A stretch of DNA of 64,000 nucleotides from Nitrospirota bacterium (GTDB lineage: Bacteria; Nitrospirota; Nitrospiria; Nitrospirales; Nitrospiraceae). The stretch spans positions 92,633 to 156,632 of the forward strand of contig JAUXVD010000021.1 in NCBI GenBank assembly GCA_030684575.1, in the 5' to 3' direction. Of the stretch, positions 1-64,000 are shown in pieces. Both the position numbers and the translations under genes were made by a program. Position 1 is the first letter of the stretch. Each line of letters begins with the position of its first letter. Below the pieces are notes generated by a model. The model saw only the letters and a program-made list of their open reading frames with translations. It searched no databases and had not been told where the DNA came from.

Positions 1-69
1 CAAAAAAGGCTGACGGCTTGGTTCCAGAAGCTATAGTTTTTTAGCGTCGATTGACGTACCTTGCTTGTC

Positions 70-765
70 ATGTTCAGGCTCAGCGCAAACCCGTCCGATC
101 TGCGCTTTCCGCCCGTTGAGGAATCCACCCCTGAAGGACTACTCGCTGTCGGAGGTGACCTGCGGCCTGAACGGTTGCTCCAAGCCTACCGTCATGGCAT
201 CTTTCCCTGGTACGACGACGATCAGCCGATCTTGTGGTGGTCGCCCGATCCCAGGACCGTCCTCTTTCCCCCCAAGCTCCACATCTCACGCAGCCTCAAG
301 AGAAGTCTCCGCCCCGGCATCTTCCGCGTCACATTCGATACCTGCTTTCGCGAGGTGATGACTCACTGTGCAGGCCCGAGACCGCAATATCCTGACGGGG
401 GCACATGGATCACCAAGGAGATGCTCGACGCCTACACCCACTTACATGAACTCGGGTACGCCCATTCGGTTGAAACCTGGCAGGACGAACACCTGGTCGG
501 CGGGGTCTATGGCATCGCAATCGGTGGAGCCTTTTTCGCAGAATCGATGTTCACCCGAACCTCCGATGCCTCGAAAGTGGCGCTGGTCTCGCTCATCCGC
601 CAGCTCCAAGCCTGGGGATTCCAACTCATGGACTGCCAGCAATCCTCACCCCATGTGATGCACTTAGGAGCAGAAGAGATCCCCCGCAGAGAGTTTCTCG
701 ATCACCTCAATGCGGCGCTGACCGTTCCAGGTCGACGAGGACGCTGGCAGTTCGACATTCCATGA
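70..765 (+). CDS. aat: leucyl/phenylalanyl-tRNA--protein transferase
   Basis: ORF 61..765, first ATG at 70. The segment [25 protein letters not shown] and the overall ~230 aa length match my memory of Aat. Confidence 0.85.
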
Positions 766-1063
766 TATAAGTCGTGAGCCGGTAGCTCAGTCGTCTAATT
801 GAAATTAGTAATACCGTTCCTCCGTTATATAACCGGTTATCTAACTTTTTAGACTTTTCTCCTTCGTTACTCTCACCGTTTCTGTTCTGACTAGCACTTC
901 AGCATTTGCCAAGACTGAGACTCACAGTATCATCACGCGACTTCGCGCTCGGCTTCGCACACGCCACTCCACTCGCCTATACGAGTCTCTCCATGCTGCT
1001 CATTTACCGCACACTAGACCCTGCGCCTTGACGGTCTCTGGGGTCCGCGCCATACTGCGCCCC

Positions 1064-2185
1064 ATGCGCACCCTTTCCGTCATAAGGTACCTGGCTGCAC
1101 TCGTTCTCCCCTCTGGGCATACGTCAGCTTCCCCACCGATCAACATTTCACCTGAAAAATTGCAAACGCTGCATACACAGGCAACCCAGGGCGTCGTGGA
1201 GGCACAGGACTTTCTCGGGACGCTGTATTTCGAGGGACGGAGTGTGCCGCAGGATTACGCGAAGGCACGGCAATGGTGGGAAAAAGCCGCCGCGCAGGGA
1301 AGCGCGAGCGCACAGAACGACCTCGGGCTGCTCTATGTCAACGGGCAGGGCGTGCCGCAGGACTATACAAAGGCGCGACAGTTGTTCGAGAAAGCGGTAG
1401 CCCAGGACTACGCGACAGCGCAGAACAACCTCGGGACGCTCTATGTCAACGGGCAAGGCGTGCCGCAAGATCACGCGAAGGCACAACAGTGGTACGAGCA
1501 AGCCGCCGCCCAGGGGAACGCAGATGCGCAGTACAACCTCGGGGTGGTGTATGCCGAAGGACGGGGTGTGACGCAGGACTATGCGAAAGCGCAGCAGTTG
1601 TTTGAGCAAGCCGCCGCGCAAAGTAATGCAAGCGCGCAGAACGACCTCGGACTGCTATATCAGAATGGGTGGGGCGTCCCACAGGGTTACGCGATGGCAC
1701 GACAGTGGTACGAGCGAGCCGCTGCCCAGGGGTACGCGAACGCGCAGCAGAACCTCGGGGTAATGTATGCCAAAGGAGATGGCGTTCCGCAGGACTATGC
1801 GAAGGCACGGCAGTGGTACGAGAAAGCAGCTGTTCAGGGGAACGCAGATGCGCAGTACAACCTCGGGGTGATGTTTGAAGAAGGACACGGCGTCCAGCAA
1901 GATTACGGGAAGGCGCGACAGTGGTACGAGAAAGCCGCGGCACAGGGTGACGCGACAGCGCACTTCAATCTCGGGGGGCTGTATTACAACGGGAACGGGG
2001 TGCCGCAGGACTATGTGCGGGCGTATATGTGGTGGAGCCTCGCAGCAGCCAACTCGACAGGGGACGTGCAGAAGTCCGCAGCAAACAATCGAGAAGCGGT
2101 TGCACTTTGCATGACTCCCGCGCAGATTGTTGAAGCACAGCGACTCGCGCAACAGTGCCAGGCACAGCAGTTCAAGGGCTGTTGA
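1064..2185 (+). CDS. Sel1-like repeat (SLR/TPR-like) secreted protein
   Basis: Eight tandem ~36-aa units of the form AQxNLGxxYxxGxGVPQDYxKAxQWYEKAAAQG. The ATG at 1064 gives the signal-like N-terminus MRTLSVIRYLAALVLPSGHTSA. Confidence 0.8.
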   Translation: MRTLSVIRYLAALVLPSGHTSASPPINISPEKLQTLHTQATQGVVEAQDFLGTLYFEGRSVPQDYAKARQWWEKAAAQGSASAQNDLGLLYVNGQGVPQDYTKARQLFEKAVAQDYATAQNNLGTLYVNGQGVPQDHAKAQQWYEQAAAQGNADAQYNLGVVYAEGRGVTQDYAKAQQLFEQAAAQSNASAQNDLGLLYQNGWGVPQGYAMARQWYERAAAQGYANAQQNLGVMYAKGDGVPQDYAKARQWYEKAAVQGNADAQYNLGVMFEEGHGVQQDYGKARQWYEKAAAQGDATAHFNLGGLYYNGNGVPQDYVRAYMWWSLAAANSTGDVQKSAANNREAVALCMTPAQIVEAQRLAQQCQAQQFKGC

Positions 2186-2286
2186 ATGGGATCCGTCGAA
2201 TCCCCGCATTCACCGCAACCCGCACGCCACGCTCAAGGTGCCACTGGATGAGTTCGTGAGCTGATCGAGGGTCACACCCTCTTGCA

Positions 2287-2634
2287 ATGACTAACGCGGG
2301 AATGGAAGTCAAAGAAGTAGTCCACAATGAAGCTGACGAAGTTTCTGGGCGTTCCTGTAACCAAGCTGCTCCAATATGGAGACGTTGTATGCGTCAGAGG
2401 ACTAAGGCTCGCCACGTTAGCGACAGACTTCTTGGTAAAGGGAAAGGACTTGGGAGAAAGGTCGCATATTGGCAGATGGAGCGCAGCCTCAGCGATGACG
2501 AACTGGCAAGCAAAGCACGCATCTCAGTTGAATTTTTAAAAAAGATAAAAACGGACGAGCAGGAGCCGAGCGCGAGCATGCGGCGGAAGATTGCTGAGGC
2601 GCTGAAGGTGACGGTAGGGGAGTTGCTGGAGTGA
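2287..2634 (+). CDS. XRE-family helix-turn-helix protein (start uncertain; ATG 2389 plausible)
   Basis: C-terminal LGRKVAYWQMERSLSDDELASKARISVEFLKKIKTDEQEPSASMRRKIAEALKVTVGELL fits the HTH_XRE pattern. The N-terminal extension is doubtful. Confidence 0.55.
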   Translation: MTNAGMEVKEVVHNEADEVSGRSCNQAAPIWRRCMRQRTKARHVSDRLLGKGKGLGRKVAYWQMERSLSDDELASKARISVEFLKKIKTDEQEPSASMRRKIAEALKVTVGELLE

Positions 2635-2751
2635 GAGAAATATGGAAGTGAAAAGTAAAAACGCCCCCGCGATCCCCTACGGCTTTGCCAAGCTAATCGG
2701 TTATATAGCCATGGGACAGACTGAGGATCGTGTGCTGACCTCGTAGATAAA

Positions 2752-2931
2752 ATGGAAGACCAAAACATGCTCAAACCTAATAATCCATCACCGTGCCATA
2801 AGGATAACGGGGGGAAACTCACAGGCACCAACCCTAATACACACCAAAGAACTTGGGACCCTATCAAGCAGAGCGGAAAGCTCTATTGCTCATATTGTCA
2901 CAAGGAAGTTGATTCCAGATCATCAAACTGA
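2752..2931 (+). CDS. candidate 59-aa Cys/His small protein (hand-translated, below the ORF-track cutoff)
   Basis: ATG 2752 to TGA 2929-2931 gives MEDQNMLKPNNPSPCHKDNGGKLTGTNPNTHQRTWDPIKQSGKLYCSYCHKEVDSRSSN. It has CH...CxxCH spacing and sits in a lower-GC gene-poor stretch. There is no clear SD. Confidence 0.2.
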   Translation: MEDQNMLKPNNPSPCHKDNGGKLTGTNPNTHQRTWDPIKQSGKLYCSYCHKEVDSRSSN

Positions 2932-3173
2932 CCCACTACCCGTCTGTCAGACTAGTTCTCAAACTCATGACTATCGGAAATGTTTTTCAGCAGGAAGGAA
3001 TTATGGATTCAGACTTTGTAACAACGAGGGATCGAATTGCCATTCCAACTCGGCTTCTTCGATCCCTACCCTGTCCATCCGTTTCCTGACTCGCTTCATA
3101 AGGAATCGCCGACTGGCCTTCACTGCGCGCATCGAACGAAATATATGCTCCCTCCAAGTTCGCTCGTTATCTC

Positions 3174-3274
3174 TCAGGGATGGGGACTGATTGATCTTCC
3201 ACTGCGCGCGTCCAACGAGGGGAGTCCGCGACCGCGCGTTGCGCGAGCACAGAAGATCATCAGTCTCCATCCCT
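3174..3274 (+). repeat. foldback element, type A copy (A1)
   Basis: Core CACTGCGCGCGTCCAACGAGG...CCGCGCGTTGCGCGAGCACAG. Locus-specific complementary arms: TCAGGGATGGGGACTGATTGATCTTC pairs with GAAGATCATCAGTCTCCATCCCT (one bulge, one G:T). Confidence 0.8.
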
Positions 3275-3317
3275 TCTTCTGCGCGAGCGATCCCTCACTA
3301 CTTCGTTTTCAAGGGCA

Positions 3318-3397
3318 GCCTGGTCGATCCTCGAGTGCGCGCGTCGAACGAGCACATTCCTATCGTGCGCGTTCCGCGAGCAGGAGGACGACCAGGC
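3318..3397 (+). repeat. foldback element, type B copy (B2); likely terminator-like hairpin 5 nt beyond the M20 peptidase stop
   Basis: Core GAGTGCGCGCGTCGAACGAGCACATTCCTATCGTGCGCGTTCCGCGAGCAG. Flanking arms GCCTGGTCGATCCTC / GAGGACGACCAGGC. Confidence 0.7.
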
Positions 3398-3401
3398 TAC
3401 C

Positions 3402-4772
3402 CTATCCCTTCCCCATCTTCGCCAGCTCCTCAAAGTAATGCGCGAAGGCCTTCATCCCGCTGGAGGCCTGGCCCCAGTCGAAATATTCGTTCGGCGCATG
3501 ATAGCCATGCTCCGGCAGGCTCAAGCCCATGAACAGAATCGGCACCTTCCAGGCCTTCTGCATCGTCACCACTGCGCCGATCGATCCGCCTTCGCGGATG
3601 AAAGCCGGTTCTTTTCCAAACCCGGCCTTCGCGGCCCGCTTCACACAATCGACATAGGGCCCGTCGAAGCTCCCCTTGAACGGGTGCAGCATGCCCTCCT
3701 TCTCCACCTTTACATTCGGATTGATCTTGGCCACATGGCGCTTGAGCAGGGCAAAGGCTTTCTCCGGAGTTTGGTTCGGCACCAGCCTCATGCTCACTTT
3801 CAATTCGCCATGGCCAGGCACGACCGTTTTTACGCCAGGCCCGTGATAACCGCCGGTCAAACCATGCACCTCGAACGTCGGCGCGGCCCAGATGCGGCGC
3901 ATGATCTCGGCTGGATCCTCCGTACGGAGCTTCTGAAACCCATAGGCCTGTTTGAAGCTCTTCACCTGGAAACCAGAGGCGAGGAAACTCTTGATCTCCG
4001 CCTTGGTCGGCTCAATCACATCGTTATAGAAACCGGGAATCTTTACCTTGCCGCTCTTGGCATCGACACAGGCATGGGCCACTTCCATCAGTTCCGCGAG
4101 CGGATTCCTCGCCGCGCCGCCGGTCACACCGGAATGGGCGTCTTTCGTGCCCGTCCGTAGCGTGAGTCTCGCGCCTAGCAGTCCACGCAAACCATAGGGC
4201 ATGGCGGGCTTTCCTTTGGCGAGCCAGATGGTGTCCGACACCACGACTGAGTCCGGCCGAGGAATCGCCGCGCGGTTCTTCATCCCGGCTGCGAAATGCG
4301 GACTACCGATTTCCTCTTCCAGCTCCCAGAGAAAGCGGATGTTGATCGGGACTCCCTGCTCGATCGCGTACCTGGCGCCGAACAAGGCTGCGAGTGCCGG
4401 GCCCTTGTCATCCGTCGCGCCACGGCCATGATAGAGGCCGTTTTCTATCTTGAACGCAAAAGGCGCCTGCTTCCATTCCGGCTCCTGCGCCGGTTGCACA
4501 TCCATGTGGTTATAGATGGTCACCGTCGGATGCTGGGCGCCGGTCATCCAGCCACCGGACAGGATCGGATATCCACCGGTCTCCACAATCTGAGCCTCCG
4601 CCCCCAGTCCCGTCAGCAACTGCCTCGAAAATTCCGCCATGCGCTTGATGTCGGGGGCCTTCGCCGGATCCATACTGATCGAAGGAATCTCCACCATCTG
4701 GCCAAGCAGATCTTCAAACCCTGGGCGGGTCTCCGTGATATAGGTTCCAAGTTGTCGGTCGTTTACACTCAT
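3402..4772 (-). CDS. M20 family metallopeptidase (dipeptidase/ArgE-DapE-like)
   Basis: 456 aa with YNHMDVQPA...WKQAPF...GRGATDDKGP motifs typical of the M20/M25/M40 family. Confidence 0.8.
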   Translation of the reverse strand: MSVNDRQLGTYITETRPGFEDLLGQMVEIPSISMDPAKAPDIKRMAEFSRQLLTGLGAEAQIVETGGYPILSGGWMTGAQHPTVTIYNHMDVQPAQEPEWKQAPFAFKIENGLYHGRGATDDKGPALAALFGARYAIEQGVPINIRFLWELEEEIGSPHFAAGMKNRAAIPRPDSVVVSDTIWLAKGKPAMPYGLRGLLGARLTLRTGTKDAHSGVTGGAARNPLAELMEVAHACVDAKSGKVKIPGFYNDVIEPTKAEIKSFLASGFQVKSFKQAYGFQKLRTEDPAEIMRRIWAAPTFEVHGLTGGYHGPGVKTVVPGHGELKVSMRLVPNQTPEKAFALLKRHVAKINPNVKVEKEGMLHPFKGSFDGPYVDCVKRAAKAGFGKEPAFIREGGSIGAVVTMQKAWKVPILFMGLSLPEHGYHAPNEYFDWGQASSGMKAFAHYFEELAKMGKG

Positions 4773-4888
4773 GATGAGTCCTCCTAAAAGATGCCGCGGA
4801 TTATACCGACTGTGTCTAAACTACGAAAGAGATTGCCTCGCCGCGACAGTGCGAACCGCGACTGTAAGAATGGTAGAATGCTCCACCG

Positions 4889-5380
4889 ATGACCATCGAA
4901 TGGTTCGACAAACATATGCGAGCTGTGTCGATCTGTCTCGCCCTCTGGTTGAGCTGGACGACATTGCCATCCGTATCTTACGCCGCCGACCCCATCACAG
5001 TTCGCGAGATCCTGGAAGAGCCCAGCCGCTTTCACCTTCGGCAGGTGATCCTACAAGGGACCGTTCGGAACGTGCAGCCCCTCGATCCCTATACGCTGCC
5101 GGCCGGCAGCACCTGTTACGGCGCCTACCTCTTCTACTTGGAAGACGAGACGGCGTCGATCAATGTGGCCTCGTTTGGCCGCTGCGGTCTCCCGACGGTC
5201 AAAGATCCCGACGTGGAAGACGGCACACGCATCGAACTCCACGCCACCATCCAGGCGCCAAGCCACGGTGGCTATTATCTGAGTTTCCAGGGAGTCGCGG
5301 TGGCAGGAGAACGCGAGGGTGTGATTCAGGCGGTGGCTGACCGGATTACCCCACTCCTTGATGAGGCGCAGACCCAATGA
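4889..5380 (+). CDS. hypothetical secreted protein
   Basis: Signal-like [27 protein letters not shown] overlap with the next gene. No recognisable domain. Confidence 0.55.
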
Positions 5381-6306
5381 TGAAAACTCAAAAAATATTT
5401 ACTCCGGCACAAACGAGAATCGGATGGATCGGCACAGGCGTGATGGGATCGTCCATGTGCGGTCATCTACTGGCCGCGGGCTATACGGTAACCCTGCATA
5501 GCCGTACGAAAACCAAAGCCACAGCGCTGCTGGACCTCGGCGCAACGTGGGCCGAGAATCCGCGCGCAGTCGCCGCTGACTCGGATCTGCTGTTCACAAT
5601 GGTGGGATTCCCCCAGGACGTGCGGACCGTCTATCTCGGCGAAGAGGGAATCCTCGCCGGCGCACAACCAGGCACGGTGCTCGTCGATATGACGACGACG
5701 GACCCGGCCCTCAGCCGCGAAATCGCCGAACGTGCAACGGCCAAGGGGCTCTCAGCGATTGATGCTCCGGTGTCCGGTGGCGATGTGGGCGCGCGCAATG
5801 CCACCCTCTCGATCATGGTGGGAGGCAGCAACGAAACCGTGCAGGCCGTGATGCCGCTCTTCGAACTATTGGGAAAAAAGATCGTGCACCAGGGCGGGTC
5901 CGGCACCGGGCAACAGACGAAACTCTGTAACCAGATCGTAATCGCCGGCACGATGATCGGCGTCTGCGAGAGTCTGCTCTATGGCTACAAGGCAGGGCTC
6001 GACCTGAACAAGATGCTGGACTCCATCCGTGGTGGAGCCGCCGCCTGTTGGACGCTGGATCATCTCGCGCCTCGTATTCTGCAACGCAACTTCGATCCGG
6101 GATTTTTCGTCGAACATTTCGTCAAAGATATGGGCCTCGCGCTGGAGGAATCGAAACGGATGGGGATTGCCCTGCCAGGTCTCACCTTGGTACATCAGCT
6201 CTACAAGACCGTCCAACAGCTCGGGCATGGCAGGAGCGGAACCCACGCGCTCATCCTGGCCCTTGAAGACCTCAGCAACGTCCACGGGAATAGGACGCCG
6301 ACATGA
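5377..6306 (+). CDS. NAD(P)-dependent beta-hydroxyacid dehydrogenase (3-hydroxyisobutyrate dehydrogenase family)
   Basis: N-terminal Rossmann motif [30 protein letters not shown]. About 300 aa, with family-typical DAPVSGG. Confidence 0.8.
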
Positions 6307-7004
6307 ATGCTCCATCATACATCGCGCTCGCCCTCTCGTTGCTCCTCACTGGTTGTGCGAGCAGTCAGGGCCTGCACCTCGATTCTCTCCAACAGACGCT
6401 GCGCGACGAAGAGACTCGCTTCGTCGGGGCTCAGCCATCACCATCGGCGGTAAGCCCTCCGACCAGACAAGGTCCACTAAAATTGGGGATCTATGTTATG
6501 CCGACGGGATTTCTTCACCATGAATTCGAGTGGACCGATGCCGATCGGGAGTCCCTGCTGGCCTGGACCAACGAATTACAACGCGACCACCTCATCAGCG
6601 GCGCCTCCTTCCTCCACATCGCGTCGATCAAGGGAAACCAATTCGTACAGTTACGCGAATCCGCGATACGACAGGGCATAGACCTCCTGCTCATCGTGGA
6701 TGGCGCCGCGACCGTCGATCGTTATAACAACTACAAGGGCCCCTTATTGTACTGGACAATCCTCGGGGCCTACCTTGCCAACGGCACCCACAGCGATGCC
6801 CTCTGTCTCGTGCGAGCGGCCTTGTGGGATGTGCGTGGAGAAACCAAGCTGGCACAGGAAGAGGCGCAGGGATCGTCGAAGCTCGTCGGGCCCGCCACAC
6901 GAGTGGATGATCGCGATGGAGTCACCGCAGCACGCCGACAGGCGCTGACCGCACTGATGAGCAGACTGCGGGAATATTTTGCAAGGACCGGCAGCGGATA
7001 TTGA
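6303..7004 (+). CDS. hypothetical lipoprotein
   Basis: Lipobox LLLTGCAS near the N-terminus. ATGA overlap with the upstream gene. Confidence 0.6.
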
Positions 7005-7090
7005 CCGTGAAGGACATAACTGCCGCGTCTCACAACCCGTTGACGAAGGGAACTGGTGTGGCCCTCTCCCCTCGTCAGGTCAAGAGTGTA

Positions 7091-7552
7091 TTAGGCTCCG
7101 CTCTCTCTGACAGCAGCTAGGTGTTTGACGGCTTCACGCACGGCCGTTCTGGCTTTGATCGCCGGATTCAAACTCGCCCCCGGATCCACCCTGTCCCCCA
7201 ATTCCGCAACCCGTCGGCATTGCTTGATCGCCTCCAATAGGTAGGGCTGGGCTTCTTTGCCATGCGGATCGGTCGGAGGAAGGGACTTGAGGATTGTTTC
7301 TGCATGTTTACTGACCTCACCACAATGGTGGACGATCGCTTTGGTATCCCCCATCCCCCCGTGCGCCACCATTTCCTCGACGTCCTTGATCAAACCATCC
7401 GCTTCTTCTTGCAGCTTCGGTCTTGGGAGCTCGGACGCCAGGGAGACCTCCCCGGTCACAAGCGGTGGAAGCCATGTGGGAGATACAGCCCCCAACAGCA
7501 TGGCGGCGATCATCCCTACGTTGAGAGTCGGAATCGACCGTACCTTCACCAT
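7091..7552 (-). CDS. secreted helical protein, tentatively small-metal-binding-protein (SmbP)-like
   Basis: Signal-like N-terminus. His/Cys-containing helical segments VAHGGMGDTKAIVHHCGEVSKHAETI and REAVKHLAAV. Last gene of the MCO operon. The functional label is weak. Confidence 0.5.
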   Translation of the reverse strand: MVKVRSIPTLNVGMIAAMLLGAVSPTWLPPLVTGEVSLASELPRPKLQEEADGLIKDVEEMVAHGGMGDTKAIVHHCGEVSKHAETILKSLPPTDPHGKEAQPYLLEAIKQCRRVAELGDRVDPGASLNPAIKARTAVREAVKHLAAVRESGA

Positions 7553-7553
7553 C

Positions 7554-8060
7554 CTAATACCGTCCCTTCGGCTCTGCCAACGTTGTGGTCAATGTACGAT
7601 AGAGACGATGAAACTCGTCTGTCGTGAGATCGGGGCTCTGCAGTTGCGCAAGAGCGGCTTGGTTGATGGGAAACTCGACCGTGTCGTCGTAATTCGATGA
7701 GGCAATGGTCACAAAGCGAGGAGGAAAGAGCCGTTCAGGCAAGAGAATCCCTACGCCCAGATTGTACTTGAGAGCCAAACGAATCACTTCCCTGGCCCGC
7801 TCGGCCGGCACGTCCCGACCTAGGCCGATGTTCTGCGGCGGCTGGCCCAATCTGGCAAACTGAAAGTGAACATTCGTCAACCCTGCTTGGGCGAATTCCT
7901 CCTGTAACGTAGCCACCTGGCTCTTATACTGCTTGGCCAGTACCACCTCGACCCGACTCACCGAGAGAGCCGGCCTGTCCTCGGCACAGAGGGCGGGCAC
8001 AACCATCGTGGCGACAGAAACAGCGACCGCGAATGCATTCACATATCGATGCAGATTCAT
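7554..8060 (-). CDS. hypothetical secreted protein (MCO operon)
   Basis: Signal-like MNLHRYVNAFAVAVSVATMVVPALCA. 1-nt spacer to the next gene. No recognisable domain. Confidence 0.55.
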   Translation of the reverse strand: MNLHRYVNAFAVAVSVATMVVPALCAEDRPALSVSRVEVVLAKQYKSQVATLQEEFAQAGLTNVHFQFARLGQPPQNIGLGRDVPAERAREVIRLALKYNLGVGILLPERLFPPRFVTIASSNYDDTVEFPINQAALAQLQSPDLTTDEFHRLYRTLTTTLAEPKGRY

Positions 8061-8063
8061 GGC

Positions 8064-8840
8064 TTATTTCCCCTCAAAGGTAAAGCCAACCGACATGGTC
8101 CCATTGTCAGCCACCGTGATCGCTTGTTCCTTCTCTCCAAGAGTCGGGTGCCAGGCCTTGATGCGATAGGACCCTGGTGGGAGATCTTTGATGGCAAAGG
8201 TCCCCTCCATTCCGGTGATGGCATAGTAGGGATTCTCCACGGCAAGCCCATGCCCCTGCATATAAGGGTGCATCCCGCATTGCATGGTGATGCCACGACG
8301 GTTCCCGGTCAACCGGACGATGTCGCTGGTCCCGGCCTTGGTCAGGGCAGGCCGGTGAAACATGATGAAAATGTGTTCCCGTTCCCGTTCATAAAACTGC
8401 AGGTCATGCGATACCGAATCCAAGTTGACCACGCTCAGCGGATGTTCATTTCTCATGACAGAGACGAACGGCACGAATTGACAGATATTCGCCTCGAGTT
8501 TTGTCTCCTGAAACTCGAAGGGCTTCCCCTTTTCCACCCCCTCGATGGTGACAATCACGTCTTTCAGTCCCTGCTGTTCGCCAACGGCCACTTCGCGAAG
8601 GAGCCGATAGCCGGATCCGTCTGAGAGGGCGCCGCAGTAGGCACGATCATAATACCGGCGAAGTTCAAATCGCGTCGGCTGCGGTTGCTCACCGACAAAC
8701 CGCACGGTGCCCGTGACCGTAGCCCCGTTCGACACCGCTATTTCCTCGTAGGCTGATGCCGGAGCTGTATCCATCAAGGCGGCACTCAGAATCAGAGAAC
8801 TGAAGAAACAGGTCGCGAAGCCACTTGCACGTCCTGACAT
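8064..8840 (-). CDS. cupredoxin-like copper protein with carboxypeptidase-regulatory-like beta-sandwich
   Basis: ATG at 8840 preceded by GGGGTGG. Signal peptide present. Candidate type-1 Cu ligands SVSHDLQFY ... QCGMHPYMQGH (C-x2-H-x2-M). C-terminal GTFAIKDLPPGSYRIKAWHP resembles CarboxypepD_reg. Confidence 0.6.
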   Translation of the reverse strand: MSGRASGFATCFFSSLILSAALMDTAPASAYEEIAVSNGATVTGTVRFVGEQPQPTRFELRRYYDRAYCGALSDGSGYRLLREVAVGEQQGLKDVIVTIEGVEKGKPFEFQETKLEANICQFVPFVSVMRNEHPLSVVNLDSVSHDLQFYEREREHIFIMFHRPALTKAGTSDIVRLTGNRRGITMQCGMHPYMQGHGLAVENPYYAITGMEGTFAIKDLPPGSYRIKAWHPTLGEKEQAITVADNGTMSVGFTFEGK

Positions 8841-8968
8841 ATATACCACCCCTATAAAAATACATGGGGGAGCATGATGCTCCCCCATGGTCTGAGTGAT
8901 GTTGACCGGCCGGAATCTCTATTGGAGGCGCCCCTGCGTATTGAGCAAGGACGCCACCAACTTGTTAG

Positions 8969-11900
8969 TTACTGCCCGCCCATCGAGGTCCGCGAGATAC
9001 TCCCACCCCTATTTTCCTGATCCGCCGTCTTGACGGGCGGGACTTGAGGCGTCAATGGGAGAATGCGCTGATCCTCGACCGGAAGTACTTTGAAGAGGCC
9101 CCATTGCCCGGCATTCGCAAACGCCGGACGCTGGTTCTTCCACATATAGTCGCCGACGATTTTATTCGGTCCACCAGCGCCGCCTGTGAGATAGGCGTTG
9201 ATAACCTCGGATCCGCCGAACTCCATGGTGCTGACCTGGTCGGCACCCTGCATGTACGGCTCGTGTGGCCACTCATGGCCATCCACGGTAAACAACTGCA
9301 CCTGCTCGCTGAATGCCCCGAGCACGTGAACCGCCACCGGGTCTCCCACGTGCGCCTGCAAGAGCGGCGTGGAAGGCGTATCTCCGGCCTTCACGCAACT
9401 GAACACTTCGGAGATTTCACAGCCCTTTTCGATCCGCCAGGCGGTCGGCTCCGACCGGTAATTGACCGCCGTGATGCCGGCCACCTGCTGGATGTAGGGC
9501 ATGAAGCTGACGCCCACGATGTTATCCTCGTCCTGGAACATCAACGAGAAATCGCGGTAGTTCTTCCGGTTATCATTGCCGGGAATCGTCCGATCCACGA
9601 GCACGTCGGCGCGCCAGCTGCTCTTCATCGTGATGTCGGTGCCGGTCACCGGGTCGCGGTAGCGCGATCCCTTCGGACCGACAATGATGGAACCAAACAG
9701 ACCGTTCCGTGGATTCTCGACCACGTTACCCCAATCCTGAATGAGGGCGGCCAATTCTCCGTACTCCGGATGCGCGTAGTACGTGTAGGTCTTGCTCTGG
9801 CCAGGAGCGATCGTTTGATCGCCCGGATTGTTGCCGACATTGGCACCGAACGAATCTTTCGGATCGAACGCCATCATATCGACGTGGAATCCGGCTCGTT
9901 CCTTAGCCATCTCATTTTTCAGATTCACCTTTACGCAATCCCCAACGTTGACATGCAGGGTCAGCGGACTCGGCCTCAACTCCCCGGCCTTCACCCGACC
10001 CCGATCCTCGTCGAGTACGTACATCTTGCCCTGTTCGTTCCCGAAGACCATCTTCCGTTCGAGATCGACTTCCATCGTACCGGGTGTTCCTTCATGGTAC
10101 CGGATGTTCTGATCGATCGCCGACACGTTGAAGCTCTTCACCGGCGCATCCGCCGGGCAGACCGACGGGGCAGACTTTTGAATCTGCTCGCGGCTCGGCA
10201 AGGGCTTCAGATCCCCTTGCAGTTCATCGAAAACCCGGAAGAGGCCCCAACTGCCTTCCGCAAAGTGCGAGGCACGGCCACTGTAATAGAGATAGTCGCC
10301 TGCCTGCTTTTGCGGACCACCGGCTGCTGGAATCGCCGGGTCGTAGCGCTCTCCGATCGCCAAGTGAATCGTGCTTCGCGGCATGGCCATGATGCCGTAC
10401 CGTTCCATCGGGAACCAGTGGCCCGTCACGTGCCACGTATGGACTTCATTGGCGGAACCGACGAGTGCACGAACCAGAATCGGATCGCCGAGATAGGCCC
10501 GCAGCAACGGCGTGCCAGGATCTCCGTGAATACCGGACACAAACAGCTTCGACGGATCAGGATTGTTGGCCAAACGCACACTCAACGGCTCGACGCGCAT
10601 GCTGTAGCCGCTGCCCGTCGTCGCCTCTCCGCCATTCAGAAACGTCATGGCCGATTTGTTAATGCGCTCCGGGAACTGATGCGACGGAGGCCCGTCGACG
10701 GTCGTCGCCCCCATTCTAGCTTGGGGATTGTCGGTGCTGATGAGCTCCGCCGTCCGCGCATTGCTGTCCATGATATGCATCATGACCTCGCGGAAGCTCC
10801 CACGGATATGGGCCGACACCGGTTCCAGGGTATGAATATCGGCGATAGGACCGCTCCGGATTTCTTTCCCGGTCACTGGATCGTGATAGGTCGAGCGCGG
10901 CGGCTCGGTAATGAAGGCAGAAAACAGTCCATGTCCCCAGGTATCGGTCCCGAAGACATGGTCATGCCAGTAGACTGTCCCGAAATCGGAATCCACATAC
11001 CAGCGTTCGCGGATGAACTCGACACTCGCAATGTCCTTCTTCTTATGCGCGTACTTGAGCGGCGCATCGAAGGTGATCGTATTGCCCTTGATGCTCTTGA
11101 TCCGCACCACCTCAAAATACTTGGGATCGTCCATCCCCACGCCGAGTTCGATGTTCTCGTGGAACTTGGATGGATCACTCACGGTGATGCTGCGCGCGCC
11201 GGCCTTGGTATCCGCCGTCAGCACCGTGTTGCCCGGCAGCGGCATCCCCTTGTCCGGTTGCGGGTCTTCCAACATCGTGAAGGCCCGCAGCGACATGTCG
11301 TAGGAGAACCCAATCGTCGGTCCATCGGACGCGCTGGTGTCGAACTGGAAGAAATGCGGATGGAGATTGATCTTATTCGCCCATCCCGTCCTCGCATCGT
11401 CGGGAATTTCGTTCTTGAATATGATATCGACGCAATCATACACATTGCCGCGGATAACTAGCGGCAACTGCTTCTTGGGGTTCTTGCGAACCTCTTCCTC
11501 TTCTTCATGCAACACATAGATCATGCCGATCGGATCGACAATCGCAGGAGAGTTTTTAGTCGCCGGCTTGAGCGTGATCGGAAGCGTAATGGAATGAGTC
11601 GTGTAGAACTTCCGTGGAGAATGTTCCGGACACAAACTCCAAGGCCCCTGCTCGCCTGGTCGAGCCTGCTCCGTACTCTTTGTTCCATCTTCACGCACAT
11701 GGAAAGGCTCCAACCACGGTGCTCCACCATGATTCGGCGCGAACGGAGGGCGCTTTCCAAGATGTGGACGCAGCCAGGGAAATGCCAGCTTCCCGGTCTG
11801 CGGATCGAAGGTAATCGCCGGACGCTTCAACGGAGTCGGTGACACATAGTCCGGCCACTTGTGCGGCGTCTCCGGCTCGTTGAGCGCCAGTTGGCCCTCC

Positions 11901-13708
11901 CACTTCCAGTTCACGACCGTCGCATCGTGCGCCTGGGCCTGCTTCACCTGATCTTCCGTCTTGCCCGGCAAGCCCTGCGGCGGCAGCATGTACTCGACCC
12001 AATCCTTGATCGAAACCTTCACTGGGTTGGACTTCCAATCCGTCTTATCCTTGGTGATCTCATACTTCTTTCCGCCGTACCAATCCACCGTGGTACCGAC
12101 CAACTTGTCCGAACCGACTGCAAGCTTGATCTTCCCCTTACGATCCGGCAGCTCGACGAGCGGCTTCATCACATCGGTCTGGAACCCGGTCGACTGCAAC
12201 GTGTTGTACACACGCCAGAACCCCCACATCCCCGTCACATAATGCTGCGGGATATGGCAGTGAAACACGAACTCGCCGGCCAGGGCCTGCAAACCACCGG
12301 ACCCGCCCTCGGTCACTTCATCGTAAATCTCGGACGGCCCAATAGATTGCACATCCAGCCGATCCGACACATCGCTGATCGGCGGAAATTTCACCGGGCC
12401 ATTCTTGGAGAGTGTCGGATCGAGCTTGCTCGTGCCGGGCTGTCTGGCCCAGCGGATCGATCCACCATGCAGGTGGTGCGAATGTACGATTTCCGAACCG
12501 CCGATCATCCGGAACTTGGCGGGATCGCCCAGATAGGATCGCGGAACCGTCGTCGCCGGATCGCCGAAGGTGTAGGACCCGTAACCCTGCGATTCATCCG
12601 CAAACCCGACCAAATGCGCCTGTAACTCCAACCGTTCGCCGTGCGGTTCGCTCCGGTAATTCAGCAAGCGAGCGGCAGGTCGATAGGTGTCCGTATGGGC
12701 GTCACGCTGCGGCAGCATATCGCCTTTGCGGTCCAGAAGACGGAAGGTTTCGTCGCCCGCCTCATGATAGAAAATGACGAATTCACGGAAGTCGGAACCG
12801 TTCGCGACATCGATCATGGCCTCCCACCCGCTCTTCATCTCTTCCGCCGTAAAGGGGCTGAGATGGCGGGATCCCCGCGGCTCGACGACGACCGAGCCCA
12901 GCAAGCCCAAGGAATATTGATCCCTGCTCGCGTAGCTATGGAACGCGCGACCGCCTTCCTGCAGATCGATGGGGATGAACCATTCGAATTCCCCGCTCTT
13001 CCCTGAAGACACCAGGGCTTCAGGATTATTGGTGGTCGCCGGCTTGCCGGTGCTCGCCACGAGCATCTGGGAGCCGTTGATGATCATGTTCGTCGGCTCG
13101 TCGGGAATCTGATTCCGCAACGTGATCCGCAGGCAATCTCCCTGATTCGCCCGAATCACGAGCGGCTGAATGAGATCGCCCTGCAAACCATTCGAGACGG
13201 CGCCGCCAGCAAAGGTCGGATCCTCACTCTCCCGGGCAGCCTTGTTCTTCGTTTCTTCCTCGCGCACCCCTGCCACATTCTCCGTCAACACATACATGAA
13301 CCCCGGATAGAAATCGCCGAATCGATTGACGGTGATTTCGACATTCATCGCCGTGACATCATAGGCTCGGACAGGAGCGGTCACTGGACAGCGAGCGCCC
13401 TGCGTCACTTGCACCTTGTCCGGGTCCTCAGCCACGAGCAACACACCCTGCTGCATGGCATGGGCGCCGGCCCCCTGGAACGGTCCTTTCGTCTTGACCT
13501 CCCGCTCGATCTGCTGAACGGCCTTCGACATCTTGTCCTGCATCATCGGACCGGCAGCCTGATGGACGACCGTCGCCTCCGCTGTCTTGTCCGCATGCAT
13601 CACAGCCCGGTGCTGATGAGGGGTCGCTTCTGCCCATGTCTGCGTGACGCCCAAGACGGCGGCAAGCAACGCGACTCCTGCCTGACTCATAATCTTTCTA
13701 CTGGTCAT
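8969..13708 (-). CDS. giant six-domain multicopper oxidase (MnxG/ceruloplasmin-like architecture)
   Basis: ATG 13708 preceded by AGGAGGGG. Motifs: HSHHLH (nt 12467-12484), HCHIPQHYVTGM (12227-12262), LHPHF (11351-11365), YWHDH (10958-10972). Three tandem ~500-aa units share GDC[LV]x[IV]x[LF][RK]N, GL[FL]Gxx[IV]xxP and WG[LF][FW][RK]V segments. Confidence 0.85.
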   Translation of the reverse strand: MTSRKIMSQAGVALLAAVLGVTQTWAEATPHQHRAVMHADKTAEATVVHQAAGPMMQDKMSKAVQQIEREVKTKGPFQGAGAHAMQQGVLLVAEDPDKVQVTQGARCPVTAPVRAYDVTAMNVEITVNRFGDFYPGFMYVLTENVAGVREEETKNKAARESEDPTFAGGAVSNGLQGDLIQPLVIRANQGDCLRITLRNQIPDEPTNMIINGSQMLVASTGKPATTNNPEALVSSGKSGEFEWFIPIDLQEGGRAFHSYASRDQYSLGLLGSVVVEPRGSRHLSPFTAEEMKSGWEAMIDVANGSDFREFVIFYHEAGDETFRLLDRKGDMLPQRDAHTDTYRPAARLLNYRSEPHGERLELQAHLVGFADESQGYGSYTFGDPATTVPRSYLGDPAKFRMIGGSEIVHSHHLHGGSIRWARQPGTSKLDPTLSKNGPVKFPPISDVSDRLDVQSIGPSEIYDEVTEGGSGGLQALAGEFVFHCHIPQHYVTGMWGFWRVYNTLQSTGFQTDVMKPLVELPDRKGKIKLAVGSDKLVGTTVDWYGGKKYEITKDKTDWKSNPVKVSIKDWVEYMLPPQGLPGKTEDQVKQAQAHDATVVNWKWEGQLALNEPETPHKWPDYVSPTPLKRPAITFDPQTGKLAFPWLRPHLGKRPPFAPNHGGAPWLEPFHVREDGTKSTEQARPGEQGPWSLCPEHSPRKFYTTHSITLPITLKPATKNSPAIVDPIGMIYVLHEEEEEVRKNPKKQLPLVIRGNVYDCVDIIFKNEIPDDARTGWANKINLHPHFFQFDTSASDGPTIGFSYDMSLRAFTMLEDPQPDKGMPLPGNTVLTADTKAGARSITVSDPSKFHENIELGVGMDDPKYFEVVRIKSIKGNTITFDAPLKYAHKKKDIASVEFIRERWYVDSDFGTVYWHDHVFGTDTWGHGLFSAFITEPPRSTYHDPVTGKEIRSGPIADIHTLEPVSAHIRGSFREVMMHIMDSNARTAELISTDNPQARMGATTVDGPPSHQFPERINKSAMTFLNGGEATTGSGYSMRVEPLSVRLANNPDPSKLFVSGIHGDPGTPLLRAYLGDPILVRALVGSANEVHTWHVTGHWFPMERYGIMAMPRSTIHLAIGERYDPAIPAAGGPQKQAGDYLYYSGRASHFAEGSWGLFRVFDELQGDLKPLPSREQIQKSAPSVCPADAPVKSFNVSAIDQNIRYHEGTPGTMEVDLERKMVFGNEQGKMYVLDEDRGRVKAGELRPSPLTLHVNVGDCVKVNLKNEMAKERAGFHVDMMAFDPKDSFGANVGNNPGDQTIAPGQSKTYTYYAHPEYGELAALIQDWGNVVENPRNGLFGSIIVGPKGSRYRDPVTGTDITMKSSWRADVLVDRTIPGNDNRKNYRDFSLMFQDEDNIVGVSFMPYIQQVAGITAVNYRSEPTAWRIEKGCEISEVFSCVKAGDTPSTPLLQAHVGDPVAVHVLGAFSEQVQLFTVDGHEWPHEPYMQGADQVSTMEFGGSEVINAYLTGGAGGPNKIVGDYMWKNQRPAFANAGQWGLFKVLPVEDQRILPLTPQVPPVKTADQENRGGSISRTSMGGQ

Positions 13709-13993
13709 TCTCTTCCCCTCCTGAACAACATCCGTTGAATACCGTTCATTCACAGCAGCTCAATGCCTTCAACGACGGCGCGCTCAAGCACACTCGCGTC
13801 CTGTCTACTAAAAATAGTCCGGCGAAGGTTCCGCTCTTCGCGGTTGCGATTTCAGGAGGCCAGTCCATTCATGCCGCAGCCTTCACCGGACAGATTTTGA
13901 ATGCTCATTCACACAACAAATCAGACGGTGAGTGAGCAAGTCCCGTTCCATCGAAGGCTGGTGAAGCCGGAGAATGGTTTTCTCAACGATTCA

Positions 13994-14012
13994 GGCAGAT
14001 TTCGATTCTGCC
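13994..14012. promoter_or_regulatory. inverted repeat GGCAGA-N7-TCTGCC in the divergent MCO / FGE-like intergenic region
   Basis: ggcagatttcgattctgcc read directly. Candidate operator, with no other support. Confidence 0.2.
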
Positions 14013-14246
14013 GGAGGCGAATCGCGTTAAGTCATGGGACAGCAACGCCCCCTGGCTCGCAACGAGATCACGATAAAGCGCTGATGAGAGAAGTCGATTG
14101 TGAATTGTCTGAAGATACCGCTCGATGGGGCGCTGACGTCCCATTCACCCTGAATAATTCACCACCGCACGATGACAGGGACACACAACGCTCGATGCCT
14201 GAAGTGTAACCCTTCATCCTTGTGCCGATAATATCCTCGTATTATA

Positions 14247-15224
14247 GTGACCCCCTTTTTGTCCTTGTATTGGATCATCATGCAGAACAGCACTCGCACG
14301 ATCAGACGCACGAGCCGAATTCAGGCTTACCTCTACGCCTTCGGCGGCTGCATCGTCATCGTCGTGCTCATGGGGGCACCCTTAGCGCGTGGCTCTATCG
14401 AAATAAGAAACCATGAACAGAGCCCTCTCGATGCAATCGTCGCACGTTCGGGCGAATCTCCAATGCTGTCTGTCCCCGAGGGCACGTTCATTATGGGCAC
14501 CGCCCGCTACACCGACAAACCCTTCAGCCTGGAGCTTCAATATGACGACACGGAGCAGCCCCAACGACGCATCTGGCTCGATCGGTATGAAATCGATCGG
14601 GACGAGGTGAGTCTGGGAGAATACTTGCTGTGGCTCAGGCAGCAACAACGCCTCCTCCCCGAGGAGGTACGCAAACTGATCGACCACGTCACGACCATCC
14701 ATGCCCTATCGCCCGACACATTGGCACGGTGGCCTGCACTCTACGTCACCTGGTCTGAGGCCTCGGATTTCTGTCACGCGCACGGCAAGCGGCTCCCGAC
14801 GGAAGCCGAGTGGGAGAAAGCTGCTCGCGGGGACAGCGGCAATCTATTTCCTTGGGGACAAAAACCTCCCACGCCGGTGCTCGCGATGTTCGGGCAGTAT
14901 CACGTGCACGAGATTCCCCTCGTGGCGCCCGTTGATCATGGTGAGGAGGGGCGAAGCCCCTACGGCCTGCACCACATGGCGGGCAATGCCGCCGAGTGGG
15001 TCGAAGACTGGTTCGGAATCGACTACTATATGACCATGCCAAACCGCAATCCTCGCGGTCCGGCCAACGGACGCTACAAGGTGGTGCGCGGAGGCTCTTG
15101 GAAAAGTACGCCCGTGTTGTTGCGAACGGCCACCAGAAGCGGGGCATCGCTGGATCAGCGCGCCGCGACCATCGGTTTCCGCTGCGCGCAATCCGTCACG
15201 TCCTCCAGCCTTACAACTCCATGA
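14247..15224 (+). CDS. formylglycine-generating-enzyme (SUMF1/FGE-sulfatase) domain protein
   Basis: RGGSWKSTPVLLRTATRSGASLDQRAATIGFRCA and the YVTWSEASDFCHAHGKRLPTEAEWEKAARG pattern are typical of the FGE-sulfatase domain. N-terminal TM anchor. An alternative start at 14280 is possible. Confidence 0.8.
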   Translation: MTPFLSLYWIIMQNSTRTIRRTSRIQAYLYAFGGCIVIVVLMGAPLARGSIEIRNHEQSPLDAIVARSGESPMLSVPEGTFIMGTARYTDKPFSLELQYDDTEQPQRRIWLDRYEIDRDEVSLGEYLLWLRQQQRLLPEEVRKLIDHVTTIHALSPDTLARWPALYVTWSEASDFCHAHGKRLPTEAEWEKAARGDSGNLFPWGQKPPTPVLAMFGQYHVHEIPLVAPVDHGEEGRSPYGLHHMAGNAAEWVEDWFGIDYYMTMPNRNPRGPANGRYKVVRGGSWKSTPVLLRTATRSGASLDQRAATIGFRCAQSVTSSSLTTP

Positions 15225-15847
15225 GGACCGCTATGTACTGGACCTGTGTGCTGCTCGTGATCGGGCTCAGCCTCAGCACGATAATCCCGGCCATGTCGGC
15301 CACCCCACATGACCAAAAATCCCTGGCATGGAGAAGCTACACGAATGCCCGCTTCGGCTTTTCCGTCCGCTATCCCGGCACCTGGAAGCTCGGCAATCCG
15401 CTTCCGGACGGCAGTGGCATCAGCCTCCAGCCGCCGATTGACCAGAGCCTCGTCGCCCTCTCCGGCCACATGAACCTCATAGAGGGATCGAGCCAGGATA
15501 CACGGCAGACGCTCGACGAATTCGCCACCGCCCATCGGCGAATCCTCACCAACCTATTCGAAAAAAAGAAGATCGCCCTCGCCTGGCAAAAGGAGCAAGA
15601 CACCACTCTGGCTGGGTTCCCGGCCAAACGCTTGGCCTTCACGTACCAAGACGAGCACCAGACCGCGATGTTCGAACTGCATATTTTTTCGTTGGGACGT
15701 AACGAAGGACGGGGGGTACGGATCAAGGTGCCGGTCTCAGCACAGGCAGATCTGCTGCCGTCCGTCACGAAAGTGCTGGAGACCTATCAGCCCGGACGCG
15801 ATCAAAACGCGGTCAGCCCTCTGGCGCAGAAATCAGCCACTCCGTAA
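15221..15847 (+). CDS. hypothetical secreted protein
   Basis: The ATG at 15221 overlaps the FGE-like stop (ATGA). Signal-like MRTAMYWTCVLLVIGLSLSTIIPAMSA. The longer ORF from 14996 is an out-of-frame overlap artefact. Confidence 0.55.
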   Translation: MRTAMYWTCVLLVIGLSLSTIIPAMSATPHDQKSLAWRSYTNARFGFSVRYPGTWKLGNPLPDGSGISLQPPIDQSLVALSGHMNLIEGSSQDTRQTLDEFATAHRRILTNLFEKKKIALAWQKEQDTTLAGFPAKRLAFTYQDEHQTAMFELHIFSLGRNEGRGVRIKVPVSAQADLLPSVTKVLETYQPGRDQNAVSPLAQKSATP

Positions 15848-15859
15848 ACTGCAGACCTC

Positions 15860-17242
15860 TTAACTCGGCTCCCGAAGACCATGCCGCTTGACCATCCGTT
15901 CGATGGTCTTGCGGTCCACACCGGCTTCCTGAGCCGCGTTGCTCATGTGCCACTGGTGGCGCTGAAGAAGTTCAAGCAGAAAGCTGCGCTCGAACGAACG
16001 AACCACTTCTTGTTTGACCTGCTTATAGGACCCTCCTTCCATAGAAGCCGTATCGCCGGAAGCGGCCAGCCCCAGGCCGGATGGTAAATGCTCGAGACGG
16101 ACCACTGGGCCGTCGGCCAATGCCGCCGCTCGCTCGATCACGTTCTGAAGCTCCCGAACATTGCCCGGCCAGCTATGGCTCATCAAGGCCGCGACCGCTG
16201 CGGGCTCGAAGGTCGGAATGGCACCGGCATCCGTTCGATGCTGCTGCATGAAACGCTGCAAAAATTCGTGCGCCAATACTTCAATATCACCCTCCCGCTC
16301 TCGCAAGGGGGGAAGGACGACGGGAATGACGTTGAGGCGATAATAGAGATCTTCTCGAAACTCGCCCTTCTTCTGTGCCTCCGCCAGATCCCGATTCGAA
16401 GCCGCAATCACTCGCACATCGATATCGATATACCGTGTCCCGCCAACCCGACGAAACTGGCGTTCCTGCAACACTCTGAGCAATCGCGATTGCAGCGTCT
16501 GGCTCATCCCGCTGACTTCGTCCAAGAACACCGTGCCGCCATGGGCCGTTTCAAACAGACCGGGTTTGGCCGCATGGGCTCCGGTGAATGCGCCCCGCTC
16601 ATGCCCGAATAGTTCCGATTCCAGCAAGGCATCCGGCATGGAGACACAGTCCACCGGCACAAACGGCTTATTCGCTCGCTGACTATGATCATGGATCGCG
16701 CGGGCAACCAGCTCCTTGCCTGTTCCGCTTTCACCATAGATCAGAATGTTTGCATCCGTTCTGGCCACCTTAATGACCAGACTCAAGACGGCTTGAATGG
16801 CCGAACTCTTGCCCACAATCTGTCGCAGCGGGTGCTTAGCTCGCGCGAGGACCGGAGACAGACTCTGCCGAGGCGACTCCTCGAAGGCCCGGTGCGCGAC
16901 GTCTTCAAGATCCCTGCTCGTATAGGGTTTCAGGATGTAATCCAGCGCCCCTTGCCGCATGGAGGACACCGCGGTTTGTACAGTCGCAAAGGCCGTCATC
17001 AGAACGACCTTGATGGTCGGATCGAACCGTTTCGTCGCGTTGAGCACATCGATGCCGCTCAGACCCGGCATGCGCAAATCGGTGAGCACAAGGCCTGGGC
17101 GCTCCTGTTGAACGACGTTCAGCGCACGAACCGGATCATGCTCCGTCAAACATTCATGGCCGAGCCGGCTCAAAATGCGACGACAGTTTTCGAGCGCCTC
17201 CACTTCGTCATCGACGATCAGTATTTTGCCTGCATGTCCCAT
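15860..17242 (-). CDS. sigma54-dependent response regulator (NtrC family)
   Basis: Receiver domain (ILIVDDE...DLRMPG), AAA+ domain with GESGTGKELVARAIH and ESELFGHERGAFTGA, and a C-terminal Fis-type HTH. Confidence 0.9.
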   Translation of the reverse strand: MGHAGKILIVDDEVEALENCRRILSRLGHECLTEHDPVRALNVVQQERPGLVLTDLRMPGLSGIDVLNATKRFDPTIKVVLMTAFATVQTAVSSMRQGALDYILKPYTSRDLEDVAHRAFEESPRQSLSPVLARAKHPLRQIVGKSSAIQAVLSLVIKVARTDANILIYGESGTGKELVARAIHDHSQRANKPFVPVDCVSMPDALLESELFGHERGAFTGAHAAKPGLFETAHGGTVFLDEVSGMSQTLQSRLLRVLQERQFRRVGGTRYIDIDVRVIAASNRDLAEAQKKGEFREDLYYRLNVIPVVLPPLREREGDIEVLAHEFLQRFMQQHRTDAGAIPTFEPAAVAALMSHSWPGNVRELQNVIERAAALADGPVVRLEHLPSGLGLAASGDTASMEGGSYKQVKQEVVRSFERSFLLELLQRHQWHMSNAAQEAGVDRKTIERMVKRHGLREPS

Positions 17243-19275
17243 CCGTCCTCCTGTGATGTTTCGGACACGATCGCGAGTGCGGGAAAGATCACCGTCGCCA
17301 CGGCCCCCACCTCTCCATTCGCAACTTCCAAGCGCCCCCGATGATCAGACACAATGCCATAGCTCAAAAACAGCCCCAGCCCCGTCCCTTGACCGGCATC
17401 CTTCGTCGTAAAGAACGGATCGAAGATGCGACCGAGGATCTCTTCGGGGATACCAGGTCCATTGTCGCTCACCGTGATCGTGGCCCACGCTTCCCCATCG
17501 CGTCGCAGCCGATCCGACTGAACGGTCACCACCCCTTCACAGTCGCATCCCCGCACGGCATCGATGGCATTATTGATGAGATTGAGGACGACCGTTTCCA
17601 AACGATCGCGATCACCCATGATCGCCGGCACATCGGGGGAGAAGATAGACTCAAGGCGAACCCCCTGAGTTGCCGCCCGTTCTCGTGCCATGTCCACACA
17701 GGAACGGAGCACACAGTTCAGATCGATCGGCTTCAGCGTCGTGGCCGAGCCATGTGAGAGGGCCAACATGCTCTTGGTGATCCGACTGATCCGTTCTGCT
17801 TGGGACCGGATCGCCAGCAGATCGCGCTGCATCTCCGCCGGCAGCTTCAGTTCAGAGGCTTCCGCTTCGATACATTCAATCCGGTTGAGCATGATGCCCA
17901 AGGGATTGTTAATCTCATGGGCAATCCCGCTCGCCACCTTGCCCAGCGTCGCCAAACGTTCCGAAAGATGGAGCTGCTTCATGTGACGCGTGACCTCGGT
18001 GGTCTTTTCCTCTACCCGCCTGGTCAAATCGTTGTTCAACGATTCCATTTCAGCATGGGATGCGTTGAGTTTGTCCGCCATGCGATGCACGGCTGTCGCC
18101 AATTCTTCGAACTCGTCTCCTGTTCGAATGTCGAGCGGTCCCCCGTAGGTGCCTCGGCTAATCGCTTCGACCCCCGCCTGCAGCGTTTGGATCGGGCGGG
18201 CAATTCTGGCCGCCACATAGCGGCCGATGGCCCACAAGAGTCCGAACATGACGAAGCCGATGATAGCGAGATTGCGGAGCTGATCCCTGATCGGTGCGTA
18301 ACTTTCGGCAGGCTGTTGCCGGACAAAGACATGCCAGGTATTGCCAGGAACGCCAAGACCCAGTACCGGCGCAAAGCCGACCACGGTATCGCGAGCGCCA
18401 TGCCCATCGTCCTCAGCGACCCCCCACCCGGGATCGTTGGATACGATCATGGCCATAAGGGGCGCCGCAATGCGGTGAGCCTGACGGGGAAGGATCGGAC
18501 AGATGAGCGGCTGGCCATCGGCGCTGAACAGCATGGCATGGCCGGTCTGACCGATGCGGATTTGATTGATCATCCCGAAGAGGGTGTCGAACCGGTATGA
18601 CACCTTGATCGCGCCGATCACGATACGCTGGTGGTCGTCGAAGATCGGTACCGCCACATCGATCGTCTCTTCCGGCGAACGAAAGGAACCGCCCCGCCCG
18701 GCTGTGAGACCGCTCAGATAGACCTGTTCACCGCCTCCATCCTGAATCGCTTTCCACCAGGGTTCATCTCCGAAAAAATAATGATCCGGTTCCGATGTAG
18801 CCGCGACCAACGCTCCGTAACGGTCTGTGATGAGAATCCCGACCATCTTGTCCCCGTCCCGCACTTTTGTCTCCAGAAGAAACCGGGACAGTTCGCGGTT
18901 CAAGAGGAGGGCGGCCACGTTCGTGCCTTGCTCCCAGGCTCGGGCACGATCTTGGATTTGGACGATAGCCTTGGAATGCGCCCCGGGATAGGAACGATTG
19001 GCGAGCTCTACCGGCTGGCGAACCCGCAACGGCGCCGAGGCCAGGAGGCGAACCCGCTGGATTTCTCCTTGCACCAACATCGTCACGCGATCCGCCGCCT
19101 GAGCCGCAATCGTTTGAAAGTTCCCTCCGATCACATCGCGGAGCGATCGCATGCCCGATACATAGGCGAGGATAAGGCACGTCAGCAACGGAATGCAGCC
19201 GACCACGACAATGGCCAGTACGATGCGCCCTCTGATCGTATGAACCGTCACTCGGCTCCTTTCGGCAAGGAGCAT
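17218..19275 (-). CDS. sensor histidine kinase (periplasmic sensor, HAMP, HisKA, HATPase)
   Basis: Two TM segments flank a ~280-aa sensor region, followed by HAMP. H-box LGKVASGIAHEINNPL, G-box DNGPGI...GTGLGL. 25-nt overlap with the regulator gene. Confidence 0.85.
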   Translation of the reverse strand: MLLAERSRVTVHTIRGRIVLAIVVVGCIPLLTCLILAYVSGMRSLRDVIGGNFQTIAAQAADRVTMLVQGEIQRVRLLASAPLRVRQPVELANRSYPGAHSKAIVQIQDRARAWEQGTNVAALLLNRELSRFLLETKVRDGDKMVGILITDRYGALVAATSEPDHYFFGDEPWWKAIQDGGGEQVYLSGLTAGRGGSFRSPEETIDVAVPIFDDHQRIVIGAIKVSYRFDTLFGMINQIRIGQTGHAMLFSADGQPLICPILPRQAHRIAAPLMAMIVSNDPGWGVAEDDGHGARDTVVGFAPVLGLGVPGNTWHVFVRQQPAESYAPIRDQLRNLAIIGFVMFGLLWAIGRYVAARIARPIQTLQAGVEAISRGTYGGPLDIRTGDEFEELATAVHRMADKLNASHAEMESLNNDLTRRVEEKTTEVTRHMKQLHLSERLATLGKVASGIAHEINNPLGIMLNRIECIEAEASELKLPAEMQRDLLAIRSQAERISRITKSMLALSHGSATTLKPIDLNCVLRSCVDMARERAATQGVRLESIFSPDVPAIMGDRDRLETVVLNLINNAIDAVRGCDCEGVVTVQSDRLRRDGEAWATITVSDNGPGIPEEILGRIFDPFFTTKDAGQGTGLGLFLSYGIVSDHRGRLEVANGEVGAVATVIFPALAIVSETSQEDGWDMQAKY

Positions 19276-19458
19276 ATTCTACGCAACGCCGGGCAGAAAC
19301 CGCTAGCCTCTCATAAGCGTGGCCCAAGATCATACAACCGGCCACAAATACCTTAGAAATGAAAGGAGATGGGAGATGAGTGAGACTGGCCGAATAGAAT
19401 CGAATGTCGAAATCACAGAAGACTCTGCTGATTTACGTGAAGGTCGGCTGAGAACTGT

Positions 19459-19938
19459 TTACTTGCGTGGCTCACCCAGCAGGCACCACAAACGCCTAGT
19501 TCCTGATTTCTGATCCGTCACCGGTTCGCCGCTGAAGAAGCTGATCTGCCAGGCCACCATATCGTCGGTGGGATGCGGCGTCGCGGTCCAATAGATCCCC
19601 GACTTGATGTTGGAGAAGGGGTGGCCGGTCGGCAAGGCGGGATCATGCTGCGAAGCATCGATCAAGGTCTTGAGTTCGTCCACCGATGGAGTGCGCCAGC
19701 CCTTCTGCCCACCGACTTCTTTCGTCGCACAACGAGCCACCGACGCCCCCCATACATCGTGCTCCCGATCCGGCTCCTGTTCCCAAATCAAGCCGGTGCT
19801 GTTGTCCTTCACGGCGGCACCATTCAGCAACAACGTGAACCGAGAAGAAACAGTGGTGTCGGCTGCAAGGGCCTGACCGGTCAACGCCATCATGCCCAAT
19901 ACGATGAGACAAGCTCGAACGGCTCGCAGACGTTGCAT
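19459..19938 (-). CDS. DUF1566 (Lcl C-terminal domain) secreted protein
   Basis: Signal peptide. TGLIWEQEP ... WRTPSVDELKTLID ... YWTATP pattern as I recall for DUF1566. Confidence 0.65.
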   Translation of the reverse strand: MQRLRAVRACLIVLGMMALTGQALAADTTVSSRFTLLLNGAAVKDNSTGLIWEQEPDREHDVWGASVARCATKEVGGQKGWRTPSVDELKTLIDASQHDPALPTGHPFSNIKSGIYWTATPHPTDDMVAWQISFFSGEPVTDQKSGTRRLWCLLGEPRK

Positions 19939-19996
19939 GTTCGTACCTCCTGATCGAGGTCTATGGTAAGAGAGTTTCTGCGGGCGCGCAAGCCGG

Positions 19997-20746
19997 TTAC
20001 GGTGAGAGCCTGCGATATTGTTTGAAGAGAAGCAGCCCGCCCCATCCGAACGAAACCAGCATCAGAAGAATGCCGACGTTGTAGGCGAGGTGAGCTAGGC
20101 GATGGTCGTACTCCAACCAACCCAACATGGTCAGGATATTGTTCCAGTCGTGCCCGTCCGTTTCTTTTCCCGTCACGCCGCCAAGGAGCATGAGATCCAA
20201 TGCCCGCGCATCGTTGATATAGGGGGCGATATCCATGAAACTTTCCGCCGTCCACCAGAGGGCCACTGACGCACCGAAGGGGTCGCGCGTCTTGATGAGA
20301 AAGGTGCCCAGACAGACGAGCGGCATCAGGACCTGGCCGAGACTTCCACCCAGAATCATCATGAACCGTCCAAGGGGGATAAAGAGAAGATGGCCCGCCT
20401 CATGGAACGGCAGATTGATCAGATGGAGGAACGACTCCCCTGTGTAGTTGGTTTCGAGCGGCGTGACGATAAAGGCTCGCCCCCACCAGAGCAACAACAG
20501 AAATACCGCAACTCGTCCGGCGAACGTGACCGAGTCGGTCGGCCGATCCGAATCAATGAGCCATTCTTTAGCAAAGGCCACCCAGCGAGAGCGGTTCAGA
20601 AACAGATGCTGACGCTGCAATGGGGCAAGCGGACGATACTTCGCAAAGATGATTCCGCACTTCACACATTCTGTCGCTCCGTCGAGCCGATCAGCCTGAC
20701 ATTTTGGACAGGACAGCATTGCGATCTCTATAAGTGCCATAGGCAC
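19997..20746 (-). CDS. integral membrane protein with N-terminal zinc-ribbon
   Basis: CPKCQADRLDGATECVKCG followed by several hydrophobic segments. Function unknown. Confidence 0.6.
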   Translation of the reverse strand: MPMALIEIAMLSCPKCQADRLDGATECVKCGIIFAKYRPLAPLQRQHLFLNRSRWVAFAKEWLIDSDRPTDSVTFAGRVAVFLLLLWWGRAFIVTPLETNYTGESFLHLINLPFHEAGHLLFIPLGRFMMILGGSLGQVLMPLVCLGTFLIKTRDPFGASVALWWTAESFMDIAPYINDARALDLMLLGGVTGKETDGHDWNNILTMLGWLEYDHRLAHLAYNVGILLMLVSFGWGGLLLFKQYRRLSP

Positions 20747-20816
20747 ACTGTAGGGCCGAGTGCTCCACCAGGCAAGAAATTCTCCGGATTGATCAAGACC
20801 ACTAAATGGTGTCTGC

Positions 20817-20941
20817 GCAGGCTGCTCAAACCGGCCGTCAGCAAGGCCGCAGCCGATGGAAGCACCGGAGGCGTAGCCCCTGGCTACGTTGAGGATGCTT
20901 TCGAGGTGAGAACGAAGCTGGCGACCGGTTTCAGCAGCCTG
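20817..20941 (+). repeat. ~120-nt TIR element, family C, copy 1
   Basis: GCAGGCTGCTCAAACCGG...GCCGCAGCCGATGGAAGCACCGGAGGCGTAGCCCCTGGCTACGTTGAGGATGCTTTCGAGG...CCGGTTTCAGCAGCCTG. Ends one base before the M50 protease stop codon. Confidence 0.85.
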
Positions 20942-21916
20942 TTAGTGGAAGGAGAAAGGAATGGGCGCGAAGGTGAGGATAAACACGGCGAACGCGATCC
21001 ATCCAACCATGGTTCGCCCTCGTCCGAGCGGCACATGTGGATCGAGCACCGGCGGATGGCCGAGACCCCAGATTCCTGACATAAAGGCCCAGAGCCACCA
21101 GCCAGGCCAGCCCACGAATCCCAGCATAATCAACAGCGGCACCATGGCAAAGGCGATTGTGCGTTGGCGGGAACCCCACAGGGCGTACGCCACATGCCCG
21201 CCGTCGAGTTGGCCAATGGGAATCAGATTCAGCGATGTGACAAATAGACCGAACCAGGCGGCAAAACCAATGGGGTGCAAGACAATGTCGGCCTGAGGAG
21301 GAAGCGATCCGACGACTAGCCAGGAGATGAACTGCAAGAGCAGGGGTTCGCCCAACTGCAATCCGTAGGTCGCCGTTCGATCCACCACCGACGACAGGTT
21401 CAGGCCGATGACCAATGCCACAACTGCAACAACAAACCCGGCAAGCGGGCCTGCCACACCGATGTCGAACAATGCACGCCGGTTCATGATCGGCCCACGC
21501 AGACGGATGATGGCGCCAAACGTCCCGATAAAATGGGGAGGGCCGGGAATGAACAGAGGCAGTGAAGCCGGCACCCCGTGAATGCGGGAGAGTGCATAGT
21601 GACCACATTCATGGGTCACGAGAATCCCCAGCAACGTAGCGGCAAAGGGAATCCCGCTCCAAAGCATTTCGTAATGTTTGAGGAGAAAGTCTACGGGTCC
21701 ATGGAACGGCCCGTGAAAGGCCTGATAGGCCCCGGCCCAGAGCGTGGTAAAGATTGTCACCACAAGGAGGCTGAGGGGCAGGATCCATTTCGAGAAGGGC
21801 GTCTCCTCGAATTCGTCGTCCGCGGAATTATCGGCGAGATCTTCTGAATCTACCGCCGTAACCGGCAGTGGTCCGATGCGGTTCGGCTGGCCGTCGTTCC
21901 GCTCCTCAAGGCTCAT
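20942..21916 (-). CDS. site-2 protease family (M50) membrane metalloprotease
   Basis: HECGHYALSR (HExxH) in a polytopic membrane protein. A later GQLDGGH motif. Confidence 0.8.
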   Translation of the reverse strand: MSLEERNDGQPNRIGPLPVTAVDSEDLADNSADDEFEETPFSKWILPLSLLVVTIFTTLWAGAYQAFHGPFHGPVDFLLKHYEMLWSGIPFAATLLGILVTHECGHYALSRIHGVPASLPLFIPGPPHFIGTFGAIIRLRGPIMNRRALFDIGVAGPLAGFVVAVVALVIGLNLSSVVDRTATYGLQLGEPLLLQFISWLVVGSLPPQADIVLHPIGFAAWFGLFVTSLNLIPIGQLDGGHVAYALWGSRQRTIAFAMVPLLIMLGFVGWPGWWLWAFMSGIWGLGHPPVLDPHVPLGRGRTMVGWIAFAVFILTFAPIPFSFH

Positions 21917-22001
21917 AGTATCTTCTTCAATCGGATTACCGCAAAGCTAACGCGGCACGGCAGACATTCACTGACCACACGCCTAGTACAAGGGAAACCC
22001 T

Positions 22002-22214
22002 GCCAGGATGCTCAAAAGGCCGTCCAGCAAGGCCGCAGCGAGCAACTACCGATAGTTTTTCCAAGCTTGCTTGTTGATTTTTTTTGGAAATAGCCAGGAG
22101 GAGTCCCCCACTGCGCGCGTCCAACGAGGGTCTTCTGAGACCGCGCGTTGCGCGAGCACAGGGGACTCCTCCTGGCTATTCCTTCGTTTGCTGGCGGACT
22201 GTTTCAGCATCCTG
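22002..22214 (+). repeat. composite repeat: family C copy whose centre is replaced by an insertion carrying a type A foldback element
   Basis: C left end 22002-22039 and C right end 22185-22214 flank ~145 nt that include A2 (22089-22180). Ends immediately before the MBL gene stop codon. Confidence 0.75.
22089..22180 (+). repeat. foldback element, type A copy (A2), perfect 20-bp arms
   Basis: AATAGCCAGGAGGAGTCCCC | CACTGCGCGCGTCCAACGAGGGTCTTCTGAGACCGCGCGTTGCGCGAGCACA | GGGGACTCCTCCTGGCTATT. Confidence 0.85.
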
Positions 22215-23057
22215 TTAATGATCCAAGGCGAAGGGATTATGATCAAGCTCTTCACGAACCGTCGTGGCCGGTCCATGCCCAGGCAGCAATCGATATTCAG
22301 GCGGTAACCCGAGGACCTTGGTCCTGACCGACCCCAGATGGGTCTGGTACAGCGCACTGGGATTCGAGCGGCCGATGGATCCCGCAAACAGAGTATCGCC
22401 GACGAAACACATACGTTGAGACTCGGCATCCACTCGATAACAAATCCCGCCAGGGGTATGGCCAGGCGTCGCCAGACATTGCACGCGCAACCGTCCAACA
22501 GCAATCGTCTGGCCATCCTCCGGCGCTTTGAGCTGATCGGCAGGAGGTCGCCAACTGAGGAGTTCGACATCCTCAGATCCGAGATACACCGGCGCCTCAC
22601 GATACTTCAAAATCTGATCGATCCCATCCGCATGGTCTGCATGACCATGCGTCAGACAGATCCCGACCAGACGCAGATGGTGCTTTGATAAGACATCGAT
22701 CATTGCCGACGCATTGTAGGCGGAATCGATCAACAGCGCCTCTCCGCCGTCATACACCACATATCCCTGCACACCATAGCCATTGATCGAACCCCGTACG
22801 GTTTCCACCCACGAGATCGGAGACGCACCAGACGGCTCCCATTGGTCAATCGCAATCTGCTCCAACGGCCCGGAACGAAGTCCCAACGCCTTCGCCAACG
22901 CCCGCACCTCGGCGCGATCACGCGGAGGATCGCCTCGCTCCAACGCAGTGATGTCTCCGCCGGGCAATCCCGTCGTCCGGGAGATCTCGGCGACCGACAG
23001 CCCCTGCCCCATCCGCGCCTTCTTAATAATGTCTGAAAATTCGTCTTCCAGCGGCAT
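22215..23057 (-). CDS. MBL-fold metallo-hydrolase with N-terminal XRE-type HTH
   Basis: THGHADHADG (HxHxDH). Glyoxalase-II-like length. The N-terminal 70 aa (GLSVAEISRTTGLPGGDITALERG) look like an HTH. Confidence 0.75.
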   Translation of the reverse strand: MPLEDEFSDIIKKARMGQGLSVAEISRTTGLPGGDITALERGDPPRDRAEVRALAKALGLRSGPLEQIAIDQWEPSGASPISWVETVRGSINGYGVQGYVVYDGGEALLIDSAYNASAMIDVLSKHHLRLVGICLTHGHADHADGIDQILKYREAPVYLGSEDVELLSWRPPADQLKAPEDGQTIAVGRLRVQCLATPGHTPGGICYRVDAESQRMCFVGDTLFAGSIGRSNPSALYQTHLGSVRTKVLGLPPEYRLLPGHGPATTVREELDHNPFALDH

Positions 23058-23135
23058 ACGATAAATCCTTAGCTATCAGCAGTCCGGCCCCTCTTCTTAT
23101 TCTCTTATCCACATTCCGAAGGCGTTATTCCCAAA

Positions 23136-23387
23136 GGCGGGTGGCCCGTTGATCTCCCACTGCGCGCGTCCAACGAGGACCTTTCCTCTACCGATGGGCC
23201 CTCCACGCTTGCTCGCCCATTTTCTATTTCTAAAGGGGGTGGCCAGACTGTCCTTCACTGCGCGCATCGAGCGAGCACATTCTGATCGTGCGCGCTCTGC
23301 GAGCAAGAAGGATGGCCTGGTTGCCCCCTTCGCTTCCTTCTGAGGCCGCGCGTTGCGCGAGCACAGGAGATCGGCGGGCCACTCGCC
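23136..23387 (+). repeat. foldback element type A (A3) with a nested type B copy
   Basis: 22-bp arms 23136-23157 / 23366-23387 (3 G:T). The core halves are separated by ~180 nt containing B3. Confidence 0.8.
23235..23328 (+). repeat. foldback element type B (B3), nested inside A3
   Basis: Arms GGGGGTGGCCAGACTGTCCTT / AAGGATGGCCTGGTTGCCCCC (5 G:T, 1 A:C). Core CACTGCGCGCATCGAGCGAGCACATTCTGATCGTGCGCGCTCTGCGAGCAAG. Confidence 0.8.
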
Positions 23388-23401
23388 ACTCTTTTCTCAG
23401 C

Positions 23402-24877
23402 CTACGGAGCCACCTTCACTTCTTTAACTTCCCCAAACCCCGACAGCAACTTCGGCAGGGCCTCGCTGGCCCCGACTGCGACAATCGTCAATCGTTCGGG
23501 GTGGAAATGCTTCTTTGAGGCAGCCAGGATTTCCTCTTTCGTCAAGGCCACCACGCGGGCCCGCAACTGCTGCAGAAAATCCTTGGGGAGCCCATCGTAT
23601 TCCAATTCAATCAATCGTCCGACGATCGCCGACGAACTGGCAAAGGAGAACACAAACGAGTTCACATAGGCCTCTTTCGCTTCTGCCAATTCGCTGTCCG
23701 TCACCAACTCGGTCCTCATCCGCTCCATGTTCGCAATAAACCGCGCAATGACCTCTTGCGTCGACGGCAACTTCGTCTCTGCGCGCATCAACCAGACGCC
23801 TTGATCGTGTACCCCGGTATTCAGGCGGCTACCGACCGAGTAGGCCAATCCTCGCTTCGTGCGTATGTCGTTGAAGAGGCGGCTGCGGAAGGAGCTGCCT
23901 CCCAGGATATCGTTCGCAATCGCCAATGCCACATAGTCCGGATCCTGCTCTTTGATCGACAGGTGCCCGACGCGCAGATGCGTTTGCGACGTATCCTTGT
24001 TCACGAACCGGACGACGGGCTTTGGCGTCTTACTCTGGGGCACGTCGGCGATGGCGAGCACCGGCACCTCGCCTTTCTTCCAATCGCCGAACGTTTCGCG
24101 CAGCAGGGCCAGCATCGCCGTCTTGTCGAAATCTCCCGTTACCCCCAGCATCATCCCGTTCGGATGAATGGTGTCCCGGTGAAAGGCGACCAGGTCGTCT
24201 CTGGTGATACGGGTGACGGACTCGATGCTGCTTTCTCGCGCCGTCGGGTGATCCGCTCCATACAACAGCTTCACGAACTCGCGGCCGACGATGGAGCCGG
24301 GATTGTCTTGCCTGCGGCGAATCCCTTCGATGGTCTGCATCTTGGCCAATTCAACCTTCGCCGGTTCAAAGGCCGGTGTCCGAATCAGCCCGGCAAAAAT
24401 CTGAAGTCCCCGCTTCAAGTCTTTGCTGAGGACATCGAGCGACGCACCGCCGGATTGCCGTCCGATTGAAATACCGACGTCTCCGGCGAACTGCTCCAAC
24501 TCCTCGTCCACTTGTTCAGCCGACAGACCGCCGCCCCCGCCGGTCCGCATGATGGAGCCAGTGAGCGACGCCAGGCCGACTTTATCCGCAGGATCGAGCC
24601 AGCCGCCCGTCCGCATGGTCGCGGTGATACTGACCAACGGCAGCTCATGGTCCTCCAGGAGATAGACCACCATGCCGTTTTCGAGCACCACGCGATCCGG
24701 CTCTGGAGGCGTGAACTCAACCGGCTTGAACGTCATCTGCCGCGGATCGCCCAACGCCGGATTGCCGGCACAGGCGGTCAGCGCCGGAACGGTAAAGGCC
24801 ATGACCATCGCGATCAAAATACCGCATCCCCGTTTCACATTTCGCGGTTCACGTTTCACGTCCCTCATCCCCCTCAT
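23402..24877 (-). CDS. M16 family peptidase, likely non-catalytic subunit
   Basis: Insulinase-like length and pairing with the upstream M16 gene (ATGA overlap). No HxxEH motif seen. Confidence 0.75.
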   Translation of the reverse strand: MRGMRDVKREPRNVKRGCGILIAMVMAFTVPALTACAGNPALGDPRQMTFKPVEFTPPEPDRVVLENGMVVYLLEDHELPLVSITATMRTGGWLDPADKVGLASLTGSIMRTGGGGGLSAEQVDEELEQFAGDVGISIGRQSGGASLDVLSKDLKRGLQIFAGLIRTPAFEPAKVELAKMQTIEGIRRRQDNPGSIVGREFVKLLYGADHPTARESSIESVTRITRDDLVAFHRDTIHPNGMMLGVTGDFDKTAMLALLRETFGDWKKGEVPVLAIADVPQSKTPKPVVRFVNKDTSQTHLRVGHLSIKEQDPDYVALAIANDILGGSSFRSRLFNDIRTKRGLAYSVGSRLNTGVHDQGVWLMRAETKLPSTQEVIARFIANMERMRTELVTDSELAEAKEAYVNSFVFSFASSSAIVGRLIELEYDGLPKDFLQQLRARVVALTKEEILAASKKHFHPERLTIVAVGASEALPKLLSGFGEVKEVKVAP

Positions 24878-26442
24878 TGCCTCACCTCATGCTGCGGCGC
24901 CGCCGCAACGTTTTTACCGCCGGCCTTCTTCACCAATGTGGCCACCGTACGGTTCGACTTCGTGAAGTACTCAGTGGCCACGCGTTGGATATCCGCCGGC
25001 ATGACTGCGGCAATCTTGTCCCTGGCCTTGAGCGCATAGCGCCAGTCGCCTGCTACCGTCTGATAGAGCGCGAGCTGTGACGCCAGGCCTCCATTGGATC
25101 GGAGGGCTCGCACTAAGTCTGCATCCAGGTTATTCAGGACCTTCTCAAGTTCTTTCGCAGAGACCGGCTCCCGCTTGAGCCGGTCCAGTTCGGCATAGAT
25201 GGCCGCCTCGACTTCCGCCGTCGTATGGGGCGCCAGCGGAGTGGCGTTGAGCACAAACAAGTTCGGCGAACGGACCCCAGGATAATTCGAATCGGAATTC
25301 ACCGAAGCGGCGATCCGCTTCTCGCGGACCAAATGTTCATAGAGCCGGGAGGTGAGTCCGTCGGTCAAGACCGCATCGATGACGTCGAAGACATAGTCGT
25401 CAGGATGGCCCAACCCGGGCTTGTGAAACCCGATGGCCAGCGACGGTTCGGCATCGAACTCCACCTCCACGCGACGCTCCCCCCGTTGTGACGGCTCGAC
25501 GGTGACCATGGAAGGCTGCGGGGACGCAGCCGGTATCTTGCCGAAGGTCTGCTCGATCAGGGCCATCACATCTTTCGGATTGATATCGCCCACGATCGCG
25601 ATTGTCGCGTTATCGGGACCGTAGTGCGCTTTGAAAAATGCTTCGGTATCGGCCGGCGTGAGCGACAAGATATCCGACTCCCAGCCGATCGTCGGAATCC
25701 CATATTGATGGGCGCGGAAGGCGGCAGAGGTGAAGGTCTCGAACAACAGTCCGTTGGGGCTGTCGTCGTTCCGCATCCGCCGCTCCTCCATAACCACGCC
25801 GCGTTCTTTGTAGAACTCACGGAGGACGGGATGCGCCATGCGATCGGCTTCGAGCGCCGCCCAGAGGGGCAGACGATTGGCCGGGAGGCTGATCATATAA
25901 CGAGTCATGTCTTTGCCGGTCGCGGCATTCAGCCCGACGCCCCCATGACGCTGGTAGAGCAAGGCCATCTCATTACCTGCCACGAACTGCCCCGCTGTTT
26001 CTTGCAGCTCGTTGAATCGCTTCTCCAACCCCTCAATCGCTGTTCGCTCCTCGGGGCTGGCTGATTTCCCCACACTATTCCGTGCAAATTCACGTTGCCG
26101 CTGCTCCAGCTCGGTTCCCACCCGAAACAACTCTTCGAGAACCGGTCGCTCTTTCTCGTAGTCTTTCGTCCCGACCGTCCTCGTGCCCTTGAAGGCCATA
26201 TGTTCGTAGAGGTGCGCCAAGCCCGTTTGTCCGACCTGCTCATTCACCCCCCCGACTCTGAATGTCATGTTGAGCGACACCACCGGTGTTTGATGCCGTT
26301 CGACCATAAGTACTGTCAATCCGTTCGCCAACTTCTGCTCTACCACACGATCCGCCAGACCGGGCGACGCGGCATGCGACAGGTCGAGGCTGAAGGCGAG
26401 CGCGAGCAGCAGCATCGAAAAACGTGAAACGTGAGTCATCAT
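24874..26442 (-). CDS. M16 family zinc peptidase (catalytic subunit)
   Basis: GLAHLYEHMAFKGT contains the inverted zinc motif HxxEH. Signal-like N-terminus. Confidence 0.8.
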   Translation of the reverse strand: MMTHVSRFSMLLLALAFSLDLSHAASPGLADRVVEQKLANGLTVLMVERHQTPVVSLNMTFRVGGVNEQVGQTGLAHLYEHMAFKGTRTVGTKDYEKERPVLEELFRVGTELEQRQREFARNSVGKSASPEERTAIEGLEKRFNELQETAGQFVAGNEMALLYQRHGGVGLNAATGKDMTRYMISLPANRLPLWAALEADRMAHPVLREFYKERGVVMEERRMRNDDSPNGLLFETFTSAAFRAHQYGIPTIGWESDILSLTPADTEAFFKAHYGPDNATIAIVGDINPKDVMALIEQTFGKIPAASPQPSMVTVEPSQRGERRVEVEFDAEPSLAIGFHKPGLGHPDDYVFDVIDAVLTDGLTSRLYEHLVREKRIAASVNSDSNYPGVRSPNLFVLNATPLAPHTTAEVEAAIYAELDRLKREPVSAKELEKVLNNLDADLVRALRSNGGLASQLALYQTVAGDWRYALKARDKIAAVMPADIQRVATEYFTKSNRTVATLVKKAGGKNVAAAPQHEVRQ

Positions 26443-27089
26443 ATGAATAGCTCCATGAGTTGCTCCGGTCGTTCGATAAACCAGTCCGGCTGACAGGCGT
26501 CCATCTTGGCGCGATTCCCCATCCCGTATCCGACGGCACAGACGCGAATGCCGGCGTTATGCCCGCCGTTGATATCGTTGGTGCTATCTCCAATGAGCAC
26601 GGTGTGCTCGGGCAATACATTCAATTCTTTCATGACATGCAACAGCATGCCCGGCTCCGGCTTCAAGCCGAACCCGTGATCGCCTCCGACGACATATTGG
26701 AAATGATCGGCTCCCAACCCTTGAAGAATCACATTCGTGTACTCGATCGCTTTGTTGGTCGCCACCGCCTTCCGCTTACCGGCAAAATGCGTCAGCATCT
26801 CTCCAATGCCGGGATAGAAGGTCGTCCGATCGAGGCAATGGGCCAGATACTGGCCTCTGAACACTCGCAAGGCTTCTTCGAACGTGACCCGGTTGCTCTC
26901 GCCCACCGACAGACGCAGCAATTGTTTCACCCCATCCCCCACAAACCCGAAGATTTCTTCGAGTGGCCGCTGCGGCAGTCCCAGCTCGGCCAAAGTCAGG
27001 TTGACCGAGGTGGCAATATCCCACTTGGACTCGATGAGCGTCCCGTCCAAATCAAAAATCAACAATTCGACTGAGGTCTTTCCCATCAT
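26439..27089 (-). CDS. HAD-superfamily phosphatase (phosphoglycolate phosphatase-like)
   Basis: The ATG at 27089 overlaps the upstream stop (ATGA). LLIFDLDGTLIES (DxDGT). Later GDSTNDINGGHNAG. Confidence 0.75.
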   Translation of the reverse strand: MMGKTSVELLIFDLDGTLIESKWDIATSVNLTLAELGLPQRPLEEIFGFVGDGVKQLLRLSVGESNRVTFEEALRVFRGQYLAHCLDRTTFYPGIGEMLTHFAGKRKAVATNKAIEYTNVILQGLGADHFQYVVGGDHGFGLKPEPGMLLHVMKELNVLPEHTVLIGDSTNDINGGHNAGIRVCAVGYGMGNRAKMDACQPDWFIERPEQLMELFI

Positions 27090-27649
27090 TTTACCTTTCG
27101 TAACTCCTCCTGCAACAACGCAAGACGGCCTCGCTTCGCCTGGTCGGGCTCTTTGATCCAGGCTTCGCGCACGACGTTCACCATCCGCTTCTGCCCAACA
27201 TGGGGGGGCAACATCGGCTCGACAATCCTCCATCGATTGTTGATCGCTTTCACCCGAAACCGGACCTCTTCTGTCACGGCCCCCTGCACAAAACCGGCGG
27301 TTTCCAAATATACTGAGCCAACGACCTGAAAGGTGACCGGAATCACGACTTCCAGCCGATCGATCACCTCCCATTGGCGGTAATGTTCCGCCACCACAAA
27401 GCCCTTCGTCACGACGACATGTCCCCATGTGGGCTCTTCATGCCAACCCGTGTACGACGCGACCGTTTCGACCGAGAGGGCATCGAGCCGCGCCCCCTTA
27501 TAATCGAGCGACAGATACCGCTTCACCACCTCTGACGGTGAATGGTCGAGGGATCCGCTCTGCGCAAACCCCTCCCCGGCTGACAGCAGCAGCGCCAGCA
27601 ACGGATAGAGACACAATAGAAACCGGCTTACCCTGTTGACTGTCATCAT
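27086..27649 (-). CDS. hypothetical secreted protein
   Basis: Signal-like MMTVNRVSRFLLCLYPLLALLLSAGEGFA from the ATG at 27649. No domain recognised. Confidence 0.5.
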   Translation of the reverse strand: MMTVNRVSRFLLCLYPLLALLLSAGEGFAQSGSLDHSPSEVVKRYLSLDYKGARLDALSVETVASYTGWHEEPTWGHVVVTKGFVVAEHYRQWEVIDRLEVVIPVTFQVVGSVYLETAGFVQGAVTEEVRFRVKAINNRWRIVEPMLPPHVGQKRMVNVVREAWIKEPDQAKRGRLALLQEELRKVK

Positions 27650-27713
27650 GTGCGCGTCATTTCCCAATCTATACCCCGCAAAAGAAACCGGATGCACCGC
27701 CCACCTGTTCCAC

Positions 27714-29165
27714 TCACCCGATTTTGTGCAACTTCATCAAATTGGTTTCCCCCGGCTGGCCGATCCTGGTCCCCGAGAGGATCACGATACGCTGTCCCGT
27801 GACGGCTAAACCCTCGGTCTTCAGGCGGCGGTCCGCTTCCTCGATCCGCTCATCGGTTTGCGCGATCTGCCGCATCGTATGCGGGATCACACCCCAGTAC
27901 AGCGCCATCCGCTGCCGGACGGTCTCAAAGGGAGTCAATCCCACAATCGGCGCGGCAGGCCGCTGTTTCGATAGCAAGCGCGCGGTCGTACCCCCTTCGC
28001 TAAAGGCCACGATGACGCTCGCCCCGATGACTGAGGCTGCGGAAAAGGCCGAGTGACAAATGGCTTCCGGGAAGGACCCTTCCTCTTGTGGCGCGATGGA
28101 CGAGCGCACATACCAGGATCGTGACCCCTCTTCTGCGGCCCGAATAATACGGTTCATGACACGAACGGTTTCAACCGGATGTTGCCCAACCGCCGTTTCT
28201 CCGGACAGCATGACGGCATCGGTCCCGTCGAACACGGCATTGGCCACATCCGACGCTTCGGCCCTGGTCGGACGTGAGTGGTGCGTCATCGACTCCAACA
28301 TCTGCGTGGCAGTGATCACAAGTCGTCGTCGTCGGTTGGCTTCGGCGATGATCCGCTTCTGGAGGAGCGGAACCGCCTCCGGTCCCATCTCTACGCCCAG
28401 ATCGCCTCGCGCCACCATCACGCCGTCCGCCTGATCGAGAATTGCGTCCAAACATTCCACCGCTTCCGGCCGTTCGATCTTTGCAATAATCGGCACGTCG
28501 CCGCCCCAGTCGGCCATGAGCTGCCTTGCGGCCACCACATCATCGGGGCCCCTGACAAACGAGAGGGCCACATAATCCACCCCTTGGGCGATGCCGAACC
28601 GGAGATCGTCTCGATCTTTGTCGGTGAGAGTCGGCGCGCTGATGCGCGTATCCGGCAGGTTCATACCCTTGTGCGACGTCAGTCGTCCTCCGGTCACGAC
28701 TCCACATTCGACGGTGCTGCCGATAATGCGATGCGCGACCAGCTCGATGAGTCCATCGTCAATCAGGATGCGGGCGCCTGGCTGGACATCCCGCACGAGA
28801 TATTGGTACGCCACCGAAATCTCCCGCATGCCGGATGACGCGAGAGACTGTGCGCCGAGTTGACCGCCGGACCGGAGCAGGGTCGTCACGAGCCTCACCG
28901 TCTGACCGGCCACCAGATCGATCCCGCCCGGATCGACATCTCCGATACGAATTCTCGGTCCTTGCAGGTCCTGGATGATCGCCACCGCCGCCTGCCGACG
29001 ATTCGCGGCTTCGCGAATGGCCTTGATCGCACAGGCATGCGATTCGTGAGTCCCGTGAGAAAAATTGAGGCGCGCCACATCCATGCCGCTTTCGATTAAC
29101 TGATCCAGCACGGCAGGCGAATCGCTGGCGGGGCCGATGGTACAGACGATTTTAGCTTTACGCAT
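27714..29165 (-). CDS. pyk: pyruvate kinase
   Basis: MRKAKIVCTIGPAS...ARLNFSHG...MVARGDLGVE motifs, 483 aa. Confidence 0.9.
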   Translation of the reverse strand: MRKAKIVCTIGPASDSPAVLDQLIESGMDVARLNFSHGTHESHACAIKAIREAANRRQAAVAIIQDLQGPRIRIGDVDPGGIDLVAGQTVRLVTTLLRSGGQLGAQSLASSGMREISVAYQYLVRDVQPGARILIDDGLIELVAHRIIGSTVECGVVTGGRLTSHKGMNLPDTRISAPTLTDKDRDDLRFGIAQGVDYVALSFVRGPDDVVAARQLMADWGGDVPIIAKIERPEAVECLDAILDQADGVMVARGDLGVEMGPEAVPLLQKRIIAEANRRRRLVITATQMLESMTHHSRPTRAEASDVANAVFDGTDAVMLSGETAVGQHPVETVRVMNRIIRAAEEGSRSWYVRSSIAPQEEGSFPEAICHSAFSAASVIGASVIVAFSEGGTTARLLSKQRPAAPIVGLTPFETVRQRMALYWGVIPHTMRQIAQTDERIEEADRRLKTEGLAVTGQRIVILSGTRIGQPGETNLMKLHKIG

Positions 29166-29328
29166 AGACGATACTGTTGTTTCCTTTGATCGATCGGAAT
29201 GAGCGGCCCTGGTCCCCCATTCTTCTCGCGATGATATTCAGGGATGTCATTCTAACAAACGACATCCAGGCCCACAACGCAACCGCCGTTTCAGGCGCGG
29301 GCCGCCTCTCGCATTGACGATCGAGGCA

Positions 29329-31704
29329 CTACGGCAGCTCGCTTCCATGCATGCGGGCGAAAATATCCCAATCGAACGGCTTCGGTGCTACCGAGTGGAG
29401 TGGGACGGCTTCGATGGTACCGGGCCCGCGATAGGCCAACATGCATCCGACCACACGCTCCGGCTCCTTGACGAGGCGGCGAATCGCTTCGTAGGCCAGA
29501 TCTTGTCCGATGGTTTTGTCCTCCGGGGTCGGGGGCGCTCCCCGTAACGTATGGCCGAGAATGGTGGCTTTGGTCGCTGGGGCAAGGCGATATTCACCGG
29601 CACGCGCCTGAAACTGTGGCCAGGTCGTGAGTGTGCCTGCGACATATTCAACAAGACCGCGCACGCCGCCATCCTGGTGATGGCGATGGGGCGTCTGCTC
29701 CGCCACTACAAATAAATGGCTTTTGTTCGGCACACCCAAAGTGCGTTTGAGCGTACCGAGGATGATGTCGTCGATATAGGCGTCGGGGTCTGGATGTTCA
29801 TTGACCAGGATGCCCTCCGCTCTGGCTTGATAGGCACAAGCAAGGGCGAGATGGCCGGACCCGGCCCCCATAATCTCGACGAAAAAGACGCTGCCCATCG
29901 CGGAACTGGTGGCTTTCAACGACTCGATGGATTGATTCGCCAGCGACACGGCTGAATGAAAACCCAGGGAGGTCGTCCCCGCAAGATTATTATCGATCGT
30001 GCCGGGAATCCCCACGGCCTGAACGCCAAATCCTTCGTAGAGCGCCCGCGCGCCGCGAAGACTCCCATCCCCGCCGATGACGACCAAGGCACCGTCTTCC
30101 ATGTATGGCCTGAGATGCCGCATCGTGACCTGTTGCACCTGCTCGCTCTTGAAATCTTCGAAGCGGCTGCTCCCGATGGGACTGCTCGCATGACTGCCCA
30201 TGCCGCGAGTATCATCTTCCGTCACCGCTTCGATCCAGTTATTGGCCAGACCCAAGAACCCGTGACGAACGAAATAGACCTCCAAGCCAAACCGGTGGCC
30301 TGTCACGCGCAGTTCTTTTAACGCAGCGCCGGCCCCGGCAAAGTCGCCCCCAGAGACCAAGGCTACGATCCGCTTGATCTGTCGGGGCTTGAGCGTGATC
30401 CGGTCTCTGCGTTCGCGCTCGACCTTCACCCAGGTCTCCCGCGCCGCCCGTTCCCGCGCCGACAGGCCCACCGCGGTGGAATAGCCGGATAAGAGTCCCT
30501 GTTCATAGGTCAGCAGGACGACGTTGTCCTGTCCCTCTTTATATTCGCCAAACTCAGTGAAGGCTTCGCGAAAGGGACGAGGATCGAGATAAATCATCAG
30601 CGCCCGCAGCGTGGAGCTGTGGCTGTAGAGACAGACGGCCTTCCCTTCATGGGACTGACCTAACCGGCGAAACCCATCCACGATATCCACATAGACATCG
30701 AAGAAGGAATGTCCGCCCGGGTAGCTGTAGAGGGGATGTTTGATCAGGCGCTTGGCTGTCTGCACGTCTACGCCGAATGCCTGTGCGGCCTCCTCGGCTT
30801 CCAGCTTCTTCTCCAGACCCGTGACCCATCCGAAATCCTGAGAGTCTAAGGCGGGATCGCAGGCTGGTGAGGGCGACTCAGCCTGCTGTTCCTGCGCCTG
30901 CATCAGCGCCGCGATGACCCGCTCGTACAGTTGCCGCGTATTGGGGCTGTGGCTTACCAGATGGACGAAGGTGCGCGGATCGAGGTAGTTGTGGATGTGC
31001 AGGAAATCCAGTTGTTGCCCGACCAGGCCCAACATCTTGGCCAGGGCTGCACCCACTGCGTCGGCTTTGGGGACGCCTCGCTCAGGATCCAGCACGTTCG
31101 CGAGACGACGTCCAACTCGATAGGTGCTGCTCTCCACGCGGGAGACACCATGACGCATCGTGAAGAGGAGCGTGCGGCCGGTTAAGTCTCGCGGCAAGAG
31201 CCAAAACCGATCCTCACCAAGATCCAGCACGATACGATCCTCGACCAATTGCGGCGTCAATTGCGCGCGCGGCACGATCGCCACCGGCCGGCGATGCGCC
31301 GGCTTCTGCACGGACTCGATCGGCACGCGGAAGAGCGGGCCCAACTCGCCTGCTGCAAGGAGCGCATTCCAGGCAGCGAAGAACACAAGTTCGTCGCCCC
31401 GGCAACCCTCATCGATCAACGCGCGACGGGCCGCTCGATATTCCGCTGCCCCGGGGAAGCCCCCTTGCGCAGACTGCACAAAGGCCCTGATCTGCTCCAT
31501 GGCGTCACGAGTTCGTTGTGGTCGATCGACTGAGGACGTCGAAAGAGGTGGGAGCGTCACTCCCTCACCGGCGGGGCGACGCGCCAACCTCTCCCCGTAG
31601 GCCAGAAGTCCTTCGACTGTGACAAACTCAAGCCGGTCCACTGTGGATTCCACTCTATACCTCGTTGGCTCGCCCTGACGTAACCGACCATCATGCCTGC
31701 CCAT
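29329..31704 (-). CDS. fusion protein: unknown N-domain + histidine-phosphatase (PGAM-like) domain + PFK-1-family kinase domain
   Basis: RHG at aa 184-186 (nt 31147-31155) and CLYSHSSTLRAL (second His). PFK-like IVALVSGGDFAGAGAAL, VVIGGDGSLRGA, GIPGTIDNN, VEIMGAGSGHLAL from about aa 443. Confidence 0.75.
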   Translation of the reverse strand: MGRHDGRLRQGEPTRYRVESTVDRLEFVTVEGLLAYGERLARRPAGEGVTLPPLSTSSVDRPQRTRDAMEQIRAFVQSAQGGFPGAAEYRAARRALIDEGCRGDELVFFAAWNALLAAGELGPLFRVPIESVQKPAHRRPVAIVPRAQLTPQLVEDRIVLDLGEDRFWLLPRDLTGRTLLFTMRHGVSRVESSTYRVGRRLANVLDPERGVPKADAVGAALAKMLGLVGQQLDFLHIHNYLDPRTFVHLVSHSPNTRQLYERVIAALMQAQEQQAESPSPACDPALDSQDFGWVTGLEKKLEAEEAAQAFGVDVQTAKRLIKHPLYSYPGGHSFFDVYVDIVDGFRRLGQSHEGKAVCLYSHSSTLRALMIYLDPRPFREAFTEFGEYKEGQDNVVLLTYEQGLLSGYSTAVGLSARERAARETWVKVERERRDRITLKPRQIKRIVALVSGGDFAGAGAALKELRVTGHRFGLEVYFVRHGFLGLANNWIEAVTEDDTRGMGSHASSPIGSSRFEDFKSEQVQQVTMRHLRPYMEDGALVVIGGDGSLRGARALYEGFGVQAVGIPGTIDNNLAGTTSLGFHSAVSLANQSIESLKATSSAMGSVFFVEIMGAGSGHLALACAYQARAEGILVNEHPDPDAYIDDIILGTLKRTLGVPNKSHLFVVAEQTPHRHHQDGGVRGLVEYVAGTLTTWPQFQARAGEYRLAPATKATILGHTLRGAPPTPEDKTIGQDLAYEAIRRLVKEPERVVGCMLAYRGPGTIEAVPLHSVAPKPFDWDIFARMHGSELP

Positions 31705-31837
31705 ACGGAGATGCCGGACAGGCGAACATTCTCTACAAGATGAACAGGTTGGATGCTACGCTGGCAAATGGGTGATAGCAACAATCCCGGCCCCACAGGC
31801 TGCGGAAAAACTTTTCCGGCCAGCACGAACACATTCC

Positions 31838-31954
31838 GCAGGATGCTCAAACAGGCTATCCAGCAAGGCCACAGCCGATGGAAGCACCGGAGGCGTAGCC
31901 CCTGGCTACGTTGAGGATGCTTTCGAGGCGAGAACGCTGCTGGCAGCCTGTTTC
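31838..31954 (+). repeat. family C element, copy 2
   Basis: GCAGGATGCTCAAACAGGCT...AGCCTGTTTCAGCATCCTGC with the shared centre GCCGATGGAAGCACCGGAGGCGTAGCCCCTGGCTACGTTGAGGATGCTTTCGAGG. Lies in a divergent intergenic region. Confidence 0.85.
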
Positions 31955-32048
31955 AGCATCCTGCTCGCTGGTTCGTTGATCCTCCAAGAACGTGCATGCT
32001 AGGGTTCGTCCTCTATTGTGCCGTGCCTCGTGATATGAACGTGACACT

Positions 32049-32510
32049 ATGGATCGAACCTGGAAGGTCTATGGAATAGTCGTCGTCCTTGCGGGACTGC
32101 TGCTCTGTGGTCTCACCGGTTGCCCCAACGTCGACTCGTCGCCTGAGCCAACTGTACCATCTGCCTCCGTCTCATCCGTTCAATCCCCAGGGCCGGCTCT
32201 TCGCGATGCCACACCACCTCTCGATCGGCTGCATCGAACCGAGCAGGCCCCGCCACAAAAAGCCCGAGACCTCCTAGCGGCCATTCGGCAACATGAGGGC
32301 AAGGCCCTCCCCGGCTATATCGGAAGCGGGGCATTTCAGAATCGTGAGAAACGACTGCCTCGCGGTCGTTATCGAGAGTACGATGTGAATCCCAAGGTAC
32401 GCGGCCGCTCGCGGGATGCGGAGCGAATCGTCATCGAACAAGATACCGGGAAGGCCTACTACACGGATGATCATTACCGAACGTTCACACCGTTGAATGG
32501 AACACCATGA
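32049..32510 (+). CDS. barnase/RNase Sa-family secreted ribonuclease (lipoprotein)
   Basis: Lipobox LTGCPN. C-terminal RLPRGRYREYDVNP...RGRSRDAERIVIEQDTGKAYYTDDHYRTFTPL resembles the guanyl-specific microbial RNase fold. Confidence 0.75.
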   Translation: MDRTWKVYGIVVVLAGLLLCGLTGCPNVDSSPEPTVPSASVSSVQSPGPALRDATPPLDRLHRTEQAPPQKARDLLAAIRQHEGKALPGYIGSGAFQNREKRLPRGRYREYDVNPKVRGRSRDAERIVIEQDTGKAYYTDDHYRTFTPLNGTP

Positions 32511-33022
32511 CATCGAAACTCACATTGCCTGCCTATCTTCAGTCAACGAAGGCCCCCTGGACCTCATTGCTCATCGTAAACGCAGGACAACGCGCTGAAT
32601 CGCTGATGCATCCACCAACCGGATTTGCCTTGAAAGTCATCAAAGGCGCCAAGTGTCAAACCACCGACGGCCTGTTGCGCGAATGGGCCAGAGCCTTGGA
32701 TTTTCCGGACTACTTTGGGCACAACTGGGATGCCCTTGAGGAATGTCTGGCCGACCTAGAATGGCTGCCAGCCAAGGGCTATATCCTCCTCATCACGGAT
32801 GCGGCGCAGGTGTTGCCAGACGACGACGAAGAATACGCAACCTTGCTTGAGGTGTTGCGAGATGCGGGAGAGGCCTGGGGGAACGGACAAGCGGGAATGG
32901 GCCAGCCACGAGCGACGCCGTTTCACGTACTGTTCGCTGTATCGGAACGGGAAAAAAACAAACGGGCCCATTGGGGAATGACAGACGTCACGACACAACC
33001 GATTCGGAAGCCGGGAACCTAA
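32507..33022 (+). CDS. barstar-family ribonuclease inhibitor
   Basis: ATGA overlap with the RNase gene. DGLLREWARALDFPDYFGHNWDALEECLADLEWLP resembles the barstar core. Confidence 0.75.
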   Translation: MTSKLTLPAYLQSTKAPWTSLLIVNAGQRAESLMHPPTGFALKVIKGAKCQTTDGLLREWARALDFPDYFGHNWDALEECLADLEWLPAKGYILLITDAAQVLPDDDEEYATLLEVLRDAGEAWGNGQAGMGQPRATPFHVLFAVSEREKNKRAHWGMTDVTTQPIRKPGT

Positions 33023-33054
33023 GCTCTCGTATATCGACGGAGAAATGCACGATC

Positions 33055-33294
33055 CTAGGGGCGCAGCCTCTTGGCCACGTTCAGAAGGCCTGTCCAGCGG
33101 AAGAGCACCGAAGACAATCCGGTCGCTACTCCATAATACGAGGCGGTGCGAACCGATGCCTGCCAACGGGCTTGCACGTCATGGCGATGAAAGACGCAAA
33201 TCCCATGCGTTTCTCGCGCATCATCGAGGGGCGCCTTCTCCCCCACCAGTGAAGTCACTCCTTCTTGTCGGCACCACGAACACACAATTCTCAT
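33055..33294 (-). CDS. small Cys/His protein (CSWC...HGIC motif)
   Basis: MRIVCSWCRQEG...THGICVFH. I recall this motif pattern in small conserved proteins. The tail is of doubtful reality. Confidence 0.4.
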   Translation of the reverse strand: MRIVCSWCRQEGVTSLVGEKAPLDDARETHGICVFHRHDVQARWQASVRTASYYGVATGLSSVLFRWTGLLNVAKRLRP

Positions 33295-33563
33295 CGCTCA
33301 TCCTTTAACAAATTACTCTCTGCCGTTCCCTGCCATACATGTCTAGTTAGGCAAGACTTAGGCCGCATTCGATTCGTAACATGAATCGACATATTTGCAA
33401 GGGATTACGAAAAGTCCCTACCCCTTGGATGTATGATCCTGTATCAAAAATGCTGAGAGGCGTATCTCTTCGGACACTTTTTGGCCCCAGTCGCTCGACC
33501 AGGCCGCAGGGACCTGCTCTTTCTTGACCGAGTCTCTGCCACATGGTACTGTGCGCCCCCATT

Positions 33564-34847
33564 ATGAAAACGACTCGTTCTGCCAAACTGTTTGCCGACA
33601 CACAACTGTTGATTCCCGGGGGCGTGAATAGTCCGGTGCGGGCCTTTCGCTCGGTCGGAGGCCAACCCCGGTTCATCAAACGCGCCAAAGGCGCTCGTCT
33701 CTACGATGTCGATGGAAACAGCTACCTCGACTATGTCCTGTCATGGGGCCCGATGATTTTGGGCCATGCCGCCCCCTCGGTTATCAATACGATCAAAAAG
33801 GCTGCCGCAAACGGCACCAGTTACGGCGCACCGACCGAGCTGGAGTTGACGCTCGCCCGCATGATCAACCAGGCCTTCCCCTCGATGGAGAAGGTCCGGC
33901 TGGTGAGTTCCGGCACCGAAGCGGTCATGAGCGCCATTCGAGTCGCCCGTGGCTTTACGAAGCGAGACAACATCCTCAAATTTGAAGGCTGCTATCACGG
34001 CCACAGCGATTATTTGTTGGCGAAGGCCGGTTCGGGTCTGGCCACATTGGGGATTCCTGATTCGCTGGGAGTACCGGCTGACTTTGCCAAGCACACCTTA
34101 ACGGTCCCGTACAACGACCTCCAAGCGGTGCAACAGATCATCAAGGAACATCGGAATACGTTGGCCTGCATTATTCTGGAGCCTATTGCAGGGAACATGG
34201 GCGTCGTGCCCCCGACCCCTGAGTTTCTTTCGTCTCTCCGACGACTCACCGCAGAAAACGACATCCTCCTGATTTTCGATGAAGTGATTTCCGGCTTTCG
34301 AGTGGCGTACGGCGGAGCCCAAACGCTCTATGGCATTACGCCGGATCTGACGGTGCTGGGGAAAATCATCGGCGGAGGCTTACCGGTCGGCGCCTACGGA
34401 GGACGGAAAGAGATCATGGATCTGATCGCGCCATCCGGGCCGGTCTATCAGGCAGGAACCTTGTCGGGAAATCCGTTAGCCGTGTCCGCCGGGATTGAAA
34501 CACTCAAGCAGCTCAAAGCCCGCGGGGTCTATAAGAAGTTGGACGAACAATCGGCAGCGCTGGCCAAGGGAATTGGAGAGGCCGCAAAAAAAGCGGGCAT
34601 ATCCCTCACGCAAACCAGGGTCGGTTCGATGCTGGGCACTTTCTTTACGTCAGGACCGGTGGTGAACTGGGATACCGCCAAACGATCAGACACAAAGCGA
34701 TACGGGCAATTCTTTCACGCGATGCTGGAGCAGGGAGTCTACTTGGCTCCCTCTCAATTCGAGGCCGCCTTCCTCTCAACCGCCCATTCAAGCCGCGATA
34801 TCGATTACACGGTCAAGGCCGCGCATTCCGCATTTAAGAGCCTCTAA
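33564..34847 (+). CDS. hemL: glutamate-1-semialdehyde 2,1-aminomutase
   Basis: The ATG at 33564 gives [31 protein letters not shown]-aminotransferase class III features. 427 aa. Confidence 0.92.
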
Positions 34848-34964
34848 TCGCGCCGTTCACCTGGCGCTTCTCGTATCTCCAGAGATACTGCGCTTCATCG
34901 TTTCAGATACAGATCGGTACCGCTTAGAGCTGGTCAACGGGACCAGCCAGCAATGCCGCACATA

Positions 34965-35007
34965 GCTCAAGGGCCCAACGTATTCAGTATACGTTGGGCC
35001 CTTGAGC
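34965..35007. terminator. perfect 19-bp GC-rich hairpin between convergent genes
   Basis: GCTCAAGGGCCCAACGTAT tcagt ATACGTTGGGCCCTTGAGC. No U-tract on either side, so its role as an intrinsic terminator is uncertain. Confidence 0.4.
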
Positions 35008-35046
35008 GAAACGATCAAAACCTGACGGAGAGTTGCAGCAACCGCT

Positions 35047-35280
35047 CTATTCGTCGTCGTCCTCATCCTCCATATCCAACACTTCCTGCCGCTTCTGCTC
35101 TTCCATCGCATTAACCAGGAGCATTCGGATAAATAGCGAATAGAGCGAGCCTTTCTCCAGCGTCCCACCTGGAGGAATGGCGATCTTGCCTTCCTTGATC
35201 ATGCGATCCATCCAGATCTTTTGATCAGGCGCGATCAAGATCGAAAGCTCGACTAGCCCCACACGTCCCATCATATCCAT
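35047..35280 (-). CDS. hypothetical small acidic-tailed protein
   Basis: ATG at 35280 preceded by GAAGGGGG. 77 aa ending in EDEDDDE. No domain recognised. Confidence 0.45.
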   Translation of the reverse strand: MDMMGRVGLVELSILIAPDQKIWMDRMIKEGKIAIPPGGTLEKGSLYSLFIRMLLVNAMEEQKRQEVLDMEDEDDDE

Positions 35281-35415
35281 AGTCCGGCCCCCTTCTATTT
35301 CGTTACATCTTTCCCATCGACATGCAGGCATTTCAGCATGCGAATTTCTTCATTGTCAACAAAACGGGAACGGCCTACGTCCTTCTGGCATAAACCCTGC
35401 TGAGCAACTTATCGC

Positions 35416-36066
35416 ATGGAACGTTTCCGACAAATATTGCGCGTCGTGAGACATGCCCCCTGCAGCTGTCTGCTGGTCTCCCTCTGGACCATACTCTGCT
35501 TGGTCGCCATACCTCATGAGGGGCAGACTCAGTCAACCACCGCGCCGCCCTCCTCATTACCCACCACTCCGTTATCACCCGATGCCACCACCACCGACCC
35601 ACGCTCCTCCTGCGATCTCTGTTGGAAGCCTGAACCACGAGCTGGGAGTACCGTCCGTCCCCATCGACCTCACCGTGAGAAGGGACTCCATCCTCATAAG
35701 AAGCCCAAAGGACTACGACGATCCAGCAGCAAAAGCTTCCGATCGATGCTTCGTCGGCAAGCCCCCACATCGCTGAGTGGTGTCGAGCGCACAGTCGACG
35801 GTCGGCAAGTCCACGTGGTCGACGGTGACACCTTTCGCTATGGGACCGAGCGCGTCAGACTCCGGGGCATCGACACGCCTGAACTCAACGAGCCAGGCGG
35901 ACAGGGAGCCAGACTACGGCTGATAGAATTGCTTCGCAATGGACCGGTCCGCATCGTCCCGCATGGGCGAGATCTCTATGATCGCCTCGTGGCCGATGTC
36001 TTCGTGAACGGGCAGAATGTGGCTGAGACGCTTCGGGTAGATGGTTTCGCAAAGCCCCACTTTTAA
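35416..36066 (+). CDS. thermonuclease (staphylococcal nuclease, SNase-like)
   Basis: VVDGDTFRYGTERVRLRGIDTPE ... DLYDRLVADVFVNGQNVAETLRVDGFA. N-terminal signal/low-complexity linker. Confidence 0.75.
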   Translation: MERFRQILRVVRHAPCSCLLVSLWTILCLVAIPHEGQTQSTTAPPSSLPTTPLSPDATTTDPRSSCDLCWKPEPRAGSTVRPHRPHREKGLHPHKKPKGLRRSSSKSFRSMLRRQAPTSLSGVERTVDGRQVHVVDGDTFRYGTERVRLRGIDTPELNEPGGQGARLRLIELLRNGPVRIVPHGRDLYDRLVADVFVNGQNVAETLRVDGFAKPHF

Positions 36067-36671
36067 GCCTCACAAGATCCAGCCAAAGACCCTTGGACTT
36101 ATGTTGTCACCTGATAGGGAGACCTAGGTGAATTATCCGAGCATTGCAATGCAAGAAGAATCTTTCAGGGGCTAGGTCCGACAACGATGGTGTTCGAAAA
36201 AAGTGATTCCCACAGATGTGCTCTAACCCTGTCCAGACTCCAGGCATAGAGGAGATGTATCATGTAACAACATAAATCTGGCATGGGCTGAGCGCTGTGG
36301 CCAACGACGCGCTGATTGCGCCGGTGTGAGGCGTCATCTACAAAGCAATCGAGCCGGCTCCGGCTTCTTTCGACGCCTCGATTGATTCGCCGCCGCCAGG
36401 AAGAAAACTAAGAGGTCAGACCCCTTCATCTCGCGATCTGAGGATTAGGAATATCGCGTGACGTCATAATTCTACGACATCTCTATATTGATCGTGATAG
36501 AGACCACGGGCCGCGTTACCAGTATAAGAGGATCCTTGGACTTCTCTCCGGACTCGTGCCAGGATATTGAATGGCTCACATCCTATCCGCAGAATATTCG
36601 ACATTCTGTCGCTTCCACGATGGTGCTAAGAGACCGGAGACAGGTTTACCAGCCGGATCCCATCCAGCCCC

Positions 36672-37826
36672 ATGACCCCCGGATCTTTCTACTCGAACCT
36701 GCGCAGTTTTTCCGAATTCCGAGAGCTTGCACACGACCGCCATTTCTCACCTATTCCGCACGACTGGTTTATTGTAGTCACCGACGTGAAGGAATCTACG
36801 AAAGCGATTTGCGACGGACGATACAAAGACGTGAACACGCTCGGGGCAGCGTCAATTGCCACAACATACAAGGCGATGGAGGGCGTAGACTTCCCGTACG
36901 ATTTCGCCGGGGACGGGGCGACGCTGGCCGTTCCACCTCATCGAATTACGGCTGTGCTCGACGCATTGGCCGCCTTGAAAGCATTGGCACAGGCACAATT
37001 CAATTTGGATTTGCGCGTGGGGAGGGTCCTGGTTTCCGAGCTGATCGGTGAAGGAGTGCGGGTCGATGTGGCCAAATTTGAGTTGGCGTCAGGAAAATGC
37101 ATCGCGATTTTTCAAGGTGGTGGATTGGTATTGGCTGAAAAGAAAGTGAAACACGAGCCCGCAGCCTATGAAGTCAAGGCCTCAACGCAGAAAGACGCAA
37201 CACTGGACAATCTTTCATGTCGTTGGAATGCCATTCCCAACCGCCACGGCCGCGTATTGTCCCTGCTTGTCCTGGTGCGTTTCGGACGGAGCAAGAAGGT
37301 CTACCACGACGTGCTCGAAGAGCTCGATCGCATTCTCGATGGAGGATTGGACCAAGCGAACCCGGTCAACGTACCGTCCATGACCTACAAATCCTTCTCC
37401 GAATGCGTTGCCGACGAACGGCGGTACCACTGGTCATGGATCTCATTTGCCTTCCTCGCCAGGCTCCTGGAGATCTTCCTCGCCGTCCTGATTTTCAAGT
37501 TCAAGGTTGATCCGTTGGTGATGGACCCCGCTCACTACAAAAATGCCATGCGTATCCACTCGGACTATCGAAAATTCGCCGACGTGCTTCGCGTCGTCAT
37601 CGACTGCTCTCAAAAGAATGTGGATGACATACGCGCCTATCTTGCGACCCTCTATGAAAAAGGGGAGTTGTATTACGGCCTCCATGAGTCCGATAGCTCG
37701 CTCATGACCTGTTACGTCAACAGCACCGACGACGGCCAACACGTCCACTTTATTGACGGAGGGGAAGGCGGGTATGCCATGGCATCGGTCCAACTAAAAA
37801 AACAAATCAACTCCAAGGGTTTGTGA
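36672..37826 (+). CDS. DUF3095 family protein (nucleotide-cyclase-like N-terminal domain)
   Basis: FYSNLRSFSEFRELAHDRHFSPIPHDWFIVVTDVKESTKAICDGRYKDVN...FAGDGATLAVP matches my memory of DUF3095. The two Asp-containing strands resemble class III cyclase / GGDEF palm metal sites. Confidence 0.65.
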   Translation: MTPGSFYSNLRSFSEFRELAHDRHFSPIPHDWFIVVTDVKESTKAICDGRYKDVNTLGAASIATTYKAMEGVDFPYDFAGDGATLAVPPHRITAVLDALAALKALAQAQFNLDLRVGRVLVSELIGEGVRVDVAKFELASGKCIAIFQGGGLVLAEKKVKHEPAAYEVKASTQKDATLDNLSCRWNAIPNRHGRVLSLLVLVRFGRSKKVYHDVLEELDRILDGGLDQANPVNVPSMTYKSFSECVADERRYHWSWISFAFLARLLEIFLAVLIFKFKVDPLVMDPAHYKNAMRIHSDYRKFADVLRVVIDCSQKNVDDIRAYLATLYEKGELYYGLHESDSSLMTCYVNSTDDGQHVHFIDGGEGGYAMASVQLKKQINSKGL

Positions 37827-38052
37827 CAGGCTCCCACCAGGATCGAGCAGGATGAACAACCACTCTTCACTGATTGATGTAAGAAGAGGAATGGGCGAAG
37901 CCCGTCGACTCGACGACCATCGGTCCGATCACCACGCGATAAGCCCGCAAATCACGAGATGCAGTGGAGCGACGCCGGCATCGCTGATGCCGACTGCCGA
38001 TCGAATCCGGTAATTAGGACAGCACGAGAGAGTGAGGAAGGTTACGAGTGAG

Positions 38053-38166
38053 TTACGGCTTCTTCTTGTTCTTATCAGACGGGTTCTCGGAAAACAGCAA
38101 CCATCCGAGTACGATGAATCCTATCGCGACACCGGTGATGGCGAGCCAGGTTCCGAGCTTGTCCAT
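38053..38166 (-). CDS. 37-aa single-TM micro-protein (not in ORF track)
   Basis: Hand translation gives MDKLGTWLAITGVAIGFIVLGWLLFSENPSDKNKKKP. Its ATG directly follows the ybgC-like stop codon, with no spacer. Confidence 0.5.
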   Translation of the reverse strand: MDKLGTWLAITGVAIGFIVLGWLLFSENPSDKNKKKP

Positions 38167-38568
38167 TTAATGACTCCTTGTGGGACCAGACTGTAGTGCG
38201 GCGACCATCGCCTTGTCGAGGCGCTTCACCTTCCCGTTGCCATCTGTTGCCGCCAGCCGTGCCGAGCCTTCGACGATCACTCGCTGACTTTCCCGTTCTC
38301 TAATCATGTGCGAACAGGTGAAGGAGGCTGCCGTCACGTCGGAGACGACCGTCTCGATGACCAGCGTATCGCCATAACGAGCGGAAGACCGGTAATCAAC
38401 CTCGGCATGTACCACGACAAATACCGTGCCTTCTTTCATAAGCCCGGCCACTGACAATCCTCGTTCTTCAAGATACTGTGTCCGCGCCCGCTCAAAGTAT
38501 TTGAGATAGTTCGCGTAATACACGACCCCGCCGCAATCGGTATCCTCGTAGTAGATCCTGACTTCCAT
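38167..38568 (-). CDS. YbgC/4HBT-family acyl-CoA thioesterase
   Basis: MEVRIYYEDTDCGGVVYYANYLKYFERARTQYLEERG is the classic hotdog-fold YbgC N-terminus. Confidence 0.85.
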   Translation of the reverse strand: MEVRIYYEDTDCGGVVYYANYLKYFERARTQYLEERGLSVAGLMKEGTVFVVVHAEVDYRSSARYGDTLVIETVVSDVTAASFTCSHMIRERESQRVIVEGSARLAATDGNGKVKRLDKAMVAALQSGPTRSH

Positions 38569-39873
38569 CTACAGAGCCAAGACTGGAAACTTCGGGAGCG
38601 ACGCCTCATGCACCCCTGTGAGTCTCAACGCGACGTCATACAACTGCTGGACCCGCTCGGCCTTGACCGGCTCGAAGCCATGACCGAGGACGGCATGGCT
38701 GGCCGCGTCGAGCAGCGGCTTCATCGTTGGCCATTCACGCAAAAAGGCTTGGCCCATCTGATCGCCCAATCCGGCCAGCGTACGAAACTGTGCCTGCAAC
38801 GGCAGTTTGTACTTGCCGTCGAGATCTTCCACCCAGCACGTCCGGCAGGTTTCTCGTAGCGCCTCAGGCAATTGCTCCGGCAGCACGTCCCAGGTTTTGA
38901 TCTGGTGCTGCTTGAACAGTTGTCGTTGGGCAAAGGCTTCGAGCGCACGAACCAACGAGACCATCGCGATCTCCGGATCATGCGCGCCACGCAGTCGCCG
39001 ACCGGCATGGGCCAGCAAATCGATAGGCTGCATGTCTTTGACCGGAGCAGGATCGAGCACGAGCCTTTCCAGAAATCCCGCATTCGCTTTGATCGGGGGA
39101 AGGACCGCGTTGAGTCCTGGCGGTCCGCCCCACAATGCCGCCATTTCGAAAGCCTTCACGGCATGCTTCAGCTTCTCCCAGGCCTGACGGTACTGGAATC
39201 GCTCCCAGAGATCGTAGCCATCTGCCAGATCTGCAAAGGCGCGATAGAGCGGCTTCTGCCCCCCGCTCACCCTAGCTTCGAGCTCGCGAAACAGCTTCGC
39301 CGATGCGGCAAACAATCCCCGATTGAACAGCTCGCAGCCCTCGCGGCGCGAGACCGAGGCCGCTTCATCCCAGGGATTGCCCTGCGTCCAGAGAAACGGC
39401 TGTCCGGCGATATCGATCCGATCCTCTTCCTGTCCCTCTCGCGCCGGCACGAGCGAGACGATCCGCGAACTGAGAGACAAGGTGGCCAGCGTGAGCGCAC
39501 CCGCCATGGCCGGAGTCGCCCCGGTTACATCGACGACGAGCTCGCCTGGCTGCACATCCCACGTATGCAACATCTCAGGGAGCGCCTGGGCGAGCGCCCG
39601 ATAACAGCCGACAAAGTCGTCGGTCTCCGCCAGGACCACCCAATCCCACCGTCTGGGCATATGTTCAATTTTCGGTTGGACGTCGGCTTCGACGAGGGCT
39701 TTCGCCCCTTCCGGCAACACAAAACAAAGCGAGTCCGGCTGCAGACGATTAATCGAGTAGACCGCCGCCGCCGTATGGCCGGTGAGGGAGATCACTAACG
39801 CTTTCACTGGTTGGTCATGCGCCATTGGGCGCGGACTATACCACAGGACGGCGCAAATTCCTTCCGGCTTCAT
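38569..39873 (-). CDS. orphan CARF-domain protein, Cas02710 (TIGR02710)-like
   Basis: VKALVISLTGHTAAAVYSI (beta1). VVDVTGATPAMAGALTLA (compare the CARF DxTGGTKxM motif). DLLAHAGRRLRGAHDPEIAMVSLVRALEAFAQRQL and C-terminal SHAVLGHGFEPV resemble the family. Start ambiguous (39915, 39873 or 39825). The stop TAG abuts the ybgC-like ATG. Confidence 0.6.
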   Translation of the reverse strand: MKPEGICAVLWYSPRPMAHDQPVKALVISLTGHTAAAVYSINRLQPDSLCFVLPEGAKALVEADVQPKIEHMPRRWDWVVLAETDDFVGCYRALAQALPEMLHTWDVQPGELVVDVTGATPAMAGALTLATLSLSSRIVSLVPAREGQEEDRIDIAGQPFLWTQGNPWDEAASVSRREGCELFNRGLFAASAKLFRELEARVSGGQKPLYRAFADLADGYDLWERFQYRQAWEKLKHAVKAFEMAALWGGPPGLNAVLPPIKANAGFLERLVLDPAPVKDMQPIDLLAHAGRRLRGAHDPEIAMVSLVRALEAFAQRQLFKQHQIKTWDVLPEQLPEALRETCRTCWVEDLDGKYKLPLQAQFRTLAGLGDQMGQAFLREWPTMKPLLDAASHAVLGHGFEPVKAERVQQLYDVALRLTGVHEASLPKFPVLAL

Positions 39874-40037
39874 GCCCTGCCTTCGCCGAAACGGCTTCGC
39901 GCAGGCAGGTCGCATCGCTCAAGGCCCCACCCTCCGCATCGGCCGTTCGACCGCCCCATCAGTCTTCGCCTCTCTGAGCCATCGATTCATGATCACGCAA
40001 CGTGCGTTCTGCTTGACGGTCTCCGGAAACACGCTTA

Positions 40038-40163
40038 GCAGGCTGTTGACAAAGGCCGCCAGCGGCGTTCTCGCGGCGCGCAGAGGCTCAACGTACTGCG
40101 GAGAGTACGCTTCGCCTCTCCGTTTGCTGCGGCCTTGCTGGACGGCCTTTCTGAACAGCCTGC
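40038..40163 (-). repeat. family C element, copy 6 (opposite orientation)
   Basis: GCAGGCTGTTGACAAAGGCCGCCAGCGGCGTTCTCG...GTACTGCGGAGAGTAC...CGGCCTTTCTGAACAGCCTGC. Preceded by TAG although no credible gene ends there. Confidence 0.8.
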
Positions 40164-40300
40164 GACGACGTCTGCCAGCAGCTGCAACTGTTCTGACATG
40201 CGTATCTCTGCAGTGGCTTGGTAGTTTGTGAACAACCTGTTAGACTTTCCTGACGCGCGACATCCTCACAACTCTTTCGAATACTCAATGAGGTCTCTCG

Positions 40301-40735
40301 ATGATCTGGTGGTATTGGATGTTCTTCGGCCTCGTCCTGCTCGGCCTCGAAATGGCCACGCCCGGGGGCTTCTATATTATCTTCTTCGGACTGGCGGCTC
40401 TGATCGTCGGCAGTCTCACCGGCCTGGGATTCGCCCAAGCGGAATGGCTCCAGTGGTTCTTGTTCTCAAGTCTCGCGATCCTATCCTTGCTGGTGTTCCG
40501 CGGACCGTTATTGGCCTGGATCAACAAACAGGACAAGGACCTGCCTGCCGTGGACTCACTCGCGGGAGAAAGCGCGATCCCCATTGAAGACTTGCTGCCA
40601 GGCGCTACCGGCAAGGCTGAGCTGCGCGGCACCTCCTGGACTGCCCACAATGCCGGGACGGTCCCTTTGACAAAGGGTCAGCGATGCACCGTCAAGCGGG
40701 TCGAGGGACTCACCATCTGGATATCGGCGGATTAA
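40301..40735 (+). CDS. NfeD family membrane protein
   Basis: Three N-terminal TM helices plus a C-terminal OB-like GKAELRGTSWTAHN...VKRVEGLTIWI. Upstream of the SPFH gene. Confidence 0.8.
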   Translation: MIWWYWMFFGLVLLGLEMATPGGFYIIFFGLAALIVGSLTGLGFAQAEWLQWFLFSSLAILSLLVFRGPLLAWINKQDKDLPAVDSLAGESAIPIEDLLPGATGKAELRGTSWTAHNAGTVPLTKGQRCTVKRVEGLTIWISAD

Positions 40736-40769
40736 GCAGGGGAAACCCGGAACGAACACGAAGGAGTGA

Positions 40770-41711
40770 ATGATGACCGAAGGACTCTTTATCATGCTGG
40801 TCTTAGCCTTGCTTGTGTTGATCGTCGTCGGCAAGACCGCCGTCGTTGTGCCACAGCAAAGCGCCTATGTGGTCGAGCGACTCGGCAAATACGCCGCCTC
40901 ACTAGATGCAGGGTTTCATATCCTCCTCCCCTTCATCGACCGTATTCGCTATAAACATTCGCTCAAGGAAACGGCCATCGACATCCCCGAGCAGGTCTGT
41001 ATTACCCGCGATAACGTGCAGGTGTCGGTGGACGGCATCTTGTACCTCAAGGTCTTAAACCCTCAGCGCGCGTCGTACGGCATCAGCGACTATAATTTTG
41101 CCCTGATCCAACTGGCGCAGACCACGTTGCGAAGCGAGATGGGCAAGATTGAACTCGACCGGACATTCGAAGAACGGACGAACATCAATATCCAGGTCGT
41201 CAACGAACTCGACAAGGCCTCAGATCCCTGGGGCGTCAAAGTCCTCCGGTACGAAATCAAGAACATCACTCCCCCGAAGGGCGTGTTGGACGCCATGGAA
41301 AAGCAGATGCGGGCGGAGCGGGAGAAGCGGGCGGTGATTCTCACGTCCGAAGGCGAACGCGACGCAGCCATCAACCAGGCCGAGGGCGAGAAGCAACAAG
41401 TGATCAAAGCCTCCGAGGCCAAGAAACAACAACAGATCAACGAGGCAGAGGGGGCGGCATCGGCCATCCTCGCCATTGCGCAGGCCACGGCTGAGGGACT
41501 GCGCAAGGTCGCAGAGACGATCCAGATCCCGGGCGGTCAGGAAGCCGTTCAGCTGCGCGTGGCAGAACAGTACATCACCAAGTTCGGCGAGTTGGCAAAG
41601 ACGACCAACACGTTGATTCTGCCTGCGACGGTCTCCGATGTCGGCTCCATGATCGCCTTGGCGATGAGCGCCATCCGGCAGACCGGTCCCCTCACCACCA
41701 TCAAGTCATAA
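40770..41711 (+). CDS. SPFH/Band 7 (stomatin-like) protein
   Basis: N-terminal TM. VPQQSAYVVERLGKY...GFHILLPFIDRI...DNVQVSVDGILYLKV typical of QmcA/stomatin. Confidence 0.88.
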   Translation: MMTEGLFIMLVLALLVLIVVGKTAVVVPQQSAYVVERLGKYAASLDAGFHILLPFIDRIRYKHSLKETAIDIPEQVCITRDNVQVSVDGILYLKVLNPQRASYGISDYNFALIQLAQTTLRSEMGKIELDRTFEERTNINIQVVNELDKASDPWGVKVLRYEIKNITPPKGVLDAMEKQMRAEREKRAVILTSEGERDAAINQAEGEKQQVIKASEAKKQQQINEAEGAASAILAIAQATAEGLRKVAETIQIPGGQEAVQLRVAEQYITKFGELAKTTNTLILPATVSDVGSMIALAMSAIRQTGPLTTIKS

Positions 41712-41766
41712 CTGGTCGATACGTCACGTTTGACAGGTGACGGAGGGTTGCCTAGAATCGCGTCAC

Positions 41767-42345
41767 ATGAAAGATCTTATACTCAGTGCCTTTGCCGACA
41801 GCGCCGCCGTCAAGCAACAGTTCGCGCGCGACTATGCCGATCGTATCGCACAAGTCGCCACGTTAATGGTTGCGGCCTTCCGCCAAGGACGCAAAGTCTT
41901 ATTGTTCGGCAACGGTGGCAGCGCCACGGATGCGGCCCATCTCGCAGCTGAATTCGTCGGGCGCTATAAACGCGAGCGGGCTCCCCTTCCGGCCATCGCG
42001 CTGGCCACCGACATCGCCGCCATCACCTGCATCGCCAACGACTACGGCTTCGAGGAACTCTTTGCCCGGCAAGTGCGCGCCCATGGCCAACAAGGCGACA
42101 TCGCCATTGCCATCAGCACCAGCGGTAATTCACCGAACGTCTTGAAGGGTGTGGAGGCCGCGCGGGCTTGTGGCCTCACGACCATCGGGTGGACTGGTGG
42201 AACCGGTGGAAAACTGGCCGGGCTGGTGGAATACCCCTTCGTCGTGCCTTCGACCGTGACGGCCCGCATTCAAGAAAGTCACATCACGCTCGGCCACGTC
42301 CTGTGTGAACTCATTGAGGAACAGCTCCTTGGCAAAGACTCCTGA
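41767..42345 (+). CDS. gmhA: phosphoheptose isomerase (SIS domain)
   Basis: LLFGNGGSATDAAHLAAEFVGRY and ISTSGNSPNV motifs. ATG at 41767. Confidence 0.85.
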   Translation: MKDLILSAFADSAAVKQQFARDYADRIAQVATLMVAAFRQGRKVLLFGNGGSATDAAHLAAEFVGRYKRERAPLPAIALATDIAAITCIANDYGFEELFARQVRAHGQQGDIAIAISTSGNSPNVLKGVEAARACGLTTIGWTGGTGGKLAGLVEYPFVVPSTVTARIQESHITLGHVLCELIEEQLLGKDS

Positions 42346-43321
42346 CCGGCAACGGCCCCCCATTACGACCCCGAAGCTGATCGCACCGATCAATGTGACG
42401 GATCTCACGACCTATCCGCTCAAGAAGCGGCACAGTAAGGTTCGCGTCGCCGACTTTGCCCGCCCCTGGCATCGAGGGGGCAGCTTCAGCCAGTTCTATC
42501 GCTCGCTGCCGGATATCCTCGGCGTGAAAACGTTGCGCGCGGTTGCCAAAGCCATCGCCAAGGCCCATCGCAAGGGCCGGCCGGTCATCGTAGGCATCGG
42601 CGCCCACGTCGTCAAGGTCGGGTTGAATCCGATTCTCGTGGACCTGATGCAGCAAGGAATCGTATCGGCCGTGGCCATGAACGGCGCCGGGATCATTCAT
42701 GATTTCGAATTAGCGCTCATGGGACATACCTCCGAGGAAGTCGACGCAGAAATCGACGCGGGACGCTTCGGAATGGCGGAAGAAACCGGCCGCATGCTGA
42801 ACGAGGCGATCGTCCGCGGTGCCCACGATCGCGAGGGACTCGGCGAATCGGTCGGCCACTACATCAACCGGCGCCAGGGGCAGTTTCCCAATCGCGAGAC
42901 GAGCATCCTCGCGACCGGAGCACGGCTTGGTATTCCCGTGACTGTGCATGTCGCCATCGGGACCGACATCATCCATATGCATCCTTCCGCAGACGGAGCC
43001 GCCATTGGCGCGACGTCGCTCCTGGATTTTCGGCGGCTTGCGGCCGTCGTCTCAGGGATGGAGGGAGGCGTCTACCTCAATCTCGGCTCTGCCGTCATTT
43101 TGCCGGAAGTCTTCCTCAAGGCGGTGTCGCTGGGACGCAATTTGGGCCATGATCTGACCAACATTACGACCGTGAACATGGACTTCCTCGCACACTACCG
43201 CCCGCTGACCAACGTGGTACGGCGACCGACCCAGAAGGGCGGGAAGGGCTACTCCCTCATCGGCCACCATGAAATCATGGTGCCGCTGCTCGCCGCAGCC
43301 GTGCACGAAGAATTGGGGTAA
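42305..43321 (+). CDS. conserved hypothetical protein, tentatively deoxyhypusine-synthase-like fold (start uncertain)
   Basis: IVGIGAHVVKVGLNPILVDLMQQGIVSAVAMNGAGIIHDFELAL resembles the DHS-like pattern. The annotated start overlaps gmhA by 41 nt. Confidence 0.45.
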   Translation: MNSLRNSSLAKTPDRQRPPITTPKLIAPINVTDLTTYPLKKRHSKVRVADFARPWHRGGSFSQFYRSLPDILGVKTLRAVAKAIAKAHRKGRPVIVGIGAHVVKVGLNPILVDLMQQGIVSAVAMNGAGIIHDFELALMGHTSEEVDAEIDAGRFGMAEETGRMLNEAIVRGAHDREGLGESVGHYINRRQGQFPNRETSILATGARLGIPVTVHVAIGTDIIHMHPSADGAAIGATSLLDFRRLAAVVSGMEGGVYLNLGSAVILPEVFLKAVSLGRNLGHDLTNITTVNMDFLAHYRPLTNVVRRPTQKGGKGYSLIGHHEIMVPLLAAAVHEELG

Positions 43322-43331
43322 CCCCCGCCCT

Positions 43332-43982
43332 ATGGCTCCACGCCAAGCCCCTCCAGTCACCTCACAGCAGTTGACCAAGATGTGGGTCGATCTCAATACT
43401 CGCTACTTCACCGGCCTGCTGCCTCCGATCGATCTCGTATGGAGCCGTCGATTGACCTCGTCGGTCGGTATGTTCGTGAGTCGTCGAGGCCCGAAGCCAC
43501 GGCTGGATCAAGACGGGCTTCGCCCTCCCGTCACGCGTGAAATTCGCCTCTCCCTTCCCCTGCTCCAACAGGTCGTCCAGACAAGCGAGTATGGGGAGCA
43601 GGAGATCGTGAATACGCTCGCGCACGAAATGATTCACCAATGGCAGTTCGACATCCTCAAGCGGCGGCCAAATCATCGCCAGGACTTTCTGCGCAAGATG
43701 ACCGAGATGAATCGAGACGGGACCCTCGCGATCACTATCTACCATTCGTTGCAGAAGGAAGTCCTCGCACTGACACGATTCGCCTGGCGCTGCCGGCAAT
43801 GCGGCAGACTGTACCAACGACAACGACGGACGATTCAACCGCGGCGGCACCATTGCGGCATCTGCCGCGGAGCGTTACAAGAATTGCGGTCGGTAGGTCA
43901 GCCCCAGCTCGCGGCACCGGCACCGCCGCCAACACCAGCCCCCACTCTGTTGCAGCGAATCCAATTATCGTTTAGGTTCTAA
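43332..43982 (+). CDS. SprT-like zinc metalloprotease domain protein with C-terminal zinc ribbon
   Basis: HEMIHQWQF (HExxH) and CRQCGRLY...HHCGIC. Confidence 0.75.
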   Translation: MAPRQAPPVTSQQLTKMWVDLNTRYFTGLLPPIDLVWSRRLTSSVGMFVSRRGPKPRLDQDGLRPPVTREIRLSLPLLQQVVQTSEYGEQEIVNTLAHEMIHQWQFDILKRRPNHRQDFLRKMTEMNRDGTLAITIYHSLQKEVLALTRFAWRCRQCGRLYQRQRRTIQPRRHHCGICRGALQELRSVGQPQLAAPAPPPTPAPTLLQRIQLSFRF

Positions 43983-44220
43983 GCAGGATGCTGAAACAAT
44001 TCGCCAGCATCGTTCTCGCATCGTTCAGACCCTCAACGGGGACCCGGCCGCCTCACTAACTCGGCGGCGCGCACAGACGTGGTGCTCCTTATTCGTCGCA
44101 CCGTGCGCCCCAGCGGGTACGCCTCGGCCCTTCACTCGCTACGGCCTTGCCTGTGGCGCGGCGCGTCTTGGCGCGCCGGGGTTGGGCGGGTGAGAAGTCT
44201 GAACTGTTTGAGCAACCTGC
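43983..44220 (-). repeat. family C element, expanded copy 5
   Basis: Starts GCAGGATGCTGAAACAATTCGCCAGC immediately after the SprT stop TAA. Ends GAACTGTTTGAGCAACCTGC. About 110 nt of extra internal sequence. Confidence 0.7.
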
Positions 44221-44290
44221 GGGAACGTTCTTCTGTTGTGCCACTAAAGTTTTCCCGCAACCTCTTAACCTCCTGTCTTGGGGATGATCC

Positions 44291-45439
44291 ATGCGCTGGT
44301 CTCGTCAGATTCTCTTCGGAGACGTGGATGCCATGTTCGCCTCAGCCGCCGTCCTGGCAAACCCCAGTCTTGCGGGCAAACCAGTCGCCGTCGGTGGTTC
44401 CTCTCCGCGAGGCATCATCGCAGCCGCCAGTTATGCCGCCCGTGTGTTCGGCGTCCGCTCGGCCATGCCGACCGGCGAAGCCCGGCGCCTCTGCCCCGAC
44501 CTTATTCTTGTCCCCCCGGACAGGCCGCTCTATCATCGGCTGCATGAACAGATGCAGGCCGTCATCAACCGACTGCTCCCCGTCACCGAATGGACGAGCA
44601 TCGATGAGTTTTACGCAGAAACGACGGACATGCAGTCGCTCTATCCCGATCCGTCCAAGCTGGGCCAATGCGTGAAGGACGCGATCTTCGACGCGACGGG
44701 ACTTCGTTGTACGATTGCACTCGCCAGCGGCAAGACCGTGGCAAAGGTGGCCGCGGATGCGCATAAGCCTGATGGACTGGCGGTGATCGAGCCGGGGACG
44801 GAAGCGGCGTTTCTGGCGGCGCGTCCGGTGCGCGACCTGCCGGGCATCGGACCGAAGTCTGCGGCCATGCTGAACGGGCTCGGCATCCACTGCGTCGGCG
44901 ACCTGCTCGATCCACGACATGAGCCGTTTCTTCGACAACAATGGGGCACCCGCCTTCTCGCATGGCAAGAGGTGGCGCAAGGAATCGATCGCGACCCAGT
45001 CGTGGTCGATCGAGCCTCCAAAAGTCTCGGGCATGAAACGACGTTCGAACAGGACACCAGCGATCTGGCCTTCCTGGAACAGACGATCAAAAGTTTTCTC
45101 GGGACCTTGGCGCACGACCTGCGCGTGCAAGGACTGGCGGCGGGATCGTTCACCGTCAAACTCAAAGATGCCACGTTCCAAATCACCACGCGACAGCAGC
45201 AGTTTGGACATCCGCTCAATTACGATCCTGCCATGTGGCCGGCCGTCCAGTCGGCGCTCCAGAAACTGACCAAGCCGCATACCCGCTATCGGTTGGTGGG
45301 CTTGTCGCTGTCCGGCCTCGTGCCCGCGACAGGCTCGCTCTTCACACAGCGCCAAACTCAGGCAATCGCAGCCCTGGATGGACTGATCGAACGATATGGC
45401 AGTCGTATGGTTCGACTGGGTGGGATTCCGGAAGAGTAA
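44291..45439 (+). CDS. dinB: DNA polymerase IV
   Basis: ILFGDVDAMFASAA, SIDEFY, and the LPGIGPKSAAMLNGLGI HhH motif. 382 aa. Confidence 0.9.
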   Translation: MRWSRQILFGDVDAMFASAAVLANPSLAGKPVAVGGSSPRGIIAAASYAARVFGVRSAMPTGEARRLCPDLILVPPDRPLYHRLHEQMQAVINRLLPVTEWTSIDEFYAETTDMQSLYPDPSKLGQCVKDAIFDATGLRCTIALASGKTVAKVAADAHKPDGLAVIEPGTEAAFLAARPVRDLPGIGPKSAAMLNGLGIHCVGDLLDPRHEPFLRQQWGTRLLAWQEVAQGIDRDPVVVDRASKSLGHETTFEQDTSDLAFLEQTIKSFLGTLAHDLRVQGLAAGSFTVKLKDATFQITTRQQQFGHPLNYDPAMWPAVQSALQKLTKPHTRYRLVGLSLSGLVPATGSLFTQRQTQAIAALDGLIERYGSRMVRLGGIPEE

Positions 45440-45449
45440 CCAGGCAGGC

Positions 45450-45635
45450 TCAGCTTGGACGTTGACTGTCGGACGGGCGGACCGAGTTCAAGAACGCTTC
45501 CACTTCCTGAATGACCACCGCCTGCTCCTCAGCAGACAGCTTATCCCAATGTTGCCGGAGCGGTTCAAAGTATCGCCTGATAGAGGTATAGAGACTATAG
45601 GCTTTCCCGTTTCGTTCATCCTGACTGTCGGCCAT
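45450..45635 (-). CDS. hypothetical small protein
   Basis: 61-aa ORF with plausible composition, convergent with dinB. No domain recognised. Confidence 0.35.
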   Translation of the reverse strand: MADSQDERNGKAYSLYTSIRRYFEPLRQHWDKLSAEEQAVVIQEVEAFLNSVRPSDSQRPS

Positions 45636-46305
45636 GATTCTCGTCCTTTCACATCCTCCGAGTAGGCCAGCAGTCTAGTCAATTCTCCCCGTGGCAGACA
45701 AGGGATGATTACATCTCACACCCGTGGCAACTGCGTATTCTGCTCAAAACAGCCACCGATTATGACGAAAACCAGCCACTCACAATGCGACAAACCAGCC
45801 GACCGAACTGCCCAAGCCTCAATGAGTTGTTGAATATTGATAGACTTCCCGACTCAGGTAAGGATCGGCACGAGATTGATGATTTCTCGTTTTTCTGAAC
45901 GGCTGCTTCCGACCCAAACCCGACGTCTACGACCGACCGCTATCAGGTGTTCCAATCGAATGATGGCACCCTCGGTATCCCACGGGGAGTAAAAGAAAGA
46001 GCATCCATCGCCGCAGCTTCTTTACGAAGGGCGGCAGACAGCTTAGACAGATCTTGAAAGTCGGCGATGTGGTTATCCGCAGAAAGACCTGTCCTGGTAG
46101 CAGCGTGATAGCAGATGCAGATGATGAAAGCAGAAAATGATGGCTCATCGCTTCCTCCAATGACAAGATGGGTTGTTCGATCGTGACCGTGCCGTCTTCG
46201 GTGATGAGTTGATCCAGGTTGTATGGATGAGCTGGGACGGTCGGGGCGCTATGAAGAGTGGATGCACCCGAAAGACAATGAGACACCAGATTAATCAAAC
46301 AGCGG

Positions 46306-46689
46306 ATGAAGGCTCGTATGACGAAGATTCTTGTCATAGACGATGATGTCCGAGACCGAGGCCTCCTAGCTGCCGTCCTCGAGGAAAGAGGATATGAAGT
46401 TATTTTGGCAGATAATGGTGGGGCAGGGTTGACGTTATGTCACCGGCGAACTCCTGATGCTGTCGTGTTGGACCTCAACATGCCTGGAATAGACGGTCGG
46501 AGCTTACTGCAGCAATTGCGGATACTGCACCCCACCCTACCGGTCGTAGTTTTTAGTGGTCACAGCACTGACGAGGTTGAGCAAGAGATGCTGAACCAGG
46601 GCGCCACGGCCTGTATTCAGAAGGCATTTTCGCTCGATCAACTTGGGTCGGCATTGCAGGAGGTCCTACCCTCCCCCCACTCAAGCTGA
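46306..46689 (+). CDS. orphan single-domain response regulator (CheY-like)
   Basis: ILVIDDDVRDRGLL...DAVVLDLNMPGIDG...VVVFSGH...K receiver signature. Confidence 0.85.
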   Translation: MKARMTKILVIDDDVRDRGLLAAVLEERGYEVILADNGGAGLTLCHRRTPDAVVLDLNMPGIDGRSLLQQLRILHPTLPVVVFSGHSTDEVEQEMLNQGATACIQKAFSLDQLGSALQEVLPSPHSS

Positions 46690-47140
46690 CAGCTGATTCG
46701 CATACAAGACGACACAGACCCACTCCAGCCAAGCGTAGCGCGAAGCGCGCACCATCTCGAATGAACGACCGCTTTCAGGCGTGAAGCTTGCCGTAGCGAC
46801 TGTCGCAAATTGGCCGAATGCTGCCGGAGGCAACTGGCCATTTGCCGTCTGATTTGCGGACAGGATGAGCTAGACTGGACGCACGAGTTTACGCGGGATA
46901 TACGACCCCTGCGCAAACAGGTTTTATGGACAAAGCGTTTACAATGCGATCACTTTCACACTGATCTTCTCCCTCCATACTCCCCTACCTCTTTCATCAA
47001 CCGATAGCCAGATGAGGCTTGATCCAGTTTCAAACTTTATTCCCAAGTCTCATACTTTCTCACTGCCAACACTGGCGGACTATTTGAGCATCCTGCGCAA
47101 GTCTCTTTCCATCCGAGCACACAGTCGGTATGATGCAGCC

Positions 47141-47617
47141 ATGTCTGTGAAAGTCATGACGAAAGACCAGCTGATCCCGCTTCTGCGTGCGGCGCAGGCC
47201 CGGAGCAAACGTATCGTGTTCACGAACGGCTGTTTCGACCTCATGCATGTGGGCCATACCCGTTACCTCCAGGCGGCGAGAGATCTCGGAGACCTCCTGG
47301 TCGTCGCCGTCAACAGCGATGACTCGGTCAGGAGCTTGAACAAAGCACCGGATCGGCCGATCGTCCCGGAGACTCAGCGGGCGGAAGTGGTCGCCGCTCT
47401 CAGTTCGGTCGATTATGTGGTCCTCTTCAACGAACCGAACCCCCACAGTTTGATTGCCGCCTTGCAGCCGGATGTGCTCGTCAAAGGCGGAGATTGGGCG
47501 GTGGAACGGATCGTTGGCCGCGAAATCGTCGAAGCCCGCGGCGGGGTCGTCCGTACTATTCCCTTAGTCCCTGGCGTCTCCACCACGACGCTGATTCAAC
47601 GTATTCGCTCAACCTAG
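47141..47617 (+). CDS. D-glycero-beta-D-manno-heptose 1-phosphate adenylyltransferase (RfaE domain II-like)
   Basis: VFTNGCFDLMHVGHTRYLQAARDLGDLLVVAVNSDDSV cytidylyltransferase motif. ATG at 47141. Confidence 0.8.
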   Translation: MSVKVMTKDQLIPLLRAAQARSKRIVFTNGCFDLMHVGHTRYLQAARDLGDLLVVAVNSDDSVRSLNKAPDRPIVPETQRAEVVAALSSVDYVVLFNEPNPHSLIAALQPDVLVKGGDWAVERIVGREIVEARGGVVRTIPLVPGVSTTTLIQRIRST

Positions 47618-47742
47618 CAGGATGCTGAAACAATTCGCCAGCGTCGTTCTCGGCTCATCGAAATTCTCAACGTACCCTCATGGGTACGCCTCCGGTTTCG
47701 ACTCACCTCCGGCCTTGCTGACAAACTGTTTGAGCATCCCGC
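47617..47742 (-). repeat. family C element, copy 4
   Basis: Starts at the G of the stop TAG of the preceding gene. The central hairpin is GTACCCtcatGGGTAC instead of GTAGCCaggGGCTAC. Confidence 0.85.
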
Positions 47743-47826
47743 TAAGCTCTTCTTTTATCATTCGATGCCCTGTCGGCCATCAAAAAAACTGCCATGAAAA
47801 GCTAGCTGCTCTCTAGCCCATACACC

Positions 47827-50800
47827 ATGTCCGAAACGATCTCTTCAACATCAGCATCCCAGTGGTTCGTTCCTGTCGCTGCGGCGCTAGGAGACGGAAC
47901 AGGCCGCCCCTCGGTCGCAGGCTTATACGGCTCCACCGCCGGGCTTGCCCTCACCATGCTCCTGCATCCCCAGATGGGCAAATTGGGGAGTCGGTCCTGG
48001 CTGATCGTCACCGGGTCGGACGAGGCGGCTGAACGCCTCTTTGATGACCTGCGATTTTTCCATGACCTCATCGGCCTTCCCACGGCTCCCCTCGCGCTGT
48101 TCCCGAAATGGGAAATCTTGCCCTACGAGAACAACGCGCCTCTGGTCAATCTGGTTGCGCGCCGGATGAATGCCCTGCATCACATCCGGACCACCCCACA
48201 GACCTGCCTGGTCACCTCGATCGCGGCGCTCATGCAACGGCTATTGCCCGTCGAGACGTTTAGCCACACCACCCTGCAACTCAAGCTGGGCGGCACGATC
48301 GAACGAGAAACCCTCACCGGAGGATTGTTACGGCTCGGCTATCGGCAGGTCTCGGTGGTGGAAATTCCCGGAGAGTTCAGTATTCGAGGCGGCATTGTCG
48401 ATATTTTTTCGACGGCCTATGCCGACCCGCTACGAGCAGAGTTTCTTGGCGAAACCATCGACTCGCTCCGCCTCTTCGATTCGGCCACGCAAAAGTCCAT
48501 CAAGAAGCTGGATCGAGCGATCGTCCTGCCCGCACGGGAATACTTGCGTGCCGAGACGTCGCCGGACGCCCTTGCCCCCATCCCTGCGGATGCAGAATGG
48601 CACGCACCGGATCTGTATCCCCGTATGGACACCCTCTTCGACTATTTTACCGAACAGCCTATCTTGGTCATGGATCAGCCTGCCGGATTGAAAGGGAGCT
48701 GCGAGGACCTCTGGGGTAAAATCGACGACGGTTATCTCCGCCATACCGACCGGGAGTCCCTCGCACCTTATCCATCACCGGAACGATTGTTTCTCTCCTG
48801 GGCTGCGCTCTTGGATTACACGAAGCGGTTGCCCGCCCTCGCACTCGAGCCGCTCACACCAAGCGATGCATCCTGGAGTCCGGTCCTGACTTTTCCCGCT
48901 CAGAGCCCGGCCAGCGCAGGCCTCGGGGCTCGCGGCATGCCCTTCAGCCAGACCCTGGCCATCATGGATCGCCTGCGGGATGAATGCCGCGTCGTGCTCG
49001 TCGCGAGAAGCCGCGGCCAGGTCGATCGCTTGCTGGCGCTCTTGCGCGAACACGATGTGCCGGCGACGGAATGGACTGCAGGAACCTGGACCGCGACCGG
49101 AAAAACCAAAGCGCCGTTCTACGTCTTGCACGGCGATCTGTCCGCGGGGTTTCTCGCTCCTGACTTGCGCCTGGCGGTACTCACGGAAGAAGAACTGTTT
49201 GCCAAGGGCGCACGCCACAAACCCCAGGCCAAGAGTAAAGCCGCGACGTTCCTTTCGTCGTTGGAAGATCTCAACGTGGGCGACTATGTCGTCCATGTCC
49301 AACATGGCATCGCCCGGTATCAAGGTCTCAAGCGCCTCTCGGTACAGGACTTCGACAGCGATTACTTGATCCTGGAATTCGCCGGCGGGGACAAGCTGTA
49401 TGTCCCCCTGGAGAAACTCAGCCATGTGCAGCGGTATAGCGGGGCAGACGGCCATGGCCCACGTCTGGAACGGCTCGGCGGAACCAATTGGGCCAAAACG
49501 ACCGCGCGCGTCAAAAAGGACATCGAGGAGATGGCCCATGAGTTGGTCGACCTCTATGCCAACCGCGAACTCGTCACGCGCCATGCCTATGGATTCGACA
49601 GCACCATGTACCACGAATTCGAAGCCGCGTTCGAATATGAAGAAACGGCGGATCAGCTCAAAGCGGTCGAGGACATTACCCGCGACATGGAGTCCAGCAA
49701 ACCGATGGACCGATTGGTCTGCGGCGACGTGGGGTACGGAAAAACGGAAGTGGCCATGCGGGCGGCCTTCAAGGCCGTGGAGGCCAATCGCCAAGTCGCC
49801 GTGCTCGTGCCCACAACCCTCCTGGCCCACCAACATTACGACAACTTCTCGGAACGGTTCGCTCCGTTCCCCGCACGCGTGGCCCTGCTGTCCCGTTTCC
49901 AATCGCCGAAGGAGGCCAAGGCCATTCTCAAAGACGTGGCGGCCGGGGATGTCGACGTCATCATCGGAACCCACCGGCTCGTCCAGAAAGATGTGTTGTT
50001 CCGCGACCTGGGTCTCGTGATCATCGATGAAGAACAATGGTTCGGCGTCAAACACAAAGAGCGATTGAAACAACTCCGCACCCAGGTCGACGTCTTGACG
50101 CTTACGGCCACCCCGATTCCCCGCACCTTGCAAATGGCCATGGCAAGCGTACGCGATCTCTCCATCATCGAAACCCCGCCGGCAGGCCGCCTCGCCATTC
50201 GCACGCAGGTGGTCCGATTTAGCGACACACTCGTGCGAGAGGCGATCTTGCGGGAGCTGGGACGTGGCGGGCAGGTCTACTTCGTCCATAACCGGGTCGA
50301 GACGATGGAAAAGACGGGAGCCTGGCTCCACCAATTGGTGCCGGACGCGCGCATCGTGATGGCCCATGGGCAGATGAACGCGAAACCGCTTGAAGCCGTG
50401 ATGTTGAAATTCTTCCGGCGGGAAGCCGACGTGTTGATCGCCTCGGCCATTATCCAATCGGGCATCGATGTGCCCCATGCCAACACGATCATCATCAATC
50501 GTGCTGACATGTTCGGCCTTGCACAGTTGTACCAATTACGCGGACGGGTGGGCCGGAGCGGCGATCAAGCCTACGCCTACTTCCTGGTACCAGACGAAGG
50601 GCAACTGAGCGAGGACGCACAGAAACGCCTGACTGCGATTCAGCAATTTACCGAACTGGGAGCCGGCTTTCGGATCGCCGCAGCGGATATGGAAATTCGA
50701 GGCGCCGGCAATCTCCTTGGCAAGCAACAGTCAGGACATATCGCCGCCATCGGACTGGACCTCTACATGCAGATGGTGGAGCAGGCCGTCCAGCGCCTCA

Positions 50801-51300
50801 GAGGCCAGGTGGTGGAAGAAGAACCGGATCCCGTACTCCGGCTCAACGTTTCCGCCTTCATCCCGGATGCCTATGTCGCCGATCCTCATCAGCGCCTCTC
50901 TTGTTACAAACGGCTGTCGTCCTGCACCCAAGTCGGAGACCTCGCATTGCTGCATGGCGAAATCCAGGATCGGTACGGGCTGGCCCCGGACTCCGTCGAG
51001 CGGTTGTTCGAAGTCATGCAGGTGCGGCTCCAGGCCAAAGCATTGCGCCTAGCTGCCATTGAGCTCAAATCCCACTCCGTCGTTGTGACGCTCGACGCTA
51101 AGAGCAAGGTCTCGAGCCAGGCGATTCACCGGATGATGGACCGGTACAAGAAACGCGTCTGCTTCCTGTCTCCCCTCTCGTTCGAGCTCCAAATGCCGCA
51201 CCAGGATTGGCCTTCCATCTTTCGAGAACTCACCGCAACCTTGCAAAGCCTGGGAGTCTGTGATACCAACACAACAGTGCCTCCGCGTCCATCTCGCTAA
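47827..51300 (+). CDS. mfd: transcription-repair coupling factor
   Basis: 1157 aa. CarD-like GDYVVHVQHGIARY. Helicase motifs GDVGYGKTEVA, DEEQWFG, LTLTATPIPRTL. TRG region. Confidence 0.93.
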   Translation: MSETISSTSASQWFVPVAAALGDGTGRPSVAGLYGSTAGLALTMLLHPQMGKLGSRSWLIVTGSDEAAERLFDDLRFFHDLIGLPTAPLALFPKWEILPYENNAPLVNLVARRMNALHHIRTTPQTCLVTSIAALMQRLLPVETFSHTTLQLKLGGTIERETLTGGLLRLGYRQVSVVEIPGEFSIRGGIVDIFSTAYADPLRAEFLGETIDSLRLFDSATQKSIKKLDRAIVLPAREYLRAETSPDALAPIPADAEWHAPDLYPRMDTLFDYFTEQPILVMDQPAGLKGSCEDLWGKIDDGYLRHTDRESLAPYPSPERLFLSWAALLDYTKRLPALALEPLTPSDASWSPVLTFPAQSPASAGLGARGMPFSQTLAIMDRLRDECRVVLVARSRGQVDRLLALLREHDVPATEWTAGTWTATGKTKAPFYVLHGDLSAGFLAPDLRLAVLTEEELFAKGARHKPQAKSKAATFLSSLEDLNVGDYVVHVQHGIARYQGLKRLSVQDFDSDYLILEFAGGDKLYVPLEKLSHVQRYSGADGHGPRLERLGGTNWAKTTARVKKDIEEMAHELVDLYANRELVTRHAYGFDSTMYHEFEAAFEYEETADQLKAVEDITRDMESSKPMDRLVCGDVGYGKTEVAMRAAFKAVEANRQVAVLVPTTLLAHQHYDNFSERFAPFPARVALLSRFQSPKEAKAILKDVAAGDVDVIIGTHRLVQKDVLFRDLGLVIIDEEQWFGVKHKERLKQLRTQVDVLTLTATPIPRTLQMAMASVRDLSIIETPPAGRLAIRTQVVRFSDTLVREAILRELGRGGQVYFVHNRVETMEKTGAWLHQLVPDARIVMAHGQMNAKPLEAVMLKFFRREADVLIASAIIQSGIDVPHANTIIINRADMFGLAQLYQLRGRVGRSGDQAYAYFLVPDEGQLSEDAQKRLTAIQQFTELGAGFRIAAADMEIRGAGNLLGKQQSGHIAAIGLDLYMQMVEQAVQRLRGQVVEEEPDPVLRLNVSAFIPDAYVADPHQRLSCYKRLSSCTQVGDLALLHGEIQDRYGLAPDSVERLFEVMQVRLQAKALRLAAIELKSHSVVVTLDAKSKVSSQAIHRMMDRYKKRVCFLSPLSFELQMPHQDWPSIFRELTATLQSLGVCDTNTTVPPRPSR

Positions 51301-51317
51301 CAAGGTCTTGTGCACTT

Positions 51318-52217
51318 ATGATTCGATCATCGAACGGTTCCATCAACGTCGTCGCGGTCCGCCTCGTCTGTCTGCTCGCCGGCGCCATCGGCGGCGGTCT
51401 CGTCCTGCTGACCAGTTGTACGCCTCCGCCAGAGGAAAGTGTGTTGGCCCTCGTCAATGGCCGACAGATCACACAGAACGAATTCGAAACCCGCTGGGGA
51501 GAACTGGCCGACGCGACCAGGGCGCGGTACGAGAAAGACGGAGGCAAGCGCCGCTTCCTCGACGAGCTCATCACCCGCGAACTGCTCATGCAGGAGGCGC
51601 GTAAACAGGGACTCGATCAGAACGATGCCATCCGCGATCGCGCGCAACGCTATCGGGAACAATTGATCCTCGACGAACTCCTCAAAGATCGCATCAAGGC
51701 CAAAATCGAACTCTCAAAGGAGGAGTTGGACGCCTTCTACGAGAAACATGCCCATGAACTCCTGACACCCTTGAAGGTCCAGGTATCGCAGATGTTGCTG
51801 CCCAATTTCCCCGCCGCGAAAGATCTCGAAAAACAGGTCAACCAGGGCGGCGACTTCGCCAAATTTGCGCAACGCTATTCCCTCGACAACAAAACGAAGG
51901 CCAAGGGGGGCGATCTTGGCCCCTATCACAAGGACTTGGTCATTCCCGAAGTTGACGATGTCATTCATACCCTCAAGCCCGGCATGGTCAGTGCCCCGAT
52001 CAAGACGGACGCCGGCTATTACCTCGTCATGATCACGGCACTCGATAAGGAAATTATTCAGGCAGATTTGGCCGTTCGTGAGCGCCTCCGGCAAGAACTG
52101 CTCAACGAAAAACGCCGAAAACGTTTTGACGATGTGATCGCCGACATCCGCACAAAGGCGATCATCCGCCTCGCCGACGCCTCCCGCTACGTGGCCGACG
52201 ACGTCGGCACACACTGA
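51318..52217 (+). CDS. parvulin-type peptidyl-prolyl isomerase (PrsA/SurA-like)
   Basis: N-terminal anchor, chaperone-like helical region, PpiC domain (QGGDFAKFAQRYS...GGDLGPY...GYYLVMI). Confidence 0.8.
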   Translation: MIRSSNGSINVVAVRLVCLLAGAIGGGLVLLTSCTPPPEESVLALVNGRQITQNEFETRWGELADATRARYEKDGGKRRFLDELITRELLMQEARKQGLDQNDAIRDRAQRYREQLILDELLKDRIKAKIELSKEELDAFYEKHAHELLTPLKVQVSQMLLPNFPAAKDLEKQVNQGGDFAKFAQRYSLDNKTKAKGGDLGPYHKDLVIPEVDDVIHTLKPGMVSAPIKTDAGYYLVMITALDKEIIQADLAVRERLRQELLNEKRRKRFDDVIADIRTKAIIRLADASRYVADDVGTH

Positions 52218-52363
52218 CGCCTCGCGGATCGAGATGGCCTGCATTCCGACTCCTCAACGCCTTCACAAATCGTGTACAATCTCCCGGAACCTCGTCGACC
52301 GGCCGATCTCGACGGCATAGGACGAGCCTCCTATCCATAATCGCGTTCCGTCCGTTCATCACG

Positions 52364-53365
52364 ATGACACCACACGGGTTACGACTCACAGTCTTCTTCG
52401 CATTTGCACTGATCGCACCGGCGGCCCTTCTTTCGGCCGCGCAGGTGGAAGATCGGATCGTGGCAATCGTCAACTCGGACCTCATCATGCTATCCGATAT
52501 GAAACGGGAACTGACCCCCGAGCGGGAGCGGATGCAGAAAGAGTTTCACGGCGACATGCTCGCGCGGCGACTCAAGACGGCGGAATACATGGCGTTGACC
52601 TCGATGATCGAACGCAAGCTGCAACTTCAGGAAGCGAAGACCAGAAGCGTCGAGGTCTCCGATCAGGAAGTTCGACAAGCGGTCAAGAATATGAAGCAAC
52701 AGGGGGAAACGATCGACGAGACGAACCCGGCAAACATGAAAAATGTCCGGGAACAGCTGACCTTGCTCAAAGTCGTCGATCGCGAAGTGCGAAGCGGGGT
52801 GATGGTGGCAGACTCCGACATGAAACGATACTTCCAGGGGCACCGCGATCGATTTGCGCTCCCGGAGGAATATACCCTCAGCCAGATTCTCATCCTCTCC
52901 CGGTCACCGGACGATATGGCCGATGCCAAGGAAAAAATGCGTGACGTGATGAAACGGCTGAAGCAGGGGGAGTCCTTCGAAGACCTGGCACTGCAGTATT
53001 CAGACGGCCCAAACGCCACTCGGGGAGGGCGCATCGGCCTCGTACGGCAGGGAGAGCTCTTACCGGGAATCGAACGAGCCATCACGAATCTCGTACCCGG
53101 CGGCATCTCGGATGTGATTGAAACCTCGGAGGGCATTCACGTCGTGCGGCTGGATGACAAAAAACCCAAGCAGTTCCGCCCGTACGAGGAAGTCCGCGTT
53201 GAAATTCAGGGGCTCGTCTTTCAGCAGAAAAGCGAAGATGTCTTCCAAGCCTGGCTAGCCGACCTCAAGAACAAGGCCTATATCGAGATCAAGTTTGAAG
53301 CTGCTCCTTCAGGGCCGCCCACAACCGGTCCCGCCCCTCGCCCGTCGACGACGAGTAAGGAATGA
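52364..53365 (+). CDS. SurA-like periplasmic chaperone / PPIase
   Basis: Signal peptide, SurA N-terminal-like IVAIVNSDLIMLSDM, parvulin domain (GESFEDLALQYSDGPNATRGGRIG...EGIHVVRL). Confidence 0.8.
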   Translation: MTPHGLRLTVFFAFALIAPAALLSAAQVEDRIVAIVNSDLIMLSDMKRELTPERERMQKEFHGDMLARRLKTAEYMALTSMIERKLQLQEAKTRSVEVSDQEVRQAVKNMKQQGETIDETNPANMKNVREQLTLLKVVDREVRSGVMVADSDMKRYFQGHRDRFALPEEYTLSQILILSRSPDDMADAKEKMRDVMKRLKQGESFEDLALQYSDGPNATRGGRIGLVRQGELLPGIERAITNLVPGGISDVIETSEGIHVVRLDDKKPKQFRPYEEVRVEIQGLVFQQKSEDVFQAWLADLKNKAYIEIKFEAAPSGPPTTGPAPRPSTTSKE

Positions 53366-53891
53366 TCGTCCCGCCTTCAGCCAATCCCAGCCCTTCATGA
53401 AGCCGGCGCAATGCACTGACGCGCTCACTCATTTTCAACTTGTCGACTTTCGTCGCCACGACGATGGGGGGGCGTCCGACGGACAATAACCATGCGATGG
53501 TTTCACGATCCTGTTCGCTCAACACCCGGCATTCGACCAAGACGACCACCGCGCTGAGTTGCTCACTGCCGTTGAGATACTGCTCGATCAACGGCGCCCA
53601 TTCAGCCCGCAACGCTTTCGACACCCTCGCATATCCATATCCAGGCAAGTCCACCAAGACGAACCGCGCCAACCCGGGGTCGTCGCTGGTGACCTGGAAA
53701 AGATTGACCAAGCGGGTCTTTCCCGGCGTACGGCTCACCTTGGCCAGCCCTTTGCGCTGCAAGAGAGAGTTGATGAGCGAGGATTTCCCGACGTTCGACC
53801 GCCCGATGAAAGCGACTTCAGGGAGCTGACCCTTCAGAAACTGTTCTGGACCCGCACAACTTCTGATAAACTCTGCATTCAAGATTTTCAA
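53289..53891 (-). CDS. engB: ribosome biogenesis GTPase YsxC/EngB
   Basis: FIGRSNVGKSSLINSL (G1), DLPGYGYA (G3), TKVDKL (G4). Confidence 0.9.
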   Translation of the reverse strand: MKILNAEFIRSCAGPEQFLKGQLPEVAFIGRSNVGKSSLINSLLQRKGLAKVSRTPGKTRLVNLFQVTSDDPGLARFVLVDLPGYGYARVSKALRAEWAPLIEQYLNGSEQLSAVVVLVECRVLSEQDRETIAWLLSVGRPPIVVATKVDKLKMSERVSALRRLHEGLGLAEGGTIIPYSSSTGEGRDRLWAALKEQLQT

Positions 53892-54001
53892 TGGTCACCC
53901 TCATAGATAGGCAAGGAGCACGAGGCGAGAAGCGAAGCAAGGCACGTATCAGCCCCCTTACCTCTACCTTGTGCCTCGCACCCTGTCATACGCATCGGAC
54001 T

Positions 54002-54736
54002 ATGAGGAAGTCAACCAAACAATCCCGCTCCCGCGTGAAGGTCTTCCTGATTCTCGGACTCTGCCTCCCGATCGGGGCGGTCCTATTTCTCTGGCTGCTC
54101 ACCATGCCGGACGTCTCGATCTTACGCGCGACCAATCCACCCGTGACGGCACTCATGGAAGCACGACAGACCCAAGCCGAATCACAAGGCCACAGCACCA
54201 AACGCCATTGGATATGGGTGCCGCTCTCTCGTATCGCTCCCTCACTCCGCCAGGCGGTCGTGGGAGCGGAAGATGCGGCGTTCTTCACCCACGAAGGATT
54301 CGACTGGGAAGGGATCAAAGAGGCCGCCAAATATAACCTCGAGGCGGGTGAACTCAAGCGCGGCGGGAGCACCATTACCCAACAACTGGCCAAAAATCTC
54401 TATCTCTCCTCCGAACGATCCTTGTTTCGGAAGGCCCGGGAAGCGTTGATCACCCGCTCACTCGAACAGCAACTCACGAAGGAACGTATTCTCGAACTGT
54501 ACCTCAACGTCGCCGAATGGGGACAGGGTGTCTACGGAGCGGAGGCGGCAGCCCGCCACCACTTCAAGAAATCCGCACGTGACCTGACGCCCGATGAGGC
54601 CGCCTGGCTGGCGGCCATCTTACCCTCGCCCAGGCGATACGATCCGATCAGAAAAACAACGGCCTTGACTCGCCGACACGAACGGATTGTTCGTCGGATG
54701 AACCAGACGGCGCATCATGACATCAAGCCTGAGTAA
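54002..54736 (+). CDS. mtgA: monofunctional peptidoglycan glycosyltransferase
   Basis: GAEDAAFFTHEGFDWEGI and RGGSTITQQLAKNLYLS (GT51). ATG at 54002 with a TM anchor. Confidence 0.88.
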   Translation: MRKSTKQSRSRVKVFLILGLCLPIGAVLFLWLLTMPDVSILRATNPPVTALMEARQTQAESQGHSTKRHWIWVPLSRIAPSLRQAVVGAEDAAFFTHEGFDWEGIKEAAKYNLEAGELKRGGSTITQQLAKNLYLSSERSLFRKAREALITRSLEQQLTKERILELYLNVAEWGQGVYGAEAAARHHFKKSARDLTPDEAAWLAAILPSPRRYDPIRKTTALTRRHERIVRRMNQTAHHDIKPE

Positions 54737-54751
54737 AGACGGATACCCGGC

Positions 54752-56794
54752 ATGAGAGGCGCTTCATTCGTGCAGGTCTGCGGTCTCATTGCCACCTGCC
54801 TCGTTCCGCACCTCACGCTCGCCGAAGATCCCGCGAAAGAATTCTCCGTCTTGACAACCGATGAAGTCGTGATATCCGCAACGAGAACGGCGGAGCCGAT
54901 CTCGCAGAGTGCGTCTGCCATCACCGTGCTCACACGTGAGCAGATCGAGCGATCTCCCTATCCTGGCGGACATCAGTTGGACGATCTGCTCAGATCGGTT
55001 CCAAGCGTCCAGCCTGCGACGCTGAGCAGTCGCTACAATCATCCTACCGCTCAGTCTGTGACGTTGAACGGCTTGGGCACTCGTCGTACCTTGGTGCTGC
55101 TCGATGGTGTTCCGCTCAACGATGGGTTTGGAGGATGGATCAATTGGGGCTTGATCCCGAACGACATTGAACGGGTCGAGATTGTTCCAGGAGGGGCCTC
55201 GAACCTCTACGGTACCTGGGCCATGGGCGGTGTCATCCACATCATCACGAACACCCCGGCTGAGGGAACAGGATTCAAGGTGGACAGTCAGGCCGGCACA
55301 CTCAGCACGTATCAGCAGGCGTTGAATGCCCGGTACGGAACCGACCGATTCCGTTTTTCGATTGGCTACCGTTGGTTTCATACGAATGGGATCATTCCGG
55401 TCCCGGCCTATCAGCAAGGGCCGGTGGACAGGACGAATGACTCGCGGCACGAACTGCTCAACGGCAGACTGGCCTGGTTACCGTCAAGCAGAACAACCGT
55501 TGACCTCTCAGGAAGCCTGTTCCGGGAAGACCGGACATTTGGAACCAGCCTCAGCCTGGCTTCGAGAACGATCGGCAACATCGCGCTCGGGCTGCATAGC
55601 GACCAGGGACAAGGCGGTCGATGGGAAAGTAAACTGTTCGCCCAATGGCAGACCTTCCGGAATCAAACGTCCCAGATCACACCAAACCCGCTCCTGCGCC
55701 TCGCAGAGTTCCGCAATCTGATTCAGACCATTCCCAGTAACGACTTCGGCGGGTCACTGCAATGGACCGGCAGCCTCTGGGGACCGGATCGGCTGGTATT
55801 AGGCACCGACGCGCGAACGATCATCGCACAAGCCATCGACGATCTCTTTTCCTCGGGAGGCTTCACCGGGCAAACCTTGGCCCGCGGACACCAGCTCGGG
55901 TGGGGCCTGTTCGGGGAATGGATCCTGCCGGCGACAGAACGCTTGACCGTCACGCCAAGCCTCCGGGCCGATTGGTGGAAGAACTACAATGCGAGAAGCG
56001 AATCTCCGACTGCGACCACGGCCTTTCGGGATAACACCGTTCAGGTCGTGAATCCGAAACTATCGGCGAACTACGCCTTGACCAATAACGTCCGCGCGGG
56101 CGCTTCGATCTATCAAGGATTCCGGGCCCCGACGATCAACGAACTCTACCGGGGCTTTGGATTTAGCGGGTTCAGCTTCCTGCCCAACGATCAACTTCGC
56201 CCTGAGCGACTGACGGGGGCGGAGGTCAAACTGGAAGGAACCCTATTGCCTGACCGATCGTTCAGCTGGCGCCTGTCGGCCCATCGGGACGAAGTCAAAG
56301 ACCAGATTCTCTTCCTCTCACAAGGACCGGCAGCCGCCCAACGGCAGAACGTCGGTAGGACTCTATCCACTGGTGGAGCGCTGGATCTCTCGTATCGGGT
56401 CACGCCGCTCCTCTCGCTGAGCTTCGGCTATGCCTATGTCGATTCAGCCATCACCAGCCTTCCAGGAGCGCAGGACCGAGAAGGCAAGCGAATCCCGAAC
56501 GTCTCGCGGAACCAACTCACTGTCGGCACGACCGGCGGCAGATCCGACTGGGCAGAGATCACGATCATGGCCCGATATCTCTCGCGCCAATACAGCGACG
56601 ACTTGAACCTGCAACCGGTGGCCGATTTCGTCGTACTCGACGCGTCACTCCAGCATGAGATTCGAAAAGGGCTCAGGCTGGTTCTCAACGGTGAAAACCT
56701 CACCGACCGGCACTATATTGCGACACAGACCGGTTCGATCAAGACGCTGGGGAGCCCGCTCCTGATCATGGGCGGGATACGCGCCGAATACTGA
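54752..56794 (+). CDS. TonB-dependent receptor
   Basis: Signal peptide. Plug motifs (VVISATRTAE, ITVLTREQIE, VEIVPGGASNLYG). C-terminal beta-barrel ending ...GGIRAEY. Confidence 0.88.
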   Translation: MRGASFVQVCGLIATCLVPHLTLAEDPAKEFSVLTTDEVVISATRTAEPISQSASAITVLTREQIERSPYPGGHQLDDLLRSVPSVQPATLSSRYNHPTAQSVTLNGLGTRRTLVLLDGVPLNDGFGGWINWGLIPNDIERVEIVPGGASNLYGTWAMGGVIHIITNTPAEGTGFKVDSQAGTLSTYQQALNARYGTDRFRFSIGYRWFHTNGIIPVPAYQQGPVDRTNDSRHELLNGRLAWLPSSRTTVDLSGSLFREDRTFGTSLSLASRTIGNIALGLHSDQGQGGRWESKLFAQWQTFRNQTSQITPNPLLRLAEFRNLIQTIPSNDFGGSLQWTGSLWGPDRLVLGTDARTIIAQAIDDLFSSGGFTGQTLARGHQLGWGLFGEWILPATERLTVTPSLRADWWKNYNARSESPTATTAFRDNTVQVVNPKLSANYALTNNVRAGASIYQGFRAPTINELYRGFGFSGFSFLPNDQLRPERLTGAEVKLEGTLLPDRSFSWRLSAHRDEVKDQILFLSQGPAAAQRQNVGRTLSTGGALDLSYRVTPLLSLSFGYAYVDSAITSLPGAQDREGKRIPNVSRNQLTVGTTGGRSDWAEITIMARYLSRQYSDDLNLQPVADFVVLDASLQHEIRKGLRLVLNGENLTDRHYIATQTGSIKTLGSPLLIMGGIRAEY

Positions 56795-56797
56795 GCT

Positions 56798-57238
56798 TTA
56801 TTCGAGAGGCGAGGAATCACCGATCTCGGACGAACCCTGTTCGCCAAAGATCGCCGACTCATGCAGGTAATGTTTGAATTCGAGGAGGTTCCCGGAGGGA
56901 TCTTCGAGAAAGAAGGTGTGGTGTTCGAGGCTGGTGCCGGGGAACCGGAGACGAGGCTGTTGGTAAAAAGACAAGCTGTTTACCTGAGCCTGCTCCAACA
57001 ACCGCTGCCACGAATCTTTCGATAAAAATACCAGGCCAAAATGGCGGGGATAAATGCCCTGTTGCGGCGACAGGGGCTCCGCAGTCAGATGGGCCACAAG
57101 TTGGTGCCCTGCCAGTCCGAATAGGACCGCGCGGCTCGATTCACGCCCCAACGTACAACCCAGTCCTTCGACATAGAAACGTTTCGCCGCCGCCACATCG
57201 TGCGTGGGAAAGGCCAGATGAAACAATGCATCCTTCAT
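56798..57238 (-). CDS. VOC (glyoxalase/bleomycin-resistance/dioxygenase) family protein
   Basis: The ATG at 57238 overlaps the upstream stop (ATGA). MKDALFHLAFPTHDVAAAKRFYVEGLGC...HFGL...FFLEDPSGNLLEF. Confidence 0.75.
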   Translation of the reverse strand: MKDALFHLAFPTHDVAAAKRFYVEGLGCTLGRESSRAVLFGLAGHQLVAHLTAEPLSPQQGIYPRHFGLVFLSKDSWQRLLEQAQVNSLSFYQQPRLRFPGTSLEHHTFFLEDPSGNLLEFKHYLHESAIFGEQGSSEIGDSSPLE

Positions 57239-58164
57239 GGAAACTGCCCTCGAACCGTAGGTGTCCCCCTCCCCTTCCACCAGCCCGCGGCCATATAGGG
57301 CGTCACATGCTTGATGGCACATCGTCCGTCCGGCGAAAGGACTAAGGCCCCGGCCGACCCTTGGACCCGAGACACCAACATACGCAACACCTGTCGAGCT
57401 GCAACTGCAGGACTTTTCCCCATCGCTAGATAATCGCAGATGGTCTTGGCGATGACAAGACGGATGATCCCCTCTCCGACACCGGTCATCGACACGGCAC
57501 CGCTCTGATTGTCCGCATACACGCCGCAGCCAATAAGCGGACTGTCGCCAACCCTCCCAGGCAACATCGAATCGACGCCCCCGGTCGATGCCCCTGCCGC
57601 CACCGTTCCAAACTGATCCAAGGCGACCGCGCCGACGGTTCCATGCTGGTCCTTGCCGGCCTTCTGAGATTGTAACATCGCGCGATAGAGCCGCATCGTC
57701 TGCGCGGCGGACGTTGAGGGAAAAGATCGACCGGTACTCCGGCGAGGCGACCGCGCTTTGGGCAATGGAGCCAATTGACAATATTGCGCAAATTTCGAGG
57801 CCTGGGGTCCGACGAGCAAGATGTGAGGGGTCTCCTCCATGACCAGTCGGGCGGCGGTAATCGGGTGCAGAATCCCTTCGATCGAAGCGACCGCGCCGGC
57901 TCCGAGCTGCGCCCCTTCCATGATCGAGGCGTCCATCCGCTGCACGCCATCGAGCTGGCGATTCGCCCCTCGCCCTGCGTTAAACAGACCGGACTGTTCC
58001 AAGAGACCGATCGTACATTCGACGGCGATGAGGGCAGGGCCTCCCTGCTCAAGAATGGCATAGCCGATGACGAGCGCATCGGCCAGGCAGGTGGCCTGCG
58101 TCGGCGTCATGCGTCGACGACCTGCGCCTCCATGGGCAAGAATGAGGGGAGCGGAACTGGTCAA
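57235..58164 (-). CDS. isoaspartyl peptidase / L-asparaginase (Ntn hydrolase)
   Basis: HGGAG N-terminus. Autoprocessing region HGTVGAVALD. GAGASTGG. Confidence 0.85.
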   Translation of the reverse strand: MTSSAPLILAHGGAGRRRMTPTQATCLADALVIGYAILEQGGPALIAVECTIGLLEQSGLFNAGRGANRQLDGVQRMDASIMEGAQLGAGAVASIEGILHPITAARLVMEETPHILLVGPQASKFAQYCQLAPLPKARSPRRSTGRSFPSTSAAQTMRLYRAMLQSQKAGKDQHGTVGAVALDQFGTVAAGASTGGVDSMLPGRVGDSPLIGCGVYADNQSGAVSMTGVGEGIIRLVIAKTICDYLAMGKSPAVAARQVLRMLVSRVQGSAGALVLSPDGRCAIKHVTPYMAAGWWKGRGTPTVRGQFP

Positions 58165-58733
58165 TTGAGAAGTAAATCCCGAACCTGGCGGTAGGCCGGA
58201 TCTTTCATACGGTCCAAATCGGACCGCACAAATCCCAGGCCGGTGACACAGAGCTCGAAATTATCGGAGAGTGTACGAAACAGCGGGGGCTCCTCCCCTG
58301 ATGGACTGTCGGCCATTTGCGCAACAATTCCATAGGAACGTTTTCCTGTCTTCATATAGTCCACGAGAAAATCTTTGTGGTAGATCATTCCTGCCGTCTT
58401 GAGGCGGCGCAGGTATTCCGGAAACAGGCCCGCCATGAACAGTGTAAAATCTCCGATGTGCTGATGCACATCGCGCTCACGATCCATCGACTGCGCCTCG
58501 AGCAGCACCTCGGATTCGAACAGGAGATCGACCACCGTATCGACCGGTTGGTCTTGCAGATTCCTGATCTTATACAAATGGTCAGTGTGGGTAAAGTCGA
58601 CCAGCAGGTTGGAGACGTAGCTGGTGACATTGACGTCGGGCCACCCGAGATGTTCCGTGAAACTCTTCTCGGTCAGGGCGCCGAAAAACTGCCGGAGCGG
58701 ATGCCGTGGCGGAACTTGCGTTCTCATATCCAC
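58161..58733 (-). CDS. hypothetical protein
   Basis: 190-aa ORF, ATGA-coupled to the asparaginase gene. No domain recognised. Confidence 0.5.
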   Translation of the reverse strand: MDMRTQVPPRHPLRQFFGALTEKSFTEHLGWPDVNVTSYVSNLLVDFTHTDHLYKIRNLQDQPVDTVVDLLFESEVLLEAQSMDRERDVHQHIGDFTLFMAGLFPEYLRRLKTAGMIYHKDFLVDYMKTGKRSYGIVAQMADSPSGEEPPLFRTLSDNFELCVTGLGFVRSDLDRMKDPAYRQVRDLLLN

Positions 58734-58851
58734 CTCTCACACATTCCGAAGACTCGTGAGTTCAGTATAGCAGATGTTCTCAAACGTGCCGATGTCGGCC
58801 CATGATTCTTCTATCGGTCTTCACACAAAAGACTTGAGCGCGATACAATCA

Positions 58852-58987
58852 GCAGGACCGAAAGGCTGTTCAAAAAGACCGTCCAGCAATGCCGCAGCCG
58901 ATGGAAGCACCGGAGGCGTAGCCCCTGGCTACGTTGAGGATGCTTTCGAGGCAAGAACGAAGTTGGCGGGATTTTTCAACAGCCTGC
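58852..58987 (+). repeat. family C element, copy 3
   Basis: Shared centre GCCGCAGCCGATGGAAGCACCGGAGGCGTAGCCCCTGGCTACGTTGAGGATGCTTTCGAGG. The right end ...CAACAGCCTGC overlaps the dtd stop codon by 1 nt. Confidence 0.8.
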
Positions 58988-59389
58988 TAACTCACGCCAC
59001 GGCTATCCAAGACAAAGGTCACCGGTCCGTCGTTCAATAGATCGACCTGCATGTGCGCGGCAAAGATACCGGTCTCAACCGGAGTCCCCTGCGCCCGCAA
59101 TTCCGTAGCGAGCGATTCATAGAGACGCTTGGCTTCGTCAGGCGGAGCCGCCTCCTCGAAACTCGGTCGCCGCCCGTTCGTCGTCCGTCCGAGGAGCGTA
59201 AACTGGGAAACCAACAAGACCGATCCGCCAACGTCCGTCAACGAGCGATTCATCTTTCCCTGTGCATCGGAAAAGATCCGGAGGGTGCGAATCTTCTCGA
59301 CGAGGTACCGGCTATCCGTCTCCCCGTCCCACCACCCGACCGTCGACCTCAACTGCTGCTCTCGTCACCCGCTGAATCACCGCCTTCAT
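58987..59389 (-). pseudogene. dtd: D-aminoacyl-tRNA deacylase, disrupted by an internal out-of-frame deletion
   Basis: The ATG at 59389 gives the canonical [21 protein letters not shown], then hits TAG at 59312-59314. The rest ([19 protein letters not shown]...SQFTL...NDGPVTF) continues in another frame (ORF 58987..59352). The usual GxGLLVLLGV strand is missing. Confidence 0.65.
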
Positions 59390-59392
59390 ACA

Positions 59393-59914
59393 TTACCGTT
59401 CCGGCCGAAGCTGCGCGATCGTGCCCTCAAGAGTGAGCAGTTTGCGTTTCAACGGCAGACCGCAGGAAAATCCACCAATCGACCCATCATGTGCCACGAT
59501 CCGATGGCATGGAATGATAATCGGCATCGGATTCGCCCCCACGGCATTACCGACAGCACGGGCATAGTGGCTGCCTCCCACGCGCATAGCGACCCATTGA
59601 TAGGATCGCAGCCTGCCATAGGAAATGCTCAGCAGCGTTCGCCAGACCTTTTGCTGAAAGCTCGTCCCTCCCGAGAGGTCGAGCGGCAGATCGAAGGATT
59701 GACGTGCTCCGTCGAGATAGTCGATCAATTGGGCCTGTGCCTCTCGCAATCGTGAAGAGGCCCGGCCCTCCAGTAACTCCACAGAGTCCGCTGGCAGCTC
59801 GGATAACAGGGCCCGGCGCGACACCCGGGGCATCACCATCGCGTCAATACCTTTCGACGATTCGGAAATGCCCATCCAGCCCCATCGTGTTTTGAAGACG
59901 ATCGCCTGATGCAT
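59393..59914 (-). CDS. ogt: methylated-DNA--protein-cysteine methyltransferase
   Basis: IIIPCHRIV active-site motif and a C-terminal HTH-like region. Confidence 0.88.
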   Translation of the reverse strand: MHQAIVFKTRWGWMGISESSKGIDAMVMPRVSRRALLSELPADSVELLEGRASSRLREAQAQLIDYLDGARQSFDLPLDLSGGTSFQQKVWRTLLSISYGRLRSYQWVAMRVGGSHYARAVGNAVGANPMPIIIPCHRIVAHDGSIGGFSCGLPLKRKLLTLEGTIAQLRPER

Positions 59915-59922
59915 GTATCACC

Positions 59923-61539
59923 TCAACGGCCGATCACTCGCCCCAATTTTTTCCGTACCATTCCCCACACAAACACAAGCTCTTCAGAATGCAGCAGAGC
60001 ATGGACGCCCAGATAGCCGCTCACGCTCAAGCCAATTGCCATCGTAAGCATGATCGACTTCTCGAGCCAATCACCGGGATGCGCCCACACCTGCGCTGCC
60101 GCAACCCAGCCACAGATCGCAACCAACGGCACAGAGGCGACCAGCACACGGAGCGACGAGCGTCCCACCGAGCCCCACTCGATGCCGCCTAACCGGCGAT
60201 GCAGCACCCCGACTAAGATCCCTCCATTCACCATCGCCGCCAAGGCGGTGGCCAAGGCCAGACCAGCCGGACCAAGCGACGACATGAGTAGAAGTGAGAA
60301 CAGGAGATTGGCCGCAACGGCAATAGCTGCTGAGATGGCCGGCGTCCGCGTATCTTGCAATGAATAAAAGGCCGAAACAATGATACGGACTCCTCCGAAG
60401 GCCCAGAGACCGACGGAATAACAAAACACCACGAGCGCAGTCTCAGCCGTATCGTGCGCCGTGAAGGACCCATGCTCGAAAAACAGATGGATGATCGGTT
60501 GCCGCAGGAGGATCAACCCCAGCATCGCTGGAAGAATGATGAACAGGATCATGCGCAAGCCGAATCCCAATGTCTCCCGCAATTCTCCCAACGCGCCGCG
60601 CGCGGCCTGAGCAGAGAGGGTCGGCAAGATGGCTGTAGCCAATGCCACACCAAAAATTCCGAGCGGAAACTGAATCAGCCGCATGCCGTAAAAGAGATAG
60701 GTCGGCCCGCCTGCAAAGAAAGAGGCGAGGATCGTGCTCACCGTAATGTTGATCTGTGTCACCGACAGACCGAGAAGCGATGGGATCATCAGCGTCCCGA
60801 TCCGCCGTAACCCTGGATGCCCCCACTCCCATCGAAATCCGAACAACAACCCTCGCAGCTTCAGGCTGGGAATCTGCATGGCAAATTGGGCGGCCCCTCC
60901 TGCAACCACCCCGATGGCCACGCCAACAATCGGCTCCGACAGGTACGGTGATACAAACAATGCACAGCCGATCATAAAGACGTTCAGAAAGAGCGGCGAG
61001 AAGGCCGGAGCCGCGAAGGCCCGCACGGAGTTGAGAATCCCCATCGCCAACGCCGCCAGGCTGATAAACAGAAGATAGGGGAACATGACGCGGGTGAGCA
61101 GGGTCGTCAGTGCAACCTTATCAGGATTCGCGTCAAATCCAGGCGCAAGAAGCTGCACGAGCCACGGCGCGGCAAGAATGCCCATGACCGTAACCAGGGC
61201 GACGATCGTCAACAGCGTGGTAAATACGGCGCTGGCCAGCTCCCAGGCTTCCTGCTTGGTGCGCAGCGTCCGATATTCCGTAAAGACCGGAATGAACGCC
61301 GAGGACATCGATCCTTCGGCAAAGAGTTCGCGCAGTAAACTGGGAATCCGAAAGGCGACGTAGAACGCGTCCGCGGCGGGCGTGGCACCGAAGAGGCGGG
61401 CCAAGACCATGTCGCGGACGAAACCGAGAATCCGGCTGGAAAATGTACCGATGCCGATCACCCCAGCCGCTTTCACGACGGAATGATTTTCGTCATGCGA
61501 TGCTGGTGGAGAGCCGGGTGACGTGGCAGGTTCGGACAT
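59923..61539 (-). CDS. murJ: lipid II flippase MurJ
   Basis: 538-aa polytopic protein. N-terminal SRILGFVRDMVLARLFGA and FYVAFRIPSLLRELFAEGS typical of MviN/MurJ. Confidence 0.9.
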   Translation of the reverse strand: MSEPATSPGSPPASHDENHSVVKAAGVIGIGTFSSRILGFVRDMVLARLFGATPAADAFYVAFRIPSLLRELFAEGSMSSAFIPVFTEYRTLRTKQEAWELASAVFTTLLTIVALVTVMGILAAPWLVQLLAPGFDANPDKVALTTLLTRVMFPYLLFISLAALAMGILNSVRAFAAPAFSPLFLNVFMIGCALFVSPYLSEPIVGVAIGVVAGGAAQFAMQIPSLKLRGLLFGFRWEWGHPGLRRIGTLMIPSLLGLSVTQINITVSTILASFFAGGPTYLFYGMRLIQFPLGIFGVALATAILPTLSAQAARGALGELRETLGFGLRMILFIILPAMLGLILLRQPIIHLFFEHGSFTAHDTAETALVVFCYSVGLWAFGGVRIIVSAFYSLQDTRTPAISAAIAVAANLLFSLLLMSSLGPAGLALATALAAMVNGGILVGVLHRRLGGIEWGSVGRSSLRVLVASVPLVAICGWVAAAQVWAHPGDWLEKSIMLTMAIGLSVSGYLGVHALLHSEELVFVWGMVRKKLGRVIGR

Positions 61540-61588
61540 AGGCTTGGATTCTAGCGGAACCTCGCCAGGCAGTCTATCAAGGCAACGA

Positions 61589-62236
61589 TTATGATTCTTG
61601 AATCAAGGTGTCGGGCAACTCGTTCGGATTGTCGCCTGAACCGGCAGGACTAATCTGTCCAAGGAGGATTCCACATTTCGCAATCGCCTCACAGATGGCG
61701 TCGGTCGCTTGTCCTCTTCGAATGCCGTCGGTCATGCCACTGACCAATCCGTCCCATGTGCCGGGAGGGACGCGATCGTTGAGACCTTTGTCCGCCAAGA
61801 CATGCACGCGGCGCTCCAGCAACGAAACAAGGATGAGGATGCCTGTACGGCCTTCCGTATTGTGCAACCCGTGCTTGTAGAAGGCCTGCTCGGCACGCAG
61901 GGTCACTTTATGGACCATGCGCTCGCGTGACGTGACGAGACGGATGATCTCCGGAACTCTGCCAAGCCATTGCCCGAATCCATAGGCCACAACGACTGCC
62001 AACAAGAGCCAGCCGGCATTGCCGGCATGCCAGCCCCAGGGTAGCCAGTAGATCTCGATCGTCAGGAGGAGAGCCAGCACGAGCAGGGCAAGCATGAAGC
62101 CGGTTCGATAGCTGGCTTCACGGTACAGAGCCGAAGCCGGGACGATCATGGGCACAATCTCACCCTGCGTGACCGACTCGGCCTGTTGAACCGCTCGCCT
62201 GATCCGCTCACGCTCTATGTCGGTAAAGGGCTTCAT
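61589..62236 (-). CDS. TPM-domain membrane protein
   Basis: FTDIERERIRRAVQQAESVTQGEIVPMIV followed by two TM segments and a TPM-like C-terminal part. Lies in the LemA-TPM-TPM cluster. Confidence 0.7.
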   Translation of the reverse strand: MKPFTDIERERIRRAVQQAESVTQGEIVPMIVPASALYREASYRTGFMLALLVLALLLTIEIYWLPWGWHAGNAGWLLLAVVVAYGFGQWLGRVPEIIRLVTSRERMVHKVTLRAEQAFYKHGLHNTEGRTGILILVSLLERRVHVLADKGLNDRVPPGTWDGLVSGMTDGIRRGQATDAICEAIAKCGILLGQISPAGSGDNPNELPDTLIQES

Positions 62237-63124
62237 CTACCAATCTCCCGAGGCACCGCCGCCGCTAAAGTCACCACCCCCGCCACTGAATCCGCCGCCG
62301 CCGCCGCCAAATGAACCGCCGAATCCGCCACCAGATCCCGTCATGAAACCTTCTCCCCATCCTCCACCCTGGCCTGCTCCACGGTTGGCTCGCAGGATGA
62401 GCCACAGCAAGAACGCCGTCACGACGGCGGCCAGAAGCCCCAACCCCACCGTCGCAGACTGTGCCACGAGGAAGGCGAGCAGGCTCCCGAGCAACGCACG
62501 GGTACGTTGAAGCCCATGGCTCAACACGATACCGGCCAGAGTCCCGACGACAATCCCTATGATCACATACTGAAGGCCCGTCGGCTCCTGACCGGAACGA
62601 GCGCGATCGGCCAAGACCTCCTCTGCCTGATAGGTACCTTCAATGGTACCGAGGATAGCCTGGACTCCGGCAATAATCCCGCGAGGCAGATCACCTGTCC
62701 GAAACCGAGGCACAATCTCCTGGCGAATAATGTGAGCGGACCTCAGGTCCGTCAAGGGACCTTCGAGGCCATAGCCGACTTCTATGCGGACTTTTCGCTC
62801 GCGCAGGGCGACGAGCAGCAGCACGCCATTCCCCGTCCCCCTCTGGCCAAGTTTCCAGGTGGCACCGACGCGATGAGAGAAGGCTTCGAGCGGCTCGCCT
62901 TCAAGTGTCGGCAGAATCAGCACGGCCACTTGATTGCTGGTTTTCGTCTCGTGAGCCTCGAGGTCGCGGCTGAGTGAAGCTGCGACATCAGCCGGCAACA
63001 CATGTGCAAGGTCCACGACGCGGCCCGTGAGGGCCGGTACCTCCAGCGCCCAGGCCGAGGTGGCCATGAGCAGTATGCCGAGAAAAACCATGAGCCGCGC
63101 CGGCCCTCGCCAGACACGGCTCAT
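62237..63124 (-). CDS. TPM-domain (YgcG-like) protein with Gly-rich C-terminal tail
   Basis: Signal peptide, LTGRVVDLAHVL...NQVAVLILPTLEG TPM pattern, TM segments, GGGFGGSFGGGGGGFSGGGGDFSGGGASGDW tail. Start at 63124 (GGAG upstream) or 63139. Confidence 0.75.
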   Translation of the reverse strand: MSRVWRGPARLMVFLGILLMATSAWALEVPALTGRVVDLAHVLPADVAASLSRDLEAHETKTSNQVAVLILPTLEGEPLEAFSHRVGATWKLGQRGTGNGVLLLVALRERKVRIEVGYGLEGPLTDLRSAHIIRQEIVPRFRTGDLPRGIIAGVQAILGTIEGTYQAEEVLADRARSGQEPTGLQYVIIGIVVGTLAGIVLSHGLQRTRALLGSLLAFLVAQSATVGLGLLAAVVTAFLLWLILRANRGAGQGGGWGEGFMTGSGGGFGGSFGGGGGGFSGGGGDFSGGGASGDW

Positions 63125-63152
63125 GCGCAGTATCTCCATCGTCAGCCTATGT

Positions 63153-63755
63153 TCAGTTAAATTTGACCTCTGGCGGCTTGGCCACAGCCTTTTCATCCGC
63201 CACGGTAAAGTTCGGCTTCTCTTCCAGATGGAGGAGAAACTTCGCCGTTAGGTTCGTGGGAAAATAGCGGACACCCTTGTTATACTCCGCCACTTTCTCG
63301 ATGTAACGTTTGCGCGCAACAGCAATGCGATTTTCAGTCCCCTCGAGTTGGCTCTGAAGATCACGGAAGTTCTGGTCGGCTTTCAGATTGGGATAATTTT
63401 CTGCAATGGCGATGAGGCGGCCCAACGCCGACGTAAGACCGGCCTGTGATTTTTGGAATTGTTCGAAGGCGGCTGGGTCTTTTAACGTTTCTGGCGTCAC
63501 CTGAATTCCCGTGGCTTGTGCACGCGCCTGCACGACCCCTTCAAGCGTATCCTTCTCATGCGCGGCGTAACCCTTGACAGTCGCAACCAGGTTCGGGATC
63601 AGATCGGCTCGCCGTTGGTACTGATTGATCACTTCACTCCAGGCGGCTTTGGTATCTTCGTCCAACCCCTGGAGATCGTTATAACCGCACCCTGAGAGCC
63701 CGACAAACACCATCGTCATGGCGATGGTGGCACATAACGAGATCCGACTGCCCAT
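63153..63755 (-). CDS. LemA family protein
   Basis: Lipobox LSGCGYN. WSEVINQYQRRADLIPNLV and ENRIAVARKRYIEKVAEYN motifs. Confidence 0.88.
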   Translation of the reverse strand: MGSRISLCATIAMTMVFVGLSGCGYNDLQGLDEDTKAAWSEVINQYQRRADLIPNLVATVKGYAAHEKDTLEGVVQARAQATGIQVTPETLKDPAAFEQFQKSQAGLTSALGRLIAIAENYPNLKADQNFRDLQSQLEGTENRIAVARKRYIEKVAEYNKGVRYFPTNLTAKFLLHLEEKPNFTVADEKAVAKPPEVKFN

Positions 63756-63856
63756 GGTGCTCCTCCTTTAACATACGCACGCGCCGGTCTATAGCGCAGG
63801 ATATCGATCATGCTATCATGCGGATCATCTGTATGATACGGAGGCAGGACTGTCCA

Positions 63857-64000
63857 ATGTCGCTCGAATCCTCGTCACATTTGTCAGACGGATTTCAGGT
63901 GAGGCACCGCACCCTCGGCATCTACCAGGGAAGTGCGATCGAGCTGGCCTTCTGGCACCCCTCATCCGGGATGCCGGAATATGGACTCTGTCGGTTCGCC
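63857..64000 (+). CDS. 5' end of an unidentified gene (runs off the window)
   Basis: ATG at 63857 with GGAGG about 10 nt upstream. The frame stays open to the window end. No domain recognisable in 48 aa. Confidence 0.3.
   Translation, partial: MSLESSSHLSDGFQVRHRTLGIYQGSAIELAFWHPSSGMPEYGLCRFA

Follow-up and report, generated by a model that had tools for sequence, protein, structure and literature searches.

A previously undescribed, Nitrospira-specific family of ~100-nt foldback DNA repeats with one common core and several arm subfamilies

The window, that is the whole 64-kb stretch of DNA analysed here, carries at 22215-23057 on the minus strand a gene (gene B) for an MBL-fold + HTH protein. 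In the operon spacer between this gene and the M50 peptidase gene lies the archetype foldback copy (22089-22180, + strand). Its left arm (22089-22108) and right arm (22161-22180) form the perfect 20-bp pair that the sequence-only reading had described, and the predicted stem reaches out to 22086-22183. The core between the arms (22109-22160) is made up of a left half (22112-22128), a 14-nt stem-loop (22129-22142) and a right half (22143-22158). The copy scores 93.7 bits with the covariance model and folds at -69 kcal/mol (z = -9.2). It is part of a composite insert of ~290 nt, in which the hairpin sits within a second foldback MITE. This Y-type MITE (22004-22214, +) has the ends CAGGATGCTCAAAAGGCCGTCCAGC and GCTGGCGGACTGTTTCAGCATCCTG, and abuts the stop codon of gene B (TTA, 22215-22217 on the + strand); its interior consists of the X leader TTTTTCCAAGCTTGCTTGTTGATTTTTTTTGGA (22056-22088, +), directly 5' of the archetype left arm, and the archetype hairpin. 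The W module and a remnant of the original 13-nt spacer (AGTATCTTCTTCA, 21917-21929) occupy 21917-22003 (+).

Four intact and two disrupted copies are present in the window, every one of them on the + strand. In each of them, self-complementary arms enclose an asymmetric core of 50 nt that is near-identical between copies. The left half TGCGCGCRTCSARCGAG occurs six times, on the + strand only (at 3124, 3203, 3336, 22112, 23161 and 23259; shuffle expectation 0.31), and the right half GCGCGYTSYGCGAGCA five times, also on + only (shuffle expectation 0.83). When a covariance model built from 131 copies was run with filters off over the whole 64 kb, exactly four intact copies were returned (3173-3279, 3306-3411, 22082-22188 and 23229-23335). 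On + they reach 85-99 bits, on - 16-27 bits, and the rest of the window is at noise level. The element is thus an asymmetric palindrome. The common orientation of the six cores that had been noted from sequence is borne out; only four of them are intact, that at 3121 being truncated and that at 23158 split. The density amounts to ~1 copy per 10 kb, to which the second MITE family has to be added.

In the truncated copy (3100-3140, +), a Fam6-like left arm (3100-3120) leads into CAC and the left half (3124-3140); a matching right arm is missing. This copy is followed by the X leader of the next copy (AATATATGCTCCCTCCAAGTTCGCTCGTTATCTCTCA, 3141-3176, +) and by that copy itself (3177-3273, +; 98.8 bits), which has Fam1 arms (GGGATGGGGACTGATTGATCTTC / GAAGATCATCAGTCTCCATCCC) and a loop of type C. 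A degenerate right-half remnant, TTCTGCGCGAGCGA, could be read by eye at 3277-3290 (+) and probably belongs to the truncated outer copy. Next comes an intact copy with Fam4 arms and a loop of type B (3310-3404, +; 85.2 bits). The M20 peptidase gene (3402-4772, minus) has its stop codon inside the foot of this copy's right arm. The split copy is found on the other side of gene B. Its 5' part (23135-23183, +) runs from the left arm (23135-23157) through CAC and the left half (23161-23177) into the apical stem-loop, which breaks off after CCTT (23180-23183). A nested insert of 152 nt follows (23184-23335, +), made up of an X-like leader (23184-23234), an intact Fam6-armed hairpin (23235-23328; core 23256-23308; 94.8 bits) and the tail TTCGCTT (23329-23335). 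The 3' part of the outer copy (23336-23387, +) begins with a second CCTT (23336-23339) and continues with CTGAGGCC, the right half (23348-23363), CAG and the right arm (23367-23387).

Each intact window copy forms a single long hairpin with a folding energy of -59 to -69 kcal/mol; the z values of the copies other than the archetype are -6.4 to -6.9. From the outside inward, the hairpin consists of the variable outer stem, a CAC/CAG internal loop (A.A/C.C), UGC:GCA, a G.A mismatch, CGCG:CGCG, a UC bulge, CAACG:CGUUG, an A.G mismatch and a short apical stem-loop. The core halves are imperfect inverted repeats. The interval between them is not variable: it is 14 nt in 134/142 copies among the matches listed and falls into three recurrent loop types, GGCCTTCTGAGGCC, GCACATTCTGATCGTGC and GGGGAGTCCGCGACC. 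Where the search pattern did not fix the base, paired positions covary. Pair 42:74 occurs as GC in 90 copies and as AU in 39, pair 45:73 as CG in 68 and as GC in 59, and pair 47:71 as AU in 115, CG in 8, GC in 7 and UA in 1. The core helices covary essentially perfectly and the proximal 7 bp of the arms strongly, while the 'invariance' of most other core positions is partly imposed, as the search pattern fixed them.

Several functional assignments of the hairpin were considered and rejected. An intrinsic terminator does not fit, because T-runs after the stem are lacking: among the matches listed, TTTT within 16 nt of the stem occurs in 21/140 copies in the + orientation and in 3/140 in the reverse. 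The + orientation occurrences are mostly the Y end. A reverse-strand reading frame with SD+ATG and ~33 open codons exists in Fam1, but by eye the Fam2 core is in another frame. G:U pairs are equally common on both strands (272 vs 308; mean ΔΔG -1.9 kcal/mol), so that G:U asymmetry was uninformative for picking an RNA strand. A search of Rfam 15 gave no match at the gathering threshold, and at E <= 10 returned only hairpin noise resembling miRNA precursors.

The distribution of the family was determined in one scan of 185,579 species-representative genomes, for which both halves were used with six positions free and a variable gap. The family was found in at least 120 genomic stretches. All named records among the matches listed are Nitrospira, Nitrospiraceae, Nitrospirales or Nitrospirota, including Ca. 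N. defluvii. The family analysis covers 140 copies from at least 120 loci, all of Nitrospira or Nitrospiraceae. A scan of IMG/VR gave a single match. Among the matches listed, 128/142 copies are outside predicted ORFs; the genes beside copies are housekeeping genes, and the copies sit in operon spacers. In the literature on Nitrospira combined with REP, MITE, REPIN/RAYT, IS200 or RNA motif, these repeats were not found described. The archetype is a member of a previously undescribed, Nitrospira-specific family of ~100-nt foldback DNA repeats.

To compare the arms, the left arms of the 140 copies among the matches listed were clustered at 80% identity. Of the resulting 59 clusters, 50 are singletons, and the four largest (27, 24, 13 and 10 copies) hold 53% of the copies. 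Fam1 arms (GGGATGGGGGCTGATTGATCTTC / GAAGATCATCAGGCTCCATCCC) account for 27 copies at 26 loci among the matches listed, and the window copy at 3177-3273 is of this family. The arms of the other families are GGGGAGTGGCCGAGGCTGCCCTT / AAGGGCACCTGGCCGCTCCC in Fam2, AAGGGGTGGCTGGGATGATCCC / GGGATCGTCCCAGCCACCCC in Fam3, CAAGGGTAGCCTGGTCGATCCTC / GAGGACGACCAGGCTACCCTT in Fam4 (window copy 3310-3404) and GGATGGCCCGGATGAGTCCCC / GGGGACTCACCGGGCCATCC in Fam5, while Fam6 is the arm family of the window copy 23235-23328. The archetype is a relative of Fam5, from which it differs at four positions, all compensated; hence its perfect 20-bp stem. The loci are non-orthologous, since their predicted proteins form 651 clusters with almost none shared among the matches listed. 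Identical arms are also found on different contigs of one MAG (L014/L021, L004/L019, L018/L032 and L017/L076) and twice within a single locus (L102, L034). The proposal that the arms are specific to each locus thus holds within the window only: elsewhere the same arm subfamilies recur at unrelated, non-orthologous sites, four of them making up 53% of the 140 copies, which is largely the outcome that the sequence-only reading had named as its refutation. The family therefore has subfamilies by arm and one core common to all.

The arm families share a loose skeleton (consensus GGG..GGCC.GG..TGATCC..AC), which indicates that they are diverged homologues kept complementary. Within Fam1 and within Fam2, conserved bulges and mismatches are inherited by the copies. 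Five loci (L109, L098, L039, L057 and L020) have chimeric copies whose left and right arms come from different families, and loop types combine freely with arm families. These results point to recombination via the core that all copies share. Copies thus exchange arms, core-helix variants and apical loops with one another, which gives rise to chimeras.

To examine the archetype site in relatives, 80 syntenic metagenome loci were retrieved with gene B; the order M16 peptidase - MBL - M50 peptidase is conserved. The MBL-M50 spacer is 301 nt long in the window and 9-24 nt, mostly 10-13 nt, in ~45 relatives. The closest relatives (L121, with 97% aa identity, L122 and L124) have a short spacer, TGAGAAAGATGTC directly before ATG, and alignment of the window with L121 sets 294 nt against 6 nt. 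No core was found in this spacer in any relative with a measurable one (~60 of the 80 loci). Plain hairpins formed by the arms, with the core missing, had been suggested as the empty state; none was seen at orthologous positions, the empty sites having no arm sequence at all, just the 13-nt spacer. In 12 relatives the Y-type MITE occupies the spacer without the hairpin core, in either orientation; W alone is found in one relative and an unrelated MITE in another. The composite of Y, X and hairpin recurs at 17 other unrelated loci (18 in total), always in one relative orientation, and a CCAAGCTTGCT-type motif lies ~50 nt upstream of the core in 45/137 copies among the matches listed. The Y-type MITE has a one-sided YTAG flank in 67/93 copies and no TSD. 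A reading of Y plus W as one TIR/TSD unit with a TTAG duplication was rejected: W accompanies only 10/93 Y copies, and as all ten are at one orthologous spacer this reading is not general.

The M16-MBL spacer provides a second comparison. Here four relatives (L122, L123, L124 and L151) carry one uninterrupted hairpin orthologous to the outer copy of the window, and the copy is kept in the same orientation in many relatives of 72-95% aa identity. In the window, the apical loop GGCCTTCTGAGGCC of this copy is split by the 152-nt insert, with CCTT at both sides, whereas in a 95%-identical relative it is unsplit. The BLAST alignment breaks at this point, with a gap of 152 nt in the window and of -4 in L123, corresponding to a 4-nt CCTT overlap. 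Another nested case (L028) shows a CTTC overlap. Insertion polymorphism between related genomes was seen in further pairs: L007 and L097 differ with an 8-nt overlap, L142 and L176 with a 7-nt overlap, and between L144 and L148 a stretch of 124 nt, leader and hairpin, takes the place of 13 nt in the tip of a GC-rich palindrome that is unrelated to the family. The junction overlaps are thus 4 nt (CCTT in the window, CTTC in L028), 7 or 8 nt long, or 13 nt are replaced. At ~25 loci among the matches listed an 'orphan' left half lies ~80 nt upstream of a full copy (orphan + X + hairpin), and many Fam2 copies are followed by CCAT and then CCTT, the remainder of an outer loop.

At its 5' end each inserted unit has a leader of 20-50 nt and at its 3' end a tail of 7-10 nt; leader and tail are not inverted copies of each other. 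The resident hairpins hit at the apex are of three kinds: a copy of the family (loop CCTTCTGA), the Y-type foldback MITE and a GC-rich palindrome. Copies have been gained at sites that are empty in close relatives; the unit multiplied is the whole hairpin, arms and core, usually with a pyrimidine-rich 5' leader of 20-50 nt, and new copies are placed preferentially in the apex of a resident hairpin, giving nested and clustered arrays. The element is therefore mobile DNA, now or formerly. In principle, presence and absence could also reflect precise deletion, against which the majority-empty state argues only at the archetype site.

The orientation of the copies was compared with gene direction and with GC skew. 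Among the matches listed, and with the element taken in the orientation given in the sequence-only reading, copies between tandem genes run antisense to both neighbours in 50 cases and sense in 13; copies are also found between convergent genes (20) and divergent genes (16). It is on the C-rich strand in 74/100 loci among the matches listed (p = 3e-8), to be read against a baseline of 66% of coding bases on the G-rich strand in the sampled loci. In convergent and divergent contexts, where gene direction is uninformative, the C-rich strand is still preferred 21:8 (p = 0.024). For copies with tandem neighbours, the antisense bias holds inside each skew class (35:5 and 7:2), and the effects of skew and of gene direction are separately detectable (p = 0.004-0.045). 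The + strand of the window, on which all its copies lie, has a negative GC skew throughout, regardless of gene direction. A replication-strand orientation bias is thus present, yet it is confounded by the independent gene-direction bias. With two separate biases, orientation cannot tell a DNA role from an RNA role, and the independent antisense bias to tandem neighbours leaves room for a transcript-level role or filter. The pattern is compatible with strand-specific insertion combined with a transcriptional filter.

These observations are probably best explained by a non-autonomous, REPIN/MITE-like foldback repeat of ~100 nt, an interspersed, lineage-specific family of imperfect palindromes in Nitrospira/Nitrospiraceae. 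A structured RNA, acting in cis in operon mRNAs or as a small RNA, would account for part of the data: its conserved internal loops and bulge would serve as a protein-binding site, or upstream mRNA would be stabilised by the hairpin, as it is by REP hairpins, and the variable stems would covary under selection. Covarying core helices and proximal arm segments, very stable folds, the copy kept in one orientation in the M16-MBL spacer and the antisense excess of 50 vs 13 all agree with this. As the antisense bias survives control for GC skew, the reverse complement is usually the strand present in mRNA. We nevertheless consider a structured RNA unlikely. While the covariation of the closing helix proposed in the sequence-only reading is real, Rfam holds no family match, G:U pairs show no strand preference, terminator-like T-runs are lacking (21/140 in one orientation, 3/140 in the other) and copies also lie between convergent and divergent genes. 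The nested, truncated and chimeric copies and the gain at sites empty in 97%-identical relatives are the behaviour of repeat DNA, and any effect on transcripts would be a by-product compatible with the foldback repeat. The mobility could instead be that of a REPIN or an IS200/IS605-type single-strand element, whose core hairpin would be bound by an HUH Y1 transposase (RAYT/TnpA) encoded elsewhere; the enzyme would act on the lagging-strand template and insert beside a short target motif exposed in hairpin loops. Irregular hairpins are what Y1 enzymes (IS608/RAYT) read (PMC6006769), and the core has this form, its two ~20-mers being imperfect inverted repeats interrupted by a conserved bulge and by mismatches. 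The replication-strand bias (74:26, and 21:8 where gene direction is uninformative), the single-stranded apical loops with CCTT/CTTC as targets, YTAR at the left foot of 45/140 copies (32%) vs 10/140 on the mirrored side, and the one-sided YTAG flank of the co-resident Y-type MITE, which lacks a TSD, agree with such an enzyme. The element has, however, one hairpin in place of subterminal left and right hairpins, and lacks the conserved GTAG-type 5' tetranucleotide; its 4-8-nt junction overlaps resemble duplications or microhomology, which IS200/IS605 elements do not make. A phmmer search with E. coli RayT against six-frame ORFs of the loci and the window gave no homologue below E = 2, which is a weak test, with one query against ~1.3 Mb in small windows from many genomes. 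A Y1 element thus appears rather improbable.

It had also been proposed that the ~50-nt core alone moves into pre-existing, locus-specific hairpins such as terminators, or that the arms are an inverted target duplication. The four intact window copies do differ in their arms, and insertions do enter hairpin apices, so that apical loops, those of three kinds of hairpin, stand as the target. The mobile unit turned out to be the whole hairpin with its leader, as the inserted segments include both arms and leader. The same arms are found at dozens of unrelated loci, orthologous empty sites have neither arm sequence nor an arm-only hairpin, and the hairpins are without terminator T-runs. Both proposals are very improbable. 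An inverted target duplication is refuted by the recurrence of the arms at unrelated loci and their absence from empty sites.

How a foldback repeat of this kind multiplies can be outlined as a model. The irregular conserved core may be a functional module that is read as a single-stranded hairpin or as a cruciform, and a protein that reads it would mobilise the element in trans. Since the ~1.3 Mb sampled yielded no RayT homologue, such a trans-acting partner is purely conjectural. ORF clustering over 120 loci among the matches listed revealed no recurrent transposase or other protein family between or beside the copies; the recurrent clusters were paralogous regulators, kinases, Sel1 proteins and spurious ORFs through the repeat. 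The arms would need only to pair, so that the subfamilies could diverge by compensated changes. The uniformity of the core and the reshuffling of modules are probably due as well to gene conversion between the conserved halves of ~20 nt. With asymmetric termini and overlaps of variable length, the copies make a poor fit to a DDE MITE and to IS200/IS605. As the junction overlaps are not of fixed length, apex break and repair or template switching is as likely a mobilising route as a classical transposase. A new mobilisation system that recognises hairpin apices, by means of a core-reading enzyme unlike RAYT or by apex cleavage and templated repair, is an improbable variant. If it were true, whole foldback modules would be copied into palindrome tips, and Nitrospira would harbour a self-nesting, self-homogenising repeat ecosystem.

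The family behaves like REP/REPIN/BIME repeats and foldback MITEs. BIME mosaics are found in E. coli and RIMEs in rhizobia, and REPs are associated with RAYTs. Like REP, REPIN, BIME and RIME elements, the Nitrospira repeats are short imperfect palindromes that are extragenic, confined to one lineage and present in many copies. Their hairpin is formed by two conserved ~20-mers that are inverted about a short spacer, and copies cluster into mosaics and lie in operon spacers and at the 3' ends of housekeeping genes. They differ from these elements in the additional outer stem of 20-26 bp that varies by subfamily, in the 5' leader and in the nesting of copies in each other's apical loops; moreover, no repeat-flanked RAYT gene was found in the DNA sampled, and a GTAG-type 5' motif is absent. 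Among MITE-type elements, the closest comparison is with foldback MITEs and with the IS200/IS605-derived PATEs, such as cyanobacterial Nezha. Like these, the present repeats are non-coding and ~100-250 nt long, have inverted-repeat arms that each subfamily conserves, are present in some and absent from other close relatives, and can ride inside another MITE. Unlike in TIR/TSD MITEs, the termini are asymmetric (leader vs tail), there are no TIRs at the very ends, the arms being internal, and the junction overlaps (4, 7 or 8 nt, with 13 nt replaced in one case) do not look like a TSD of fixed length. Conservation is highest in the centre and not at the ends. We know of no cognate autonomous IS. 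An orientation tied to the replication strand (74/100; 21:8) is shared with the IS200/IS605-derived PATEs; the single central hairpin, the junction overlaps and a YTAR at the left foot in only 32% of copies set the family apart from them.

The nesting resembles that of small dispersed repeats of cyanobacteria. Elhai and co-workers reportedly described in 2008 (Genome Res) nested repeats of 21-27 nt in heterocystous cyanobacteria, in which compensatory changes support a shared structure; these are said to be nested in one another and in mini-transposons. Tiny modules, a common secondary structure, compensatory changes and repeated nesting are found in both cases. The phylum and the sequences are different, and the Nitrospira units are ~100 nt long with a long asymmetric conserved core. 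Integron attC sites, which are recognised as folded single strands through conserved extrahelical bases and mismatches, are likewise sequence-variable imperfect palindromes that depend on strand and orientation. The Nitrospira repeats, in contrast, are dispersed in housekeeping spacers and not at cassette boundaries or in arrays beside an integrase; their core has GTTGCGC and not GTTRRRY, and R''/R' boxes are absent. The family thus falls outside the strict definitions of a TIR/TSD MITE, an IS200/IS605 derivative, an attC site, a terminator and any Rfam RNA; a RAYT partner would be needed to place it among the REPINs.

The family belongs to the 'junk' repeat biology of bacteria, of which it is a real and tidy example, and does not represent a novel type of machine. 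In soils and wastewater, the main nitrite oxidisers and comammox organisms are Nitrospira, whose genomes are mostly MAGs. Dense foldback repeats break assemblies and create spurious ORF calls. They enlarge operon spacers, from 13 to 300 nt, and offer strain-level markers. The family also provides a clean natural data set on how a core that matters for a protein or for recombination persists in palindromic repeats while compensated changes accumulate in their stems, and on the preference for landing in hairpin apices and the shuffling of modules between repeat families.

A second abundant foldback family, the Y-type MITE, is characterized by the ends CAGGATGCTCAAAAAGGCCGTCCAGC and GCTGGCGGACTTTTTCAGCATCCTG. 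Copies in + orientation lie at 20818-20941, 22004-22214 and 31839-31963, those in - orientation at 43984-44219 and 47618-47741, and copies with diverged ends are present at 40039-40162 and 58862-58986. The flanks were compared in 93 copies from all loci. YTAG or YTAA was found at the right flank in 67 of the 93 (CTAG in 35, TTAG in 17), and no evident TSD was seen at the flanks. The left flank is CNCG, without TA; the target-like motif is thus one-sided. In the window, the orientation of the Y-type MITE matches the direction of the neighbouring genes, and the YTAG beside it is often the stop codon of the upstream gene.

The W module (~85 nt, 21917-22003 in the window) accompanies the Y-type MITE at one orthologous spacer, that between the MBL and M50 peptidase genes, where it was also found in the sampled loci L123, L126, L131, L153, L178 and L180. 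Here the W module and Y-type MITE are seen in either orientation with respect to the flanking genes. In L131 the W module is present without the MITE and terminates in CAGGAGCATCCTG, which looks as if it were the leftover base of a Y hairpin. An unrelated MITE with the TIR GTAACGACTCAGGT... and the direct duplication GAAGAAG occupies the same 13-nt operon spacer in a relative (L171:1820-1941), indicating that different elements struck this spacer independently. A further module, Z (CTCACCCGCCCAACCCTGGCGCGCCAAGACGCGCC...), is a small hairpin in its own right and sits nested in the arm of Y-type MITEs and beside hairpin-core copies (L019, L059, L150 and L172; L125 and L129 as the reverse complement; also L018, L030, L035 and L093).

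At the M16-MBL spacer, the orthologous hairpin carries the arms GGCCCGTTGA/TCAGCGGGCC in L122 as against GTCCGGCTGA/TCAGCCGAAC in L123/L124, the paired changes preserving the stem, and in L158 a type-B core with unrelated arms is found at the equivalent position. These arm differences point to compensation in situ or to replacement. Several relatives (L140, L149, L157, L137, L200) have in this spacer, instead, a short conserved gene (~100 codons) that is encoded on the opposite strand and whose product starts MVTYL(M/I)LL..W.DQG...; this gene is missing from the window.

A lone core copy was seen on a viral-classified contig (L202:12263-12309; IMGVR_UViG_3300028841_000072). This contig may represent a prophage of Nitrospira, or else a piece of chromosome that was wrongly classified.

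The M20 peptidase gene (3402-4772, minus strand) has its stop codon (3402-3404) inside the right-arm foot of the hairpin copy at 3310-3404, so that the ORF either ends against this repeat or takes its end from it. Mechanical ORF finding also yields ORFs of 90-130 aa that traverse the hairpin repeats, at 3037-3438 and 3191-3532 (+) and 3001-3270 (-) and in L001, L097, L098 and L102. Those running through copies of the arm subfamily Fam1 even group across loci as a 'protein family'. Repeat-spanning ORFs of this kind probably give rise to spurious entries for hypothetical proteins in the annotation of Nitrospira genomes.

Follow-up and report, generated by a model that had tools for sequence, protein, structure and literature searches.

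A cyclase-like DUF3095 gene convergent to a Csm6-derived gene in Nitrospirota: probably two unrelated units side by side

Introduction

Does a cyclase-like gene lying within 250 nt of a CARF-type sensor gene form a signalling module with it? The question is raised by a Nitrospirota locus in which a DUF3095 gene faces a Csm6-like gene, a thioesterase gene and a small membrane peptide gene. Such proximity recalls CBASS, Pycsar and type III cOA signalling, and an earlier note on this DNA had proposed that DUF3095 makes a nucleotide second messenger read by the adjacent CARF protein, with the thioesterase and/or the peptide as output of a CRISPR-independent module. Unlike in those systems, the genes here converge and show no co-occurrence across genomes, the sensor is fixed among housekeeping genes, and its effector domain lacks the catalytic Arg. 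We analysed the whole stretch of DNA (64 kb; hereafter the window) together with about 130 related loci. Our data make us fairly confident that the DUF3095 and Csm6-like genes belong to two unrelated units that lie side by side, with an exapted, non-catalytic Csm6-like protein in one of them.

Results and Discussion

Organization of the locus

The accessory DUF3095 gene (36672..37826, plus strand) encodes 384 aa. On the minus strand, three ORFs abut without a spacer: the Csm6-like ORF (38569..39915), a thioesterase gene (38167..38568) and a gene for a 37-aa single-pass membrane peptide (38053..38166). DUF3095 and the peptide gene converge, with 226 nt between their stop codons. Divergent from the Csm6-like gene, conserved neighbours encoding NfeD, an SPFH/Band 7 protein and a GmhA-like SIS protein occupy 40301..42345 on the plus strand. 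NfeD and Band 7 were assigned by Pfam and SIS_2 via orthologous genes of related loci. This gene order is common to L001, L003, L085, L086 and L170, while L171 retains SIS without NfeD and SPFH/Band 7.

As the earlier note had stated, the 64 kb hold no CRISPR-like array and no cas gene apart from the Csm6-like one. An array search found none, and a Pfam scan of 37 window ORFs, which included all plausible genes of at least 280 aa, returned the Csm6-like protein itself as the only cas-family match. The related loci that we inspected likewise had no cas family in their gene annotations.

The Csm6-like protein retains its fold and has lost key motifs

The Csm6-like ORF scored 124.2 bits on TIGR02710 (cut-off 83.9) and matched Pfam Csm6_6H and Cas_Cas02710, the Csm6 HEPN domain. 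Its AlphaFold2 model (pLDDT 94.6) had Thermus thermophilus Csm6 (TtCsm6; TTHB152; PDB 5FSH, 8JBB, 8JH1) as best Foldseek match over the full length (E 1.8e-13), with the same architecture of CARF, helical 6H and HEPN domains. The TIGR02710 family profile, built from an alignment of 68 sequences, in turn matched TtCsm6 at E 3e-21. The earlier identification was thus confirmed: a TIGR02710/Csm6-type CARF protein that is an orphan as far as CRISPR is concerned. Its start needs revision: the ORF does extend to 39915, but the majority of homologues begin at a Met equivalent to M31 (MA[QH]DQPVK...), so the gene likely spans 38569..39825 and encodes 418 aa.

The family alignment has the consensus DxTGGTKxMS in the CARF domain and RNxSILAHG in the HEPN domain, with R, N and H each occurring in at least 90% of sequences. 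The R-X4-6-H motif of the HEPN domain was also listed as conserved in this family by Anantharaman et al. 2013. In the window protein these motifs read DVTGATPAMA and AASHAVLGHG. The profile aligns K137, R415, N416 and H422 of TtCsm6 to the corresponding columns; the replacements are P105 for K137, A103 for G135, A375 for R415 and S376 for N416 (that is, P, A, A and S), while the HEPN His is kept as H382 (H422 in TtCsm6). D99, T101, G102, T104 and M107 of the CARF motif are also retained. The HEPN Arg column is Ala in 16 of 16 aligned Nitrospira sequences, and the CARF Lys and catalytic HEPN Arg are both replaced in every one of them.

In TtCsm6, the closest relative with a solved structure, binding of cA4 is abolished by K137A and RNase activity by any one of R415A, N416A and H422A (PMC10897365). 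The loss of the Lys and the Arg means, therefore, that the Csm6-like protein is not to be assumed a sensor coupled to an effector. Judged from these substitutions, it would no longer be a cOA-activated RNase, with both RNase activity and cA4 binding lost. The residues that are retained leave room for other outcomes: the CARF pocket may be remodelled, or there may be a non-canonical catalytic arrangement (H377...H382).

The protein is nevertheless under purifying selection: its dN/dS of 0.08-0.12 (about 0.1) is similar to that of the neighbouring SIS gene, and the constraint holds also where the locus lacks DUF3095. The probable picture is that of an exapted protein, non-catalytic and independent of CRISPR, which most likely survives as a ligand-binding or RNA-binding regulator.

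The thioesterase is the sole conserved downstream partner

The 133-aa ORF encodes an acyl-CoA thioesterase with a 4HBT hotdog fold, which TIGR00051 (95.1 bits; cut-off 68.7) places in the YbgC/FadM subfamily; the earlier note had recognised it as a YbgC hotdog thioesterase. It shares this subfamily with Escherichia coli YbgC, the Tol-Pal-associated acyl-CoA thioesterase, yet with 112 bits it does not reach the 141-bit cut-off of the equivalog model for YbgC, TIGR02799. It also differs in context: no tolQ lies immediately downstream, where the peptide gene is found and, after it, the convergent DUF3095 gene.

Across related loci, the thioesterase gene lies downstream of the Csm6-like gene in 67 of 88; in all of the other 21 except L120 and L158, the contig ends within 2.3 kb downstream of the Csm6-like gene. 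The thioesterase gene is found there even in the relatives L170 and L171, at 46-48% identity, and no other downstream gene accompanies the Csm6-like gene from 97% down to 46% identity. The thioesterase gene is itself constrained (dN/dS 0.05-0.08).

The zero-spacer packing noted earlier holds in the window but not as a general trait. In the 67 loci the gap between the Csm6-like and thioesterase genes ranges from 3 to 1802 nt (median 442) and often holds opposite-strand genes, for example an Adhesin_E-like gene or a 23S rRNA IVP gene; abutment is particular to the lineage of the window. As 0.4-1.8 kb, often with opposite-strand genes, separate the two in about half of the Nitrospira loci, their co-transcription is not general.

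The 37-aa peptide proved real as well. In most Nitrospira loci tblastn placed it immediately behind the thioesterase gene, with identities of 33-97% and two allelic types; gene calls for it exist in L004, L085 and L086. The unit as a whole is a Csm6-derived gene, fixed in position in Nitrospiraceae and divergent from SIS (preceded in most lineages by nfeD and SPFH/Band 7), followed by the YbgC-type thioesterase and then, in Nitrospira, by the membrane peptide.

If the Csm6-like protein has a functional tie, it would be to the thioesterase rather than to DUF3095. One specific form of this idea makes it a regulator or partner of the thioesterase, with DUF3095 irrelevant; an adenine-containing metabolite, CoA or an acyl-CoA for instance, might be the ligand of a remodelled CARF pocket. 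CARF domains bind adenylate-containing ligands, which counts for such a role, as do the persistence of the pair over a wide range of identity and the purifying selection on both genes. The intervening opposite-strand genes count against it, as does P0249, a more distant relative that has lost the Arg and has no thioesterase gene. We regard this partnership as possible, though less likely than not, and as a refinement of an exapted, non-catalytic Csm6-like protein rather than a competing explanation.

The Csm6-like gene holds a fixed chromosomal position

The Csm6-like gene occupies the same chromosomal position in every sampled Nitrospira contig, at 83-97% identity. More than 120 clusters of Csm6-like proteins at 81-96% identity were found, and their named sources are all Nitrospira or Nitrospirota. 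The gene sits among housekeeping neighbours, unlike sporadic defence genes. From TtCsm6 it differs in having no type III CRISPR-Cas genes adjoining, in its fixed position and in its pairing with a thioesterase. A canonical TIGR02710 member (P0406), with motifs intact, adjoins genes for Cas6, Cas10, Csm2 and RAMP proteins.

These observations bear on whether the Csm6-like protein could still be a defence effector, activated in trans by cOA that a type III CRISPR-Cas system, or some other source, makes elsewhere in the genome. Its above-cut-off TIGR02710 score, full Csm6 fold, retained HEPN His and largely retained CARF motif II all favour such a function, as does the role of canonical family members as type III accessories. 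However, the cA4-binding Lys and catalytic Arg are replaced in all aligned Nitrospira sequences, the gene is fixed in all contigs sampled, at 83-97% identity, among housekeeping neighbours, and neither the 64 kb nor any flank examined holds another cas gene. We therefore consider trans-activation improbable.

DUF3095 is predicted to adopt a cyclase-like fold

The 384-aa protein matched PF11294 end to end (E 4.8e-108; 362 bits, cut-off 22.2), with residues 6-376 covering profile positions 1-378 of 378. It carries WFIVVTDVKEST and FAGDGATLAVP, the two strands in which the earlier note had seen cyclase-like Asp residues, and both its family and these sequences were verified.

In the AlphaFold2 model (pLDDT 88, pTM 0.85), residues 33-120 have the predicted topology beta1-alpha1-alpha2-beta2-beta3-alpha3-beta4, that of the cyclase palm core. 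Foldseek matches were almost all to class III cyclases or Cas10, in keeping with the cyclase-like fold proposed earlier: the top 50 PDB matches comprised 43 class III cyclases and 7 Cas10/Csm1 structures. Leading matches included soluble adenylyl cyclase (the pseudo-heterodimeric PDB 4CLP), AC8/9, Cas10/Csm1, Cya2, Rv1900c and the Pycsar cUMP synthases. Most had probabilities of 0.9-1.0, with a best E value of 1.8e-4 and TM-scores of about 0.5 when normalised to single-domain targets and 0.4-0.5 overall.

As in class III cyclases and the Cas10 palm, one Asp lies at the end of beta1 (D38, in D-V-K-G-S-T) and another in the beta2-beta3 hairpin (G80-D81-G82). In the model, D38 ends the strand formed by residues 33-39, and D81 lies between strands 76-78 and 82-87. 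Thirty diverse DUF3095 sequences all have D38, T43 and G80-D81-G82, and the Asp-to-Asp spacing of 43 residues compares with 44 in a class III alignment (VDIVGFT...44...GDG). The N-terminal half thus resembles the class III cyclase/GGDEF palm in predicted topology, with both metal-binding Asp residues kept. The middle and C-terminal portion (residues 150-384) has invariant residues of its own (D311, H357, H359 and D362), to which no cyclase motif was matched.

Sequence profiles did not detect this similarity. A lenient Pfam scan of 30 DUF3095 members gave no match to Guanylate_cyc (PF00211) or GGDEF, and when the DUF3095 alignment was compared by hhalign with 32 aligned class III sequences the probabilities were 0.1-0.4%, a comparison of limited power because both alignments are shallow (Neff ~2.8). 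The cyclase assignment draws on predicted structure and two short motifs. DUF3095 is also under constraint (dN/dS 0.10-0.15), and most likely acts as a solitary enzyme that would catalyse nucleotidyl transfer or cyclisation on its own.

DUF3095 and Csm6-like genes do not travel together

We examined neighbourhoods from both directions. In 80 DUF3095 loci from many phyla (1.33 Mb), hmmsearch of all ORFs with the 68-sequence profile found no TIGR02710 member at E<=1. Clustering revealed no conserved neighbour of DUF3095 in these loci, the best cluster being present in 13 of the 80 at a median distance of 5.5 kb; no lineage has a partner gene close by. Conversely, none of 50 informative Nitrospira loci found via the Csm6-like gene had DUF3095 at the locus. 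These 50 include the close relatives L088, L089 and L091, with Csm6-like proteins of 94-97% identity. DUF3095 was likewise missing at L086 (93% identity), which was left out of the 50 because its sequence runs on for only about 470 nt past the thioesterase gene. Strains without DUF3095 at this locus could encode it elsewhere in the genome. Among other Nitrospirota DUF3095 genes, P0015 lies beside xseAB, and no CARF gene lies within 10 kb of the one at L035.

Among the compared loci, only L085 and L168 share the arrangement of the window, with DUF3095 (71% and 63% identical, respectively) convergent to the peptide-thioesterase-CARF unit. Its recurrence in these outgroup Nitrospiraceae lineages indicates that the arrangement is of long standing, and in L085 it has persisted despite a rearrangement at the other flank. 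The flanking genes of both loci all diverge in parallel. Common descent is thus the simplest explanation for the three shared cases.

The earlier note had named the lack of a neighbourhood link between the two families in other genomes as grounds for rejection. As no such link was seen, the proposal that DUF3095 makes a ligand read by the CARF protein is not supported; no co-occurrence was found beyond L085 and L168, in line with the earlier caution that the adjacency may be coincidental. A signalling module could draw on the cyclase-like fold with its invariant Asp motifs, on the convergent adjacency in those two lineages, on the conserved CARF-thioesterase pair and on a CARF pocket that is altered rather than destroyed and could be retuned to another ligand, yet it is very unlikely given the absence of partners in both surveys, purifying selection on the CARF protein without DUF3095, convergent genes 226 nt apart, shared cases explained by descent, and opposite-strand genes splitting the CARF and thioesterase genes in many Nitrospira.

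A narrower variant, in which the remodelled CARF pocket reads a non-cOA nucleotide, ancestrally made by DUF3095 (as in the window, L085 and L168) and supplied by another source in DUF3095-less lineages, seems to us similarly unlikely. If true, CARF signalling would form a housekeeping pathway independent of CRISPR, and a first function would be assigned to DUF3095.

DUF3095 occupies a hypervariable slot

In this strain DUF3095 is the cargo of a hypervariable slot flanked by the SNase and peptide genes. The slot (36102..38049) runs from the stop of the SNase gene to that of the peptide gene and was delimited by blastn breakpoints against L089, L091, L137 and L003. Its boundaries are sharp; homology with L089, for instance, resumes at window position 36101.

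In sister strains the slot carries unrelated genes, which further argues against a module. Elsewhere it measures 0.96 to 3.9 kb, with cargo such as a 147-aa ORF with a YcxB-like ORF, HAD with APH, or a Gp49/HigB-like toxin with an HNH endonuclease and a TraB family protein.

The secreted SNase-like nuclease gene (35416..36066, plus strand; Pfam SNase E 2.3e-8), which the earlier note had set aside as possibly unrelated, is real and forms the conserved left-hand border of the variable slot, outside any module. In many Nitrospira loci SNase is found with HemL at the far side of the slot.

The DUF3095 gene and its convergent neighbours

At 36672..37826 (+), the 384-aa ORF, whose N-terminus the earlier note had recognised as DUF3095, matches the entire Pfam DUF3095 model (E 4.8e-108). 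Convergent to it are three minus-strand ORFs that are contiguous with zero spacer: a CARF ORF (38569..39915), a hotdog thioesterase of the YbgC/FadM subfamily assigned by profile match (38167..38568), and a gene for a 37-aa membrane peptide (38053..38166). All ORF positions claimed in that note matched exactly on re-check, and the spacer-free packing and the YbgC-type identity of the thioesterase were likewise confirmed. The CARF identity of the largest ORF also held, with a score of 124.2 bits against NCBIfam TIGR02710 ("CRISPR-associated CARF protein"; curated cut-off 83.9) and further matches to Pfam Csm6_6H and Cas_Cas02710, which is the Csm6 HEPN domain. Because most homologues start at a Met matching M31, the gene probably spans 38569..39825 (-) and encodes 418 aa.

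As had been noticed by eye, the 64 kb window is devoid of CRISPR loci: Tandem Repeats Finder detected no CRISPR-like array, and Pfam scans of 37 window ORFs found no cas family other than the Csm6-like protein itself. Only housekeeping families were otherwise identified, among them Mfd, PFK, pyruvate kinase, MurJ, TonB-dependent receptor, M16 peptidases, a two-component system, and HemL. Between 36000 and 40400, scans for promoter and terminator consensus sequences gave scores comparable to those of shuffled controls. Public records already carry annotations for the component families.

The Csm6-like protein has replaced key CARF and HEPN residues

An AlphaFold2 model of the Csm6-like protein (pLDDT 94.6) was matched by Foldseek to Thermus thermophilus Csm6 (TtCsm6) over its full length (E 1.8e-13), with Enterococcus italicus Csm6 and Streptococcus thermophilus Csm6' as the next matches. 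A profile built from 68 diverse members of the family also matched TtCsm6 (E 3e-21), aligning the family motifs DyTgGTkvMs and aRNnSiLaHGf with DLTSGTKAMS and GRNSALLVHGF, respectively. In TtCsm6, the K137A substitution abolishes both cA4 binding and RNase activation, while R415A, N416A, or H422A each abolishes RNase activity (PMC10897365). The Arg, Asn, and His columns of the HEPN motif are each at least 90% conserved across the family, and R-X4-6-H was given as conserved in "Csm6 (Cas_Cas02710)" by Anantharaman et al. (PMC3710099).

The window protein instead carries DVTGATPAMA in the CARF domain and DAASHAVLGHG in the HEPN domain. Relative to TtCsm6, K137 is replaced by Pro, G135 by Ala, R415 by Ala, and N416 by Ser, with only the His of the HEPN motif kept. 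The Arg-to-Ala change is common to all 16 aligned Nitrospira sequences. In the five nearest relatives outside the group sharing 83-97% identity, the Arg position is occupied by A, A, Q, C, and W, and the His is also missing in three of the five (P0241, P0249, and P0251). The gene is not decaying: within Nitrospira its dN/dS lies at 0.08-0.12, resembling the value for the neighbouring SIS gene.

Judged by the TtCsm6 mutational data, the protein probably neither senses cOA nor acts as an RNase any longer. CARF fusions to HEPN-like domains without R-X4-6-H have been noted earlier (Domainator paper, PMC11754643). We suggest that the Csm6-like protein survives as an exapted regulator or binding protein; the thioesterase is its sole conserved genomic partner. 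A different role, that of a type III effector acting in trans, would draw on the Csm6 fold and is unlikely. A canonical family member with intact motifs adjoins Cas6, Cas10/Csm1, Csm2, and RAMP genes, whereas the window gene does not.

The Csm6-like gene holds a fixed position in Nitrospira

The best 120 CARF protein clusters shared 81-96% identity with the window protein, and those with a named source all came from Nitrospira or Nitrospirota. A metagenome scan added another 247 contigs, and the best 80 of these, at 83-97% identity, were carried forward. At every locus with sufficient flank, the CARF gene is divergent from nfeD, SPFH/Band 7, SIS, and deoxyhypusine-synthase-like genes, and is followed by the same thioesterase after 3-1802 nt and usually then by the 37-aa peptide gene. 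Two relatives with only 46-48% identity (L170 and L171) retain both the CARF-thioesterase pair and the divergent SIS gene, which are not kept in relatives more distant than these.

The Nitrospiraceae protein is thus a CRISPR-independent Csm6 derivative in a fixed position amid housekeeping genes. A Csm6-type CARF-HEPN gene is fixed and strongly conserved in the sampled nitrite-oxidising Nitrospira, which would make it a clear example of how a protein that is accessory to CRISPR can be recruited for a role outside defence. A Csm6 derivative that lacks the Lys and Arg, yet is position-fixed throughout sampled Nitrospira, appears to be new. It also serves as a warning that a TIGR02710 annotation alone is not always evidence of cOA signalling. 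Locus L175 is another non-CRISPR context for the family. Here, the gene for P0249, a distant homologue that has lost both Arg and His, abuts a PF04199 'Cyclase' gene (putative cyclases family) within 7330-9242; the pair (7330-8001 and 8001-9242) shares one base, and an alcohol dehydrogenase gene is next.

Two further kinds of variation were observed at these loci. Approximately half of the Nitrospira loci carry an insert of 0.4-1.8 kb between the CARF and thioesterase genes, absent from the window lineage, that encodes an opposite-strand Adhesin_E-like lipoprotein and/or a 23S rRNA intervening-sequence (four-helix bundle) protein (e.g. L100 6318-6719 (-) and L088 8171-8530 (+)). The 37-aa peptide falls into two sharply distinct allelic types in Nitrospira, which share either 83-97% or 33-61% identity with the window copy, a split that parallels how the SNase and DinB genes have diverged.

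DUF3095 is predicted to adopt a cyclase-like fold

The DUF3095 family comprises 1068 protein clusters at E<=1e-5, and relatives are encoded on at least 565 contigs of the GTDB species-representative genome collection. Members are spread across Verrucomicrobiota, Bdellovibrionota, Myxococcota, Planctomycetota, Alpha- and Gammaproteobacteria, and Nitrospirota, with approximately 50% identity between phyla. A protein from the diatom Seminavis robusta also bears the DUF3095 annotation. At 648 aa, this protein (P0114) is much longer than the usual ~385 aa, as is a metagenome protein of 671 aa (P0094); the extra length points to fused additional domains, which might offer a clue to function.

A confident AlphaFold2 model built from 30 sequences (pLDDT 88, pTM 0.85) was compared with the PDB using Foldseek. 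The top 50 matches consisted of class III nucleotidyl cyclases (43) and Cas10/Csm1 (7). The cyclases were human soluble adenylyl cyclase, AC5/AC8/AC9, soluble guanylate cyclase, Cya2, Rv1900c, CyaC, CyaB, light-regulated cyclases, and Pycsar-type cUMP synthases. E reached 1.8e-4 at best, with probabilities mostly of 0.9-1.0 and TM of ~0.5 when normalised to single-domain targets. Residues 33-120 are predicted to form beta1-alpha1-alpha2-beta2-beta3-alpha3-beta4, the order found in the cyclase palm. Two elements are invariant within the family: D38, located where beta1 ends (D-V-K-G-S-T), and G80-D81-G82, which lies in the hairpin joining beta2 and beta3. The Asp-to-Asp spacing of 43 residues compares with 44 in a class III alignment that we constructed (VDIVGFT ... 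GDG).

Sequence profiles gave no such connection. The DUF3095 profile found nothing meaningful among PDB sequences, a lenient Pfam scan of 30 members yielded no match to Guanylate_cyc or GGDEF, and hhalign of either the full-length protein or its N-terminal domain against a purpose-built class III cyclase alignment gave probabilities below 1%. Support for a cyclase-like palm enzyme therefore comes from the predicted fold and the two Asp motifs only, and not from profile links. As the predicted fold is cyclase-like and the metal-binding motifs are intact, DUF3095 is a reasonable candidate for a new family of nucleotidyl cyclases or transferases. Our literature search found no paper mentioning DUF3095, and this fold-level assignment appears to be new.

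DUF3095 and the CARF gene show no general association

The earlier note had proposed a signalling module in which DUF3095 makes a ligand that is read by the CARF protein, with the thioesterase and/or peptide as output. Such a module, if supported, would have represented a new type of system, but the comparative evidence speaks against it. We compared neighbourhoods in both directions. On the DUF3095 side, 80 loci from many phyla were searched (up to 10 kb per flank, 1.33 Mb in total). None contained a TIGR02710-profile match at E<=1, nor any phmmer match to the window CARF protein. Using the window thioesterase, peptide, and SNase proteins as phmmer queries, only two thioesterase matches were obtained, one 9 kb off and one weak (at L078, adjacent to DUF3095 with E 8e-4); both were treated as chance. 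DUF3095 had no conserved neighbour; the best cluster occurred in just 13 of the 80 loci, a median of 5.5 kb away.

On the CARF side, DUF3095 was present in none of 50 loci that each extended at least 1 kb past the thioesterase. The DUF3095-free loci include close relatives with CARF identities of 97% (L088), 96% (L089), and 94% (L091). L086 (93%) also lacks DUF3095, with a flank too short for inclusion in the 50. Other Nitrospirota DUF3095 genes are located elsewhere and not at this site.

Co-occurrence was not seen beyond L085 and L168. In these, the DUF3095 genes most closely related to that of the window (71% and 63% identity) are likewise convergent to the peptide-thioesterase-CARF unit, which is the one observation that favours the module. 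However, this sharing is most simply explained by one ancestral insertion, and a single event provides no independent evidence of function. Moreover, the CARF gene remains under purifying selection at loci without DUF3095. Sensing of a DUF3095 product by the CARF protein is thus very improbable. Coincidence of position, which the note had itself raised as a caveat, is the best explanation for the adjacency and a highly probable one. DUF3095 would most likely act alone, as a putative palm-domain nucleotidyl cyclase or transferase.

Origin of DUF3095 at a variable site

Comparison by blastn placed the breakpoints of a variable segment at window positions 36101 and 38050, the first just past the stop of the SNase gene and the second at that of the peptide gene. 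In other strains this slot is 0.96-3.9 kb long and its cargo differs: a 147-aa ORF with a YcxB-like ORF at many loci, and elsewhere HAD, APH, and a 251-aa ORF, or a Gp49/HigB-like toxin, an HNH endonuclease (homing-endonuclease repeats), and a TraB/GumN-family protein. Sister-strain slots lie at L089 5820-8381, L088 9358-11522, and L003 10557-13707. In Nitrospira, the slot acts like a small genomic hot spot.

L085 and L168 are outgroups to the main Nitrospira cluster. Band 7 of L085 shares 82% identity (vs 91-99% inside the cluster) and its CARF protein 67% (vs 84-97%), while the thioesterase of L168, a 2.8-kb contig, shares 74% (vs 82-96%). For L085, dS is 1.2 for DUF3095 and 1.6-1.8 for flanking genes, which is of the same order. 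The GC3 of the window DUF3095 gene (0.64) is inside the range of its neighbours. Recent horizontal gain was rejected on these two grounds. The most economical interpretation is that DUF3095 inserted here once, long ago, and was then inherited vertically and repeatedly lost.

In L085, DUF3095 is bracketed by 100-nt direct repeats (1768-1867 and 3363-3462; 79% identical). Both copy the 3' portion of the gene for the 37-aa peptide, and the upstream copy is fused into a 60-aa ORF ending ...WLAITGVAIGFIVL... The repeats may be an insertion footprint or a deletion substrate, and as direct repeats of the peptide gene would favour repeated loss of DUF3095. A search of the window turned up no convincing counterpart. 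There, a 32-nt inverted repeat (36076-36107 and 37802-37833; 72% complementary) and a 20-nt direct repeat are present; as mobile-element signatures around DUF3095, they were too weak to interpret.

Other features of the window

Just upstream of hemL, at 32049-33022 (+), a gene for a barnase-like secreted ribonuclease (PF00545, E 4e-13) overlaps a barstar inhibitor gene (PF01337, E 1e-27) by 4 nt, forming a toxin-immunity pair. A 1594-aa ORF at 8969-13753 (-) matches Cu-oxidase_3 and Cu-oxidase_2 (multicopper oxidase) over only ~320 residues. Finally, the gene at 1028-2185 (+) consists of approximately seven 108-nt (36-aa) tandem repeats that are 71% matching, the unit of which looks Sel1-like by eye.
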